Below are positions 1-64,000 of a DNA stretch of 64,000 bases, one piece after another (within the stretch, counting starts at the first letter, position 1; every line of letters begins with the position of its first letter). This DNA comes from Macrostomum lignano (lineage: Eukaryota): contig NIVC01001236.1 in NCBI GenBank assembly GCA_002269645.1, forward strand, positions 1 to 64,000. The letters run 5' to 3'. The notes below the pieces were generated by a model. That model had not been told where the DNA came from and searched no databases. It worked only from the letters and a program-made list of their open reading frames with translations. Position numbers and translations under genes: made by a program.

Positions 1-559
1 TGTAAAGTATATATTGTTTTGCCTTTAGCAGACTGCAAAGAACTTGAGCGAATCGCAGCGCACGGGGTTGACAGCTACAAATATTATTTGATTTATTTTA
101 GCCTTAAAGACAGAAATAAAATAAAAGCTTAATAAAGCAGACTTTGTGTTTTTTAATTCACTACTAGAAGTAGCGCTGTAATCAAAGTATTATCGAATGA
201 AATTAAACAAAATTAATGCTTGGATGCACTGGGCTCCGGTCCCTGCCCTCACTGCTTGCCTAACTCAGAATAAATATTTGAAAAATCATACAGCAGGCTA
301 TGAAAAAAATACATTCCGAAAAACTCGGAGCAAATTTAGCAATTATCGAGCTAACAAAGGACAGCGGATACATGACAGAAATGAACATATTTTGATATCA
401 ATCATATAAATAGAGCTGTGCTGAATCCATTTTCTTATCAACATATACGAAGTGTCTAAAAAGTGATCTCACTTCTCTTTTCACTTATCTAGTTTCGCTA
501 ATCTCATATTTTATGTCTCATCGAACTCTTTAATCCCAGCAAACACTCTGATTACACAA

Positions 560-800
560 TCACTATCTATCTCTTTCTCTAATCTTACCTACTCTTATCT
601 ATCCCAGTTTCTAATCTCTCGCCTATTATCTATCTCACCCTCTAATCTCACCTTCTCTTATCTATCACAGTCTCATATCTCGCCTATTATCTATCTCGCC
701 CTCTAATCTCATCTCCTCTTATCTAACTCTCTCTAATCTCATCTCTTATCTATCCCACTCTCTAATCTCACTTCCACTCATCTATTTCACTCTCTGATTT
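560..800. repeat. Degenerate ~40-bp pyrimidine-rich tandem repeat (ctctaatctc...cttatctatc)
   Basis: Recurring ctctaatctc and ttatctatc blocks, downstream of the ZMPSTE24 stop. Confidence 0.65.
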
Positions 801-942
801 CATCCAATCTCCATCCCTGTGCTAAGCAGTTTCAGGCACACCTATAAGTGTCGGCAGAGGGCAGTTAAAGAATCTATATAAAGTATGGCTACAGACGGCC
901 TCCCTACGGAATGAAATCCAAGAAACGGCACTGAGACTCCCC

Positions 943-3651
943 CTATTTAGTCTTGGCCTCGTCCTCGGCCTCGGCCTGATCAATAGCGGCCAGCCGGTGC
1001 AGCACAGTGGGGTGCGAGTGATTGAAAGCGCTGTACAGCGGGTCAAACAGCGGTAGGACAGGTTGTCCGTGTGCAGTTTAATTAGCGCCGTCTTCAGCTG
1101 CTGGCCAAAGCCCAGCCTCACTGAGAATCGGTCGGCCTAAGTTTGAAAAAAGAATGAAATTTTATAAGCAATTATATGAATGGCTACTGCTAGTAGTAAA
1201 AGCTGAGGAGATGAAGAAGAGGTACAGTGGTGAGAGGGAGGAGAGAGACAGGGAGAAAAGGGAGGGGGAGAGGGAGAAGAGGGAGAGGGAGACTGGAGAG
1301 GGAGAAGAGGGAGGGGGAGAGGGAGAAGAGGGAGAGGGAGAAGAGGGAGAGGGAGACTGGAGAGGGAGAAGAGGGAGGGGGAGAGGGAGAAGAGGGAGAG
1401 GGAGAAGAGGGAGAGGGAGAAGAGGGAGAGGGAGGACTGGAGAGGGAGAAGAGGGAGGGGGAGAGGGAGAAGAGGGATAGGAGAAGAGGGAGAGGGAGAA
1501 GAGGGAGAGGGAGACTGGAGAGGGAGAAGAGGAGGGGGAGAGGGAGAAGAGGGAGAGGGAGAAGAGGGAGAGGGAGAAGAGGGAGAGGGAGACTAGAGAG
1601 GGAGAAGAGGGAGAGGGAGGAGAGGGAGGGGAGAGGGAGGAGAGGGAGAGGGAGAAGAGGGAGAGGGAGGAGAGGGAGAGGAGAGAGGGAGGATGGGGGA
1701 TAGAGAGCAAGAGGTTGAGCAGCGGCGAGCGCACCTGGAACTCGAACAGGCGGGTGAGGCAGATCATGGCGAAGCGAGCAGCTCATTGTATGGCGACAGC
1801 AGGAACTCCAGCACGAAGGCCAGCCGGAGCAGCAGCGGCGCCGGCTGCTGGAAGCCGAAGGCGGCGAACGCAGAGTGGCAGTTAAGGAGCTGGCCGAAGG
1901 CGAAGAACATGAGGAACAGGTTGACCTCGCTGATGAAAATGTTGGACACGTTGTGGCCAGAGACCAGTGGCCCAGCTCGTGACCCAGCACGGCCAGAATC
2001 TCATCATCGTTGCAGCCCTTCTTGGCCTCCTTTTCCTTTTCCTCGCCGGCTGCAGAATCCGGTTCCGCTTTCGCCTCGTCGCTTTCTCTCACCCTGGCCT
2101 TCGGCGGCCTTCTCCTTCTCCCGTTTTTCCCGCTCCTTCTCCTCCTTTCCTTCACGACTGCATCTGGTAGCCTTCGATTAGGGTGTCGAACAGCACAATG
2201 CGCTTGCTGCGCCACAGCCCGAATAAGTAGGCGTTGCTATGGGCGAGCGGCGCGAACCCTCGATCACCTGCGGGGAGGTGCCGGCGCATTCTGAGTGAAC
2301 TCCTCGCGGCTGACGGCCTCTCACCAGCCGGCGGCTCTCATTCACTCTCACCCACCCCACCCTACTCTTACCCAAACCTACTCTCACCACCCCAACCTAC
2401 TCTTACCCACCCCAACCTACTCTTACCCACCCAACCTACTCTTACCCACCCCAACCTACTCTTACCCACCCCAACCTACTCTTACCCACCCCAACCTACT
2501 CTTACCCTCCCCAACTACTCTTACCCACCCCAACCTACTCTTACCCTCCCCAACCTACTCTTACCCACCCCAACCTACTCTTACCCACCCAAGCCACTCT
2601 CACACTCCCCAAGCTACTCTCACCCACCCCAAGGCACTCTCACCACTCCAAGCCGCTGTCACCAACCCCAAGCCGCTGTCACCCATCACAAGCCACTGTC
2701 ACCCACCCCAAGCTACTCTCACCTACCTCAAGCCAATGTCATCCACCCAAGCCTCGCACCCGCCTGTCACCCACACCCGAGCTCTAACCCCACTCCATGC
2801 AATTGAGTGTTCTCAGTTAACCGCATTCGCCCAACCGTCTCACCAGCAGCTGGGTCAGCGGGAACTCCAGCCGCTTAGCCAGATCTTCAATGCGCTGCTT
2901 CAGCTGGCCTCGCGCAGCGGCTCGTACGTGTCAAACAGGGGCGCAATGAAGCTGGGTACACCAGCATGAGAACGAAAATCACAACGGAGGCCAGAAGCCA
3001 GGCGTACACGTAGAAGTACGGCCCGCCACGCTCGATCAGCCAGAGCAGGGCGGCGGCGATCGGCAGGCCGATGGCCATGCTCAGCAGCAGGCTCTTAAGC
3101 TGGTCCTTGGCGTAGAAACCCGGTGTCTGCTTGTTGAAGCCGTGCCTGGCCTCCAGCACGAAGTTCTTGTACACCGACCAGGGCAGGTCGATTAGGAAGG
3201 ACAGCAGCATGACGTACACCAGGAACACCATCGACTGCGGCAGCTGGCCGCGGCTGGCATCAGGCCCGGCCAGGCTGTCCAGATGGCGGCCGGCCACGGC
3301 CCACAGGCGGGGCATGAGCTCGGCTAGCAGGATGAAGGTGAACAGGAGCTGCGACCAGAGGCCGCGGACAGCACTGTACCGGCTCTTGTCGATGCTGTAG
3401 GCCCGGGCCTTGGCGTAGGTCTGGTCGTCCGTAAGCTGCCGGGCGGCCTCGGGCAGCTGAGGCGAGTCGCGCATGAGTTTGTACTGCCGCCAGGCCAGGT
3501 AGTTCTCCCACAGGTAGGTGAGCCAGAAGAAGCCAAGGACACCGCAGAAGATTCGCTCCGGGGCCACGGAGTTCAGCCAGCTGGAAAGGGCGCTCTGCTG
3601 GTCGGCGGCGACGGGGTCGGGCATGGCCGGCTGCGGGGACGGTTTATGCAT
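943..3651 (-). CDS. ZMPSTE24: CAAX prenyl protease 1 (Ste24/ZMPSTE24, peptidase M48); 3 exons, carries about 7 single-base frameshifts (assembly error or decaying copy)
   Basis: Exons complement(943..1136,1735..2267,2844..3651), GT-AG junctions (CTG|GTGAGA, CAG|GTGCGC). Recognisable motifs: N-terminal ...EARHGFNKQT, IAPLFD, VIEGSRRS.HSNAY, KRIVLFDTL, zinc motif EILAVLGHELGHW, FEFQ|AD, LYSAFNHSHP. Frame must be restored at about 2955, 2908, 2243, ~2157, 1957, ~1778 and ~1055; 1535 nt + 7 = 514 codons. Start is ATG 3651 or ATG 3624 (GCCATG). Confidence 0.93.
1225..1695. repeat. GA-rich polypurine tandem repeat in ZMPSTE24 intron 2
   Basis: (gagggagaagaggga)-type units; explains the low-complexity ORFs at 1154-1767. 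Confidence 0.9.
2350..2770. repeat. 20-bp minisatellite (tcttacccaccccaacctac) in ZMPSTE24 intron 1, degenerating rightwards
   Basis: Period 19-20 visible from 2360 to 2590. Confidence 0.9.
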
Positions 3652-4494
3652 AAGCTTGAGTGCCTACTCACGAGTAGTGCTGTGAGGTTCTCATGTCAGG
3701 TTGAGTTGCGCCTTTGAGCTTGTATTTGCTATCGTATTCCACCTGTTTGATCACGTGCTCTCTGTGCACTTTAACCTCTGACCTTTAGGAGTTACCGTAA
3801 ATTCGCAGCTCTTACATTGGTGGCAGCCCAGAACGCTCTGTCAGCGGCAGAGTTTAGTGGCACGGACTCAAGGCACAACTCAACCTCACACGCAAATCGC
3901 ACAATGCAATCATTTTGAGTGCCAATAAGACGAGAAGTGAATCACGGTTTTAGAATCAGGAATAAAGGACAAGAACTGCTGGTCTGCACATGCTCTTGGT
4001 CAAAACTGGGCAACTCGCTGGGAGTTACAAAGAAATGACGGTGTATTTAATATTCCGCTCAAGGTATAAAGACTCAAATAAGCTTGCTAATATCTCCCAG
4101 TCAGAAGCATTTTGCATCTAAATCTGAAAACAATTTCTAGAATTATGAATAGTGTCTATTAATACTTACTCTTTTACTGATCTGAAAGAGTTAATGAAAA
4201 TGAATACGAATGTACTTACAGAAATAATGACAACTCAGTGATTGATAGCTAAACAAATTTAAGGCACAAAAATTCTCTATTTCGCGAACATGAAGCTCTG
4301 AAATTCCGCAAATGAAAGATTATTCTAAGCAAGTCTGATTAGCACTTGCTGAATCGCAATATACGAGTACTAATGCTGCAGTTGCACTGTGGAATGAATA
4401 CATGTAGATCAGGTCTGATTCTTAAGGTCAAATAAAAAAGCGGGGTCAATCAAGGTTACGGCAGTTTTAATAGGATCACCAAATTTTACGCCAG

Positions 4495-4735
4495 TTTAAT
4501 CAGGGGTCAGCTAAGGTCAAACCAGTTAAAACAGGGTCAGCTAAGGTCAAGCCAGTTAAAACAGGGTCAGATAAGATCAAGCCAGTTAAAACAGGGGTCA
4601 GATAAGGTCAAGCCAGTTAAAACAAGGGTCAGCTAAGGTCAAGCCAGTTAAAACAGGGGTCAGCTAAGGTCAAGCCAGTTAAAACAGGGGTCAGCTAAGG
4701 TCAAGCCAGTTGATAAAGGGTCAGCTAAGGTCATC
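4495..4735. repeat. ~30-bp minisatellite (ggtcagctaaggtcaagccagttaaaacag) downstream of the AMDHD2 stop
   Basis: About 7-8 units of 30-31 bp. Confidence 0.88.
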
Positions 4736-4801
4736 ATGAAACTAGAAACCAGGGTGGCAACCGGGTCAGCCAAGGTCGCATCTGTTAACCTAGTCTGCTC
4801 A

Positions 4802-7039
<2,238 letters not shown>

Positions 7040-7057
7040 CTGGAACACTTCAGGTGG

Positions 7058-7990
7058 TAATTAGCATCTAGCTGCCACCTAATTAGCATCCAGCTGCCAC
7101 CTAAATAGCATCCAGCTGCGACCTAATTAGCATCTATCTGCCACCTAATTAGCATCCAGCTGCCACCTAATTAGCATCCAGCTGCCACCTAATTAGCATT
7201 CAGCTGCCACCTAATTAGCATCTACATGTATCTGCCACCTAATTAGCATTCAGCTGCCACCTAATTAGCATCCAGCTGCCACCTAATTAGCATTCAGCTG
7301 CCACCTAATTAGCATCTACATGTATCTGCCACCTAATTAGCATCCAGCTGCCACCTAATTAGCATTCAGCTGCCACCTAATTAGCATTCAGCTGCCACCT
7401 AATTAGCATCTACATGTATCTGCCACCTAATTAGCATCCAGCTGCCACCTAATTAGCATTCAGCTGCCACCTAATTAGCATCTACATGTATCTGCCACCT
7501 AATTAGCATCTAGCTGCCACCTAATTAGCATCCAGCTGCCACCTAATTAGCATCCAGCTGCCACCTAATAAGCATTCAGCTGCCACCTAATTAGCATCTA
7601 CATGTATCTGCCACCTAATTAGCATCTATCTGCCACCTAATTAGCATCTATCTGCCACCTAATTAGCATCTATCTGCCAGCTAATTAGCATCCAGCTGTC
7701 ACCTAATTAGCATCTATCTGCCACCTAAATAGCATCCAGCTGCGACCTAATTAGCATCTATCTGCCACCTAATTAGCATCCAGCTGTCACCTAATTAGCA
7801 TCTATCTGCCACCTAATTAGAATCCAGCTGTCACCTAATTAGCATCTATCTGCCAACCAATTAGCATCCAGCTGTCACCTAATTTAGCATCTATCTGCCA
7901 ACTAATTAGCATCTATCTGCCACCTAATTTAGCATCTATCTGCCAACTAATTAGCATCTATCTGCCAACTATTTAGCACCTAGCTGCAAT
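7058..7990. repeat. 22-bp minisatellite (gccacctaattagcatccagct) immediately upstream of the AMDHD2 first acceptor
   Basis: About 40 units, with variants catccagct/cattcagct/catctatct/catctacatgtatct. Confidence 0.95.
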
Positions 7991-8324
7991 CTAATTTGTT
8001 TCTAGCTGACTTATTTAGCTATTTTGATTGAAGCCAAAAACACCAAAAAGCAAAGTAAACAAAGTTGCATTTCAGATCATAAAATCCATTATTTATGTAT
8101 CAGATATATATGCATATAAAGTTACTCAAGTAGTCAACAACTATGGATTGTAAAAAGAAGATAGAACTACAATAGAAGATAAGTGTGTAAAAATTGAATT
8201 ATCACAGCCGTTTTTTATGCATCAGAGAGTCACTACAGTGAATATGGTAAGCATGCAATAAGGCGAATTGAGACTGATATTGCAGAAGCTTAGCAAAGAA
8301 AGTCGGGTACTGATCCGTTAAGAC

Positions 8325-8810
8325 CTAGGTGCTCATTCTTTGAGATCTGGGTGCTTATTCCTTGAGATCTGGGTGCTCATTCCTTGAGATCTGGGTGCTC
8401 ATCCTTTGAGATATGGGTGCCCATTCCTTGAGATCTGGGTGCTCATTCCTTGAGATCTGAGTGCTCATTCTTTGAGATCTGAGTGCTCATTCCTTGAGAT
8501 TTGGGTGCTCATCCTTTGAGATCTGAGTGCTCATTCTTTGAGATCTGGGTGCTCATCCTTTGAGATCTTGCTGCTCATCCTTGAGATCTGAGTGCTCATT
8601 CTTTGAGATCTGAGTGCTCATTCCTTGAGATCTGGGTGCTCATTCCTTGAGATTTGGGTGCTCATCCTTTGAGATCTGAGTGCTCATTCTTTGAGATCTG
8701 GGTGCTCATCCTTTGAGATCTTGGTGCTCATCCTTGAGATCTGGGTGCTCAATCTTTTGAGATCTCAGTGCTCATTCTTTGAGATCTGAGTGCTCATTCT
8801 TTGAGATCGC
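8325..8810. repeat. 22-bp minisatellite (tgagatctgggtgctcattcct) directly after the DDX39-like stop
   Basis: About 22 units. Confidence 0.95.
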
Positions 8811-8824
8811 GGTAAGCGGTCAGT

Positions 8825-11800
8825 CTATTCAGCATCCTGATATTCGTCATCAACCACAGCTTCATCAGCAGCCCGATTCGGCTCCACAGCAAAGAAAATC
8901 ACTCCAGTGCGTGGCTGGGCGTCTCCACCCGCAGCAGGCGGCAAATAGTCGCATACGTGAACTGTGGCGGGCAGGTGCGCTATTTGCATACAGAATCTGG
9001 ACTCCGCCTCATTCAACACATGCGCCTCCGAGTCCGGCTCCTGCAGCGTCAGGGCGAGTCCGCGGCTTCCGAAGTGTGCAGCACGGCCGATCTGTGAATA
9101 AAAAAGTTGAGAAAGCTATTGGTGTTTGTGAGCATCTGATTCTCAAAGCTCGTTTAAGGGCGAGTCTATAATTTTTTAAGGTCGATTCTAAGAATATGGT
9201 TAATGGTCGATTCTAGAAACAGTTTTAGAGCGATTCTAAAAATGCCTTGAATGAAGTGCTGAGAATTATTTAATGACGATTCTAAGATTTTTTTACGTGC
9301 GATCCTAAGAATTATCTAAAGGCGATTTAAAAACAATTTAAGGGCGATTCTAAGAAAGGGTTTTAAAGGCGATTCAAAGAAAGGGTTTGAGGGCGAGTCT
9401 AAGAAAGGGTTTAATGGTGATTCTAAGAAAGGGTTTGAGGGCGATTCTAGGAAAGGGTTTAATGACAATTCCAAGAAAGGGTTTGAGGGCAATTCTAAGA
9501 AAGGGTTTCAGGGAGATTCTAAGAAAGGGTTTGAGGGCGATTCTAGGAAAATGTTGGAGGGTGAGTCTAAGAAAGGGTTTAATGGTGATTCTAGGAAAGA
9601 GTTTGAGGGCGATTCTAAGAATGTTTTGAGGGCGATTCTAGGAAAGGGTTTAATGACAATTCCAAGAAAGGGTTTGAGGGCAATTCTAAGAAAGGGTTTC
9701 AGGGAGATTCTAAGAAAGGGTTTGAGGGCGATTCTAAAAAAGGTTTTACGGAGATTCTAAGAAGGTTTAAGGGAGATTCTAAGAAACAGTTTAAGAGCGA
9801 TTCTAAAAATGGTTTAAGAGCGATTCTAAGAATGATTCAAGGGCGAGTCTAAAGCTGGTTAAAGTGTGATTCTAAATATGCTTTGAATGAAGTGCTGGGA
9901 ATAATCTATTAATGGCTATTCTAAGAATGTGACAGACTAGCTGACTTTCAAAATTCTCTAACTGCTCACCCTGTACAGGTAGAGACCCGGGTCCGCAGGC
10001 AGACAGTAGTTAATAACTACGCCGACCCGTTGAAACTGCAGACCAAAGGCGTACAAATCCGTGCTGATTAGAATGCGCCGCTTGCAATTCCTGAACAGCC
10101 GGTAGTTCTCCATCCGGCTGGCCTGGCACAGGTCCCCGTGCGCCGCCAGCGCTGACAGGCCGCGAGATTTCAGGAATTTCTCCAGACTGTCGCACTGGCG
10201 CGGGGAATTGACAAATACGATTGCCTGCGGAGGTTTGCAGTGGCTCAATGAAATGAGTCACCACGATTAGAAGTAGGCAGAATGCCAACTCCCCAGATTA
10301 TCACTAAAGCCAGGTGCACCTGTTCAAACTCGAGTACTCGCAACAGCTTCAGCAGCCGAGCATTCTTAGCTCTGTAGCCGCAGTCTGCAATCGGCACGCG
10401 ATACTGCAGGAGGCTGTGCGGAGCCAGCTGAGCCTCATCGCTCAGGCACAGCTCATGCGGATTCTGCATCAGCTCCAGGCACTGCTGCCGCATCTGTGAG
10501 GTTTAGGAAATATAAGTATTACCTGCCTGTGTGGCTTACTGTGTGTTTGTGTCTGTCTCGGTGTCTGTCAGTCAGTCAGTCAGTCAGTCAGTCAGTCAGT
10601 CAGTCAGTCAGTCAGTCAGTCAGTCAGTCAGTCAGTCAGTCAGTCAGTCAGTCAGTCAGTCAGTCAGTCAGTCAGTCAGTCAGTCAGTCAGTCAGTCAGT
10701 CAGTCAGTCAGTCAGTCAGTCAGTCAGTCAGTCAGTCAGTCAGTCAGTCAGTCAGTCAGTCAGTCAGTCAGTCAGTCAGTCAGTCAGTCAGTCAGTCAGT
10801 CAGTCAGTCAGTCAGTCAGTCAGTCAGTCAGTCAGTCAGTCAGTCAGTCAGTCAGTCAGTCAGTCAGTCAGTCAGTCAGTCAGTCAGTCAGTCAGTCAGT
10901 CAGTCAGTCTGTCTGTCAGGCCCGGCACTCACAGCCGCACTGATGGTGGTGCAGCACATGAGAACCTGCCGATCGGGTGGTGCCAGCAGCAGCGCCTGCA
11001 CCGCCTCATCGCGCAGCAGCAGCTGGTCGCAGTCGTCCAGCATAACAATTCGCAGCTGGTCGGTGCGCAGGTGACCCCGGCGTGCCAAGTCCAGCAGGCG
11101 GCCAGGCGAGCCGACTGCGATGTCCGGCCGGGAGGCAGCAGCGGCAGCGTCTCGTCTTGATGAAAAAAGCGATGGGAGTGCATCGTCTCAATTGCATGTC
11201 TGAGATGCGTAAACCAAGCCTGCATACTTTGCATATCAAGTACCTTTCCGAGCCTTCAGGTACCTTTTGACACAGCAAAACACAGAGTTTCCCAGAATTG
11301 AGATGAGTTCCAAGCATCCAGCTGAGTTCCCAAGCATTGAGATGAGTTCCAAGCATCCAGCTGAGTTCCCAAGCAATGAGATGAGTTCGAAGCATTGAGA
11401 TGAGTTCCAAGCATCCAGCTGAGTTCCCAAGCATTGAGATGAGTTCCAAGCATCCAGCTGAGTTCCCAAGCATTGAGATGAGTTCGAAGCATTGAGATGA
11501 GTTCCAAGCATCCAGCTAAGTTCCCAAGCATTGAGATGAGTTCCAAGCATTGAGATGAGTTCCAAGCATCCAGCTAAGTTCCCAAGCATTGAGATGAGTT
11601 CCAAGCATCCAGCTAAGTTCCCAAGCATTGAGATGAGTTCCCAAGCATTGAGATGAGTTCCAAGCATTGAGATGAGTTCCAAGCATCCAGCTAAGTTCCC
11701 AAGCATTGAGATGAGTTCCAAGCATCCAGCTGAGTTCCCAAGCATTGAGATGAGTTCGAAGCATTGAGATGAGTTCCAAGCATCCAGCTAAGTTCCAAGC

Positions 11801-13975
11801 ATCCAGCTAAGTTCCCAAGCATTGAGATGAGTTCCAAGCATCCAGCTAAGTTCCCAAGCATTGAGATGAGTTTCCAAGCTTTGAAATGAGTTTCTCAAGC
11901 ATCCAGCTGAGTTTCCAAGCATTAAGATGAGTTTCTCAAGCATCCAGCTGAGTTTCCAAGCATTAAGATGAGTTTCTCAAGCATCCAGCTGAGTTTCCAA
12001 GCATTAAGATGAGTTTCTCAAGCATCCAGCTGAGTTTCCAAGCATTGAGATGAGTTTCCAAGCATTAAGATGAGTTTCCAAGCATTGAGATGAGTTTCCA
12101 AGCATTAAAATGAGTTTCCAAGCATTAAGATGAGTTTCCAAGCATTGAGATGAGTTTTCAAGCATTAAGATGAGTTTCCAAGCATTAAGATGAGTTCCCA
12201 AGCATTGAGATGAGTTTCCAAGCATCCAGCTGAGTTTCCAAGCATCCAGTTGAGTTTCGAAGCATCGGATGAGTTTCCAAGCATCCAGTTGAGTTCCCAA
12301 GCATTGAGATGAGTTTCTCAAGCATCCAGCTGAGTTTCCAAGCATTAAAATGGTTTTCCAAGCATTGAGATGAGTTTCCAAGCATTAAAATGAGTTTCCA
12401 AGCATTAAGATGAGTTTCCAAGCATTGAGATGAGTTTCCAAGCATTGAGTTGAGTTTCCAAGCATTGAGATGAGTTTCTCAAGCATCCAGCTGAGTTTCC
12501 AAGCATTGGGATAAGTTTCCAAGCATTAAAATGAGTTCCCAAGCATTGAGATGAGTTCCAAGCATCCAGCTGAGTTCCCAAGCATTGAGATGAGTTCCAA
12601 GCATTGAGATGAGTTCCAAGCATCCAGCTGAGTTCCCAAGCATTGAGATGAGTTCCAAGCATCCAGCTGAGTTCCCAAGCATTGAGATGAGTTCCAAGCA
12701 TTGAGATGAATTCCAAGCATTGAGATGAGTTTCCAAGCATTGAGATGAGTTTCTCAAGCATCCAGCTGAGTTTCCAAGCATTGAGATGAGTTTCTCAAGC
12801 ATCCAGCTGAGTTTCCAAGCATTGGGATAAGTTTCCAAGCATTAAAATGAGTTCCCAAGCATTGAGATGAGTTCCAAGCATCCAGCTGAGTTCCCAAGCA
12901 TTGAGATGAGTTCCAAGCATCCAGCTGAGTTCCCAAGCATTGAGATGAGTTCCAAGCATTGAGATGAGTTCCAAGCATTGAGATGAGTTCCAAGCATTGA
13001 GATGAGTTTCCAAGCATTGAGATGAGTTTCTCAAGCATCCAGCTGAGTTTCCAAGCATTGAGATAAGTTTCCAAGCATTAAGATGAGTTTCCAAGCATTG
13101 AGATGAGTTTCCAAGCATCCAGTTGAGTTCCCAAGCATTAAGATGAGTTTCCAAGCATTAAGATGAGTTTCCAAGCATTAAGATGAGTTTCCAAGCATTA
13201 AGATGAGTTTCCAAGCATTAAGATGAGTTCCCAAGCATTGAGATGAGTTTCCAAGCATCCAGCTGAGTTTCCAAGCATCCAGTTGAGTTTCGAAGCATCG
13301 GATGAGTTTCCAAGCATCCAGTTGAGTTCCCAAGCATCATGATGAGTTTCCAAGCATCCAGCTGAGTTTCCAAGCATTGAGATGAGTTTCCAAGCATTCA
13401 GCAGAGTTTTAAGGCATCCAGTCGAGTTTTGCAGCATCGCGGTACACTTTTAAGCATTCAGCTATCTTATACAGCCTTCTAAAGCGCCAATAAACAATCT
13501 GAAGACATCCGTAGCATCTCACTCAAGAAGCCCAAATAACTCAATCAGCCAGCTACCTGCCCGGAGCGCCACCGAGGAATTCGGCAACTCGCGGCCGACG
13601 TCCCGGACAGCGAGAGGAGAGGCAGCGCAGCTGTCGGACAGTCTGCACAGCCAGCTCCCGACTGTGACAGAGCACCAGAGCGCGAGTGGCGACAGAATTC
13701 CCCTCCAAATCAGCGGAGGCTGGGCTGAGCCTTTTGGCTTCATCAATCAGCGTCAGCAATCGCTGGGTGACGGCCACAGCGCAGGCGGTTGACTTGCCGC
13801 TGCCGGACGGCGCCTGGCATAGCAGATCGGCGCCAGACAGCGCCAGAGAGATGCAGCGCGCCTGAATAGCGCCGGGGCGCGCATAGCCGAGCTCGTCGCG
13901 TATGGCCCTGAGCAGACGCGCCGAGCTGAGCAGGTCGGCGAACTCTGTCGGGCTGCCGCCGCAGGTCTCAGTTGC
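8825..13975 (-). CDS. DDX39B-like: Divergent DDX39/UAP56-family DExD-box helicase paralog; 5 exons, no own ATG, catalytic motifs degenerate
   Basis: Exons complement(8825..9091,9970..10224,10320..10493,10933..11155,13557..13975) = 1338 nt, 446 codons, no frameshift. Colinear with UAP56: Q motif RPGAIQ, motif I APSGSGKS, Ia LCHSRELA, FLGG, GSPGRLL, II LDDCDQLL, LMQNP..L...QL..HSLLQY, FEQ|AIVFVNS, RRILIST, YLYR|IGRAAHFG. The 5' boundary (AAG|GCA at 13975) is less certain than the internal junctions. Confidence 0.88.
9170..9900. repeat. ~24-bp minisatellite (gggcgattctaagaaagggtttga) in DDX39-like intron 4
   Basis: Recurring gattctaagaa core with degenerate flanks. Confidence 0.9.
10567..10908. 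repeat. Near-perfect (TCAG)n microsatellite in DDX39-like intron 2
   Basis: About 85 units. Confidence 0.98.
11285..13440. repeat. 19-21-bp two-variant minisatellite (caagcattgagatgagttc / caagcatccagctgagttcc) filling DDX39-like intron 1
   Basis: About 2.1 kb of interspersed unit variants; explains the MLGNS.. ORFs. Confidence 0.95.
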
Positions 13976-15303
13976 CTTGGCAGGCAGCCAATGAAATTTA
14001 TGGATATTTCATTTATACTTTCATTTCAACAGCAGAAATATCCTATGGCAATGAGACAGAAGCTAAAACACTTTCAGCCTAAAAGATTCATCCTCTGGTC
14101 CTTTCAAACTTCACAATAGCAATCTGGCCTGCTCAATGTTTGTCTCTTCTCAGCTCTTCTCTCTAATCTCTTCTATTTTCTCTCTTTACTCTCCACTCCT
14201 TTGCCTTCCCTCCTCTCTCCTATTTCATCCCTCTTTTCCTTCATTCCCTCTGTCTCCGCCCTCCTTTGGCCCGTGCATGCGTATAACTTTCCCACAGGTA
14301 GCCAAGAGAGGACAAATCAGTAGTCACAGAAGAGCTTGGAAGAGTTGACAGAAGAGTTGAGCAAACAACGAAGTTCTTTGTCGAGAAAAAAAGCTTTTAT
14401 TTGATTAACTTTAACTTCCATTTCCGAGCGACATACAGTCCAGCTGTAGTTATAATGATTGAAGATAAGAGCGAAGTTTGACACGAATGCGAGACAGAAA
14501 TGGTGTTGAAGGGTCAATATTGGATGACAAGACTAACACAAATTGTCAAATTCATAACTAAATGGAAACAAACGCAAGAGAGTATCAGGTACACATGTTC
14601 GAATTAAAAAAGCAATATGTTATCAAAACAGACAGCGAACCGGATATTGCGAACAAAGGAAATGCTGGACCAAAGAACTGGCTGGATTTTCATCATTTTC
14701 TATCGAATTTCCTATCATAATAATAAACAGCTTGAAATTAGCGAATAACGTTCTATGTATAAAGTTTCGAATCATTAAGCCAAGCCCATAGCAACAGTTA
14801 ATACTCATGAATAACAATAGAAAATTTCCGTTGCTAAGGGGTTGCTAAGCAGCTAGTAGATTATGATTGCATGCAGAGAGAATCGAACCAAACTTGATGA
14901 ATTGTTGAGACCACTAACATGGAACAGTTGCTGGGAATTTGCAGTAAAAGTACACATAGTGTACTTCAGAAACGTAAGTGGAACCAACTTTCTCAGATAG
15001 CAGGATTATTGACATTATTTGTGGTTCTATTAATAGCATCAATGACCTGCCACAACCTTAAACCTCCTTAGCTTAACTCAACCAGGCAGCAGTGGGGGGG
15101 GGGCAAGAGACCCCCAGGAGAGCTAAACGACTAAATCGATTGCGTCATCAGGGTTAAGGAATCAAGCATCACAATATTACTTAAAAATCGCCGGCACACA
15201 GGCTTTTAACGAGTTTATACCCTTCTTTACAATTCTAACCTATTTCTCATACGTTTTTAGCGGGTTAGTATATCCTATAGTGCATATATTTGAGCAGTCC
15301 GGC

Positions 15304-18300
15304 TCAGGCCTCCCTCAGCCCGTCAATCTTGGCCAGCAGCTCCTTGGCGTCGGCCTCGGTCTTCAGCCGGACCAGGAACGGCACAATGCGCCGGTCGTCA
15401 TTGGCCGACTTCGGCATTGGCGGATTCGGCGGACAAGCCAAACTGAGATTGTTCTTAGCAACCGACAGCTTCATGTCCTTAGTAACCAGAGTGTTGAGCA
15501 TGATGGTGCCCAGGGTGTTGTCCGCCCGCACGATCAACTGCGCCCGGCTGCCGCCCTCCGCCTCCGCCGGCTTGACGTGCACGCAGCCGACGCCCTTCTC
15601 CTTCCACTGTTTGGCCTCGCCGGCGGCCATATAGAACAGCTTGCACTTCTGGCTGAACACGGCGCCGTCCTCGCGAATCTCCCGCGTCTCCGGCTTCGGC
15701 GGCTCGTATTCTTCGTCTTCCTGCTCCTCCTGGGAGCTCGAGGCAGCCGCGGCGGAGGCGGCGGCGAAACCGCCAGGCCCGAACAGGGACAGGCCACCAG
15801 GTGGCTGTTGCGGCAGCGCCGCCCCCGGCCCTGAGTTGAATTTGAATCCTGTGAACCCACTCGACGCTGTCGTCAAGCCAGTCGTTGACGTTGCCGACGT
15901 CGCCGTCGTTGTCGTTGTTGAAGTCGACGAAGCCGTCGTTGACTTGGCTGACGCGCCAAAAAAGAATGTTGCCGTTGTGGCCGCACCGTCAGTCGCCGGC
16001 TTCTGCGGCTGCTGCGAGTTGAAGCTAAACGTGGCAGGCATCGCAGGCGCCATCGTGGTGGCCGTGGTGGCAGCAGTCGTCGGTGCCGATGCCGCGGTGG
16101 ACGTAGTCGCGGCGGAGAAGTTGAACTTTGCCGGACTTGTCGACGCCTTCAAAGGCGCTGCCAGCGTTGTTGAAGTCGTCGTCGGAGTCGCCGCCGCAGC
16201 GGCCGCCGTTCCAGTCGACGAATTTGCAGTTGCCGACGACTCCACGTACGGGTGCCGGCGCTCGATGTCGGCCAGGTGGCGCTCGTAGTCGCGGAACACG
16301 GGCGTGAGAACGCAGTAGGGGCTGTCAGCCACGTGACTCTGAATCCAGCGCAGCACGGACTGGTTCAGCGCCTTCAGCTGGGCCAGGTGGGCGGCATTCG
16401 GATCGGCGGCGGGCGTTGCCGATTTCGCCGTTGTTGTCGTCGACGAGGCCGCCAGCGAATCGGTGGTGGTGGCGGCGGTGGCGTTGGCCGAGAAGTTGAA
16501 AGCCAAAGAGGGGGCTGTCGTGGCCGACGCGGCCTGGGCACCGAAGCCGGTGAAGCCAGTGAACGACTTGAAGAGCCCGCCAGTGCCTTTGCCCTGCCGG
16601 GTCAGAGAAGAGTTTTGCTGTATAACTGTGAGCATGGTTTGTCCGCAACATGGGCCGTTCAGACTCACCATATTAACTGCATATTCCCTGGGCATTTGAA
16701 TTTCAAGCTGTTTCTCGCTCTCATGGGCTTAAAACTAATATCCAACTATTCCAATCCCAGCCTTCACAGCCCCGATCTTTACAATCCTAATCTTCACAGT
16801 CCCAATCTTCACAGTCCCCAAGCTTCACAGTCCCCAATCTTCACAGTCCCCAATCTTCACAGTCCCCAAGCTTCACAATCCCAGCCTTCACAGTCCCGAT
16901 CTTCACAATCCCCAATCTTCACAGTCCCGATCTTCACAGTCCCAATCTTCACAATCCCCAAGCTTCACAGTCCCTAATCTTCACAATCCTGATCTTCACA
17001 ATCCCCAATCTTCACAGTCCCGATCTTCACAGTCCCAATCTTCACAATCCCCAAGCTTCACAGTCCCCAATCTTCACAATCCCGATCTTCACAATCCCCA
17101 ATCTTCACAGTCCCGATCTTCACAGTCCCAATCTTCACAATCCTGATCTTCACTATCCCCAATCTTCACAGTCCCGATCTTCACAGTCCCAATCTTCACA
17201 ATCCCGATCTTCACAATCCCCAATCTTCACAGTCCCGATCTTCACAGTCCCAATCTTCACAATCCCCAAGCTTCACAGTCCCCAATCTTCACAATCCCCA
17301 AGCTTCACAGTCCCCAATCTTCACAATCCCCAAGCTTCACATTCCCCAATCTTCACAATCCCCAATCTTCACAATCCCCAATCTTCACAATCCCGAACTT
17401 TCACAATTCCCAACCTTCACAATCCCCAACCTTCACAATCCCGAACTTTCACAATCCCCAACCTTCATAATTCTTAACCTTTACAATACCCAAACTTCAC
17501 AATTCCTTACCATAAATAATGTAGAAAAGAACAGACAAAATAATTGAGTCAAACAGCTCTCACCTCACTATCGTGAGCTCGCCGCTTAGCAACTCGAATT
17601 TCGCGACCCTTCAGCACATCCTGCGACGCGGTCTTGAAACGGCCAGCCTAGGTTAGTGAGAATTAGTTGGAAACAGTTGGAATATGTTTTCTTAGATAGA
17701 CACAAGAATTGTAAATCTCATTAATAATGATAATTATCATATTCGCATATTCGCAGGAGCTTGAGGGAGAGTGGAGGGTGGTTGGAGAGAGGCAGAGAGG
17801 GAGAGTGGAGAGAGGCGGGGAGGGAGAGAGGGAGAGTGGAGAGGCAGGGAGGGAGTGGATAGGGGCAGAGAAGGAGAGAGGCAGAGGGAGTGAAAAGGGG
17901 CAGAGAGGGAGAGGGAGTGGATAGGGGCAGAAAGGCAGAGGGAGTGGATAGGGGCAGAGAGGGAGAGTGGAGAGAGGCAGAGGGAGTGGATAGGGGCAGA
18001 GAGGGAGAGTGGAGAGAGGCAGAGGGAGTGGATAGGGGCAGAGAGGGAGAGGGAGTGGATAGGGGCAGAGAGGGAGAGTGGAGAGAGGCAGAGGGAGTTG
18101 ATAGGGGCAGAGAGGGAGAGGGAGTGGTTAGGGGCAGAGAGGGAGAGTGGAGAGAGGCAGAGGCAGAGTGGATAGGGGCAGAGAGGGAGAGTGGAGAGAG
18201 GCAGAGGCAGAGTGGATAGGGGCAGAGAGGGAGAGTGGAGAGAGGGTTAGGCCCTCATGGGTGGCAACCCCGGCCAATCTCCGCGCACAAGCCCCAATGA

Positions 18301-18461
18301 ATTCGGTCGCGCATGGAATCAAACCAAGGGTGGTGGCGCGAGAATCAAATGCGTTCACCGCTGAGCAGATCTGTCCCAATTAGCCAACTCACATCTTCCT
18401 TCTCGTCCTCCTGATCCCAGTTTTCGTGATTCAATTCCGATGTTGGGTTTCTCTTGGACAT
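15304..18461 (-). CDS. NUP50: Nucleoporin Nup50 (N-terminal NUP50 domain, FxF/Thr-Ala-rich middle, C-terminal Ran-binding domain); 3 exons, 480 aa
   Basis: Exons complement(15304..16593,17564..17647,18393..18461) = 1443 nt. Exon 1 MSKRNPTSELNHENWDQEDEKED and exon 2 AGRFKTASQDVLKGREIRVAKRR match the Nup50 importin-alpha-binding N-terminus. Also LKALNQSVLRWI...LTPVFRDYERHL, and RanBD FSQKCKLFY...WKEKGVG...QLIVRADNTLGTIMLN. All junctions GT-AG, phase 0. Confidence 0.95.
16755..17510. repeat. 16-17-bp minisatellite (aatcttcacagtcccc) in NUP50 intron 2
   Basis: About 45 units with degenerate ends. Confidence 0.93.
17760..18245. repeat. GA-rich tandem repeat (ggatagggGcagagagggagagtggagagaggcagagggagt-type) in NUP50 intron 1
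   Basis: Polypurine units of about 24-42 bp. Confidence 0.88.
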
Positions 18462-19003
18462 TGCGCGGGCAAGAGTGTACCAAGTCCAGGTGATGAGAGC
18501 ATGAAAGAGTCGAGAGATCAGGTCGAAATTGCAACTTCTTAGACCTCATCACTTAATGAGCCATAAATCAGCAATAGAATGACATAGAGAAGCTATTCAA
18601 CATTCAACAGTAGCATTGGATATTGCTCTTAAAGTTGATTTCTAATTAGAGCAATTTCAATGTGGCAGTAAAAAGTTATATGTAAATGATTATTATCCCA
18701 ACAAATGGCCCTTGTATCATACCAGCTACCATTGGCCATGTACTAGAATGATAACAAAATAAATATTTAAATGGTTCTTTTATCATTAAAATATCCCAGT
18801 CTGATCAATGCTTCTTAGATGATAAATACATGTATTTTTATCCATTATTCCAACTTTTAAACTAAGCATCTAAGGTAAGCTTGATTTTTTAATATACTTG
18901 TTCTTTCCATGCTAGTACATAGGTATTTAATATTTATTACCTTAGAAATAAAATAATTGTTATATTGACTTTCAATTAAAAAGCTTGAAACTTTTTATTC
19001 ATA

Positions 19004-19295
19004 CATGCCCAACCTCAAAATTTCACCTATCTGGTGCAACTTAGTTTTGTCCAGATTTGCAACTTAGTTTCTCCGGATTGCAACTTAATTTTCATTTTGT
19101 ATATGACTTTTCTTGCCTTTTTCTCTTTTCTTCTCTTCTCTTTCTCTCTCCTCTTTTTCTTCTCTCTCTTCTCCCTCTTTTCTTTTCCTTTTTTCTTCCT
19201 CTCCTTTCTTTCTTCTCCCAATTTTTGTTTTTCACATTTTTGACTTTGCAACTTACCTTGTCCATTTTGGACAGGTCAAATGGGTGTTGGGCATG
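19004..19295. mobile_element. Putative MITE (292 bp) with 10-bp TIRs CATGCCCAAC...GTTGGGCATG and TA flanks
   Basis: ta|CATGCCCAAC at 19004-19013 and GTTGGGCATG|ta at 19286-19295. The interior is a CT-rich tract plus short gcaactta repeats. Confidence 0.55.
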
Positions 19296-21214
19296 TATAT
19301 ATTTATTATTGACTTTGTACACTAAATAGAACTTGGACTATTTATTGTTACATCAAATTAGATGGAATAATATTTAATTAATGCATTTTTGTTATAATAC
19401 TTTATAAAAGTTTTGCAATTTAATCATGTATACAAATTATATAATCTCCAAAGGTTTATAGCACTTAAACCTTGTATGAAGTTTATGGTAGCATTAAAGA
19501 CTTAAACATTCTTATGTCTTATTTATATACACTTGCATTGGTACCACAAGTTTTAGATGGAAAAAAAGCCTTTCTGATAGCCCATAGCCTAAGAAAGTCT
19601 CTGATAACAATGACCAAAGAACCAGTTGCAATTGCCATTGATCTACTTGACTTGACTTGATCTATTTTAGGATTTACAAATCACTATGGACATTAGATGT
19701 GCTAGCAATTAATGTTGGCCTTGGATTGGTAATGGTCAATATAATTTTATAATCACCTAAGATAAGAAGCTTTGTGACCCTGAATATCCCACATCCTAAT
19801 AAACACTTACTTAGAAATAAAGTCTGGTCAATATGGTTTTGTTAGTTCAATTGATGTTAGGCCTTAGCTAAAGAGCCATCAGTGCCAATGTAAAGATATC
19901 ACTAATGAAGACATTCTATCATTTTGATATCAAAATAGTGCAGCAATGCAATGGATTATAATTGATTATAAAAAGACAACAAATAGAAACATAAAATCTA
20001 AGTTACAATTTAAAACCTAATCTTTTTTCATTTCTTTATTCATTTTTTCATTTACTACATATAAGTTTTTTATATTTGAAAACAGAATATATAGTCATAG
20101 AAATAAAATGCAAGATAAATAGAATCTGAGCTAGTGTTTTTTCAACTCCTAAATATGCTAATAACCTATTGTGTCCAGGCCTAAAATGTAATGATCATCT
20201 AATCCTGATAGACTGCTATACAACTTATCAACTCAATAGAAAGTAGTCCTACAAGTTACAACCTCAACCACCCAGACCCATCACAATACAATATAATGAG
20301 TGGATAACAAAGTGGTAAGATGACAGTATCTAAGAACCCAATTAGGCATCATATTTTGATTTAAAGACATTAGAATAGTTACTCGTAAATCAATGCATTT
20401 ATTTCCTATAGATTATAGATTAATTTCCTAGGATATACGCTGGCAATGTTGCAGTTTGTTTAGTAGTAGTAGTAGTAGTAAATTTGGCTCAGGCTTAACG
20501 AGCCTGTTATATTGCCAGTATGATTCGATTTATTGTTTCGCGTAATTATTTTTACTTTTGAATACGCGCCAACATGTCACGGAGGCCATAGAGGCTTTTC
20601 ATATTACCAATTCCAGAATCAGAATTCGGTTCGGATCTTCCAAGAAAAACAGCAGTATAACTAATTAATTCTGTTGAATGTTTGACTGCCTTAACAACCT
20701 TACTTAGCACAATTTTTCACTTTCTTCTTGGCGATTGTCATTCAATAATAAAAACTTTATAGCACGTATCTCCCTCTAGTTATGGAGACAAAAAGTTATA
20801 CTTCACAAATTGGTTCTTGTTCTGGAACCAGAACAAGCAATATGAAAAGGCCCATAGACACTTTCGGGCAAGTTTTAGTGAGGGGCGAAGGCCTAACTAC
20901 CTAACTAGTAGGTCCACCATGTACAATCAGTAGCCAGCTACGTGACGTGATCATGATGTAGATCTAGTATATATCTATTATCTAGTGCTTCATGTGCAGT
21001 GGGTAACAATCTGCAAGACCCTGGGGCTGATCCAAATATATTACAATAGACCTTATTAAATACTCGTACGTAAGCTAATACCAATAATCGCGTTCTAATT
21101 CACTTCGACCTATAATTGTAATAATTGATCACACGTGCCCCAATTGGGCCAGATGTGCAGCCGACAGCTCAGCCGCAGCTATTGCGCGGTGCATCTGATA
21201 AAGCTGCGACGTAC

Positions 21215-21436
21215 ATGTACATGTAAGGCTGTTTAGTCCAAGGACTGGGGGGGTCACCACACACCCTCAATTTATACCCTAGCTAATGCTGGTACCCATT
21301 TTACAGCTGGGTGAACTGAAGTAATAGAGTTAAGTGGTCTTGCTCAAGGACACAAATTGTTCCAGTGGGATCGGGAAATCGAACCCCCGACCTTCCAGTC
21401 GTGAGGCCGACGCTCTAACCACTAGGCTACAACCCC
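21215..21436 (-). mobile_element. tRNA-derived SINE (copy 1) with a CORE-like central domain
   Basis: Minus strand: ggttgTAGCCTAGTGGttagagcgtcggcctcacgactggaaggtcggGGTTCGATTTCCcgatcc (A and B boxes), then gtgtccttgagcaagaccacttaac...cagttcacccagctgtaaaatgggtacc. A second copy lies at ~59.0 kb. Confidence 0.8.
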
Positions 21437-23383
21437 CTCTTCGACCCCTTCAACCAACCCCCTCAACCAACTTCGACCTAAACTTAACTAAAATGATTAG
21501 GACTATTCTAACTAAATGAATCCTCCGTGCGATCCTTTTTTCAAACCAAAAAAAGCAAATTTCTTAAAATTCGTTAAAATAATAAAAAATAGTCAACGAT
21601 TCGTGCTTTTGCAATTGATAAATTTCAAAGTATTTTACGAGCGAATTCTCGTATCTTATATTCTTAGATTTACAAACTACGTCGCTATATGAATCTCTCG
21701 ACATGACGCTCATATGTGAAGATTATTATGTGAGACTACAAAACTATACAGCATAATTTGATGTGAGTAAGAAAAATTGAGGTAAAGAAGATAACATCAC
21801 AGGCCGGGCGAGCTATATTAGTGGGTGAACTGAGCTTTATAATGGTCTTGACTCCCTGCTTAAAAAAGTCATTGTCTCGAGCTCAGAACTACGAAATCGG
21901 GGATGATGAAATCGGGACGATGAAAATGCTCATCTTGCTCGCGCATTCTAGCTTTTAAGCTAGTATAGCTGTAGCCATACGAGCTACATCAGTCAATGCT
22001 TTCATTTATTCTTGTCCTAAGTGCACAGCCACCACCAGCACTCGATGGACTCGATGGCCACCAGTACTCGAGGGCCACTCGTCGGTGCTCTTGAAGTCCC
22101 AAAGCTTTCCAGAGTGTTGCTCATGTAGACCAGTTCTAGCGTTGGAACATTGAGAACAACAGTGCGACAGATAAACTGGCGTAGCAGAGCGTTTTGATCC
22201 GCCTCTTCAATTGGCTTCAGCCCACTGGCACAGCGCCGCAACAATGCCATCATCGTTGTTAGGGAGAGCAAGTTCGCAAAGGATCCAACCAAATACCTGA
22301 ACGCACAGAAAAGTAACTGAAAAATTCATGCCAGGAGAGAATTTCTTGAATGAAACTGATAGACAAACCCGGTGGTTGACAGAGCATCTTCGTCTCGAAC
22401 TACATCGCTTTAATGTCAGAAACAAGCTGCTCTGGTGCAAGAAGCATGATCATTAGGAACACATCACCGACGACCTTAGTCGAAGGCTATAATCAAGATT
22501 AATTGAATGATGCCTGTTCGATGACCCAACAAAGACAATCTGAGCCACTGGGCCACGATGAGGATGAAACCCTGTTCTTCTCAGGGTGGAAAGCCTACAC
22601 GGACTGCAACTGCTTGATGGAGATGAAATGTAACCAGCTGATATTTGTGTTGTGGCAAGTATTTACGACCGATTCCGAAATATAGTTAAAAAGTATTTGA
22701 AAGATACTGTGTGCAAGTAAGAACCACTCAAGTATTGATAGAATGATTGTCCTTCTACCTGAGTAGTCATTGTGTGCAAGTCACATACCCACAGAAAATT
22801 GAGGTTCTCAGGACCCTGGCTGGCTTTGCACCACCGCAGATTCCGCGCAGCTAGGGATTGAGAAAAGAAGACAAACTCATTCCTACCTTGTTGTGGCTAT
22901 GTTAGAAATCTACCGTGTGGAATCGAAAATTTTTTAGGAACAACTGTCAACGCCAACTGAACTCAGCTTTACTAAACCAAGCGCGAGGAGTTGCAGAAGT
23001 TCAAGAAATAATTAAAGCAAGCAAGCAATATTGAGACTTAGCTTTTGCGCAGGAAAAGTGCTGCTGTATCTAAAAAGTGTGTATTTTAAGCGGGAAACTT
23101 TTCATTGTCTCTTGCTCAGTTTTTTCCTCCGGCAACTTGTCTATAAAAATTTGAAAAATAACAACTTTTTGCGGCATGTACCTGTATTTATGGCTTCGCT
23201 TTAATCGTTGTGTTTCCTAATTTCGCATACTATATAGTTTAACCTGTTATGTGTGCAGAAAAATTGAAATCTAACATTGTGCAACTTTTTTTCTTCGCAT
23301 TTTTGTTTTGCAAAGTGCAACGGTGCGAAAATTGTTTGTCTTTCTTGTCCATAGAGAAGCGCTCAAAGCGCTCTGGCTCGCAC

Positions 23384-23723
23384 TCAGGCCGGAGCCGGTT
23401 TGGTGCACACGCAATAGCAGACGCTCGTCTTCGGATTGAAGTAGCCGATGCACTGGCGCTCCGGCCCGAAGTGCACCTTGCATCGGTAGCTGCAGAACGG
23501 CACGAAAGCTTGGTGCGCTGGAACAGAAAGTGAACCGGGGATCAGAAAAAAGTTCTGCTGTTTTGTTCCTAAAAGCATTACGAGCTGTCAACTCACTGTC
23601 CATGCGAATTCGCTTGACCTCCGTTCGGGACAGCTCCATCGGGCTGGGGCGCCGCAGCGCCTGGCCAGCGGAAATCAGCCAACCGAGCAGGAAGATGATC
23701 ACAGCAGCTTTGCTAGCAGACAT
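23384..23723 (-). CDS. Secreted cysteine-rich prepropeptide, 86 aa (signal peptide + basic pro-region + 6-Cys cationic domain); family unknown
   Basis: Exons complement(23384..23517,23597..23723), 79-bp intron GAC A|GTGAGT...ttctgttcCAG|CG CAC, phases match, 261 nt. Product MSASKAAVIIFLLGWLISAGQALRRPSPMELSRTEVKRIRMDTHQAFVPFCSYRCKVHFGPERQCIGYFNPKTSVCYCVCTKPAPA*. GCCATG start context and an upstream TATA box. Confidence 0.8.
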
Positions 23724-23819
23724 GGCCAGAGCTTTTGGAGTTTTGGAAGCTTTTGTATCAACATGCAGAAGGGAGACTTGGGAGATTGCTGCTTCAAAAC
23801 AGACGGCCCAATGTTTTCT

Positions 23820-23827
23820 CTTTTATA
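23820..23827 (-). promoter_or_regulatory. Candidate TATA box (TATAAAAG) of the Cys-rich peptide gene
   Basis: Minus-strand GTG TATAAAAG AG about 100 bp upstream of ATG 23723. Confidence 0.5.
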
Positions 23828-25048
23828 CACAAGAACGCTTGTGTCTGTCGGTTGTCAGCCGATGCCAGCTTAGATCTATATCCATGCGCTGAGCAGCTGA
23901 GTCACGCGCGAGCTCGGGCGGGTGACACTAAGCATGTCGCTTCTCAGAATTCAGTGACAAGCCAGCAATCAGTGGCAAGTATTTTCAGCGAAGATTAGAA
24001 ACTTCTGGAAGCTTTGCAGCTGTATTCTCGGTCTTCTATTTGTGTCATTGTCACCGCGGGGATGACTGCGGATCGCGGATCGCTGTCAAAACTGTCATCG
24101 CAGGTTTTTCTCCGCGGATCGCGCCTGAACAGCCGTCAGAGAAGTTTATCGACAGATGTGCGGATATTTATTTGAAATTTTATCTTCTTTTGCGTTTGCA
24201 TGATGTTCCCGCATCTACCTGAATTTCTGAGGTATCTGTTTCTTCCATTCGGTGATGTAGGACAGCCGATCCAGGGTACTGTTTGGCAACATTTTGTACT
24301 TAGCTCGCAAGTTACACATCCCCTTCATCACGAATTGAAAGTTTGAAATAAGTTATAGATAAAACTTTTAAGCATTTTATAAGCTGAATTTAGTGGTTAA
24401 TGAACCACCGTGGTTAATCAAGCAGTAACAACAATCATGTATTTTATATAGGTCGATTAACTCGACAAAGCAGCATTTCAAATAATTGAAGCACAGTGAA
24501 TGCACAATGCCACAGTCGGATAAAGAAGCTTTGAAACACAAAATTTAATGCCTACTGGTCTATGCACGACACCTATATGTTTAATTTGTGTGGGCCATGT
24601 ACAAGAATATAACAAAAGAGAAATTCTATGCGCAGAATACAGTCTGCAGTTCGTCCATACAACAAGTGAAATTCATAGCCAATATTTAAAGTGGTGTAAA
24701 CAAAGATTTCGAATGCTATTAGCAACTTCGAATAAAATCTCGTGCGGATGCGCTTGAAAAAGCTCGACTGTGGACTTTTGTTAGCAGACCTTCGCGGGCC
24801 AAGCGTGCATCTCGCTAAAGCAATAATAACAACTGCATCGACAAAGAGAAATTAAGCAAGGTCCTCCAGGATTTTAAGTAATTTACAATCTACTATTGCT
24901 GTGTAACAGAGATTCTGCAGCGAAATGGCACTCTGATCTCATTTACCAACTCCCCCTGGTGGCCGCGGAAAAGTGACAGCTTGGAAATCTACAAGTAGCC
25001 TCCGACTGCGAATCGTCACGAGTTCCCCAGAGCCTCACGTCTCTCAGT

Positions 25049-26977
25049 TCAGTGTCGCTTCGGCTGAGCAAAGAGCACTCCGTGGTACATGAGTCCATTG
25101 ATCTCCATGGAGATCACTACGGAGGAGTCTGGCAGGCCCAGATGACCGCCTGAAAGCAAAATAAAAAAGTCAGGCATATAAATTTTGATTAAAATTTTCC
25201 AAATGAAAATCTGGAAACAAACAATAAAAAATTTTGAACACAACTTTTTTGAAGCAGCGAAAGCCACGCCACGCTAAGCCAAGCTAAACCTCTGATCTCA
25301 AAGTCACAAAGTCCACCTCAGTCCACCATCGGACTGACCTTTTTCTTGAGAACTCCACACTGTAACGTGACAAATGAAACTCAACGAGCGTAACAGTCAG
25401 ACACGCACTGAGCAGCTCAGTAGTAACAGGTACTCACCGTGGTGACCCGCGATTCGAATCCCACCGCCAGCGGAGGGCAGCGGCAGGCCCGGAAATGGCG
25501 GAAGTCCGGCCGGAAACGGGAACTGAACGCCACCGCCACCGCTAGCGCCGCCGCCACCACCACCACCACCGCCACCGCCGCTGTTTCCAACGCCAGCTGT
25601 AATCGGCGGAGGCGGACTGCGAGTGTCGCCGGCGGAGCTGCTGCCACTGCCGTTGGCAGTTGGTCGCTTCGGGGGCGGAGGCTGATGATCAGCCACGCCT
25701 CCGGGAACGAAGGACGCCACTCCGGCTGTGTCGCTTCCGCTGGATGACCGCTTCAGCGAGCCGCCACCGCCAGCGCCGTTTCCTGAATCTCCATTGAAAC
25801 CCTTGTTAGCTGCGGCAGCGACGGCCGCGGAGCTGAGATCTTTGGGAGATGCGTCGGACAGGTTCTGGGGATGGAGAGCGTGGTGATGATGAGGATGCGG
25901 CTGGTGATGCTGGTGATGCCGCTCGTCTCCAGGAGTGGCGCGAAGCACCGGCGGAGTGAGGCAGGCGAAGTCGCGGTCTGAAAGAGGGTGAATTCAGAAT
26001 TTATCAATGGTTAACCTTCAGAAATAAAATATGGTAAAATGATGAAAACTTGCTAACTACTCTACTCCCTAGTAGTAGGCCAAGAGAATTATTCTTAGCC
26101 TCACCTGACATGGCCTTGCCGGTGAGCATTGAACTGTGATAGGTGAGCAGCGGCGGCAGGCCGCCTGGGTTCGGGCTGCACTCGAAGGCGGGGTAGTTCG
26201 GCCGCCTGCCCTCCCGCCTGTTGCCGTCGATGGCCGCTTGAAGCTCGCCCGGGCTGCTCAGCTTCAGCTTCTCGCACTCGTACGGGTACAGGTATTTCAT
26301 GTACCTGCGAGGAGATGGGCAACAGATGAGCTGGTTACGAATTTTCAACTGTTAGTGCCGTATCACCGTGCTACATTAAGATAGCATCATCAAGCTACTC
26401 TCAAGATAGCATCATCAAGCTACTCTCAAGATAGCATCATCAAGCTACTCTCAAGATAGCATCATCAAGCTACTCTCAAGATAGCATCATCAAGCTACTC
26501 TCAAGATAGCATCATCAAGCTACTCTCAAGATAGCATCATCAAGCTACTCTCAAGATAGCATCATCAAGCTACTCTCAAGATAGCATCATCAAGCTACTC
26601 TCAAGATAGCATCATCAAGCTACTCTCAAGATAGCATCATCACGCTACTCTCAAGATAGCATCATCAAGCTACTCTCAAGATAGCATCATCAAGCTACTC
26701 TCAAGATAGCATCATCAAGCTACTCTCAAGATAGCATCATCAAGCTACTCTCAAGATAGCATCACAGCAACAAGAAAGCACTGATCAACTCACTGAGTCC
26801 TCAGTGTGAAAGCGGCGCTGGTGATGGATGACGGCAGGTTGAGACCCTTGGTGATCTCTCGCCAGAGCTTCTTGTTAATGACTTCAACGAGGCCACCTTT
26901 GCTCACTACGAGACGGAAGAGCTCGTAAAGATCCAGGACCTGCTTAGCCATGATGGGGATTCTGTTCACCGGCGTGC
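25049..26977 (-). CDS. ARID3: ARID3/dead ringer (retained) transcription factor, exons 3-6 (ARID core, REKLES region, C-terminus)
   Basis: Exons complement(25049..25149,25438..25977,26105..26304,26794..26977): GTPVNRIPIMAKQVLDLYELFRLVVSKGGLVEVINKKLWREITKGLNLPSSITSAAFTLRTQ|YMKYLYPYECEK...ELQAAIDGNRREGRR, then the REKLES-beta-like SMEINGLMYHGVLFAQ. The full six-exon CDS is 1917 nt (638 aa). Confidence 0.96.
26378..26764. repeat. Near-perfect 25-bp minisatellite (aagatagcatcatcaagctactctc) in ARID3 intron 3
   Basis: About 15.5 copies, one substitution seen. Confidence 0.97.
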
Positions 26978-28071
26978 CTGCAGCGGGGGAGGAAAGAGGG
27001 AATTGAAGAAATGGGATTCGAAGAAAATGAATGATAGAGAGATAGCAAAAGAAACAAGCGATTAGAATCCCTACACCCTCTGCTTCATTCCTCGTTCCCG
27101 TCGCCACTCCGATCCCCAGTTCCCCGGGTCCTTGTCCCCATATGCGCTTGATGTTAATGAAGATTGATCTGGCATTTGTTGCAACAAGAAGAAAGGCTAA
27201 AAGAGAGCGGGGGCGAGGGGGGAATTAGTGGACAAGGACAGGCCTCGGCTCGTATGATTTGTTTAATTAAGCAAGATCCCCTCTCGTCCAGATAACTGGG
27301 GATAAATGGGGATCGGGGATCGCCAGCCGGCCGCAACTGTTCAGCACTCGGTCGCACTTTGAAGAAGCTATTATAAAAAATGAGAGGCAACAGAGACGAA
27401 GAGGAAGAAATGCGGAAGGCGATCGTGCAATCGGGCCGCCCGGTCCTCAGGAGAGGTAATTAAAAGTGGCGCCCCATGACGCAGCTTAGAGACCGGGCCG
27501 CGATCCCGAGCGAGGAATTGGGGAAATCTCGGCGGCGGGGGCAACAGTTGTCGGGAAAATCAAAATCGCCCCGATGCTCGCAGCCCCCCCCCCCCAACAA
27601 TTCCGCAGCGGCTTGTCACGACGTCAAGAGGAGACGGCATTCCATCGCTGCCTTCTGATATCAAGAACTCCCCGCGGCATTTCCCCCATCGCTGGACATT
27701 GCAATCTCTCTCTTGTCTTCCATTTTTCCAACATTTCCTCCAAAGTCTTTTTCCCGCCCCTCCTGTTGCCAATTAAACCCGGGGGAATCCTTTCCCCTAT
27801 AGCACAGGCAATTACATAAAGCGGACAAGACTACATGGCAACGGGAGCAAAACTGGGAGCAGCGACTACATGGAGCGGACAAAATTACATGGTGATAAAA
27901 ATTGAAAATTTAATATTCAATCGAAAGATCACGGCTAGAAAAAAATTATAAAATATTTTTTAAGAAAGATGATCTAAAATTAATCTAATAAATGAACTTT
28001 TTGCATTGTTTGTAGTACTACTTTTTATAGAACAGGCCTACTAACTTTCTTAGTAGTGAAGACGTACAGAA

Positions 28072-30905
28072 TCGGACAGAATTACCTTGACTTTGCTCCC
28101 AATTAGGACAGAATTACCTTGACTTTGCTCCCAACTAGGACAGAATTACCTTGATTTTGCTCCCAACTAGGACAGAATTACCTTGATTTTGCTCCCAACT
28201 ACATAGATAGACTGTAGAAAATTAACCCGCAGTGAGCCGCACTAATCCAACGGTGACCATCACTGACCTAATCCAAGTATCGATCAGTGACCCGCTTAAT
28301 GGCAAGTGTTCTTCACTGACCCGAACTGATCCAAGTGGCCTTCAGTGACAGGCATTAATCCAAGTGGCCTTCAGTGACAGGCATTAATCCAAGTGGCCTT
28401 CAGTGACAGGCATTAATCCAAGTGGCCTTCAGTGACCCGCACTAATCCAAGTGACCATCAGTGACCCGCACTAATCCAAGTGACCATCAGTGACTAGCAC
28501 TAATCCAAGTGACCATCAGTGACCCGCACTAATCTAACAGTGACAATCACTGACCCGCACTAATCCAAGTGACCATCAATGACCGGCACTAATCCAACTG
28601 ACCATCAGTGACCCGCACTAATCCAAGTGACCATCAGTGACCCGCACTAATCCAAGTGAACTTTAGTGACCCGCACTAATCCAAGTGACCATCAGTGACC
28701 CGCACTAATCCTACAGTGACAATCTCTGACCCGCACTAATCCAAGTGGCCTTCAGTGACCCAACTAATCCAAGTGACCATCAGTGACCCGCACTAATCCA
28801 AGTGACCATCAGTGACCCGCACTAATCCAAGTGACCATCAGTGACCTGCATTAATCCAAGTGAACTTTAGTGAATCGCACTAATCTACGGGACTCAGTTA
28901 CTGGACACAATTACCTGATATCTGCTCCCCACTACACAGATCTGGAGGCCGGACAGAATTACCTGAAATTTGCTCCCCACTACACAAATTTGGAGGCCGG
29001 ACGGAATTACCTGAAATTTGCTCCCCACTACACAAATTTGGAGGCCGGACGGAATTACCTGAAATTTGCTCCCCACTACACAAATTTGGAGGCCGGACGG
29101 AATTACCTGAAATTTGCTCCCCACTACACAAATTTGGAGGCCGGACGGAATTACCTGAAATTTGCTCCCCACTACACAAATCTGGAGGCCGGACAGAATT
29201 ACCTGAAATTTGCTCCCCACTACACAGATCTGGAGGCCGGACAGAATTACCTGAGATTTGCTCCCCACTACACAAATCTGGAGGCCGGACAGAATTACCT
29301 GAAATTTGCTCCCCACTACACAAATCTGGAGGCCGGACAGAATTACCTGATATCTGCTCCCCACTACACAGATCTGGAGGCCGGACAGAATTACCTGAAA
29401 TTTGCTCCCCACTACACAAATCTGGAGGCCGGACAGAATTACCTGAAATCTGCTCCCCACTACACAGATCTGGAGGCCGGACAGAATTACCTGAAATTTG
29501 CTCCCCACTACACAGATCTGGAGGCCGGACAGAATTACCTGAAATTTGCTCCCCACTACACAAATCTGGAGGCCGGACGGAATTACCTGAAATTTGCTCC
29601 CCACTACACAGATCTGGAGGCCGGACAGAATTACCTGAAATTTGCTCCCCACTACACAAATCTGGAGGCCGGACAGAATTACCTGAAATTTGCTCCCCAC
29701 TACACAGATCTGGAGGCCGGACAGAATTACCTGAAATTTGCTCCCCACTACACAGATCTGGAGGCCGGACAGAATTACCTGAAATTTGCTCCCCACTACA
29801 CAGATCTGGAGGCCGGACAGAATTACCTGAAATTTGCTCCCCACTACACAGATCTGGAGGCCGGACAGAATTACCTGAAATTTGCTCCCCACTACACAAA
29901 TCTGGAGGCCGGACAGAATTACCTGAAATTTGCTCCCCACTACACAGATCTGGAGGCCGGACAGAATTACCTGAAATTTGCTCCCCACTACACAAATCTG
30001 GAGGCCGGACAGAATTACCTGAAATTTGCTCCCCACTACACAAATCTGGAGGCCGGACAGAATTACCTGAAATTTGCTCCCCACTACACAGATCTGGAGG
30101 CCGGACAGAATTACCTGAAATTTGCTCCCCACTACACAAATCTGGAGGCCGGACAGAATTACCTGAAATTTGCTCCCCACTACACAGATCTGGAGGCCGG
30201 ACAGAATTACCTGATATCTGCTCCCCACTACACAGATCTGGAGGCCGGACAGAATTACCTGAGATTTGCTCCCCACTACACAAATCTGGAGGCCGGACAG
30301 AATTACCTGAAATTTGCTCCCCACTACACAGATCTGGAGGCCGGACAGAATTACCTGAAATTTGCTCCCCACTACACAGATCTGGAGGCCGGACAGAATT
30401 ACCTGAAATTTGCTCCCCACTACACAGATCTGGAGGCCGGACAGAATTACCTGAAATTTGCTCCCCACTACACAGATCTGGAGGCCGGACAGAATTACCT
30501 GAAATTTGCTCCCCACTACACAAATCTGGAGGCCGGACAGAATTACCTGAGATTTGCTCCCCACTACACAAATCTGGAGGCCGGACAGAATTACCTGAAA
30601 TTTGCTCCCCACTACACAGATCTGGAGGCCGGACAGAATTACCTGAAATTTGCTCCCCACTACACAGATCTGGAGGCCGGACAGAATTACCTGAGATTTG
30701 CTCCCCACTACAGAAATAGACTATAGAAAAGTATTCCATGTGACCTTCAGTGACCCGCACTAATCCTAGTGACCATCAGTGACTATCACTAATCCAAGCG
30801 ACCATCAGTGACCCGCACTAATCTTAGTGACCATCAGTGAGCCGCACTAATCCAAGTGACCATTACTGACCCGCATTAATCCAAGTAGCCTTTAGTGACC
30901 CGCCA
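28072..30905. repeat. Compound minisatellite: 32-bp x4, 29-bp array, 48-bp x~38 (28900-30713), 29-bp array
   Basis: 48-bp unit ggacagaattacctgaaatttgctccccactacacagatctggaggcc; 29-bp unit cagtgacccgcactaatccaagtgaccat (about 28230-28890 and 30740-30905); 32-bp unit ggacagaattaccttgattttgctcccaacta. Confidence 0.95.
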
Positions 30906-31049
30906 TTCCTTCCCCGATACAGAGTTACATGAAGTACCGTTTTCTAGGTATCCAAACCATAAAGTTTGTTTTAAGCATTACGAGTAGAACTTTTGTATAC
31001 GAATTAATACGATTAAGAATTATAGATGCCTAGCTAGGCCAGGCTGTCC

Positions 31050-34000
31050 TCACTGGCCTCTGTATATCTTAGCAGCCTTGGCTGTCCTATACTTAGAACA
31101 AAGAGCCAGGCCCAACTCAGCATTTTCACTCAAACACACAGAGCTCTTGGAGTCGCTATAATCTTCATCTAACTGACTCACCGGCCTCTGTAAATCTCGG
31201 CAGCTTAGACCTCCTATACTTAGAACGGAGTAGGCTCTAAGTCTGTTTTTTCACTCAAACATAAAGGGAAAGTCTTGGGGCCGCTAAAACCTCTTCATCT
31301 AAGAGATTCACCCGCCTCAGTCAGTCAGTCAGTCAGTCAGTCAGTCAGAAAGAAGCGGAGAGAAGCTGGGATTATCAGAAAGAAGCGGAGAGAAGCTGGG
31401 ATTATCAGAGGGAAGCGGAGAGAAGCTGGGATTATCAGAGGGAAGCGGAGAGAAGCTGGGATTATCAGAGAGAAGCGGAAAGAAGCTGGAATTATCAGAA
31501 AGAAGCGGAGAGAAACTGGGATTATCAGAGGGAAGCGGAGAGAAGCTGGGATTATCAGAGGGAAGCGAAGAGAAGCTGGGATTATCAGAAAGAGGCGGAG
31601 AGAAGCTGCGATTATCAGAGGGAAGCGGAGAGAAGCTGGGATTATCAGAGGGAAGCGGAAAGAAGCTGAGATTATCAGAGAGAAGCGGAGAGAAGCTGGG
31701 ATTTTCAGAGAGAAGCGGAGAGAAGCTGGGATATCAGAGGGAAGCGAAGAGAAGCTGGGATTATTAGAAAGAGGCGGAGAGAAGCTGGGATTATCAGAGG
31801 GAAGCGGAGAGAAGCTGGGATTATCAGAGGGAAGCGGAGAGAAGCTGGGATATCAGAGGGAAGCGGAGAGAAGCTGGGATATCAGAGGGAAGCGAAGAGA
31901 AGCTGGGATTATCAGAGGGAAGCGGAGAGAAGCTGGGATTATCAGAGGGAAGCGGAGAGAAGCTGGGATTATCAGAGGGAAGCGGAGGGAAGCTGGGATT
32001 ATCAGAGAGAAGCGGAGAGAAGCTGGGAAGCTGAGAAATCGATGCATACAAAATACGTTAGAAGGCAAAGGTGCGAAAGAACGAGAGGGGCGCAAGGCCG
32101 TAGCCAGCGTATTTTTATCAACACAGAATGAATGCAATTCTACACTAGCAAAGATAAAAGGTTTGGTTTGGTTTCAGCTAGGCGATGAAAAGTGTGAAAA
32201 GTTGCTTGAGCCGTGTGTATCTGCGAGTGAGGAGAAATCGATAATAAAATGAATATAGTTTTGTGGGAAAAGACAACAATTCACAGCGCAAGCTAGCTTT
32301 ACCTCGCGACATGGAGTCCAGCATGGAATAACTCTGCATATTCGCTCAAACATAAAGGGAAAGTCTTGGGCCGCTATAACTCCTTCATCGAACTGATTCA
32401 GCCGCCTCTGTAAATCTCGGCAGCTTGGACCTCCTATACTTAGAACAGACTAGGCTCTAAGTCTGCTTTTTCACTCAAACATAAAGGGAAAGTCTTGGGG
32501 CCGCTAAAACCAAGAGACTCACCCGCCTCGGCTTATCCCAGCAGCTAAGACTATCGATATATATATTTACGACAAAGAGTCTGGCATGGAATAACTCTGC
32601 ATATTCACTCAAGCACACAGGGATGGTCTTGGAGCCGGTATATTATCTTCACCTAAGAGACTCACCCGCCTCAGTCAGTCAGTCAGCCCCTAACACGGGC
32701 TCAGCTCTCAGCTCACCCAGAATTTCAAATGCACTGCATGGCAACTCGAATCGCTCGAGTCGCTCCAGCATTCACAGCCACCTGGGCTGGCCGAGAGGTG
32801 ACCGCAAACTGCGGTTTGGAAACCTCTTGGCAACGAAGACCTCTCTCCAGCTGCAGCCATGCTGTCTGTGGTCGGCCTCTCAGCTCCACAACCCTAGCCT
32901 TTGAGACAAACCATATGTCGAGCTTTCGAATCGGTTCGAAAACCCCACAGCTGGTTTGCGCAACCGCAACAAACACACCTGGGGCATCTCAACTCGACTG
33001 ATTCTAAAAATAGCACATACTCTGGTCTACAAACCGGGCAATGAAGACACGTCCTTGAGCCGCATGCAGAGACAGGAGCATCTACAGACTACAGGACCAT
33101 TAGGCTTTGGCCATTTCTTCTAGAAGGTCCGCTTTTTGAGTTTGAAACCTCAATGCGACAATCAATGCCAGTGAGCAAAAATCGATGCAGAAGAGATTCA
33201 TCAGAAAGACTGGTGGAGACGGGCGTAGAGAAGCTAGGATCAGCGAAGACAAGCTGGAATATCAGAGGGAAGCGGAGAGAAGCTGGGATTATCAGAGAGA
33301 AGCGGAGAGAAGCTGGGATTATCAGAAAGAGGCGGAGAGAAGCTGGGAATATCAGAGGGAAGCGGAGAGAAGCTGGGATTATCAGAGAGAAGCGGAGAGA
33401 AGCTGGGATATCAGAGGGAAGCGAAGAGAAGCTGGGATTATCAGAGGGAAGCGGAAAGAAGCTGGGATATCAGAGGGAAGCGGAGAGAAGCTGGGATTAT
33501 TAGAAAGAGGCGGAGAGAAGCTGGGATTATTAGAAAGAGGCGGAGAGAAGCTGGGATTATCAGAAAGAGGCGGAGAGAAGCTGGGATTATTAGAAAGAGG
33601 CGGAAAGAATCTGGGATTATTAGAAAGAGGCGGAGAGAAGCTGGGATTATCAGAAAGAGGCGGAGAGAAGCTGGGATTATTAGAAAGAGGCGGAAAGAAT
33701 CTGGGATTATTAGAAAGAGGCGGAGAGAAGCTGGGATTATCAGAAAGAGGCGGAGAGAAGCTGGGATTATTAGAAAGCAGCGGAAGGAAGCTGGGATTAT
33801 CAGAGAGAAGCGAAAAGAAGCTGGGATTATCAGAAAGAGGCGGAGAGAAGCTGGGATTATCAGAGGGAAGCGGAGAGAAGCTGGGATTATCAGAGAGAAG
33901 CGGAAAGAAGCTGGGATTCTTAGAAAGAGGCGGAGAGAAGCTGGGATTATTAGAAAGAGGCGGAGAGAAGCTGGGATTATCAGAAAGAGGCGGAGAGAAG

Positions 34001-37000
34001 CTGGGATTATTAGAAAGAGGCGGAAAGAATCTGGGATTATTAGAAAGAGGCGGAGAGAAGCTGGGATTATCAGAAAGAGGCGGAGAGAAGCTGGGATTAT
34101 TAGAAAGAGGCGGAAAGAAGCTGGGATTATCAGAGGGAAGCGGAGGGAAGCTGGGATTATCAGAGAGAAGCGGGGAGAAGCTGGGAAGCTGAGAAATCGA
34201 TGCATACAAAATACGTTAGAAGGCAAAGGTGCGAAAGAACGAGAGGGGCGCAAGGCCGTAGCCAGCGTATTTTTATCAACACAGAATGGATGCAATTCTA
34301 CACTAGCAAAGATAAAAGGTTTGGTTTGGTTTCAGCTAGGCGATGAAAAGTGTGAAAAGTTGCTTGAGCCGTGTGCATCTGCGATTGAGGAGAAATCGAT
34401 AATAAAATGAATATAGTTTTGTGGGAAAAGACAACAATTCACAGCGCAAGCTAGCTTTACCTCGCGACATGGAGTCCAGCATGGAATAACTCTGCATATT
34501 CGCTCAAACATAAAGGGAAAGTCTTGGGGCCGCTATAACTCCTTCATCGAACTGATTCAGCCGCCTCTGTATATCTTAGCAGCCTTGGCTGTCCTATACT
34601 TAGAACAAAGAGCCAGACCCAACTCAGCATTTTCACTCAAACACACAGAGCTCTTGGAATCGCTATAATCTTCATCTAACTGACTCACTGGCCTCTGTAT
34701 ATCTTAGCAGCCTTGGCTGTCCTATACTTAGAACAAAGAGCCAGGCCTAGCTCTGCAATATCACTCAAACACACAGAGCTCTTGGAATCGCTATAATCTT
34801 CATCTAACTGACTCACCGGCCTCTGTAAATCTCGGCAGCTTAGACCTCCTATACTTAGAACGGAGTAGGCTCTAAGTCTGTTTTTTCACTCAAACATAAA
34901 GGGAAAGTCTTGGGGCCGCTAAAACCTCTTCATCTAAGAGATTCACCCGCCTCAGTCAGTCAGTCAGTCAGTCAGTCAAAAAGAAGCGGAGAGAAGCTGG
35001 GATATCAAAAAGAAGCGGAGAGAAGCTGGGATATCAAAAAGAAGCGGAGAGAAGCTGGGATTATCAGAGGGAAGCGGAGAAAAGCTGGGATTATCAGAAA
35101 GAAGCGGAAAGAAGCTGGGATTATCAGAGAGAAGCGGAAAGAAGCTGGGATTATCAGAGAGAAGCGGAAAGAAGCTGGGATTATCAGAGAGAAGCGGAGA
35201 GAAGCTGGGATTATCAGAAAGAAGCGGAAAGAAGCTGGGATTATCAGAGAGAAGCGGAGAGAAACTGGGATTATCAGAAAGCAGCGGAAGGAAGCTGGGA
35301 TTATCAGAAAGAGGCGGAGAGAAGCTGGGATTATCAGAGGGAAGCGGAGAGAAGCTGGGATTATCAGAGAGAAGCGGAAAGAAGCTGGGATTATTAGAAA
35401 GAGGCGGAGAAAAGCTGGGATTATTAGAAAGAGGCGGAGAGAAGCTGGGATTATTAGAAAGAGGCGGAAAGAAGCTGGGATTATCAGAGGGAAGCGGAGG
35501 GAAGCTGGGATTATCAGAGAGAAGCGGGGAGAAGCTGGGAAGCTGAGAAATCGATGCATACAAAATACGTTAGAAGGCAAAGGTGCGAAAGAACGAGAGG
35601 GGCGCAAGGCCGTAGCCAGCGTATTTTTATCAACACAGAATGGATGCAATTCTACACTAGCAAAGATAAAAGGTTTGGTTTGGTTTCAGCTAGGCGATGA
35701 AAAGTGTGAAAAGTTGCTTGAGCCGTGTGCATCTGCGATTGAGGAGAAATCGATAATAAAATGAATATAGTTTTGTGGGAAAAGACAACAATTCACAGCG
35801 CAAGCTAGCTTTACCTCGCGACATGGAGTCCAGCATGGAATAACTCTGCATATTCGCTCAAACATAAAGGGAAAGTCTTGGGGCCGCTATAACTCCTTCA
35901 TCGAACTGATTCAGCCGCCTCTGTATATCTTAGCAGCCTTGGCTGTCCTATACTTAGAACAAAGAGCCAGACCCAACTCAGCATTTTCACTCAAACACAC
36001 AGAGCTCTTGGAATCGCTATAATCTTCATCTAACTGACTCACTGGCCTCTGTATATCTTAGCAGCCTTGGCTGTCCTATACTTAGAACAAAGAGCCAGGC
36101 CTAGCTCTGCAATATCACTCAAACACACAGAGCTCTTGGAATCGCTATAATCTTCATCTAACTGACTCACCGGCCTCTGTAAATCTCGGCAGCTTAGACC
36201 TCCTATACTTAGAACGGAGTAGGCTCTAAGTCTGTTTTTTCACTCAAACATAAAGGGAAAGTCTTGGGGCCGCTAAAACCTCTTCATCTAAGAGATTCAC
36301 CCGCCTCAGTCAGTCAGTCAGTCAGTCAGTCAAAAAGAAGCGGAGAGAAGCTGGGATATCAAAAAGAAGCGGAGAGAAGCTGGGATATCAAAAAGAAGCG
36401 GAGAGAAGCTGGGATTATCAGAGGGAAGCGGAGAAAAGCTGGGATTATCAGAAAGAAGCGGAAAGAAGCTGGGATTATCAGAGAGAAGCGGAAAGAAGCT
36501 GGGATTATCAGAGAGAAGCGGAAAGAAGCTGGGATTATCAGAGAGAAGCGGAGAGAAGCTGGGATTATCAGAAAGAAGCGGAAAGAAGCTGGGATTATCA
36601 GAGAGAAGCGGAGAGAAACTGGGATTATCAGAAAGCAGCGGAAGGAAGCTGGGATTATCAGAAAGAGGCGGAGAGAAGCTGGGATTATCAGAGGGAAGCG
36701 GAGAGAAGCTGGGATTATCAGAGAGAAGCGGAAAGAAGCTGGGATTATCAGAAAGAGGCGGAGAGAAGCTGGGATTATTAGAAAGAGGCGGAAAGAAGCT
36801 GGGATTATTAGAAAGAGGCGGAGAGAAGCTGAGATTATCAGAAAGAGGCGGAGAGAAGCTGGGATTATCAGAAAGAGGCGGAGAGAAGCTGGATTATTAG
36901 TAAGAGGCGGAGAGATGCTGGATTATCAGAAAGAGGCGGAGAGAAGCTGGGATTATTAGAAAGAGGCGGAAAGAAGCTGGGATTATCAGAGAGAAGCGGA

Positions 37001-40000
37001 GAGAAGCTGGGAAGCTGAGAAATCGATGCATACAAAATACGTTAGAAGGCAAAGGTGCGAAAGAACGAGAGGGGCGCAAGGCCGTAGCCAGCGTATTTTT
37101 ATCAACACAGAATGGATGCAATTCTACACTAGCAAAGATAAAAGGTTTGGTTTGGTTTCAGCTAGGCGATGAAAAGTGTGAAAAGTTGCTTGAACCGTGT
37201 GTATCTGCGAGTGAGGAGAAATCGATAATAAAATGAATATAGTTTTGTGGGAAAAGACAACAATTCACAGCGCAAGCTAGCTTTACCTCGCGACATGGAG
37301 TCCAGCATGGAATAACTCTGCATATTCGCTCAAGCATAAAGGGAAAGTCTTGGGGCCGCTATAACTCCTTCATCGAACTGATTCAGCCGCCTCTGTAAAT
37401 CTCGGCAGCTTGGACCTCCTATACTTAGAACAGACTAGGCTCTAAGTCTGCTTTTTCACTCAAACATAAAGGGAAAGTCTTGGGGCCGCTAAAACCAAGA
37501 GACTCACCCGCCTCGGCTTATCCCAGCAGCTAAGACTATCGATATATATATTTACGACAAAGAGTCTGGCATGGAATAACTCTGCATATTCACTCAAGCA
37601 CACAGGGATGGTCTTGGAGCCGGTATATTATCTTCACCTAAGAGACTCACCCGCCTCAGTCAGTCAGTCAGCCCCTAACACGGGCTCAGCTCTCAGCTCA
37701 CCCAGAATTTCAAATGCACTGCATGGCAACTCGAATCGCTCGAGTCGCTCCAGCATTCACAGCCACCTGGGCTGGCCGAGAGGTGACCGCAAACTGCGGT
37801 TTGGAAACCTCTTGGCAACGAAGACCTCTCTCCAGCTGCAGCCATGCTGTCTGTGGTCGGCCTCTCAGCTCCACAACCCTAGCCTTTGAGACAAACCATA
37901 TGTCGAGCTTTCGAATCGGTTCGAAAACCCCACAGCTGGTTTGCGCAACCGCAACAAACACACCTGGGGCATCTCAACTCGACTGATTCTAAAAATAGCA
38001 CATACTCTGGTCTACAAACCGGGCAATGAAGACACGTCCTTGAGCCGCATGCAGAGACAGGAGCATCTACAGACTACAGGACCATTAGGCTTTGGCCATT
38101 TCTTCTAGAAGGTCCGCTTTTTGAGTTTGAAACCTCAATGCGACAATCAATGCCAGTGAGCAAAAATCGATGCAGAAGAGATTCATCAGAAAGACTGGTG
38201 GAGACGGGCGTAGAGAAGCTAGGATCAGCGAAGACAAGCTGGAATATCAGAGGGAAGCGGAGAGAAGCTGGGATTATCAGAGAGAAGCGGAGAGAAGCTG
38301 GGATTATCAGAAAGAGGCGGAGAGAAGCTGGGAATATCAGAGGGAAGCGGAGAGAAGCTGGGATTATCAGAGAGAAGCGGAGAGAAGCTGGGATATCAGA
38401 GGGAAGCGAAGAGAAGCTGGGATTATCAGAGGGAAGCGGAAAGAAGCTGGGATATCAGAGGGAAGCGGAGAGAAGCTGGGATTATTAGAAAGAGGCGGAG
38501 AGAAGCTGGGATTATTAGAAAGAGGCGGAGAGAAGCTGGGATTATCAGAAAGAGGCGGAGAGAAGCTGGGATTATTAGAAAGAGGCGGAAAGAATCTGGG
38601 ATTATTAGAAAGAGGCGGAGAGAAGCTGGGATTATCAGAAAGAGGCGGAGAGAAGCTGGGATTATTAGAAAGAGGCGGAAAGAATCTGGGATTATTAGAA
38701 AGAGGCGGAGAGAAGCTGGGATTATCAGAAAGAGGCGGAGAGAAGCTGGGATTATTAGAAAGCAGCGGAAGGAAGCTGGGATTATCAGAGAGAAGCGAAA
38801 AGAAGCTGGGATTATCAGAAAGAGGCGGAGAGAAGCTGGGATTATCAGAGGGAAGCGGAGAGAAGCTGGGATTATCAGAGAGAAGCGGAAAGAAGCTGGG
38901 ATTCTTAGAAAGAGGCGGAGAGAAGCTGGGATTATTAGAAAGAGGCGGAGAGAAGCTGGGATTATCAGAAAGAGGCGGAGAGAAGCTGGGATTATTAGAA
39001 AGAGGCGGAAAGAATCTGGGATTATTAGAAAGAGGCGGAGAGAAGCTGGGATTATCAGAAAGAGGCGGAGAGAAGCTGGGATTATTAGAAAGAGGCGGAA
39101 AGAAGCTGGGATTATCAGAGGGAAGCGGAGGGAAGCTGGGATTATCAGAGAGAAGCGGGGAGAAGCTGGGAAGCTGAGAAATCGATGCATACAAAATACG
39201 TTAGAAGGCAAAGGTGCGAAAGAACGAGAGGGGCGCAAGGCCGTAGCCAGCGTATTTTTATCAACACAGAATGGATGCAATTCTACACTAGCAAAGATAA
39301 AAGGTTTGGTTTGGTTTCAGCTAGGCGATGAAAAGTGTGAAAAGTTGCTTGAGCCGTGTGCATCTGCGATTGAGGAGAAATCGATAATAAAATGAATATA
39401 GTTTTGTGGGAAAAGACAACAATTCACAGCGCAAGCTAGCTTTACCTCGCGACATGGAGTCCAGCATGGAATAACTCTGCATATTCGCTCAAACATAAAG
39501 GGAAAGTCTTGGGGCCGCTATAACTCCTTCATCGAACTGATTCAGCCGCCTCTGTATATCTTAGCAGCCTTGGCTGTCCTATACTTAGAACAAAGAGCCA
39601 GACCCAACTCAGCATTTTCACTCAAACACACAGAGCTCTTGGAATCGCTATAATCTTCATCTAACTGACTCACTGGCCTCTGTATATCTTAGCAGCCTTG
39701 GCTGTCCTATACTTAGAACAAAGAGCCAGGCCTAGCTCTGCAATATCACTCAAACACACAGAGCTCTTGGAATCGCTATAATCTTCATCTAACTGACTCA
39801 CCGGCCTCTGTAAATCTCGGCAGCTTAGACCTCCTATACTTAGAACGGAGTAGGCTCTAAGTCTGTTTTTTCACTCAAACATAAAGGGAAAGTCTTGGGG
39901 CCGCTAAAACCTCTTCATCTAAGAGATTCACCCGCCTCAGTCAGTCAGTCAGTCAGTCAGTCAAAAAGAAGCGGAGAGAAGCTGGGATATCAAAAAGAAG

Positions 40001-43000
40001 CGGAGAGAAGCTGGGATATCAAAAAGAAGCGGAGAGAAGCTGGGATTATCAGAGGGAAGCGGAGAAAAGCTGGGATTATCAGAAAGAAGCGGAAAGAAGC
40101 TGGGATTATCAGAGAGAAGCGGAAAGAAGCTGGGATTATCAGAGAGAAGCGGAAAGAAGCTGGGATTATCAGAGAGAAGCGGAGAGAAGCTGGGATTATC
40201 AGAAAGAAGCGGAAAGAAGCTGGGATTATCAGAGAGAAGCGGAGAGAAACTGGGATTATCAGAAAGCAGCGGAAGGAAGCTGGGATTATCAGAAAGAGGC
40301 GGAGAGAAGCTGGGATTATCAGAGGGAAGCGGAGAGAAGCTGGGATTATCAGAGAGAAGCGGAAAGAAGCTGGGATTATTAGAAAGAGGCGGAGAAAAGC
40401 TGGGATTATTAGAAAGAGGCGGAGAGAAGCTGGGATTATTAGAAAGAGGCGGAAAGAAGCTGGGATTATCAGAGGGAAGCGGAGGGAAGCTGGGATTATC
40501 AGAGAGAAGCGGGGAGAAGCTGGGAAGCTGAGAAATCGATGCATACAAAATACGTTAGAAGGCAAAGGTGCGAAAGAACGAGAGGGGCGCAAGGCCGTAG
40601 CCAGCGTATTTTTATCAACACAGAATGGATGCAATTCTACACTAGCAAAGATAAAAGGTTTGGTTTGGTTTCAGCTAGGCGATGAAAAGTGTGAAAAGTT
40701 GCTTGAGCCGTGTGCATCTGCGATTGAGGAGAAATCGATAATAAAATGAATATAGTTTTGTGGGAAAAGACAACAATTCACAGCGCAAGCTAGCTTTACC
40801 TCGCGACATGGAGTCCAGCATGGAATAACTCTGCATATTCGCTCAAACATAAAGGGAAAGTCTTGGGGCCGCTATAACTCCTTCATCGAACTGATTCAGC
40901 CGCCTCTGTATATCTTAGCAGCCTTGGCTGTCCTATACTTAGAACAAAGAGCCAGACCCAACTCAGCATTTTCACTCAAACACACAGAGCTCTTGGAATC
41001 GCTATAATCTTCATCTAACTGACTCACTGGCCTCTGTATATCTTAGCAGCCTTGGCTGTCCTATACTTAGAACAAAGAGCCAGGCCTAGCTCTGCAATAT
41101 CACTCAAACACACAGAGCTCTTGGAATCGCTATAATCTTCATCTAACTGACTCACCGGCCTCTGTAAATCTCGGCAGCTTAGACCTCCTATACTTAGAAC
41201 GGAGTAGGCTCTAAGTCTGTTTTTTCACTCAAACATAAAGGGAAAGTCTTGGGGCCGCTAAAACCTCTTCATCTAAGAGATTCACCCGCCTCAGTCAGTC
41301 AGTCAGTCAGTCAGTCAAAAAGAAGCGGAGAGAAGCTGGGATATCAAAAAGAAGCGGAGAGAAGCTGGGATATCAAAAAGAAGCGGAGAGAAGCTGGGAT
41401 TATCAGAGGGAAGCGGAGAAAAGCTGGGATTATCAGAAAGAAGCGGAAAGAAGCTGGGATTATCAGAGAGAAGCGGAAAGAAGCTGGGATTATCAGAGAG
41501 AAGCGGAAAGAAGCTGGGATTATCAGAGAGAAGCGGAGAGAAGCTGGGATTATCAGAAAGAAGCGGAAAGAAGCTGGGATTATCAGAGAGAAGCGGAGAG
41601 AAACTGGGATTATCAGAAAGCAGCGGAAGGAAGCTGGGATTATCAGAAAGAGGCGGAGAGAAGCTGGGATTATCAGAGGGAAGCGGAGAGAAGCTGGGAT
41701 TATCAGAGAGAAGCGGAAAGAAGCTGGGATTATTAGAAAGAGGCGGAGAAAAGCTGGGATTATTAGAAAGAGGCGGAGAGAAGCTGGGATTATCAGAAAG
41801 AGGCGGAGAGAAGCTGGGATTATTAGAAAGAGGCGGAAAGAAGCTGGGATTATTAGAAAGAGGCGGAGAGAAGCTGAGATTATCAGAAAGAGGCGGAGAG
41901 AAGCTGGGATTATCAGAAAGAGGCGGAGAGAAGCTGGGATTATTAGTAAGAGGCGGAGAGATGCTGGGATTATCAGAAAGAGGCGGAGAGAAGCTGGGAT
42001 TATTAGAAAGAGGCGGAAAGAAGCTGGGATTATCAGAGAGAAGCGGAGAGAAGCTGGGAAGCTGAGAAATCGATGCATACAAAATACGTTAGAAGGCAAA
42101 GGTGCGAAAGAACGAGAGGGGCGCAAGGCCGTAGCCAGCGTATTTTTATCAACACAGAATGGATGCAATTCTACACTAGCAAAGATAAAAGGTTTGGTTT
42201 GGTTTCAGCTAGGCGATGAAAAGTGTGAAAAGTTGCTTGAACCGTGTGTATCTGCGAGTGAGGAGAAATCGATAATAAAATGAATATAGTTTTGTGGGAA
42301 AAGACAACAATTCACAGCGCAAGCTAGCTTTACCTCGCGACATGGAGTCCAGCATGGAATAACTCTGCATATTCGCTCAAGCATAAAGGGAAAGTCTTGG
42401 GGCCGCTATAACTCCTTCATCGAACTGATTCAGCCGCCTCTGTATATCTTAGCAGCCTTGGCTGTCCTATACTTAGAACAAAGAGCCAGACCCAACTCAG
42501 CATTTTCACTCAAACACACAGAGCTCTTAGAATCGCTATAATCTTCATCTAACTGACTCACTGGCCTCTGTATATCTTAGCAGCCTTGGATGTCCTATAC
42601 TTAGAACAAAGAGACAGACCCAACTCAGCATTTTCACTCAAACATAAAGGGAAAGTCTTGGGGCCGCTATAACTCCTTCATCGAACTGATTCAGCCGCCT
42701 CTGTATATCTTAGCAGCCTTGGCTGTCCTATACTTAGAACAAAGAGCCAGACCCAACTCAGCATTTTCACTCAAACACACAGAGCTCTTGGAATCGCTAT
42801 AATCTTCATCTAACTGACTCACTGGCCTCTGTATATCTTAGCAGCCTTGGCTGTCCTATACTTAGAACAAAGAGCCAGGCCTAGCTCTGCAATATCACTC
42901 AAACACACAGAGCTCTTGGAATCGCTATAATCTTCATCTAACTGACTCACCGGCCTCTGTAAATCTCGGCAGCTTAGACCTCCTATACTTAGAACGGAGT

Positions 43001-46000
43001 AGGCTCTAAGTCTGTTTTTTCACTCAAACATAAAGGGAAAGTCTTGGGGCCGCTAAAACCTCTTCATCTAAGAGATTCACCCGCCTCAGTCAGTCAGTCA
43101 GTCAGTCAGTCAAAAAGAAGCGGAGAGAAGCTGGGATATCAAAAAGAAGCGGAGAGAAGCTGGGATATCAAAAAGAAGCGGAGAGAAGCTGGGATTATCA
43201 GAGGGAAGCGGAGAAAAGCTGGGATTATCAGAAAGAAGCGGAAAGAAGCTGGGATTATCAGAGAGAAGCGGAAAGAAGCTGGGATTATCAGAGAGAAGCG
43301 GAAAGAAGCTGGGATTATCAGAGAGAAGCGGAGAGAAGCTGGGATTATCAGAAAGAAGCGGAAAGAAGCTGGGATTATCAGAGAGAAGCGGAGAGAAACT
43401 GGGATTATCAGAAAGCAGCGGAAGGAAGCTGGGATTATCAGAAAGAGGCGGAGAGAAGCTGGGATTATCAGAGGGAAGCGGAGAGAAGCTGGGATTATCA
43501 GAGAGAAGCGGAAAGAAGCTGGGATTATTAGAAAGAGGCGGAGAAAAGCTGGGATTATTAGAAAGAGGCGGAGAGAAGCTGGGATTATTAGAAAGAGGCG
43601 GAAAGAAGCTGGGATTATCAGAGGGAAGCGGAGGGAAGCTGGGATTATCAGAGAGAAGCGGGGAGAAGCTGGGAAGCTGAGAAATCGATGCATACAAAAT
43701 ACGTTAGAAGGCAAAGGTGCGAAAGAACGAGAGGGGCGCAAGGCCGTAGCCAGCGTATTTTTATCAACACAGAATGGATGCAATTCTACACTAGCAAAGA
43801 TAAAAGGTTTGGTTTGGTTTCAGCTAGGCGATGAAAAGTGTGAAAAGTTGCTTGAGCCGTGTGCATCTGCGATTGAGGAGAAATCGATAATAAAATGAAT
43901 ATAGTTTTGTGGGAAAAGACAACAATTCACAGCGCAAGCTAGCTTTACCTCGCGACATGGAGTCCAGCATGGAATAACTCTGCATATTCGCTCAAACATA
44001 AAGGGAAAGTCTTGGGGCCGCTATAACTCCTTCATCGAACTGATTCAGCCGCCTCTGTATATCTTAGCAGCCTTGGCTGTCCTATACTTAGAACAAAGAG
44101 CCAGACCCAACTCAGCATTTTCACTCAAACACACAGAGCTCTTGGAATCGCTATAATCTTCATCTAACTGACTCACTGGCCTCTGTATATCTTAGCAGCC
44201 TTGGCTGTCCTATACTTAGAACAAAGAGCCAGGCCTAGCTCTGCAATATCACTCAAACACACAGAGCTCTTGGAATCGCTATAATCTTCATCTAACTGAC
44301 TCACCGGCCTCTGTAAATCTCGGCAGCTTAGACCTCCTATACTTAGAACGGAGTAGGCTCTAAGTCTGTTTTTTCACTCAAACATAAAGGGAAAGTCTTG
44401 GGGCCGCTAAAACCTCTTCATCTAAGAGATTCACCCGCCTCAGTCAGTCAGTCAGTCAGTCAGTCAAAAAGAAGCGGAGAGAAGCTGGGATATCAAAAAG
44501 AAGCGGAGAGAAGCTGGGATATCAAAAAGAAGCGGAGAGAAGCTGGGATTATCAGAGGGAAGCGGAGAAAAGCTGGGATTATCAGAAAGAAGCGGAAAGA
44601 AGCTGGGATTATCAGAGAGAAGCGGAAAGAAGCTGGGATTATCAGAGAGAAGCGGAAAGAAGCTGGGATTATCAGAGAGAAGCGGAGAGAAGCTGGGATT
44701 ATCAGAAAGAAGCGGAAAGAAGCTGGGATTATCAGAGAGAAGCGGAGAGAAACTGGGATTATCAGAAAGCAGCGGAAGGAAGCTGGGATTATCAGAAAGA
44801 GGCGGAGAGAAGCTGGGATTATCAGAGGGAAGCGGAGAGAAGCTGGGATTATCAGAGAGAAGCGGAAAGAAGCTGGGATTATTAGAAAGAGGCGGAGAAA
44901 AGCTGGGATTATTAGAAAGAGGCGGAGAGAAGCTGGGATTATCAGAAAGAGGCGGAGAGAAGCTGGGATTATTAGAAAGAGGCGGAAAGAAGCTGGGATT
45001 ATTAGAAAGAGGCGGAGAGAAGCTGAGATTATCAGAAAGAGGCGGAGAGAAGCTGGGATTATCAGAAAGAGGCGGAGAGAAGCTGGGATTATTAGAAAGA
45101 GGCGGAGAGAAGCTGGGATTATCAGAAAGAGGCGGAGAGAAGCTGGGATTATTAGAAAGAGGCGGAAAGAAGCTGGGATTATCAGAGAGAAGCGGAGAGA
45201 AGCTGGGAAGCTGAGAAATCGATGCATACAAAATACGTTAGAAGGCAAAGGTGCGAAAGAACGAGAGGGGCGCAAGGCCGTAGCCAGCGTATTTTTATCA
45301 ACACAGAATGGATGCAATTCTACACTAGCAAAGATAAAAGGTTTGGTTTGGTTTCAGCTAGGCGATGAAAAGTGTGAAAAGTTGCTTGAACCGTGTGTAT
45401 CTGCGAGTGAGGAGAAATCGATAATAAAATGAATATAGTTTTGTGGGAAAAGACAACAATTCACAGCGCAAGCTAGCTTTACCTCGCGACATGGAGTCCA
45501 GCATGGAATAACTCTGCATATTCGCTCAAGCATAAAGGGAAAGTCTTGGGGCCGCTATAACTCCTTCATCGAACTGATTCAGCCGCCTCTGTATATCTTA
45601 GCAGCCTTGGCTGTCCTATACTTAGAACAAAGAGCCAGACCCAACTCAGCATTTTCACTCAAACACACAGAGCTCTTAGAATCGCTATAATCTTCATCTA
45701 ACTGACTCACTGGCCTCTGTATATCTTAGCAGCCTTGGATGTCCTATACTTAGAACAAAGAGACAGACCCAACTCAGCATTTTCACTCAAACATAAAGGG
45801 AAAGTCTTGGGGCCGCTATAACTCCTTCATCGAACTGATTCAGCCGCCTCTGTATATCTTAGCAGCCTTGGCTGTCCTATACTTAGAACAAAGAGCCAGA
45901 CCCAACTCAGCATTTCACACAAACACACAGAGCTCTTGGAATCGCTATAATCTTCATCTAACTGACTCACTGGCCTCTGTATATCTTAGCAGCCTTGGCT

Positions 46001-49000
46001 GTCCTATACTTAGAACAAAGAGCCAGGCCTAGCTCTGCAATATCACTCAAACACACAGAGCTCTTGGAATCGCTATAATCTTCATCTAACTGACTCACCG
46101 GCCTCTGTAAATCTCGGCAGCTTAGACCTCCTATACTTAGAACGGAGTAGGCTCTAAGTCTGTTTTTTCACTCAAACATAAAGGGAAAGTCTTGGGGCCG
46201 CTAAAACCTCTTCATCTAAGAGATTCACCCGCCTCAGTCAGTCAGTCAGTCAGTCAGTCAGTCAAAAAGAAGCGGAGAGAAGCTGGGATATCAAAAAGAA
46301 GCGGAGAGAAGCTGGGATATCAAAAAGAAGCGGAGAGAAGCTGGGATTATCAGAGGGAAGCGGAGAAAAGCTGGGATTATCAGAAAGAAGCGGAAAGAAG
46401 CTGGGATTATTAGAAAGAGGCGGAAAGAATCTGGGATTATCAGAGAGAAGCGGAAAGAAGCTGGGATTATCAGAGAGAAGCGGAGAGAAGCTGGGATTAT
46501 CAGAAAGAAGCGGAAAGAAGCTGGGATTATCAGAGAGAAGCGGAGAGAAACTGGGATTATCAGAAAGCAGCGGAAGGAAGCTGGGATTATCAGAAAGAGG
46601 CGGAGAGAAGCTGGGATTATCAGAGGGAAGCGGAGAGAAGCTGGGATTATCAGAGAGAAGCGGAAAGAAGCTGGGATTATTAGAAAGAGGCGGAGAGAAG
46701 CTGGGATTATTAGAAAGAGGCGGAGAGAAGCTGGGATTATCAGAAAGAGGCGGAGAGAAGCTGGGATTATTAGAAAGAGGCGGAAAGAAGCTGGGATTAT
46801 TAGAAAGAGGCGGAGAGAAGCTGGGATTATCAGAAAGAGGCGGAGAGAAGCTGGGATTATCAGAAAGAGGCGGAGAGAAGCTGGGATTATTAGAAAGAGG
46901 CGGAAAGAATCTGGGATTATCAGAAAGAGGCGGAGAGAAGCTGGGATTATTAGAAAGAGGCGGAAAGAAGCTGGGATTATCAGAGAGAAGCGGAGAGAAG
47001 CTGGGAAGCTGAGAAATCGATGCATACAAAATACGTTAGAAGGCAAAGGTGCGAAAGAACGAGAGGGGCGCAAGGCCGTAGCCAGCGTATTTTTATCAAC
47101 ACAGAATGGATGCAATTCTACACTAGCAAAGATAAAAGGTTTGGTTTGGTTTCAGCTAGGCGATGAAAAGTGTGAAAGTTGCTTGAACCGTGTGTATCTG
47201 CGAGTGAGGAGAAATCGATAATAAAATGAATATAGTTTTGTGGGAAAAGACAACAATTCACAGCGCAAGCTAGCTTTACCTCGCGACATGGAGTCCAGCA
47301 TGGAATAACTCTGCATATTCGCTCAAGCATAAAGGGAAAGTCTTGGGGCCGCTATAACTCCTTCATCGAACTGATTCAGCCGCCTCTGTATATCTTAGCA
47401 GCCTTGGCTGTCCTATACTTAGAACAAAGAGCCAGACCCAACTCAGCATTTTCACTCAAACACACAGAGCTCTTGGAATCGCTATAATCTTCATCTAACT
47501 GACTCACTGGCCTCTGTATATCTTAGCAGCCTTGGCTGTCCTATACTTAGAACAAAGAGCCAGGCCTAGCTCTGCAATATCACTCAAACACACAGAGCTC
47601 TTGGAATCGCTATAATCTTCATCTAACTGACTCACCGGCCTCTGTAAATCTCGGCAGCTTAGACCTCCTATACTTAGAACGGAGTAGGCTCTAAGTCTGT
47701 TTTTTCACTCAAACATAAAGGGAAAGTCTTGGGGCCGCTAAAACCTCTTCATCTAAGAGATTCACCCGCCTCAGTCAGTCAGTCAGTCAGTCAGTCAAAA
47801 AGAAGCGGAGAGAAGCTGGGATATCAAAAAGAAGCGGAGAGAAGCTGGGATATCAAAAAGAAGCGGAGAGAAGCTGGGATTATCAGAGGGAAGCGGAGAA
47901 AAGCTGGGATTATCAGAAAGAAGCGGAAAGAAGCTGGGATTATCAGAGAGAAGCGGAAAGAAGCTGGGATTATCAGAGAGAAGCGGAAAGAAGCTGGGAT
48001 TATCAGAGAGAAGCGGAGAGAAGCTGGGATTATCAGAAAGAAGCGGAAAGAAGCTGGGATTATCAGAGAGAAGCGGAGAGAAACTGGGATTATCAGAAAG
48101 CAGCGGAAGGAAGCTGGGATTATCAGAAAGAGGCGGAGAGAAGCTGGGATTATCAGAGGGAAGCGGAGAGAAGCTGGGATTATCAGAGAGAAGCGGAAAG
48201 AAGCTGGGATTATTAGAAAGAGGCGGAGAGAAGCTGGGATTATTAGTAAGAGGCGGAGAGAAGCTGGGATTATCAGAAAGAGGCGGAGAGAAGCTGGGAT
48301 TATTAGAAAGAGGCGGAAAGAAGCTGGGATTATTAGAAAGAGGCGGAGAGAAGCTGGGATTATCAGAAAGAGGCGGAGAGAAGCTGGGATTATCAGAAAG
48401 AGGCGGAGAGAAGCTGGGATTATTAGAAAGAGGCGGAAAGAATCTGGGATTATTAGAAAGAGGCGGAGAGAAGCTGGGATTATCAGAAAGAGGCGGAGAG
48501 AAGCTGGGATTATTAGAAAGAGGCGGAAAGAAGCTGGGATTATCAGAGAGAAGCGGAGAGAAGCTGGGAAGCTGAGAAATCGATGCATACAAAATACGTT
48601 AGAAGGCAAAGGTGCGAAAGAACGAGAGGGGCGCAAGGCCGTAGCCAGCGTATTTTTATCAACACAGAATGGATGCAATTCTACACTAGCAAAGATAAAA
48701 GGTTTGGTTTGGTTTCAGCTAGGCGATGAAAAGTGTGAAAAGTTGCTTGAACCGTGTGTATCTGCGAGTGAGGAGAAATCGATAATAAAATGAATATAGT
48801 TTTGTGGGAAAAGACAACAATTCACAGCGCAAGCTAGCTTTACCTCGCGACATGGAGTCCAGCATGGAATAACTCTGCATATTCGCTCAAGCATAAAGGG
48901 AAAGTCTTGGGGCCGCTATAACTCCTTCATCGAACTGATTCAGCCGCCTCTGTATATCTTAGCAGCCTTGGCTGTCCTATACTTAGAACAAAGAGCCAGA

Positions 49001-49750
49001 CCCAACTCAGCATTTTCACTCAAACACACAGAGCTCTTAGAATCGCTATAATCTTCATCTAACTGACTCACTGGCCTCTGTATATCTTAGCAGCCTTGGA
49101 TGTCCTATACTTAGAACAAAGAGACAGACCCAACTCAGCATTTTCACTCAAACATAAAGGGAAAGTCTTGGGGCCGCTATAACTCCTTCATCGAACTGAT
49201 TCAGCCGCCTCTGTATATCTTAGCAGCCTTGGCTGTCCTATACTTAGAACAAAGAGCCAGACCCAACTCAGCATTTCACACAAACACACAGAGCTCTTGG
49301 AATCGCTATAATCTTCATCTAACTGACTCACTGGCCTCTGTATATCTTAGCAGCCTTGGCTGTCCTATACTTAGAACAAAGAGCCAGGCCTAGCTCTGCA
49401 ATATCACTCAAACACACAGAGCTCTTGGAATCGCTATAATCTTCATCTAACTGACTCACTGGCCTCTGTATATCTTAGCAGCCTTGGCTGTCCTATACTT
49501 AGAACAAAGAGCCAGACCCAACTCAGCATTTTCACTCAAACACACAGAGCTCTTGGAATCGCTATAATCTTCATCTAACTGACTCACTGGCCTCTGTATA
49601 TCTTAGCAGCCTTGGCTGTCCTATACTTAGAACAAAGAGCCAGACCCAACTCAGCATTTTCACTCAAACACACAGAGCTCTTGGAATCGCTATAATCTTC
49701 ATCTAACTGACTCACCGGCCTCTGTAGTAGCTCTGCAGTATCACCCAAAC
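31050..49750. repeat. ~18.7-kb higher-order tandem repeat inside ARID3 intron 2 (11 composite units)
   Basis: Unit = 125-128-bp subrepeats + (CAGT)n + 30-bp array (agaagctgggattatcagagagaagcggag) + ~330-bp unique block. The anchor gctgagaaatcgatgcatac occurs at 32030, 34188, 35542, 37014, 39173, 40527, 42061, 43676, 45210, 47008 and 48571. Confidence 0.97.
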
Positions 49751-50927
49751 TCAAGGAGCAGAGACATTAAAAAGCGATTAAAAAGCGATGGGTGCTGAGC
49801 TTTTAGTGAAAGCAGTTTTCGTTTTGGCCTTTTTCTTCAGCAGTGAATGCTTCACGTGTGAAATGTGAGTCAGTTGTAACCGCTGCTACACCTGAAGTAT
49901 GAGTATGAGTAATTTTCGATCTCGATCTTTTATTTTTCAGTTTTTTTATGTCTCTATATAATTTCTGTTTTGATTGTCTCGCAGCAGCATTCCTACTGCC
50001 GTAGGTAGGGAAATACTTCGATATTACTTACTCTTGGTTCCACTAGTAGCCTGGAGAGACAATTAATTCGAAATCCTCCAAGCTGTTAGAAATCGGTTCG
50101 AGATTTTTTGTCCCTAATATAGGTAATTTTGTCCGCCAGGGCGACATGTAATTTCGTCCGTTCCCAAGTAATTGCCTTCTCCCAATGGCTGCTCTCTCCC
50201 CGCCTGTCTGTCCTGTCAGTCCAAGTGGGCTGCTACGGTGAGGCGGGTTTAGGGAAGTCGTGTTGCCGGCCGAGGGCCCCTCATCAGCCTCAATGCAGCG
50301 CCTTGACTCCGGAGGCAGGGTAAACATTAAAAGTGACAATGCGTGAGGGCGGCACAGAGGAGGCCTCACTAATTACCCTCGCATCCTCCCAGAGCCTCGG
50401 TGCCATTGTACACCAAGGGATAACTTCCACTGGCCTCAGCGCTCCCAGCGCATTCCAATCGGCCTTCCTTCCCTCGATCTGTCTGCCTCTATCACGTCTT
50501 AGCGTCTGGGGCTAAAAATGCTTTAATGAAGCGAATTTTTTATCCTTGCCCGAGAAATTCGCGCATCGAAGGCGGGCGGGACAAGCGCGCGTGGCTGCCT
50601 CAACAATTTTTCTTTACGCCGAAAAAAAATTGGAAAAACTTCGCCGCGCCGAAGTAGAAGGAAAGTCTGGTTCTCGCAGCGGGCTACAGGCATCTGGCAG
50701 AATTTCTGCAACGGGACTGCCGACTGCCTACCGCCCGTTTTCAGATGCTGGGGATGCCTGTCCCATTCGAATGAAAACGGTCACGCCAAGGCCGCAAACA
50801 TTGCCAATCCAGCTTGAGTTACGAGCCCAATAAGCCCGACTTATCGATTTATGAGCAGAGAGAAATTGCAAGTTGTCTCAAAATTCGCAAATCAAATACA
50901 AAGCCGTTCTGGGGGCTTCGGTCTCAC

Positions 50928-51000
50928 CTCTGCGCTGCATGAAGGCGAACAGGTCGTCCAAGAATTGCTTCCGCTTCGGCTCCTCGGACAGTTCGTAGAG
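50928..51000 (-). CDS. ARID3: ARID3 exon 2 (73 bp, start of the extended ARID domain)
   Basis: ttttattgCAG|CTC TAC GAA... = LYELSEEPKRKQFLDDLFAFMQRR G|GTGAGA. The phase-1 end joins GC ACG CCG at 26977. Confidence 0.93.
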
Positions 51001-51162
51001 CTGCAATAAAACACGGGGGTTCCGCAATAAGCCGCGATGATTCCCGCTCTCAAGCACAGGTACGCTTGTAATCAATAGGCATCACAGGATCCGGAGAGAT
51101 TTATTGCTTGGGAGCAGAATTAATCAAGCTTATTCAATAAATTCAAGGGCCCAGCGGGACGG

Positions 51163-51980
<818 letters not shown>

Positions 51981-53975
51981 AAAAAACCAACTAAATATAG
52001 TTTTTCAAGTTTTTTAATATAAACTTTCGACTTTCGGGTTCATAAGCAAAGCAGAAGCTCCCATCAGTAACATTTTTCTAACCGTAAAAAATTTTATACC
52101 GAAACTCGTCCCCGGATGTAAGCAGCCCTCTTTCCGGTTTATTTTCTTTAATAATTAATGACCTAATTCGCGAGATGCCTCCTCTAGAAGCAGAAGTAGG
52201 CCAGCTGTTCCTGAAGCAAAACTCCTTTGACCCGTGAAAAGCAACTTTTGGCCCGCCGCTCAGGGTGTCAGTCAGCAATAATGGAATGAGGGAGATCAGT
52301 CAGTTCCCGCAGAAGCCAGCCAATTCCTTGGATGAAAGCCACCGGAAGTCAGCGGGTCGGGGAAAGCCGCCCGTAATTGAATGGCGCACATCCTGCACTC
52401 GATTGGGATTAAAAAATCTCCTGCTTTAAGATTGACATTCGAGCAAGAGAGTCGAAATCGCAACACCTGAGTCCTCTGCTCATTGTAGGAAGCATCAAAC
52501 CGTTCTCTTTGCCTTTGTGAGCCTCTTTACCTTTTCATCTGAAAATTACTGAGCGCATTACCGGAGAGGCGGATGCGTCGGGCAGAAGGCTTCGCAAAAA
52601 TACCATTCCAACCCCCTTATTTCCTTCGATCCCTCTTTCATGCTGTTTATCTCGACTATCTCCTCGCTATCTCTTTGTGTGTCTTTGTCTCGCCCGCGCT
52701 AAGGGAGTCGCGGCTGCAATCAGTGCGGGAACTCCGGCCGCTCAGCAATGAAAGCTGTTGTCGCTCTTGTCCGCAAATATTTACGTATCAACCTCTGGGT
52801 CCATTGGTGACGAAGTGCTTCGATAGCCAGTGGGCGGAGGCGCTGACTTATCAAAATCCCCCCCTGTCCCCCGCCAGCCGCCGCGATCATCCCGGATGCG
52901 GCTGGCCGGGCCGGCACAAAGGGCTGGGGGCCGAAAGCTTTCGGAACTTCGGTTTTGAAGTCAGAGAGATTCGAGTTTTTGTCAAAGCCAGCGCGGGGCC
53001 ATGAATGAAGACTGCGATATGCGCGTGTTCCGGATCGGGGGATTATAAATCTAGGGGAAGCCGGGGAGCGATTGCGAGAAAGAGAGGGGGAGGGGCAGAT
53101 GTGCAGCGGCCGGCACTTCTGCTTCCCCATTCAGCGATGACAACCAGCTCCGTCAGCCAGCGCTCTGTTCCCCGGTAATCCTTCAGACTTCAGGGCTTCG
53201 GGCATTGGGAGTTTCTTCCTCAGCAAAGCAGTGCGAGAGCAGGCGGAGCGAGAGCAGAAATGCCAAAGAAATGCCTGCCTGTCTACGCCGGGGTGCTCAG
53301 TGCTGATTGGCTGCCGCCACCGGATTTGATTTCCTAGAATCCGCCTCTCCGCCCATCCCGGCGGATTATTTGATATCGCAGGGGGGGGGGGGTAGGGAGG
53401 AGAGGCTGGGGGTGGGACAGCCAGATGGAGAATGCAGGTCCGGGGGATGCAGCGGAATTTTTATTTGCCTCAGCAGCAGAAAACGGGCTGCTGGAGGCAT
53501 CGCGTCAGAATTTATGCTTTGCGCTGTGGAGTATTGAGGATCGCGGGCAGCGGTTGCTAAGCGGCTCTGCTGCCCCCCCCCCCCCTGCCGGATCAGAACA
53601 AATGCCGGGTCCCGCAGTCCTACAGGGCTTGATTGATAATCCCCTCCTCTGTGCGCCTGAAATTTTACTTAAGCTGTTGCCGAATGGCGGAATGGAAAAT
53701 GGGATTCGGCAAATTCGAATGCGGACTGGGAGAGCAAGTGAGAGGGAGGGGAGGGGACGAAATGCTGCCTCGGTTGCTAGCGGAGAGGGGGGCGATTTGC
53801 ACTCCGGTTTGCGCCAATCTGCCTGTGCCAGTTGCTTTCTCATCCGGGCTGCATTTTACTGTTGCTGGATGAATGATAGCTTTGCGTCCGCCTGGGCTCC
53901 GCAGTGAAGGACAGAGCAGGGCGGGTGCTGGCAGGCTTGAATTGGCGAGGTTATGGCGGTATTTGCGGATGGATA

Positions 53976-54530
53976 CCTTAGATAGGTAGGTAGGTAGATA
54001 GGTAGATAGGTAGATGGGTAGATAGGTAGGTAGGTAGGTAGGTAGGTAGGTAGGTAGGTAGGTAGGTAGGTAGATAGGTAGATAGGTAGATAGGTAGATA
54101 GGTAGGTAGGTAGATAGGTAGATAGGTAGGTAGGTAGGTAGGTAGGTAGGTAGGTAGGTAGATAGGTAGGTAGGTAGGTAGGTTGATAGGTAGATAGGTA
54201 GATAGGTAGGTAGGTAGGTAGGTAGGTAGGCAGGTAGGTAGGTAGGTAGGTAGGTAGGTAGGTAGGTAGGTAGGTAGGTAGGTAGGTAGGTAGATAGGTA
54301 GGTAGGTAGATAGGTAGGTAGATAGGTAGGTAGATAGGTAGGTAGGTAGGTAGGTAGGTAGGTAGGTAGGTAGGTAGATAGGTAGATAGGTAGGTAGGTA
54401 GGTAGGTAGGTAGGTAGGTAGGTAGTTAGGTAGATAGGTAGATAGGTCGGTAGGTAGGTAGGTAGGTAGATAGGTCGGTAGGTAGGTAGGTAGGTAGGTA
54501 AGTAGGTGATAGGTAGGTGGGTAGTTAGTT
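53976..54530. repeat. (TAGG)n/(TAGA)n microsatellite, ARID3 intron 1
   Basis: Direct reading; explains the PTYL ORF at 53665..54735. Confidence 0.97.
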
Positions 54531-56871
54531 TATTAGCAGATAGACAGGTAGGTTGATGAGTAGAGCAGATACAATGGTAGACAAGTAGAAGATAAGCAGG
54601 TAGATAAATAGATAGATAGGTAGACCAGCTAGTTGGCAGATACATATTGTTAGATTGATTACTTGCTAGCAGTAGGCAGTCGGTCTTTATCCGGCCCACT
54701 AAAATACAGATTTGACCGCTGTATATTTTACTCACTGTCTTTGTCTTGCGCCTTGGCTCTCAATGGGCTGCAAATCTGTGAAACTTCCGCCCAAGAGATT
54801 CGCAATTCCCCCCCCCCCGAGCCAATTTGCCCGTCTGTGAATGAAGGCACTTCCAGGCTCTTTGATGTTTCAGCCTGTGGAAGGGGAGCCATCACTCGAA
54901 AAAATTGACTGGGACCAGGAAGGGCACCAACGAGTCTTATCGGCGGGACAGAGCACCAAGTCAGCGATTTGGAATCCACTTCAATTAACCTGAAATCGCT
55001 CTCACCTACCCTGCCTGCATTCCATTCTTCCCCACGGGTAGCGGATTGGCAGCGGGATATTGGTAGATAGGGTAGATAGATAGGCAGATATCGAGGCAAT
55101 GAGTGAGAGGTGAAATAATGCGAGGCGTATTCGGGCCAATTTAGCCTGGCCTGGCGCAGGAACTTGTCATCCCTAAATTGGCTCCGCGCTCCGCCGGAAT
55201 GCCGCGCGGGGCCTCAAGCTGGGCCGGCCGCCGTGTTGTGGAATTCTCTGGGAGCAGAGCGGCGCAGCGGGTGGCCGTGGGGTGGAGCGATGGGAGAAAT
55301 TGGGAGATTTAAGCAATTGGGAAATCAATGAATGCGGGTCGCGCTTGGCCGATGCAGTGAGTGGGAGAATCTGATGGGAACGACAAATCTGTTTACCGGC
55401 AGAGGGGCGGAGATGCGAGAGGATCAGCAGAGGCTCTCTCATGCGTGGCTGCGGCCTGAATCCTGGGAGTTCATCCCTCCTCTCTCTCAACTCTCTTTTA
55501 TTCCCCCAATTCTCCCATTTATTTAAAAAATTGCTGTTGTTGCAGAGGCCGGCAGCTTTTTGGGGGACGCCGGTGGAACAAGTGGTTGCCTGCGCTTGCT
55601 GTGAAAAAAAGAATTCCAGAACGAGATGAGGAGGGAGGGGAGGCTGAGCTGATCGCGAGGAATTCTGTCTCATTGTTGCAGATTATTTAGGCGGACCCCG
55701 GCAGGGATAACCCGGCTCGGGGTTCCACCACCTCACGCCTGGCTGATCTTACATGGCCTCACCGGCCCAGCTGACTCCCGCCTGCAACTGAGTGTCTATT
55801 GAGCAGAGACTCAGCAGATTGGGGGCGATGGTTGCAGAGAGGCGGCGGTAGGCGGAGGGACTGCCTGAAGTTCCGCATCGGTGCCCGCGCTGCGACTATC
55901 GCAATGGCGGGGGGGGGGGGGTCGAATGGAGCCACTTTCCCGGCAATTTAAGTCTGCGCTGTTGAGCCGGGATGCGAAGAGAGAGAGCTGGATCTGCTTC
56001 CTACCTGGGCCAGGCGGTGCGTGGAGAATTCAGAGGTTTCTTTGCTAGCGACTGGAGATTCCCTGGGGCCCCGCAGCGATCCCGCCGGGTGATGCAGATG
56101 GGGAGGTGAGGGGGTTCGAGCGAAAATCAGCCTCCGCGGCAACAAAGATTTATCATTTAGCGAGGCCATCAATGCTGCCAGAGATCCGAGTCTTGCTTTT
56201 TTCTGCTGACGTTTCTGGCTTCTTCTTTTTTGAAAAAAAAGAATCAGAGAAATATCAATGCTCGGATGGGGGAGGGCGGCGCCCCGGCGGCAGGGAGATA
56301 ATTATCTTATTTATTTTCCATTCCCAACTGGGCCAAGGTGTGACGTGCGAATCCGGAGGGGGGCGGCCGGAGTGAAGGGGGGAGCATCTGTTCCCGCGGC
56401 ACACTTTTGTTGGCTCAGTGATCAGTCAGGGGGGGGGGCTTGGAAGAAAGCCGGGCCCGCTAGAGGATTATTTACTGCGCGAATTATCCCAATTACCGAG
56501 TCGTGTTATGCTGGAATAACACGCCCTTGTGGCCTTTCTTGCGGGGATTCTGATCCTCCAAGTTGCTGATTTCCCTGCCTGGCAGGCCCCGTCCCCCATT
56601 CAGGCTCGGTTATTCCTGGATCTCCCCTGGACGCGCCGACAGCCGGCCAGTGTTCGGGAAATTAGCATTCGAATTAGCCGCCCGCCCCCACCCCCTTGAA
56701 TCCGCTGGCTGCGGCAAATTGGCAGCCATCGCGCCCGGGAACAAAGAAGTGAAATCGGGGGAGAATTGGCTGGTTCACCTTCCTTAATTACCGCTTCTGG
56801 TTATCTGTGAAAATTTTATGCTTTGTTTCTGTGCAGGAATTGATGCTCAACAATATTAACAAATCTGGCAC

Positions 56872-57690
56872 CTGTTTGAACTGCTCCTCAAAGGTCCAGT
56901 GGTGCCCGGCGTCGCTGTCGTCCGGCGAGCCGTCGTCGCCGAGGCCCAGGCCGACCTTCTCCGACGGCGGCGGCGTCAGGCTCTCCGGCGTGCCTCCCCG
57001 CTGCTCCTCCTCGCCGTCAGACCTGCCGAGCAACCCGGATGTCGGCGGCATCAGCGCGGACGACGAGGACGGCGGTGGCGGAGGCATCTGAGCAGACGGC
57101 AGCGGCGGCGGTGCCGGTGGACGCCCGAGGCCCAGCGGCAGCGGCAGGCCGCCCGGCCGGGCTTGAAGGAACGGCACGGAGGCTGCGACGGCGGCAGCGG
57201 CCTCCCTGGCCAGCAACTGCTGGTGATGGTGGGCGAAGAACTCCTGCTGGGCCAGCAGGAAGTCTCGCTGGGCAAGGAAATCCCGTGGCGGCATCGGCAG
57301 CGACGTCGGTGGCATCGGCTGCGGAGGCCGCGAATGCGGCGGCATCGGCGGCGGGAGCAGCAACTGCCTCTGCTGCTGTGGCTGCTGCCGCTGCCGCTGC
57401 GGGGACGGCGACCCGGTCAAGGCCTCGCCGGTGCGGCGCAGCTTCGGCAGGCGAAGGTCGAGCTGCTCCTCGAGCTCGTCGTCAGCCTCGCCGCCGCAGT
57501 CATTCTCCGGACGGCGCTCTCTTTCGTCGGTTTCGTCAACCTCAGCCTCCGTCATCAACTCATCTTCGACAACTTCGTCAGCTTCAGCCGTCGTTGCTGG
57601 GCCGCCGCGCTCGTCGACATCGTCCAGGGCGGAGCGCCTCGGCGGGACCTCTGCGGACAGCGGCAGGCTGGTTGCTGGCGCTGCGGTCAT
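56872..57690 (-). CDS. ARID3: ARID3 exon 1 (acidic and Pro/Gln-rich N-terminus, 273 aa)
   Basis: ORF 56788..57690 ends ...HHWTFEEQFKQ|GTGCCA, the conserved WTFEEQFKQ-LYEL junction of ARID3/Dri. A splice acceptor (ctcctcgCAG|tcATG) lies 2 nt before the ATG. Confidence 0.9.
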
Positions 57691-59004
57691 GACTGCGAGG
57701 AGTTGGCAGCGGAGAGGGCAGTCAGTTATTATGCTGCGCTATGCAAACCGGAGGTTTTATGGGGCCGGGTCATCACCCCCTTAAAGAAATTTGGTCCCTA
57801 GACTTATTTTCGGTGCCAGGCGATGAGTCATCGAGGCGCCCGGAGACACGGAGAAGCTCGTATTTTTTTCTGTTCCACCAATTTTCACCTCCCGCCCTCC
57901 TTCGCTCAGCTGCAAATTCGAGGCAGTCCAAAAAATCTGTCTATAAAAAACAATATAATTCCCTCCGTATCGTCCCACCAGCCGGAATTATCCCCATGGG
58001 GAAACGGCAGGTCCAACCGCCGGTAGGAAGCGGGGCGGAGAATCAGACGGAGAGCCGGCAGAGCCATAATTAACTTCATCGCGAGAAATAACAGAAAGCC
58101 GGCAGCGTCCAAAAGAGGAAAGCTTTTCTACTCCACCGATGCGATGAAGAACTGCGCAACCGCGGGGATTTTACTATTGGGGAATAAAATTTATCATCGC
58201 TTAATTGATGTCCCTCCCGAATGGAAGATTCCTGATTTCTCCTTACCTGTGCGTTTCTTGCAGATTGTCGGTGGGCGGTTCGAGTCTGGCTGTCCGGCTG
58301 CGGGATTCGCGAAGCTGGCTGTTCAGATGCGGCGTTCCCGGGGAGCAGATGAAGGGGGATATAAATTGAATGCGATGCGGCGGAGGCTGAGGCGGGCGGC
58401 CCGATGGAATGCGGCAATCGGCGATTGGGCCTGGGAGGCTGGGGAGGCGCTGAGTCGGGCTGAGGAGACTGGAATGGGATCTGGATGGATGATGAGGCTG
58501 ATAGCCGGCGCTGCTTTAACCGCCATTCCCCAGCCTCCGGCGGCCGGCCATTGGCGGGCAGGCCGGGCAGGAAGGGAAAGCTATCGAAGTGGAAAGGGAA
58601 GATTCTGCCGTGATCCTGTCGCGCCACATGTTGGGATTTGACAATTTAGCAATTTTTCTTTGTGAGGGAAGAGGGAAGAGAGAGGGGGAGATGGGGGCAG
58701 AGAGCGGCCCGCAGGGAATTGAACTTCAGTTTTCATTAACAGGGAAGGCTAATTGGCGGCCTGTACGCTCGCAGGCTGCGCACTGTTTTGCAGCAGCTCC
58801 CGCAGCCCTAGCGGAGTGAATTTTGGTTTTGGCCTCGCATCAGTCTTCGAATGTTGGCGGCGGCGATGCCAGTTATGAGCTTAGCAGACTGATAAACACG
58901 GCTGCAGAGTCTACGCATTTCTCATACTATTGACAATGTCCTGCAATCCATTGCTTGGACTAGTCCTTTAGAAAATACAAATTACCCTGAAGTTAGTTCA
59001 AGCG

Positions 59005-59172
59005 GATTGTAGACTAGTGTCGGACTAACGACTTGAAGGTGCGGGGGTTCGATTCCCATCCCACTGGACCAATTGGTGTCCTTGAGCAAGAAGCTAAACT
59101 CCGCATTGCTTCAGTTCACCCAGCTGTAAAATTGGTGTCAGCATTAGCTGGGGTAATTGAGGGTGTCTGGGG
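59005..59172 (+). mobile_element. tRNA-derived SINE (copy 2, more diverged)
   Basis: gaaggtgcgggggttcgattcccatcccactgg...gtgtccttgagcaag...cttcagttcacccagctgtaaaattggtgtcagcattagctggggtaattgagggtgt aligns with copy 1. Confidence 0.75.
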
Positions 59173-61489
59173 AAACTTCTTTTCATCTTACTTGCTAAGC
59201 GAGCCAATTTACCTGATTATATGATGATTATATTATTAGTTCAAGTTCTGTAGTCTCTGCGAGGCTTCTTGCGCTTTAAAAGTCAACACAGCTTTCAGTG
59301 AGAGTCTCCTCGATGTTGACTCCGAACAATGCTCCCAAGAATACGAGCTGAGTATTCTCATGCCAGCACGTATCGCGAGTGCAGATTCAAAATGCATCAC
59401 TTCAGATTTGGACGGCAAAGCTGAACTGTCTCAGCCCGAGCCCGGCTGCCGCACTCCACCCGTCATTCCAACCCGGCATTGATCGGCCATCGATCGGATT
59501 CAATAAAATCGGGGGGGGGCGTCTCTGCTTACTCAAAAATTCTCTCCTTCAGCTCTGTCTCCCGCCGTAAGCCCGCCGATCGAAATCCCAAAGCCTGTCC
59601 CCTCAATTCCTTAATGGACCGCGGAGGATGAGTTGGGAATGGGGCCAGCATCCACTTCTCTCCATCAGCTTTGAAGGTGGCGAATCCTGCCAGCCCCCCC
59701 CCCCACTTCCCGATTCCCACCGACAAGTGCCGCAATTGGATTTTGCCCACCGCACTGCCGCTACTCGCGCCCCGCACTCAAACTCAAAACACTTTGATAT
59801 CCCATCTCGCACGCGCGGAATCCTCACCCCCAATATCCCACCGCGTTGAGTAGGGGCTTCAATAAAGAGGCCGGGGTGTCCAGGTGCCTAATCCCCAGGC
59901 TTCGGCGAGCGCAGTCTTCCGTGTCCATCATCTTCCCGCTCGCCCACTCCTCCGGCTCTGCGGTCCCCAGATTGGCAGGTGGCGCCCTCGAGCAGCCCAG
60001 AAATTCAGTCAGGACGCATTGGGTCAGGGCATTAAACACCTGAGCGAAACAGAATTTACAATTACTCCTCATTGGCATTTCAAACTTGATTTATTGAGAT
60101 TCGAGCCATGCGCGGCGCGTCATCTGCTGTCACAGCGAGGCCGTCAAAGTCTTCGATTGCACAGGCAGGCGCGACCCGCAGTTCCGCATGAGACAGCTGG
60201 GAGGGGGAGATGTAGCACAGGAAAACTTCGAACAGGTGCTTTCGATTTCCCTGGCTAATCAATGAATCCCAACGCAGATTGAAGCAATGGGGCTGGGCAC
60301 GGACTTTCAGTTTATATCCGGGATTCTGCCGCAATTGACAGCCGCTATCTCACCTGTCCATCAACTGAGTGCCAATTCGCAACTGTCGTTCCGGGAATCT
60401 GCAGGAACAGAGGAGAGGCCTGGCGGGGAGCGGCTTGGGTTCATAAATTTCACTGCAAAGCAGCCGCCCTACCTGGCAGCCGGGCCTGCAGGAATCCAGA
60501 TATTGCGACTGCGGAGAGGGGCGCCACGCCGCAGAGCAACCATGGCATAATTAGATCGTAGGATAAAATCTGCGAATGCCCGTCAAATCCCCGGTGTTTG
60601 CGCGAGCTTCCCTGGCGACGCTTCCCTGGATTCTGGTCTCTCCTCTCCCGTCCCTCCTGTCTCCTCTCTTTTCTCTCTGCTCTCTCCTCCCTCCTTTCTC
60701 CACACTCACCTCTCCTCTTCGATCTCTCTTTCTCACTACAGATTTATCCTCATTCTCATCTAGATCCCAAGCCCCAGGTGGGATCGAGCGGATATCAGGA
60801 AATCTTTCAGCCTCCTAATCGGATGAAGCCCGTCTTGTTGGGGGGGGGGGCTGCCTACCTGGCGATAATTGATTGGGGAATCGGGCGGAGACCGGAGCGC
60901 CAGGCCGAAATGGATTCGCCAATAAACTGAATTATTAATTCCAACCTATTCGCAAATTTGTCTTTTTTCTCTCTCTCTCTCTGCCTCATCCGCCGCTCCT
61001 TTCGATAATCCCACGAAGCCTGCCCTTCATCATTAGCCAGCCTCTTCAGGCGCTATCGCGAGCCATTTGTCATACGATGAGGCTTTGGCGGAGTCTGCAT
61101 ACGCGGCTGAAATCGCCTGAGCAGTGCTGCCTCCGAAATTCAAACAGTTGGAAAAGCTTGGAGCAGCAGCGGAGTCAATGCTTGTCACCGGACTGAGGGG
61201 TCACGCGGGTCGGAAGGGAGCTGCAGTGGGAGCCAGACAGGCGGCCCGGACTGCTGAGTGGCCCCTTCAGGCTGTCCTCTCCAAGAGGCCCTCTTGACTC
61301 CGCCTGAATGTAATTGAGCACCTGCAGAGTTGGTTGAGCAGACAACTGAGGGCACAACAGGTCAGATTGAGAACCACTCTGCTGGTAAATCTACAAGTAG
61401 CAAGTCAATGAAAGTAGCTGAGCAGAGCGAAATTAATAATGGGGATCCAGAATACTGCTTGAGATAGAGGGTGAGAGGTAAGGAATATA

Positions 61490-64000
61490 GGAGAGATGGG
61501 ATGGGAGAGACGGGATGGGAGAGACGGGATGGGAGAGTTAAGATGGAAGAGATGAGATGGGAGAGACGGGATGGGAGAGACGGGATGGGAGAGACGAGAT
61601 GGAAGAGACGGGATGGGAGAGTTAAGATGGAAGAGATGAGATGGGAGAGACGGGATGGGAGAGACGGGATGAGAGAGTTAAGATGGAAGAGATGAGATGA
61701 GAGAGACGGGATGGGAGAGACGGGATGGGACAGAAAGTATGGGAGAGACGGGATGGGAGAGACGGGATGGGAGAGACGAGATGGAAGAGACGGGATGAGA
61801 GAGATGGGATGGGAGAGGTGGGATGGGACAGAAAGTATGGGAGAGATGGGATGGGAGAGATGGGATGGAAGAAATGGGAAGAAAGAGACAGGATAGAAGA
61901 AACAGGATGGGAGAAGAATGGAAGAGACAGGATGGGAGAGATGGGAGGGAAGAGACAGGAAGGAAGAGATAAGATAGGAGAGACGGGATGGGAGAGACGG
62001 GATGGAATAGACGGGATGGAAGAGACGGGATGGGAGAGACGGGATGGAATAGACGGGATGGAAGAGACGGGATGGAAGAGACGGGATGGAAGAGACGGGA
62101 TGGAAGAGACGGGATGGAAGAGACGGGATGGAAGAGACGGGATGGAAGAGACGGGATGGAAGAGACGGGATGGAAGAGACGGGATGGAAGAGACGGGATG
62201 GAAGAGACGGGATGGAAGAGACGGGATGGAAGAGACGGGATGGAAGAGACGGGATGGAAGAGACGGGATGGAAGAGACGGGATGGAAGAGACGGGATGGA
62301 AGAGACGGGATGGAAGAGACGGGATGGAAGAGATAAGATAGGAGAGACGGGATGGAAAAGACGGGATGGGAGAGACGGGATGGAAGAGACGGGATGGAAG
62401 AGACGGGATGGAAGAGACGGGATGGAAGAGACGGGATGGAAGAGACGGGATGGAAGAGACGGGATGGGAGAGATGGGATGAGAGAGACGGGAGAGACAGG
62501 ATGGGAGAGATGGGAGACACGGGATGGAAGAGACGGGATGGAAGAGACGGGATGGGAGAGACGGGATGGGAGAGATGGAAGAGACGGGATGGGAGAGATG
62601 GGATGGGAGAGACGGGATGGGAGAGATGGAATGAGAGAGACAGGATGGAAGAGACGGGATGGAAGAGACGGGATGGAAGAGACGGGATGGAAGAGACGGG
62701 ATGGAAGAGACGGGATGGAAGAGACGGGATGAAGAGACGGGATGGAATAGACGGGATAGAAGAGACGGGATGGAATAGACGGGATGGAAGAGACGGGATG
62801 GGAGAGACGGGATGGAAGAGACGGGATGGAATAGACGGGATGGAAAAGAGAGGGGATGGGAGAGACGGGATGGAATAGACGGGATGGAAGAGACGGGATG
62901 GAAGAGACGGGATGGAATAGACGGGTTGGAAGAGACGGGATGGAAGAGACGGGATCGAAGACAGGATAGAAGAGACGGGATGGAATAGACGGGATGGGAG
63001 ACAGGATGGAAGAGACGGGATGGGAGAGACGGGATGGGAGAGACGGGATGGGAGAGACGGGATGGGAGAGACGGGATGGGAGAGATGGGATAGGAAAGAC
63101 GGGATGGAAGAGACGGGATGGGAGAGATGGGATGGAAGAGACGGGATGGAAGAGACGGGATCGTAGACAGGATAGAAGAGACGGGATGGAAGAGACGGGA
63201 TGGAAGAGATGGGATAGTAGAGACGGGATGGGAGAGATGGGATGGAAGAGACGGGATGGAAGAGACGGGATCGGAGACAGGATAGAAGAGACGGGATGGA
63301 AGAGACGGGATGGGAGAGACAGGATAGTAGAGACGGGATGGGAGAGATGGGATAAGAAAGACGGGATGGAAGAGACGGGATGGAAGAGACGGGATGGAAG
63401 AGACGGGATGGAAGAGACGGGATGGAAGAGACGGGATGGAAGAGACGGGATGGAAGAGACGGGATGGAAGAGACGGGATAGTAGAGACGGGATGGGAGAG
63501 ATGGGATGGAAGAGACGGGATGGAAGAGACGGGATGGAAGAGACGGGATGGAATAGACGGGATGGAAGAGACGGGATGGGAGAGACGGGATGGGATACAG
63601 AATAGAAGAGACAGGATAGAAGAGACGGGATGGAAGAGACGGGATGGGAGAGACGGGATGGGAGAGACAGGATAGGAGAGACGGGATGGGAGAGACGGGA
63701 TGGGAGAGACGGGATGGGAGAGACGGGATGGAAGAGACGGGATGGAAGAGACGGGATGGAATAGACGGGATGGAAGAGACGGGATGGGAGAGACGGGATG
63801 GGATACAGAATAGAAGAGACAGGATAGAAGAGACGGGATGGAAGAGACGGGATAGAAGAGACGGGATGGAATAGACGGGATGGAAGAGACGGGATGGGAG
63901 AGACGGGATGGAAGAGACGGGGTGGAAGAGACGGGATGGAAGAGACGTGATGGAAGAGACGGGATGGAAGAGACGGGATCGGAGACAGGATAGAAGAGAC
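61490..64000. repeat. 14-bp polypurine minisatellite (acgggatggaagag) running off the window end
   Basis: Period 14 with gggagag/gaatag variants, more than 2.5 kb. Confidence 0.97.

What the first reader, a model, noticed from the sequence alone, without database searches (positions are those of the whole stretch)
943..18461. Operon-like co-oriented cluster NUP50 > DDX39-like > AMDHD2 > ZMPSTE24 whose inner genes may take their start codon from a spliced leader
Seen: four unrelated housekeeping-type genes lie head-to-tail on the minus strand, 1.1-1.8 kb apart. NUP50 at the head has its own ATG. DDX39-like and AMDHD2 do not: an in-frame stop lies just upstream of each first exon (TGA ~14005; TAA ~7060), and the first in-frame Met falls deep inside the conserved domain. 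Each first exon begins at a phase-0 acceptor followed by GCA (gccaAG|GCA ACT GAG at 13975; tgttccAG|GCA GCC GAG at 7039). Established: flatworm spliced leaders end in AUG, that AUG can act as the initiator, and SL trans-splicing resolves polycistronic transcripts. Inference: SL addition gives M-ATETCGG.. and M-AAEAGQ.., both with G at +4, so these genes would depend on trans-splicing to be translated at all.
Basis: partly seen in the sequence, partly recalled or inferred. Interest (0 to 1): 0.78.

Follow-up and report, generated by a model that had tools for sequence, protein, structure and literature searches.

The report
Flatworm genes started by spliced leader
This is a stretch of the flatworm Macrostomum lignano genome in which two ordinary housekeeping genes have no start codon of their own and almost certainly borrow the AUG at the end of the trans-spliced leader RNA, a mechanism already documented in flatworms.

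Summary
Four conserved genes (NUP50, a divergent DDX39/UAP56-like helicase, AMDHD2, ZMPSTE24) lie head-to-tail on the minus strand, 1.2-1.8 kb apart. The first coding exons of DDX39-like (13975) and AMDHD2 (7039) begin at phase-0 acceptors. Each has an in-frame stop just upstream and no in-frame ATG until codon 178 or 155.

The window is Macrostomum lignano or a near-identical copy. Its published 35-nt spliced leader ends in ATG, about 30% of its genes are trans-spliced and about 15% lie in operons.

For DDX39-like, the public Mlig_3_7 gene model of a 92-98% identical copy is a 5'-partial CDS that starts exactly at the same AAG| acceptor. This is strong indirect support. For AMDHD2 I found no transcript record. 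The case rests on a consensus trans-splice acceptor (TTCCAG), correct phase, absence of any ATG, and homologues whose Met lies 0-6 residues upstream.

The spacers meet the published operational operon criterion (repeat-adjusted distance under 1 kb), but polycistronic transcription is not shown. NUP50 and ZMPSTE24 are themselves reported as trans-spliced, so NUP50 as a promoter-bearing head is uncertain.

The mechanism is known (Cheng et al. 2006; Macrostomum papers). This is an ordinary new example, of low novelty.

The parts
15304..18461 (-). NUP50-like gene, CDS exons 18461-18393, 17647-17564 and 16593-15304 (stop TGA 15306-15304). It has its own ATG at 18461.
   Evidence: Translation is intact at 478 aa. 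Pfam NUP50 2.7e-18 and Ran_BP1 4.9e-11. M. lignano NUP50 is flagged TRANSSPLICED in PMC5816591 supplement 2.
18500..18503 (-). CATG in the window where the Mlig_3_7 copy has the acceptor GCAG, 38 nt upstream of the NUP50 ATG. The window copy therefore lacks this AG.
   Evidence: Alignment A2. The public 5'-partial NUP50 CDS in L001 starts 2 nt after TTGCAG.
14396..14401 (-). AATAAA, the likely NUP50 poly(A) signal, about 400 nt upstream of the DDX39-like acceptor.
   Evidence: It is conserved in L001, and similarity between the two copies collapses immediately after it. It is consistent with the published NUP50 transcript length of 2446 nt.
14009..14011 (-). In-frame TGA upstream of DDX39-like exon 1.
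13976..13981 (-). Putative trans-splice acceptor GCCAAG| of DDX39-like (AG at 13977-13976).
   Evidence: It is identical in L001, where the public 5'-partial CDS starts at the next base.
8825..13975 (-). DDX39/UAP56-like DEAD-box gene. Exons 13975-13557, 11155-10933, 10493-10320, 10224-9970 and 9091-8825 (stop TAG 8827-8825). There is no ATG before codon 178.
   Evidence: The spliced ORF is open, 445 aa plus the SL Met. Pfam DEAD and Helicase_C. Best PDB match is DDX39B. The exon 1/2 and 2/3 junctions are confirmed by P0121.
8321..8808 (-). 22-bp minisatellite directly after the DDX39-like stop codon.
   Evidence: TRF.
7058..7996 (-). 22-bp minisatellite (about 41 copies) that ends 17 nt upstream of the AMDHD2 acceptor. 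It inflates the spacer.
   Evidence: TRF. The repeat-adjusted stop-to-acceptor distance is 358 nt.
7061..7063 (-). In-frame TAA upstream of AMDHD2 exon 1.
7040..7045 (-). Putative trans-splice acceptor TTCCAG| of AMDHD2. It matches the published M. lignano trans-splice motif [T/C]TNCAG.
   Evidence: The motif is from PMC8629364. None of the 8 cis acceptors in the cluster matches it.
4802..7039 (-). AMDHD2 (N-acetylglucosamine-6-phosphate deacetylase) gene. Exons 7039-6842, 6489-6143 and 5467-4802 (stop TAA 4804-4802). There is a 1-bp frame break in exon 3 near 5110.
   Evidence: It is 47-50% identical to metazoan AMDHD2 over 97-100% of its length. Pfam Amidohydro_1.
943..3624 (-). ZMPSTE24 (CAAX prenyl protease) gene with its own ATG at 3624 and another in-frame ATG at 3651. 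There are several exons, at least 6 single-base frame breaks in homopolymer runs, and the CDS with its stop codon ends at 943.
   Evidence: Pfam Peptidase_M48_N 1e-58 and Peptidase_M48 2e-38. The M. lignano ZMPSTE24 transcript is flagged TRANSSPLICED, 5UTR_CDS_3UTR (PMC5173321 supplement 5).

Best explanation
The window is a Macrostomum lignano locus, either a homeologous or allelic copy or another assembly of the region at the end of Mlig_3_7 contig NIVC01001234.1.

The DDX39-like and AMDHD2 pre-mRNAs each carry a 3' splice acceptor at the start of their first coding exon and have no cis donor or ATG upstream. The spliceosome joins the 35-nt spliced leader (...UUAUUGCAUG) to these acceptors. 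Because both acceptors are phase 0, the leader's terminal AUG becomes the initiator codon, giving M-ATETCGG... and M-AAEAGQ.... Without trans-splicing neither ORF has a usable start, since the first internal Met lies 155-178 codons in, inside the catalytic domains.

What is shown:
- the gene structures;
- the absence of an ATG;
- the phase of both acceptors;
- the species and its SL sequence;
- a public transcript-based model starting exactly at the DDX39-like acceptor.

What is inferred:
- trans-splicing at the AMDHD2 acceptor;
- translation from the SL AUG for both genes;
- co-transcription of the genes.

The cluster fits the published operational definition of an M. lignano operon: same strand, downstream gene trans-spliced, repeat-adjusted spacer under 1 kb. 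I rate actual polycistronic transcription at roughly even odds.
For: - Species: P0121 (BOX15_Mlig026976g1, M. lignano) is 99% identical to DDX39-like exon 1. L001 from GCA_002269645.1 aligns at 92-98% to window 20903-9337.
- SL: it ends in ATG, 30% of genes are trans-spliced, 15% are in operons, the trans-splice motif is [T/C]TNCAG and the operon threshold is 1 kb after repeat subtraction (PMC8629364).
- Annotation method: gene 5' ends in Mlig_3_7 were set from SL-read peaks by the TBONE pipeline (PMC5730564).
- DDX39-like: P0121 is a 5'-partial protein beginning ATEACGG..., and its CDS starts at L001:10001, the base after ...ctgcctgccaag. Because an in-frame TGA lies 33 nt upstream, a 5'-partial ORF can start there only if the transcript model starts within 0-2 nt of the acceptor.
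- Conservation: the 60 nt upstream of the acceptor are identical between the two copies.
- AMDHD2: the acceptor TTCCAG matches the trans-splice motif, while 0 of 8 cis acceptors in the cluster do. There is no ATG between the minisatellite and exon 1, and no GTRAG donor in any upstream ATG-ORF. In 120 metazoan homologues the Met sits mostly 0-6 residues upstream of exon-1 residue 1, so only a Met is missing.
- Precedent: Cheng et al. 2006 (cited in PMC9851317) showed that the flatworm SL AUG acts as initiator and that more than 40 schistosome cDNAs require it. PMC10468722 states that the Macrostomum SL likely contains the final ATG as the translation start codon.
- Spacers: NUP50 AATAAA (14401) to the DDX39-like acceptor is about 400 nt. 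DDX39-like stop to the AMDHD2 acceptor is 358 nt after removing tandem repeats. AMDHD2 stop to the ZMPSTE24 ATG is 933 nt.
Against:
- No M. lignano AMDHD2 protein or transcript record could be found.
- The DDX39-like acceptor is AAG and does not match the [T/C]TNCAG motif. However, exon 2 of the same gene also uses AAG, confirmed by P0121.
- Weak in-frame cis alternatives exist for AMDHD2: ATG 8254 with phase-0 donors GTAGTG or GTGACT.
- The donors actually used in this cluster are themselves variable (GTAGCT, GTGCAC, GTGGGT, GTATGC), so donor weakness is not decisive.
- The assembly contains single-base homopolymer errors, so reading-frame arguments carry some risk.
- Operon part: locus-tag prefixes suggest that NUP50 and DDX39-like were not assembled into one transcriptional unit. 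About 270 nt upstream of the DDX39-like acceptor are 93-100% conserved between copies, which could be a promoter.
Confidence: 0.7

Rival explanations
1. The genes are conventional. An unrecognised small 5' exon carrying an ATG is cis-spliced to the acceptors at 13975 and/or 7039, and each gene has its own promoter.
For: Phase-0, stop-free ATG...|GT combinations exist in both spacers, 34 upstream of DDX39-like and 8 upstream of AMDHD2. For AMDHD2 the ATG at 8254 with donors GTAGTG or GTGACT would give M-LTIFT(V)-AAEAGQ.... The donors really used in the cluster are not all consensus. Parasitic flatworms often share acceptors between cis- and trans-splicing (PMC12582326).
Against: None of the candidates has a GTRAG donor, and that many weak candidates are expected by chance. 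For DDX39-like, the transcript-based public model starts at the acceptor with no upstream exon. For AMDHD2, 940 of the 1190 nt between ATG 8254 and the acceptor are minisatellite.
Confidence: 0.15
2. Both inner genes are trans-spliced and use the SL AUG, but the cluster is not an operon. Each gene has its own promoter and a short outron, and co-orientation is coincidental.
For: About 60% of trans-spliced M. lignano genes are not in operons (PMC8629364). Four co-oriented genes arise by chance 1 time in 8. The NUP50 3' end is well defined by AATAAA and a break in conservation, and is followed by about 270 nt of 93-100% conserved sequence up to the DDX39-like acceptor. The locus tag Mlig026976.g1 differs from the NUP50 ids.
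Against: All three spacers fall under the 1 kb repeat-adjusted threshold that separates the operon mode in M. lignano (PMC8629364). The authors note that assembled transcriptional units often split in repeat-rich operon spacers. The AMDHD2 spacer has only about 320 nt of unique sequence to hold a 3' end, a promoter and an outron.
Confidence: 0.4
3. The missing ATGs reflect decay or assembly error. These would be pseudogene copies of a polyploid genome, or the start codons were lost to sequencing errors.
For: There are single-base frame breaks in AMDHD2 exon 3 and at least 6 in ZMPSTE24. DDX39-like has degenerate helicase motifs: GKS, DDCD, CTT and YRIGRAAHFG. M. lignano is a hidden polyploid with many duplicates (PMC8629364).
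Against: All frame breaks are 1-nt deletions in homopolymer runs, and the Mlig_3_7 copy has different ones in NUP50 and DDX39-like, which is the signature of long-read consensus errors. There are no premature stops from substitutions. The sequence around the DDX39-like acceptor is identical in two independent contigs. Homopolymer length changes cannot create or destroy an ATG in the 20 nt upstream of either exon.
Confidence: 0.05

Closest known systems
[quoted passage not shown]
   Same: The SL ends in AUG and the acceptor is in phase with the ORF. The recipient mRNA has no AUG of its own before the conserved domain, so translation depends on trans-splicing.
   Different: The species and the SL sequence differ (Macrostomum, 35 nt). 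Here the evidence is genomic plus one public gene model, not cDNA or translation assays.
Macrostomum lignano SL trans-splicing and operons (Wudarski et al. 2017; Ustyantsev & Berezikov 2021; Wiberg et al. [quoted passage not shown]
   Same: It is the same organism and the same SL. One acceptor matches the [T/C]TNCAG motif. The genes are conserved housekeeping genes. The intergenic spacers are inflated by tandem repeats and fall under 1 kb after repeat subtraction.
   Different: A four-gene cluster is at the rarer end, since 75% of operons have two genes and 18% have three. The specific dependence of these two genes on the SL AUG is not described in those papers.
C. elegans SL2-type operons
   Same: The genes are co-oriented and unrelated in function, with a poly(A) site followed by an intercistronic spacer and a trans-splice acceptor.
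   Different: M. lignano has a single SL and no specialised SL2. The nematode SLs do not end in AUG. The raw spacers here are ten times longer because of minisatellites.

Membership tests
Gene whose initiator AUG is supplied by the flatworm SL | The source species has an SL that ends in AUG. | tested here: met
   The species was identified as M. lignano. The SL ...TTATTGCATG is given in PMC8629364. The terminal ATG is noted as a start codon in PMC10468722.
Gene whose initiator AUG is supplied by the flatworm SL | A 3' acceptor opens the first coding exon in phase 0, and no in-frame AUG lies between the upstream stop and the conserved domain. | tested here: met
   The stops are at 14011-14009 and 7063-7061. 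The first in-frame ATG is at codon 178 and codon 155.
Gene whose initiator AUG is supplied by the flatworm SL | There is an SL-mRNA junction at that acceptor, seen in a cDNA or in SL reads. | tested here: inconclusive
   For DDX39-like the support is indirect: the public transcript-derived 5'-partial CDS starts at the acceptor, and the annotation pipeline cuts at SL-read peaks. For AMDHD2 no record was found.
Gene whose initiator AUG is supplied by the flatworm SL | Translation actually starts at the SL AUG. | not testable with these tools
   This needs Ribo-seq, N-terminal proteomics or reporter assays.
M. lignano operon (operational definition of Ustyantsev & Berezikov 2021) | The genes are adjacent on the same strand, with no opposite-strand gene between them. 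| tested here: met
   No coding-like ORF lies on the plus strand between 943 and 18461.
M. lignano operon (operational definition of Ustyantsev & Berezikov 2021) | The downstream gene of each pair is SL trans-spliced. | tested here: inconclusive
   For DDX39-like the evidence is indirect but positive. ZMPSTE24 is flagged TRANSSPLICED in the M. lignano transcriptome. For AMDHD2 it is inferred only.
M. lignano operon (operational definition of Ustyantsev & Berezikov 2021) | The repeat-adjusted intergenic distance is under 1 kb. | tested here: met
   The three distances are about 400 nt, at most 358 nt and at most 933 nt.
M. lignano operon (operational definition of Ustyantsev & Berezikov 2021) | There is a polycistronic precursor transcribed from one promoter. 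| not testable with these tools
   No RNA data were available. The locus-tag prefixes of NUP50 and DDX39-like differ.
DDX39/UAP56 (DECD-box) helicases | The closest sequence relatives are DDX39A/B and Sub2, across both RecA domains. | tested here: met
   PDB phmmer gives DDX39B 253 bits and Sub2 213 bits, against about 160 bits for eIF4A.
DDX39/UAP56 (DECD-box) helicases | The catalytic motifs are canonical (GKT, DECD, SAT, HRxxRxGR) and the acidic N-terminal extension is present. | tested here: not met
   The motifs are GKS, DDCD, CTT and YRIGRAAHFG, and only about 11 residues precede the Q-motif Phe. A canonical M. lignano DDX39B exists elsewhere (Mlig030213.g1). This gene is therefore a divergent paralogue, not the orthologue.
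AMDHD2 / NagA N-acetylglucosamine-6-phosphate deacetylase | Full-length similarity to metazoan AMDHD2 with the amidohydrolase fold domain. | tested here: met
   It is 47-50% identical over 97-100% of the query. Pfam Amidohydro_1.

The most novel reading that the evidence does not exclude
The two NUP50 copies may differ in how an upstream AUG is delivered. In the Mlig_3_7 copy a TTGCAG| acceptor 38 nt before the NUP50 ATG would receive the SL AUG. In the window copy the same four bases read CATG, so an ATG is hard-coded at exactly the SL junction and opens the same 23-codon overlapping uORF. If this is real and not an assembly artefact, it would suggest either selection to keep that uAUG or the writing of SL-derived bases into the genome by conversion from a trans-spliced cDNA.
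Probability: 0.06. Interest if true: 0.55.

Novelty: new member of a known kind. Interest (0 to 1): 0.2.

Why it matters
The practical value lies mainly in annotation. Gene finders and ORF callers mark such genes as 5'-partial, as happened to the public DDX39-like model, or they pick a wrong internal Met. Adding the SL Met completes them.

Biologically, the finding gives two concrete conserved genes whose translation should be strictly dependent on trans-splicing, in a flatworm where transgenesis is available. A reporter lacking its own ATG behind either acceptor would be a clean in vivo readout of SL trans-splicing. It does not open a new question, because the mechanism, the SL and the genome-wide prevalence of trans-splicing and operons in this species are already published.

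Tried and rejected
- Same-species transcripts. I looked for transcript-derived proteins that would show the real N-termini. Three word-index searches and one exhaustive HMMER search with AMDHD2 exon 1 returned only one M. lignano protein, P0121. No Macrostomum AMDHD2 or ZMPSTE24 was found. The best exon-1 hit was 58% identical and from an unrelated source.
- SL RNA gene in the window. There was no match to the 35-mer with up to 3 mismatches and no Rfam SL family hit. Local alignment found nothing above the shuffle range, apart from a weak resemblance (score 24 against a null maximum of 21) of the 20-bp minisatellite in DDX39-like intron 1 to the SL. I do not consider that meaningful.
I rejected it because the acceptor AG is GG in the Mlig_3_7 copy, and the public protein includes ATEACGGNPTE upstream of it.
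- Pseudogene reading. I rejected it because all frame breaks are single-base deletions in homopolymers and they differ between the two assemblies.
- Supplementary tables of PMC5816591, PMC5173321 and PMC8629364. I searched them for AMDHD2 and Mlig026976 and found nothing. The stored files are truncated.
- Marginal Rfam tRNA hit at 21366-21436 (29.5 bits against a threshold of 29). ARAGORN did not confirm it.


Full report
**What is in the sequence**

Window 943-18461 (minus strand) carries four intron-containing metazoan genes. Their exons are GC-rich (about 60-70% GC), and almost every intron and spacer is filled with mini- or microsatellites. I built the gene models by hand from open frames and GT/AG boundaries.

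- NUP50: exons 18461-18393, 17647-17564 and 16593-15304.
- DDX39-like helicase: exons 13975-13557, 11155-10933, 10493-10320, 10224-9970 and 9091-8825.
- AMDHD2: exons 7039-6842, 6489-6143 and 5467-4802.
- ZMPSTE24: ATG at 3624, CDS with its stop codon ending at 943.

Pfam confirms all four identities. The helicase is closest to DDX39B/UAP56 among solved structures (253 bits against about 160 for eIF4A). AMDHD2 is 47-50% identical over its full length to animal N-acetylglucosamine-6-phosphate deacetylases. The CDS-to-CDS gaps are 1328, 1785 and 1177 nt.

NUP50 starts with its own ATG at 18461.

DDX39-like exon 1 begins after ...ctgcctgccAAG| at 13975, with an in-frame TGA at 14011-14009. There is no in-frame ATG until codon 178, at window 11043, inside the DDCD motif.

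AMDHD2 exon 1 begins after ...gtgTTCCAG| at 7039, with an in-frame TAA at 7063-7061. There is no in-frame ATG until codon 155, at window 6225.

Both acceptors are phase 0 and both exons start with GCA.

**Which organism**

A chimeric single-exon protein query returned one near-identical protein. It is P0121, 'hypothetical protein BOX15_Mlig026976g1, partial [Macrostomum lignano]', 99% identical to DDX39-like exon 1. Its contig (NIVC01001234.1 of assembly GCA_002269645.1, fetched as L001) aligns at 92-98% identity to window 20903-9337. The window is therefore M. lignano, either a homeologous or allelic copy or a different assembly of that region.

The published M. lignano SL is CGGTCTCTTACTGCGAAGACTCAATTTATTGCATG, which ends in ATG. 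About 30% of genes are trans-spliced and about 15% lie in operons. The enriched trans-splice acceptor motif is [T/C]TNCAG. Operons were defined by a repeat-adjusted intergenic distance under 1 kb, with a mode near 100 bp (PMC8629364).

**Evidence for the DDX39-like start**

P0121 begins 'ATEACGGNPTEF...'. Its CDS starts at L001:10001, the base immediately after ...ctgcctgccaag.

The coordinates returned by the look-up are CDS extents. I checked this on the neighbouring NUP50 model: its 197 residues are reproduced only if translation starts at L001:5280, 36 nt upstream of the ATG. It is therefore a 5'-partial ORF running from the first full codon of the transcript.

The same logic applies to P0121. 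Because an in-frame TGA lies 33 nt upstream, a 5'-partial ORF can begin at 'ATE' only if the transcript model begins within 0-2 nt of the acceptor. The Mlig_3_7 annotation set the 5' ends of trans-spliced genes from peaks of SL-containing reads, using the TBONE pipeline (PMC5730564). A model starting exactly at an AG| is what that procedure yields at a trans-splice site.

The 60 nt upstream of the acceptor are identical in the two copies. The acceptor is AAG rather than the TTNCAG motif, but exon 2 of the same gene also uses an AAG acceptor, which P0121 confirms.

In the other copy this reads cgacGG, and the public protein retains the residues upstream of it. I reject that model.

**Evidence for the AMDHD2 start**

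I found no M. lignano AMDHD2 protein or transcript record. The protein libraries gave none, and neither did the stored, truncated supplementary tables. The case is therefore inferential.

- The acceptor TTCCAG matches the published trans-splice motif. None of the eight cis acceptors in this cluster does.
- The acceptor is phase 0, so SL-AUG plus GCA GCC GAG gives [14 protein letters not shown]....
- In 120 metazoan homologues the initiator Met lies mostly 0-6 residues upstream of the residue aligned with exon-1 residue 1. For example, Papilio has MKAKSGLTRFHNC. Nothing but a Met is missing.
- The 1785-nt upstream spacer is 80% minisatellite (8321-8808 and 7058-7996). Its ATGs are all followed by early stops, and no GTRAG donor lies in any upstream ATG-ORF.

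Weak in-frame alternatives do exist: ATG 8254 with phase-0 donors GTAGTG or GTGACT. Several donors genuinely used in this cluster are non-consensus, so I cannot exclude a small cis exon. I give that about 15-20% for AMDHD2.

**Operon or not**

NUP50 has a conserved AATAAA at 14401. The two copies are 93-100% identical up to it, unalignable for about 150 nt after it, and then 93-100% identical again for the roughly 270 nt up to the DDX39-like acceptor. This places the NUP50 poly(A) site about 400 nt upstream of the acceptor. It also agrees with the published NUP50 transcript length of 2446 nt.

After removing tandem repeats, the distance from the DDX39-like stop to the AMDHD2 acceptor is 358 nt, and from the AMDHD2 stop to the ZMPSTE24 ATG it is 933 nt. 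All three pairs therefore satisfy the published operational criterion. Repeat-inflated operon spacers are exactly what Ustyantsev & Berezikov describe.

Several points count against taking the operon as shown.

- That criterion is only a proxy.
- About 60% of trans-spliced genes in this species are not in operons.
- The DDX39-like locus tag (Mlig026976.g1) has a different prefix from the NUP50 gene ids (Mlig032846 and Mlig008447).
- The conserved block upstream of the DDX39-like acceptor could be a promoter.

In addition, NUP50 is flagged TRANSSPLICED in M. lignano (PMC5816591 supplement). Its Mlig_3_7 model starts 2 nt after a TTGCAG, consistent with trans-splicing 38 nt upstream of the ATG. 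ZMPSTE24 is flagged TRANSSPLICED with a 5' UTR (PMC5173321 supplement). 'NUP50 at the head with the single promoter' is thus an assumption. I put true polycistronic transcription at roughly even odds.

**Comparison with what is known**

Use of the flatworm SL's terminal AUG as initiator was demonstrated in Schistosoma by Cheng et al. 2006, who found it in frame with 28% of trans-spliced transcripts and required by more than 40 cDNAs (summarised in PMC9851317). [quoted passage not shown] Trans-splicing sites and operons have been annotated genome-wide in this species.

The finding is therefore a correct reading of a known mechanism at a new pair of genes. It is neither a new kind nor a new variant.

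The helicase is not the DDX39B orthologue, because a canonical trans-spliced DDX39B exists elsewhere (Mlig030213.g1). It is a divergent paralogue with altered motifs (GKS, DDCD, CTT, YRIGRAAHFG) and no acidic N-terminal extension.

**Data-quality caveat**

The window has single-base deletions in homopolymer runs that break the frames of AMDHD2 exon 3 (near 5110) and of ZMPSTE24 at six or more places. The Mlig_3_7 copy has different ones in NUP50 and DDX39-like. This is the pattern of long-read consensus error, not of pseudogenes. It does not affect the absence of an ATG near either acceptor.

**Verdict**

The SL-AUG interpretation is well supported for DDX39-like and probable for AMDHD2. The operon status is plausible but unproven. 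The mechanism is already known, so interest is low. Its main use is for correcting annotation and as a convenient trans-splicing reporter.

Noticed in passing
window 18503-18500 (minus strand) vs L001 5274-5277: Over 240 nt the two NUP50 5' regions are 98% identical. They differ by a 3-nt block exactly at the likely trans-splice acceptor of the Mlig_3_7 copy: TTTGCAG|CTCTC there, TTTCATG CTCTC in the window. The window copy loses the AG and gains a genomic ATG at the position where the SL AUG would sit. That ATG opens the same out-of-frame 23-codon uORF overlapping the NUP50 start. No other AG lies between about 18531 and the ATG.
   Followed up: partly
window 8261-8252 (minus strand): TTATTGCATG, the last 10 nt of the M. 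lignano SL, occurs once in the window. It lies in the unique part of the DDX39-like to AMDHD2 spacer, on the gene strand. The expected count is 0.07, and 6 of 100 shuffles had at least one match. Its ATG is the weak in-frame cis-exon candidate for AMDHD2. It is probably chance.
   Followed up: partly
window ~5110 (AMDHD2 exon 3); ~2953, ~2908, ~2243, ~1957, ~1775, ~1048 (ZMPSTE24): There are single-base deletions in G/C or A homopolymer runs that shift the reading frame. The homologous Mlig_3_7 contig has different ones in NUP50 and DDX39-like. This looks like long-read assembly error rather than gene decay.
   Followed up: partly
window 14401-14250 vs L001 9470-9640: There is a sharp loss of similarity between the two copies directly after the NUP50 AATAAA. 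It is flanked by 93-100% identical sequence on both sides. The proximal NUP50 3' UTR (15290-14820) is also much more diverged (47-90%) than the distal part.
   Followed up: yes
window 11285-13409, 10563-10919, 5493-6124, 16762-17503, 9153-9852, 6543-6778: Nearly every intron of the four genes is occupied by a different tandem array. Examples are a 20-bp unit with about 107 copies in DDX39-like intron 1, (GTCA)89, (AGAC)163, and 16-, 24- and 20-bp units. The 20-bp unit has a weak, probably fortuitous resemblance to the 3' half of the SL.
   Followed up: partly
window ~31300-49800: There is a large higher-order tandem array of kilobase-scale units built from a 30-bp and a 128-bp sub-repeat, with strong G-over-C and A-over-T skew. 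A 14-bp satellite runs from 61492 to the window end, and a 48-bp array lies at 28903-30712.
   Followed up: no
window 25400-27224 (minus strand): There is an ARID/BRIGHT-domain gene (Pfam ARID 1.8e-12 in the ORF at 26793-27224), co-oriented with the cluster and upstream of NUP50. It is separated from NUP50 by an AT-rich region (18.5-22 kb, 37% GC). L001 carries a 2.9-kb insertion relative to the window near 19450.
   Followed up: partly
window 21366-21436 (minus strand): A tRNA hit in Rfam sits right at the gathering threshold (29.5 against 29 bits) and is not called by ARAGORN. It is probably a tRNA-derived repeat or noise.
   Followed up: yes
window 3633-3625 (minus strand): ZMPSTE24 has an acceptor-like ccccgCAG|CCGGCC directly before its ATG at 3624, and it is phase 0. 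If the reported trans-splicing of ZMPSTE24 occurs here, the SL AUG would add M-P-A in frame ahead of MPDPV.... The actual site is unknown.
   Followed up: no

Follow-up and report, generated by a model that had tools for sequence, protein, structure and literature searches.

The window analysed here, a 64,000-nt stretch of Macrostomum lignano contig NIVC01001236.1, carries on its minus strand a DDX39-like gene that combines an intact reading frame with altered catalytic motifs. We give an even chance to the reading that this gene is a lineage-restricted, fast-evolving DDX39/UAP56 duplicate, kept as protein-coding in M. lignano and not working as an RNA-stimulated ATPase. The protein combines a homologous fold with degenerate catalytic motifs, one of the marks of a pseudoenzyme next to a demonstrated lack of catalysis with a retained function (criteria as in PMC9539457), and to judge from its sequence it is probably a pseudo-helicase without enzymatic activity.

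Five exons joined across GT-AG introns formed an open frame of 445 codons (Table 1), in agreement with the uninterrupted frame and clean splice sites described in the initial annotation. The splice donors of the gene were GTAGCT, GTGAGT, GTGCAC and GTGAGC, and all acceptors ended in AG. Shuffling of the coding sequence gave no stop-free version in 20,000 trials (mean 12.5 stops). The gene's frame contained no stops, whereas the other two sense frames held 12 and 16, indicating that coding capacity was maintained. None of the usual marks of a pseudogene, namely stops, frameshifts and lost splice sites, was present in the window copy. These features bear on a rival reading, in which the gene is a transcribed but functionless relic, that is, a duplicate that was long kept, became redundant (for example through the recent M. 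lignano genome duplication) and is now drifting, with the open frame as a leftover. We regard this as rather unlikely. Neutral drift to about 35% identity predicts about 12 stops where there are none, the splice sites are all intact, and the exon GC (0.70 at first and third positions) still differs sharply from the intron GC of 0.37-0.50. The protein is rich in Ala, Arg and Leu and contains only 1.6% Lys, a composition that, together with the first-position GC of 0.70, would on the other hand fit relaxed constraint under GC pressure.

Table 1. Features of the DDX39-like gene and its upstream neighbor (window coordinates).
Feature	Position	Strand	Remarks
NUP50-like gene, large 3' exon	15305..16728	-	FG-rich region and RanBP1 domain; upstream same-strand neighbor
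AG of 3' splice acceptor (ctgcctgccAAG/GCAACT)	13976..13977	-	probable spliced-leader trans-splice site; phase 0 with coding frame
Exon 1	13557..13975	-	codons 1-140; no in-frame ATG
Exon 1 elements	Q motif 13888-13862; P-loop APSGSGKS 13813-13790; Ia CHSRELA 13669-13649; GG 13576-13568	-	
Intron 1	11156..13556	-	GT..AG; 20/39-bp minisatellite (11285-13409) occupies nearly all
Exon 2	10933..11155	-	Ib GSPGR 11112-11098; motif II DDCD 11037-11026; motif III CTT 10953-10945
Intron 2	10494..10932	-	(GTCA)n microsatellite 10563-10919
Exon 3	10320..10493	-	linker and beginning of second RecA domain
Exon 4	9970..10224	-	motif IV IVFVN 10221-10207; QxxR QASR 10125-10114; degenerate motif V STDLYAFGLQ 10065-10036; motif VI start YR 9975-9970
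Intron 4	9092..9969	-	24-bp tandem repeat 9153-9852
Exon 5	8825..9091	-	remainder of motif VI IGRAAH 9091-9074; C-terminal helicase elements; tail ~8941-8828; TAG stop 8827-8825

The proposed DDX39/UAP56 paralogy was borne out by several comparisons. Pfam searches found the DEAD and Helicase_C domains at 80 and 75.7 bits, above the cut-offs, and a phmmer search of the PDB scored DDX39B at 253 bits (E 3e-74), Sub2 at 213 and eIF4A at 160. Identity to DDX39B/UAP56 was about 35%, as compared with 65-69% among the mammal, plant and fungal DDX39 proteins, and the best non-self matches among 1.84 billion representatives were canonical UAP56/Sub2 proteins at 36-39% identity. A neighbor-joining tree put the protein within the DDX39 clade; its branch was very long and grouped with that of a second degenerate sequence, a position that long-branch attraction may have affected. 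The AlphaFold2 model (pLDDT 85.3, pTM 0.83) and Pfam both point to two RecA-like domains, and the best structural match of the model was UAP56 (8enk; TM 0.92 by target, rmsd 2.1). Across the entire helicase core, DDX39B/UAP56 (Sub2, Hel25E), including Mlig-ddx39, was the best match in both sequence and structure, and the flatworm protein shared the DDX39 signatures CH[ST]RELA, LEF.Q..FV and a C-terminal RF...I..LP, as well as the Cys in third place in motif II. It departed from canonical DDX39 in its catalytic Glu and motifs III, V and VI, and also outside the motifs. The N-terminal extension of UAP56, about 35 residues long, was missing, with query residue 11 aligning to DDX39B residue 46; about 17 residues were inserted between motifs I and Ia, within exon 1; and a tail of about 38 residues, predicted to be disordered, ran past the UAP56 C-terminus. 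This tail had been described as acidic, as we found its end to be. As to the DDX39 hallmarks of a DECD box and an acidic N-terminal extension, the DDCD box keeps the Cys signature only and the extension is absent. The missing extension and the insert, as well as the lack of a start codon described below, are points beyond the initial annotation.

The motif changes and the conserved motifs listed in that annotation were all reproduced. Motif II reads DDCD (GAC GAC TGC GAC) instead of D-E-x-D, whose Glu is present in 22 of 24 other aligned proteins; motif III is CTT instead of SAT; motif V, ending in LYAFGLQ, does not follow T..ARGxD; and motif VI, which is split by intron 4, is YRIGRAAH instead of HRxGRxGR. 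The residues lost are the catalytic Glu (E to D), the Ser-Ala of motif III, the Arg and Asp of motif V (R to F, D to Q), the Asp of motif Va (D to C), and the His, Gly and terminal Arg of motif VI (H to Y, G to A, R to H). The motifs kept are the Q motif with its Q38, the P-loop SGSGKS, Ia, GG, Ib, IV and QxxR. Y31, Q38, G58, G60, K61 and S62 of the Q motif and P-loop are present, with the adjacent E32 and S35 altered, so that domain 1 retains the adenine/phosphate-binding residues Q38, G58, G60, K61, S62 and D180. Nearly all motifs that contact the RNA backbone are likewise retained (Ia, GG, Ib, IV, QxxR and T327 of motif V). Among the 16 highly conserved columns that were changed, most fall within or next to motifs II, III, V, Va and VI or the Q motif, and the three in the P-loop, Ia and Ib are T to S replacements only. 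Overall, 73% of the columns conserved at 90% or above were kept, a share that fell to 48% for columns conserved at 75-90% and to 17% for variable ones. This preferential retention of highly conserved structural columns, together with the confident folding of the model, argues against a drifting relic.

Single changes at several of the altered positions abolish RNA-stimulated ATPase in DEAD-box mutagenesis, and from the motifs we infer that the DDX39-like protein has lost this activity. It could instead be a divergent DEAD-box ATPase, in which DDCD, CTT and YRIGRAAH allow slow or differently regulated hydrolysis, perhaps activated by a partner. An enzyme of this kind would be in keeping with the retention of Lys and Ser in the P-loop, Gln in the Q motif, both outer Asp residues of motif II, R357 and R360 among the three arginines of motif VI, and the RNA-contact motifs of both domains. 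The Asp that replaces the catalytic Glu could also keep some activity; Asp is chemically capable of acting as a base, and many P-loop NTPases have an acidic D/E at the Walker B position. We nevertheless consider residual hydrolysis unlikely, as several independent catalytic and coupling elements (II, III, V, Va and VI) are altered together, at positions where conservation in two DEAD-box alignments (25 and 38 proteins) is 90% or higher throughout.

Uncharacterised database entries for the gene already exist, namely GenBank PAA70478.1 (Mlig026976.g1) and UniProt A0A1I8GSZ1 and A0A1I8F2H9, all of them truncated or fused models; an exact match to the full-length protein was not found in a collection of 15 billion proteins. 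The motif changes were identical in a second copy of the gene, found in a different assembly (Mlig_3_7), and in three independent database gene models. Since the same changes recur in the second copy, they are not assembly errors, and the consensus-error alternative that the initial annotation had raised is excluded. The two M. lignano copies differ by five substitutions, three nonsynonymous and two synonymous. Their divergence was 0.37% in exons and 0.73% in non-repeat non-coding DNA, a difference that is not significant (p = 0.29), and this lack of significant exon constraint would suit a relic. In the Mlig_3_7 copy, moreover, four exon sites each lack a single base and the GenBank product is cut short at 221 aa, which would also suit a relic. 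However, these deletions all lie in homopolymers of 3-4 bases, and such deletions are equally frequent in the non-coding DNA and the NUP50 gene of that copy, so they are probably PacBio errors, with real frameshifts a lesser possibility.

Searches that included the 1.84 billion representatives found no ortholog outside M. lignano, whereas the neighboring NUP50, used as a control, gave a relative with 66% identity in a Logan assembly. This disparity favors the relic, as does the absence of the gene from those parts of the published neoblast/germline expression tables that were covered. Because no ortholog was found, it is only the integrity of the frame that suggests long-term purifying selection. 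Canonical DDX39 copies, for which the initial annotation had suggested a search, are present separately elsewhere in the same genome (Mlig-ddx39; transcripts RNA1509_632 and RNA1509_16673, gene Mlig030213.g1), matching human DDX39B at e=0.0. Mlig-ddx39 is an essential neoblast/germline gene with a lethal RNAi phenotype (PMC5173321, PMC5816591).

The helicase frame has no in-frame ATG before codon 178, nor is there one in frame upstream of the acceptor at 13976..13977, and the start codon must consequently be supplied from outside the frame. The spliced leader (SL) of M. lignano is 35 nt long and ends in ATG (PMC8629364), and translation can start at flatworm SL AUGs (Cheng et al. 2006, as cited in PMC12582326). 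Most likely, the mRNA would begin by SL trans-splicing at 13975, where the leader would be in frame, with its terminal AUG providing the initiator Met of a 446-aa protein, M-ATETCGG.... The acceptor differs from [T/C]TNCAG, the trans-splice motif used most often. The GenBank annotation of Mlig_3_7 consists of RNA-seq transcripts only, cut at experimentally mapped trans-splice sites (PMC5730564). In the second copy, PAA70478.1 begins at the base homologous to 13975, and its first two junctions are identical to those of the window model. This RNA-seq-derived model supports both transcription and splicing, and transcription of the helicase gene is thereby largely shown.

The helicase gene lies directly downstream of a NUP50-like gene, as the initial annotation had noted; the identification is supported by a Ran_BP1 domain in the window and by PF08911 NUP50 on the homologous gene of the second copy. 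An AATAAA occurs at about 14403-14398, some 420 nt ahead of the helicase acceptor, and the arrangement of the two genes looks polycistronic. UniProt A0A1I8F2H9 joins both in one model. Were NUP50 and the helicase truly fused in this way, through cis-splicing of a donor in the last NUP50 exon to 13975, a helicase-like module would be tethered to the nuclear basket. The 838-aa model does join ...RIVPFL and ATETCGG in frame, and the genes are same-strand neighbors that probably have a common primary transcript. We find a fusion very improbable, however, given that the donor would be the poor site CTG/GTCCGG, that the join would cost the RanBP1 domain its last 22 residues, and that the model comes from the older ML2 assembly and contains frameshifted junk segments. 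The RNA-seq-based annotation, moreover, treats NUP50 and the helicase as two genes, the latter beginning at the acceptor.

Returning to the non-catalytic duplicate, we expect the protein to bind RNA, partners of UAP56 or both in the absence of normal ATP turnover, and it may serve as a static binder, adaptor or competitor instead of a remodelling enzyme. Its disordered, acidic-ended tail may stand in for the acidic extension absent from the N-terminus. DEAD-box cores can hold RNA with no turnover, as eIF4AIII does when locked in the exon junction complex and as DEAD-to-DQAD clamp mutants such as Vasa DQAD do, and the flatworm protein could possibly do likewise by analogy, if ATP still binds. 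Those clamps keep all closure residues and are blocked only at hydrolysis or product release, whereas the closure residues of motifs V and VI are changed here. The clamp suggested in the initial annotation is thus weakened, through the loss of Arg and Asp from motif V and of His and the last Arg from motif VI, residues needed for ATP-driven closure; because the RNA-contact residues of both domains are kept, it is still a possible reading. The TREX or piRNA role is speculation. A more specific scenario, which we hold to be quite unlikely, is that the gene is co-transcribed with NUP50 in a flatworm operon, translated from the SL AUG, and encodes a protein that binds RNA or partners independently of ATP and might, for instance, compete with or adapt for canonical UAP56 at the nuclear pore, on partners of the THO/ALYREF type.

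DEAD-box pseudo-helicases are few, and the validated examples that we found are Utp25 and MUT-15. MUT-15, whose partners and activity have been shown experimentally, as compared with a protein known here from its sequence, is an RNA-binding scaffold with degenerate ATP motifs in a DEAD-box fold and no ATPase activity. It offers a functional model for the flatworm protein, but it lacks a Q motif, has NNAE for DEAD, is far more degenerate and is not derived from DDX39. Utp25/Def, a pseudohelicase of the SSU processome (PMC9539457), is likewise a duplicated and diverged DEAD-box protein that is functional and has kept its fold, with its helicase motifs dispensable; it is ancient, eukaryote-wide and essential, as opposed to a gene with no ortholog detected outside M. 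lignano. Our literature searches found no DEAD-box pseudo-helicase derived from DDX39/UAP56. A DDX39-like sequence on a eukaryotic contig (P0073/P0188, ENA assembly ERZ22147071) reads DNCD and AVT, is degenerate in motifs V and VI, begins just ahead of the Q-motif Phe as the flatworm protein does, and is intronless. Since it is nearer to canonical DDX39 (39-41% identity) than to the flatworm protein (30%), it is probably an independent case, suggesting that degenerate DDX39 copies may have arisen independently in other eukaryotes.

If the gene is a drifting relic, the finding is an ordinary one. Of practical use, the locus is flagged here, given the merely truncated or fused models that the databases carry, and it illustrates how M. 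lignano coding sequences can miss a genomic start codon that the spliced leader supplies. If the operon and competitor reading were true, a regulatory non-enzyme would have been made from the core mRNA-export helicase. M. lignano is a tractable model in which RNAi, transgenesis and in situ hybridisation are available and canonical ddx39 already serves as a standard control for RNAi, so that a non-catalytic sibling would be directly testable; such a test would reveal the behavior of a DDX39 core that is able to bind but not to turn over.

The gene model of the divergent DDX39/UAP56 copy on the minus strand (13975-8825), hereafter the DDX39-like gene, was built from a minus-strand reading of 8500-14300 and its translation. 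All four introns separating the five exons have GT-AG borders, and tandem repeats make up the bulk of introns 1, 2 and 4 (a 20/39-bp minisatellite, (GTCA)n and a 24-bp repeat, respectively). The spliced open reading frame runs for 445 codons uninterrupted by stops, and the predicted protein contains the Pfam domains DEAD and Helicase_C. Among relatives of solved structure, human DDX39B/UAP56 ranked first (E 3e-74, 253 bits), followed by yeast Sub2 (213 bits) and eIF4A (160 bits). As compared with full-length DDX39B, the N-terminus is about 35 residues shorter, about 17 residues are inserted after motif I, and the C-terminus continues for about 38 further residues, a stretch that ends acidic and is disordered in the AlphaFold2 model. 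The model is confident (pLDDT 85.3, pTM 0.83), and its top structural match was UAP56 (8enk, TM 0.92 by target). Its closed conformation was not accepted as proof of an ability to close, since the conformation is inherited from the alignment.

The initial annotation had described an intact DDX39 paralog with broken catalytic motifs, and translation, Pfam and alignment confirmed the existence of such a reading frame. The changes it had listed in motifs II, III, V and VI were all correct by translation, as were the motifs it had called preserved (the Q-motif Gln, SGSGKS, CHSRELA, GG, GSPGR and QASR); IVFVN is also retained. In an alignment of 20 DDX39, Sub2 and eIF4A-like proteins, the DDX39-like protein departs from 16 of the 59 columns conserved at 90% or more. 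At three of these columns, belonging to the P-loop, Ia and Ib, the departure is a conservative T-to-S change, and the others mostly affect the ATP site, the network of domain closure or positions beside them. Domain 1 retains its adenine- and phosphate-binding residues (Y31, Q38, G58, G60, K61, S62 and D180), and motif VI retains the arginines R357 and R360; the RNA-backbone contact motifs are also kept nearly throughout both domains. The altered residues are not consensus errors, as the same residues occur in a second M. lignano genomic copy of the region (L001; assembly Mlig_3_7, NIVC01001234.1:208867-224871) and in three database models from two older assemblies.

Features of the DDX39-like gene and its neighbours in window coordinates, and residues changed at conserved alignment columns
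Feature	Position or residues	Strand	Basis or remark
Exon 1	13975-13557	minus	translation, splice sites
Exon 2	11155-10933	minus	translation, splice sites
Exon 3	10493-10320	minus	translation, splice sites
Exon 4	10224-9970	minus	translation, splice sites
Exon 5	9091-8825 (TAG stop 8827-8825)	minus	translation, splice sites
Motif II, DDCD	11037-11026	minus	translation
Motif III, CTT	10953-10945	minus	translation
Motif V, ...AFGLQ	10050-10036	minus	translation
Motif VI, YRIGRAAH	interrupted by intron 4	minus	translation
Q region	E32A, S35G		changed conserved column
Catalytic base	E181D		changed conserved column
Motif III	A209T (with S208C)		changed conserved column
Motif V	R332F, D335Q		changed conserved columns
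Va	D346C		changed conserved column
Motif VI	H356Y, G362A, R363H		changed conserved columns
Outside named motifs	F65C, L70T, L146A		changed conserved columns
L001 homopolymer deletion sites, helicase exons	10977, 10202, 8930, 8874
Amidohydrolase exons	~7060-6842, 6489-..., 5131-4805	minus	Pfam
ZMPSTE24-like CAAX protease exons	3663-2890, 2236-...	minus	Pfam

Canonical DDX39 genes of the species lie elsewhere in its genome, as Mlig-ddx39 (transcripts RNA1509_632 and RNA1509_16673; gene Mlig030213.g1), and match human DDX39B at e=0.0. They are trans-spliced, are expressed in neoblasts and germline, and give the fastest lethal RNAi phenotype (PMC5173321, PMC5816591); the published RNAi primers for Mlig-ddx39 have no match to the window. 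The database proteins closest to the DDX39-like protein are three M. lignano models of the gene itself: UniProt A0A1I8GSZ1 (273 aa), UniProt A0A1I8F2H9 (838 aa), which joins NUP50 to the helicase, and GenBank PAA70478.1 (221 aa), entered as 'hypothetical protein BOX15_Mlig026976g1, partial'. The gene is thus already deposited, and all three entries mis-model it; the predicted full-length protein, with or without the spliced-leader Met, with spliced-leader read-through or as the allele variant, had no exact match in the protein collection.

The exons of L001 are 99.6% identical to those in the window, with five substitutions over 1338 nt, three nonsynonymous (T4A, S8N and S285N) and two synonymous. 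Divergence was 0.37% in exons and 0.73% in non-repeat non-coding DNA (p=0.29), differences too few to give any power for dN/dS. NUP50 showed 10 synonymous and 9 nonsynonymous changes between the same two copies. The helicase exons of L001 also carry four single-base deletions, each in a CCC, CCCC or GGG run, which account for the truncated GenBank protein. Because all of them fall in homopolymers, and such deletions are equally frequent in non-repeat non-coding DNA (3 in 1236) and in the NUP50 frame (2 in 1424), they are most likely long-read assembly errors. Across the helicase and NUP50 exons together, six single bases of the window are deleted in L001, all in short runs of C or G. The deletions shorten the GenBank models to 221 aa and 197 aa, respectively, and are probably systematic homopolymer errors in the Mlig_3_7 annotation. 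Between window 20903-7781 and L001, divergence was mosaic: identity was 99.3-99.6% in non-repeat DNA over the helicase gene, 98.5% in the NUP50 reading frame and just 85.5% in the spacer between them (~15180-14380), suggesting gene conversion or a mixed history of duplicated regions in this neopolyploid genome.

Exon 1 contains no in-frame ATG, the first one being codon 178, and no ATG occurs in the open frame that extends 5' of the acceptor to 14008. The exon starts in phase 0 directly after ctgcctgccAAG (13977-13976). The M. lignano spliced leader (SL) of 35 nt, CGGTCTCTTACTGCGAAGACTCAATTTATTGCATG, has ATG at its 3' end (PMC8629364), and when joined at 13975 it reads ATG GCA ACT GAG..., giving M-A-T-E-T-C-G-G and a predicted N-terminal peptide of (M)ATETCGGSPTEFADLLSSAR. 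Flatworm SL AUGs can act as initiators, according to Cheng et al. 2006 as cited in PMC12582326. The sole source of the Mlig_3_7 GenBank annotation was transcripts derived from RNA-seq, divided where trans-splicing and poly(A) addition had been mapped experimentally (PMC5730564). PAA70478.1 starts at L001:10001, exactly homologous to window 13975, and spans exon junctions 1/2 and 2/3 as in our model, which we regard as good, if indirect, evidence for transcription of the locus, for splicing as modelled and for SL trans-splicing. The acceptor at 13975 is AAG, which differs from the commonest trans-splice motif, [T/C]TNCAG. RNA1509_10881, a 1326-nt transcript (Helicase_C score 79.5, e=2e-69 to DDX39B) in the same Corset super-cluster as canonical ddx39, is possibly a transcript of this gene. 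Mlig026976 was not found in the full-text literature or in the consulted portions of the supplements of PMC5816591, PMC7336406 and PMC5730564.

The upstream neighbour on the same strand is NUP50-like (PF08911 on its L001 homologue), and AATAAA lies about 420 nt 5' of the helicase acceptor, so the layout looks operon-like. A NUP50-helicase fusion, as in A0A1I8F2H9, is unlikely, given the poor donor (CTG/GTCCGG) and the frameshifted segments in that model. By Pfam, NUP50-like, DDX39-like, amidohydrolase and ZMPSTE24-like CAAX protease genes form a same-strand row (minus, ~16728 down to 1193) with tandem repeats filling the spacers; the row is possibly a polycistronic unit resembling an operon. 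In the amidohydrolase gene (NagA/AMDHD2-like), the first coding exon lacks an in-frame genomic ATG, and its frame begins in phase 0 after TTCCAG/GCAGCC (~7038/7037), an acceptor that fits the M. lignano [T/C]TNCAG; this appears to be another gene of the window whose start codon comes from the SL. Very large higher-order tandem arrays occupy 28000-49800 and 61400-64000, with 48-mer, 29/30-mer and 128-mer units in blocks of ~1.3-5 kb, plus an array of 14-mers that exceeds 2.5 kb and extends past the window end; they give long spurious ORFs in several frames.

Orthologs were sought by word index and, exhaustively, by HMMER against 1.84 billion representatives; both searches returned solely M. lignano models of the gene itself. 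A control search with the neighbouring NUP50 recovered a Logan protein of 66% identity, and related transcriptomes therefore have at least partial representation; the missing ortholog is weak evidence, because the index missed the known self-hits P0040 and P0041. The DDX39-like frame has no stop at about 35% family identity, as against 12 and 16 in the other sense frames, and none of 20,000 shuffles of the coding sequence was stop-free. Residue retention followed conservation, at 73% in columns conserved at 90% or more, 48% at 75-90%, 43% at 50-75% and 17% in variable columns. GC content by codon position was 0.70, 0.48 and 0.70 in exons, versus 0.37-0.50 in introns. The stop-free frame, canonical splice sites, conservation-tracking retention, distinct exon GC and confident fold indirectly favour a maintained gene. 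Counting against this is a skewed amino-acid composition (Leu 14%, Ala 13.5%, Arg 10%, Lys 1.6%), as expected of relaxed constraint under GC pressure, and a recent loss of function is possible.

By established DEAD-box enzymology, this pattern of loss and retention predicts a protein in which binding of nucleotide and of RNA or partners would persist, but which would be unable to complete the normal cycle of RNA-stimulated hydrolysis. Our preferred reading is therefore that it acts as a binder, adaptor or competitor without catalysis. An ATP-locked clamp may be envisaged as one form of this, but the loss of closure residues weakens it. The main biochemical rival to a non-catalytic binder would be a residual slow ATPase; a literature search on the Glu-to-Asp change in motif II found no report.

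Degenerate DDX39 copies also appeared among the database proteins. One, from the exhaustive search, is an intronless 389-aa DDX39-like ORF of a eukaryote (P0073/P0188; 8001-9170 of L002, ENA ERZ22147071, contig ctg29513l), in which motif II is DNCD, motif III is AVT, motifs V and VI are degenerate and the N-terminal extension is missing; it is present as two intact, near-identical copies on separate contigs. Since it is nearer to canonical DDX39 than to the M. lignano protein, it is probably an independent instance of the same trend and, by its sequence, a candidate DDX39-derived pseudo-helicase. The grouping of P0073 with the DDX39-like protein in an NJ tree was not taken as orthology, being probable long-branch attraction. 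The Podila/Mortierella 'Sub2-like' proteins P0053, P0189 and P0190, a fungal Sub2 paralog, are another diverging DDX39-family duplicate, in which DECD is kept and other motifs are partly degenerate (Ia CDTSTLA, GG to GK, Ib VPAR, III AAA, V SRCVD, VI FNRVGRAGR).

Validated DEAD-box-like pseudo-helicases include Utp25/Def of the SSU processome (PMC9539457) and C. elegans MUT-15, a scaffold that binds RNA and has no ATPase activity (bioRxiv 10.64898/2026.09.04.749402). The DDX39-like protein would be of the same kind, but unlike them it is much less degenerate and recently derived from DDX39, in one lineage so far; no DDX39-derived pseudo-helicase was described in the literature searched. The interpretation of the initial annotation is partly supported. 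Nothing in the data ties the protein to TREX, piRNA precursors or stem cells: roles there are guesses prompted by its ancestry and the NUP50 neighbour. Taken together, we regard this locus as a real gene, deposited and uncharacterised, whose product is, as judged from its sequence, a credible candidate pseudo-helicase.
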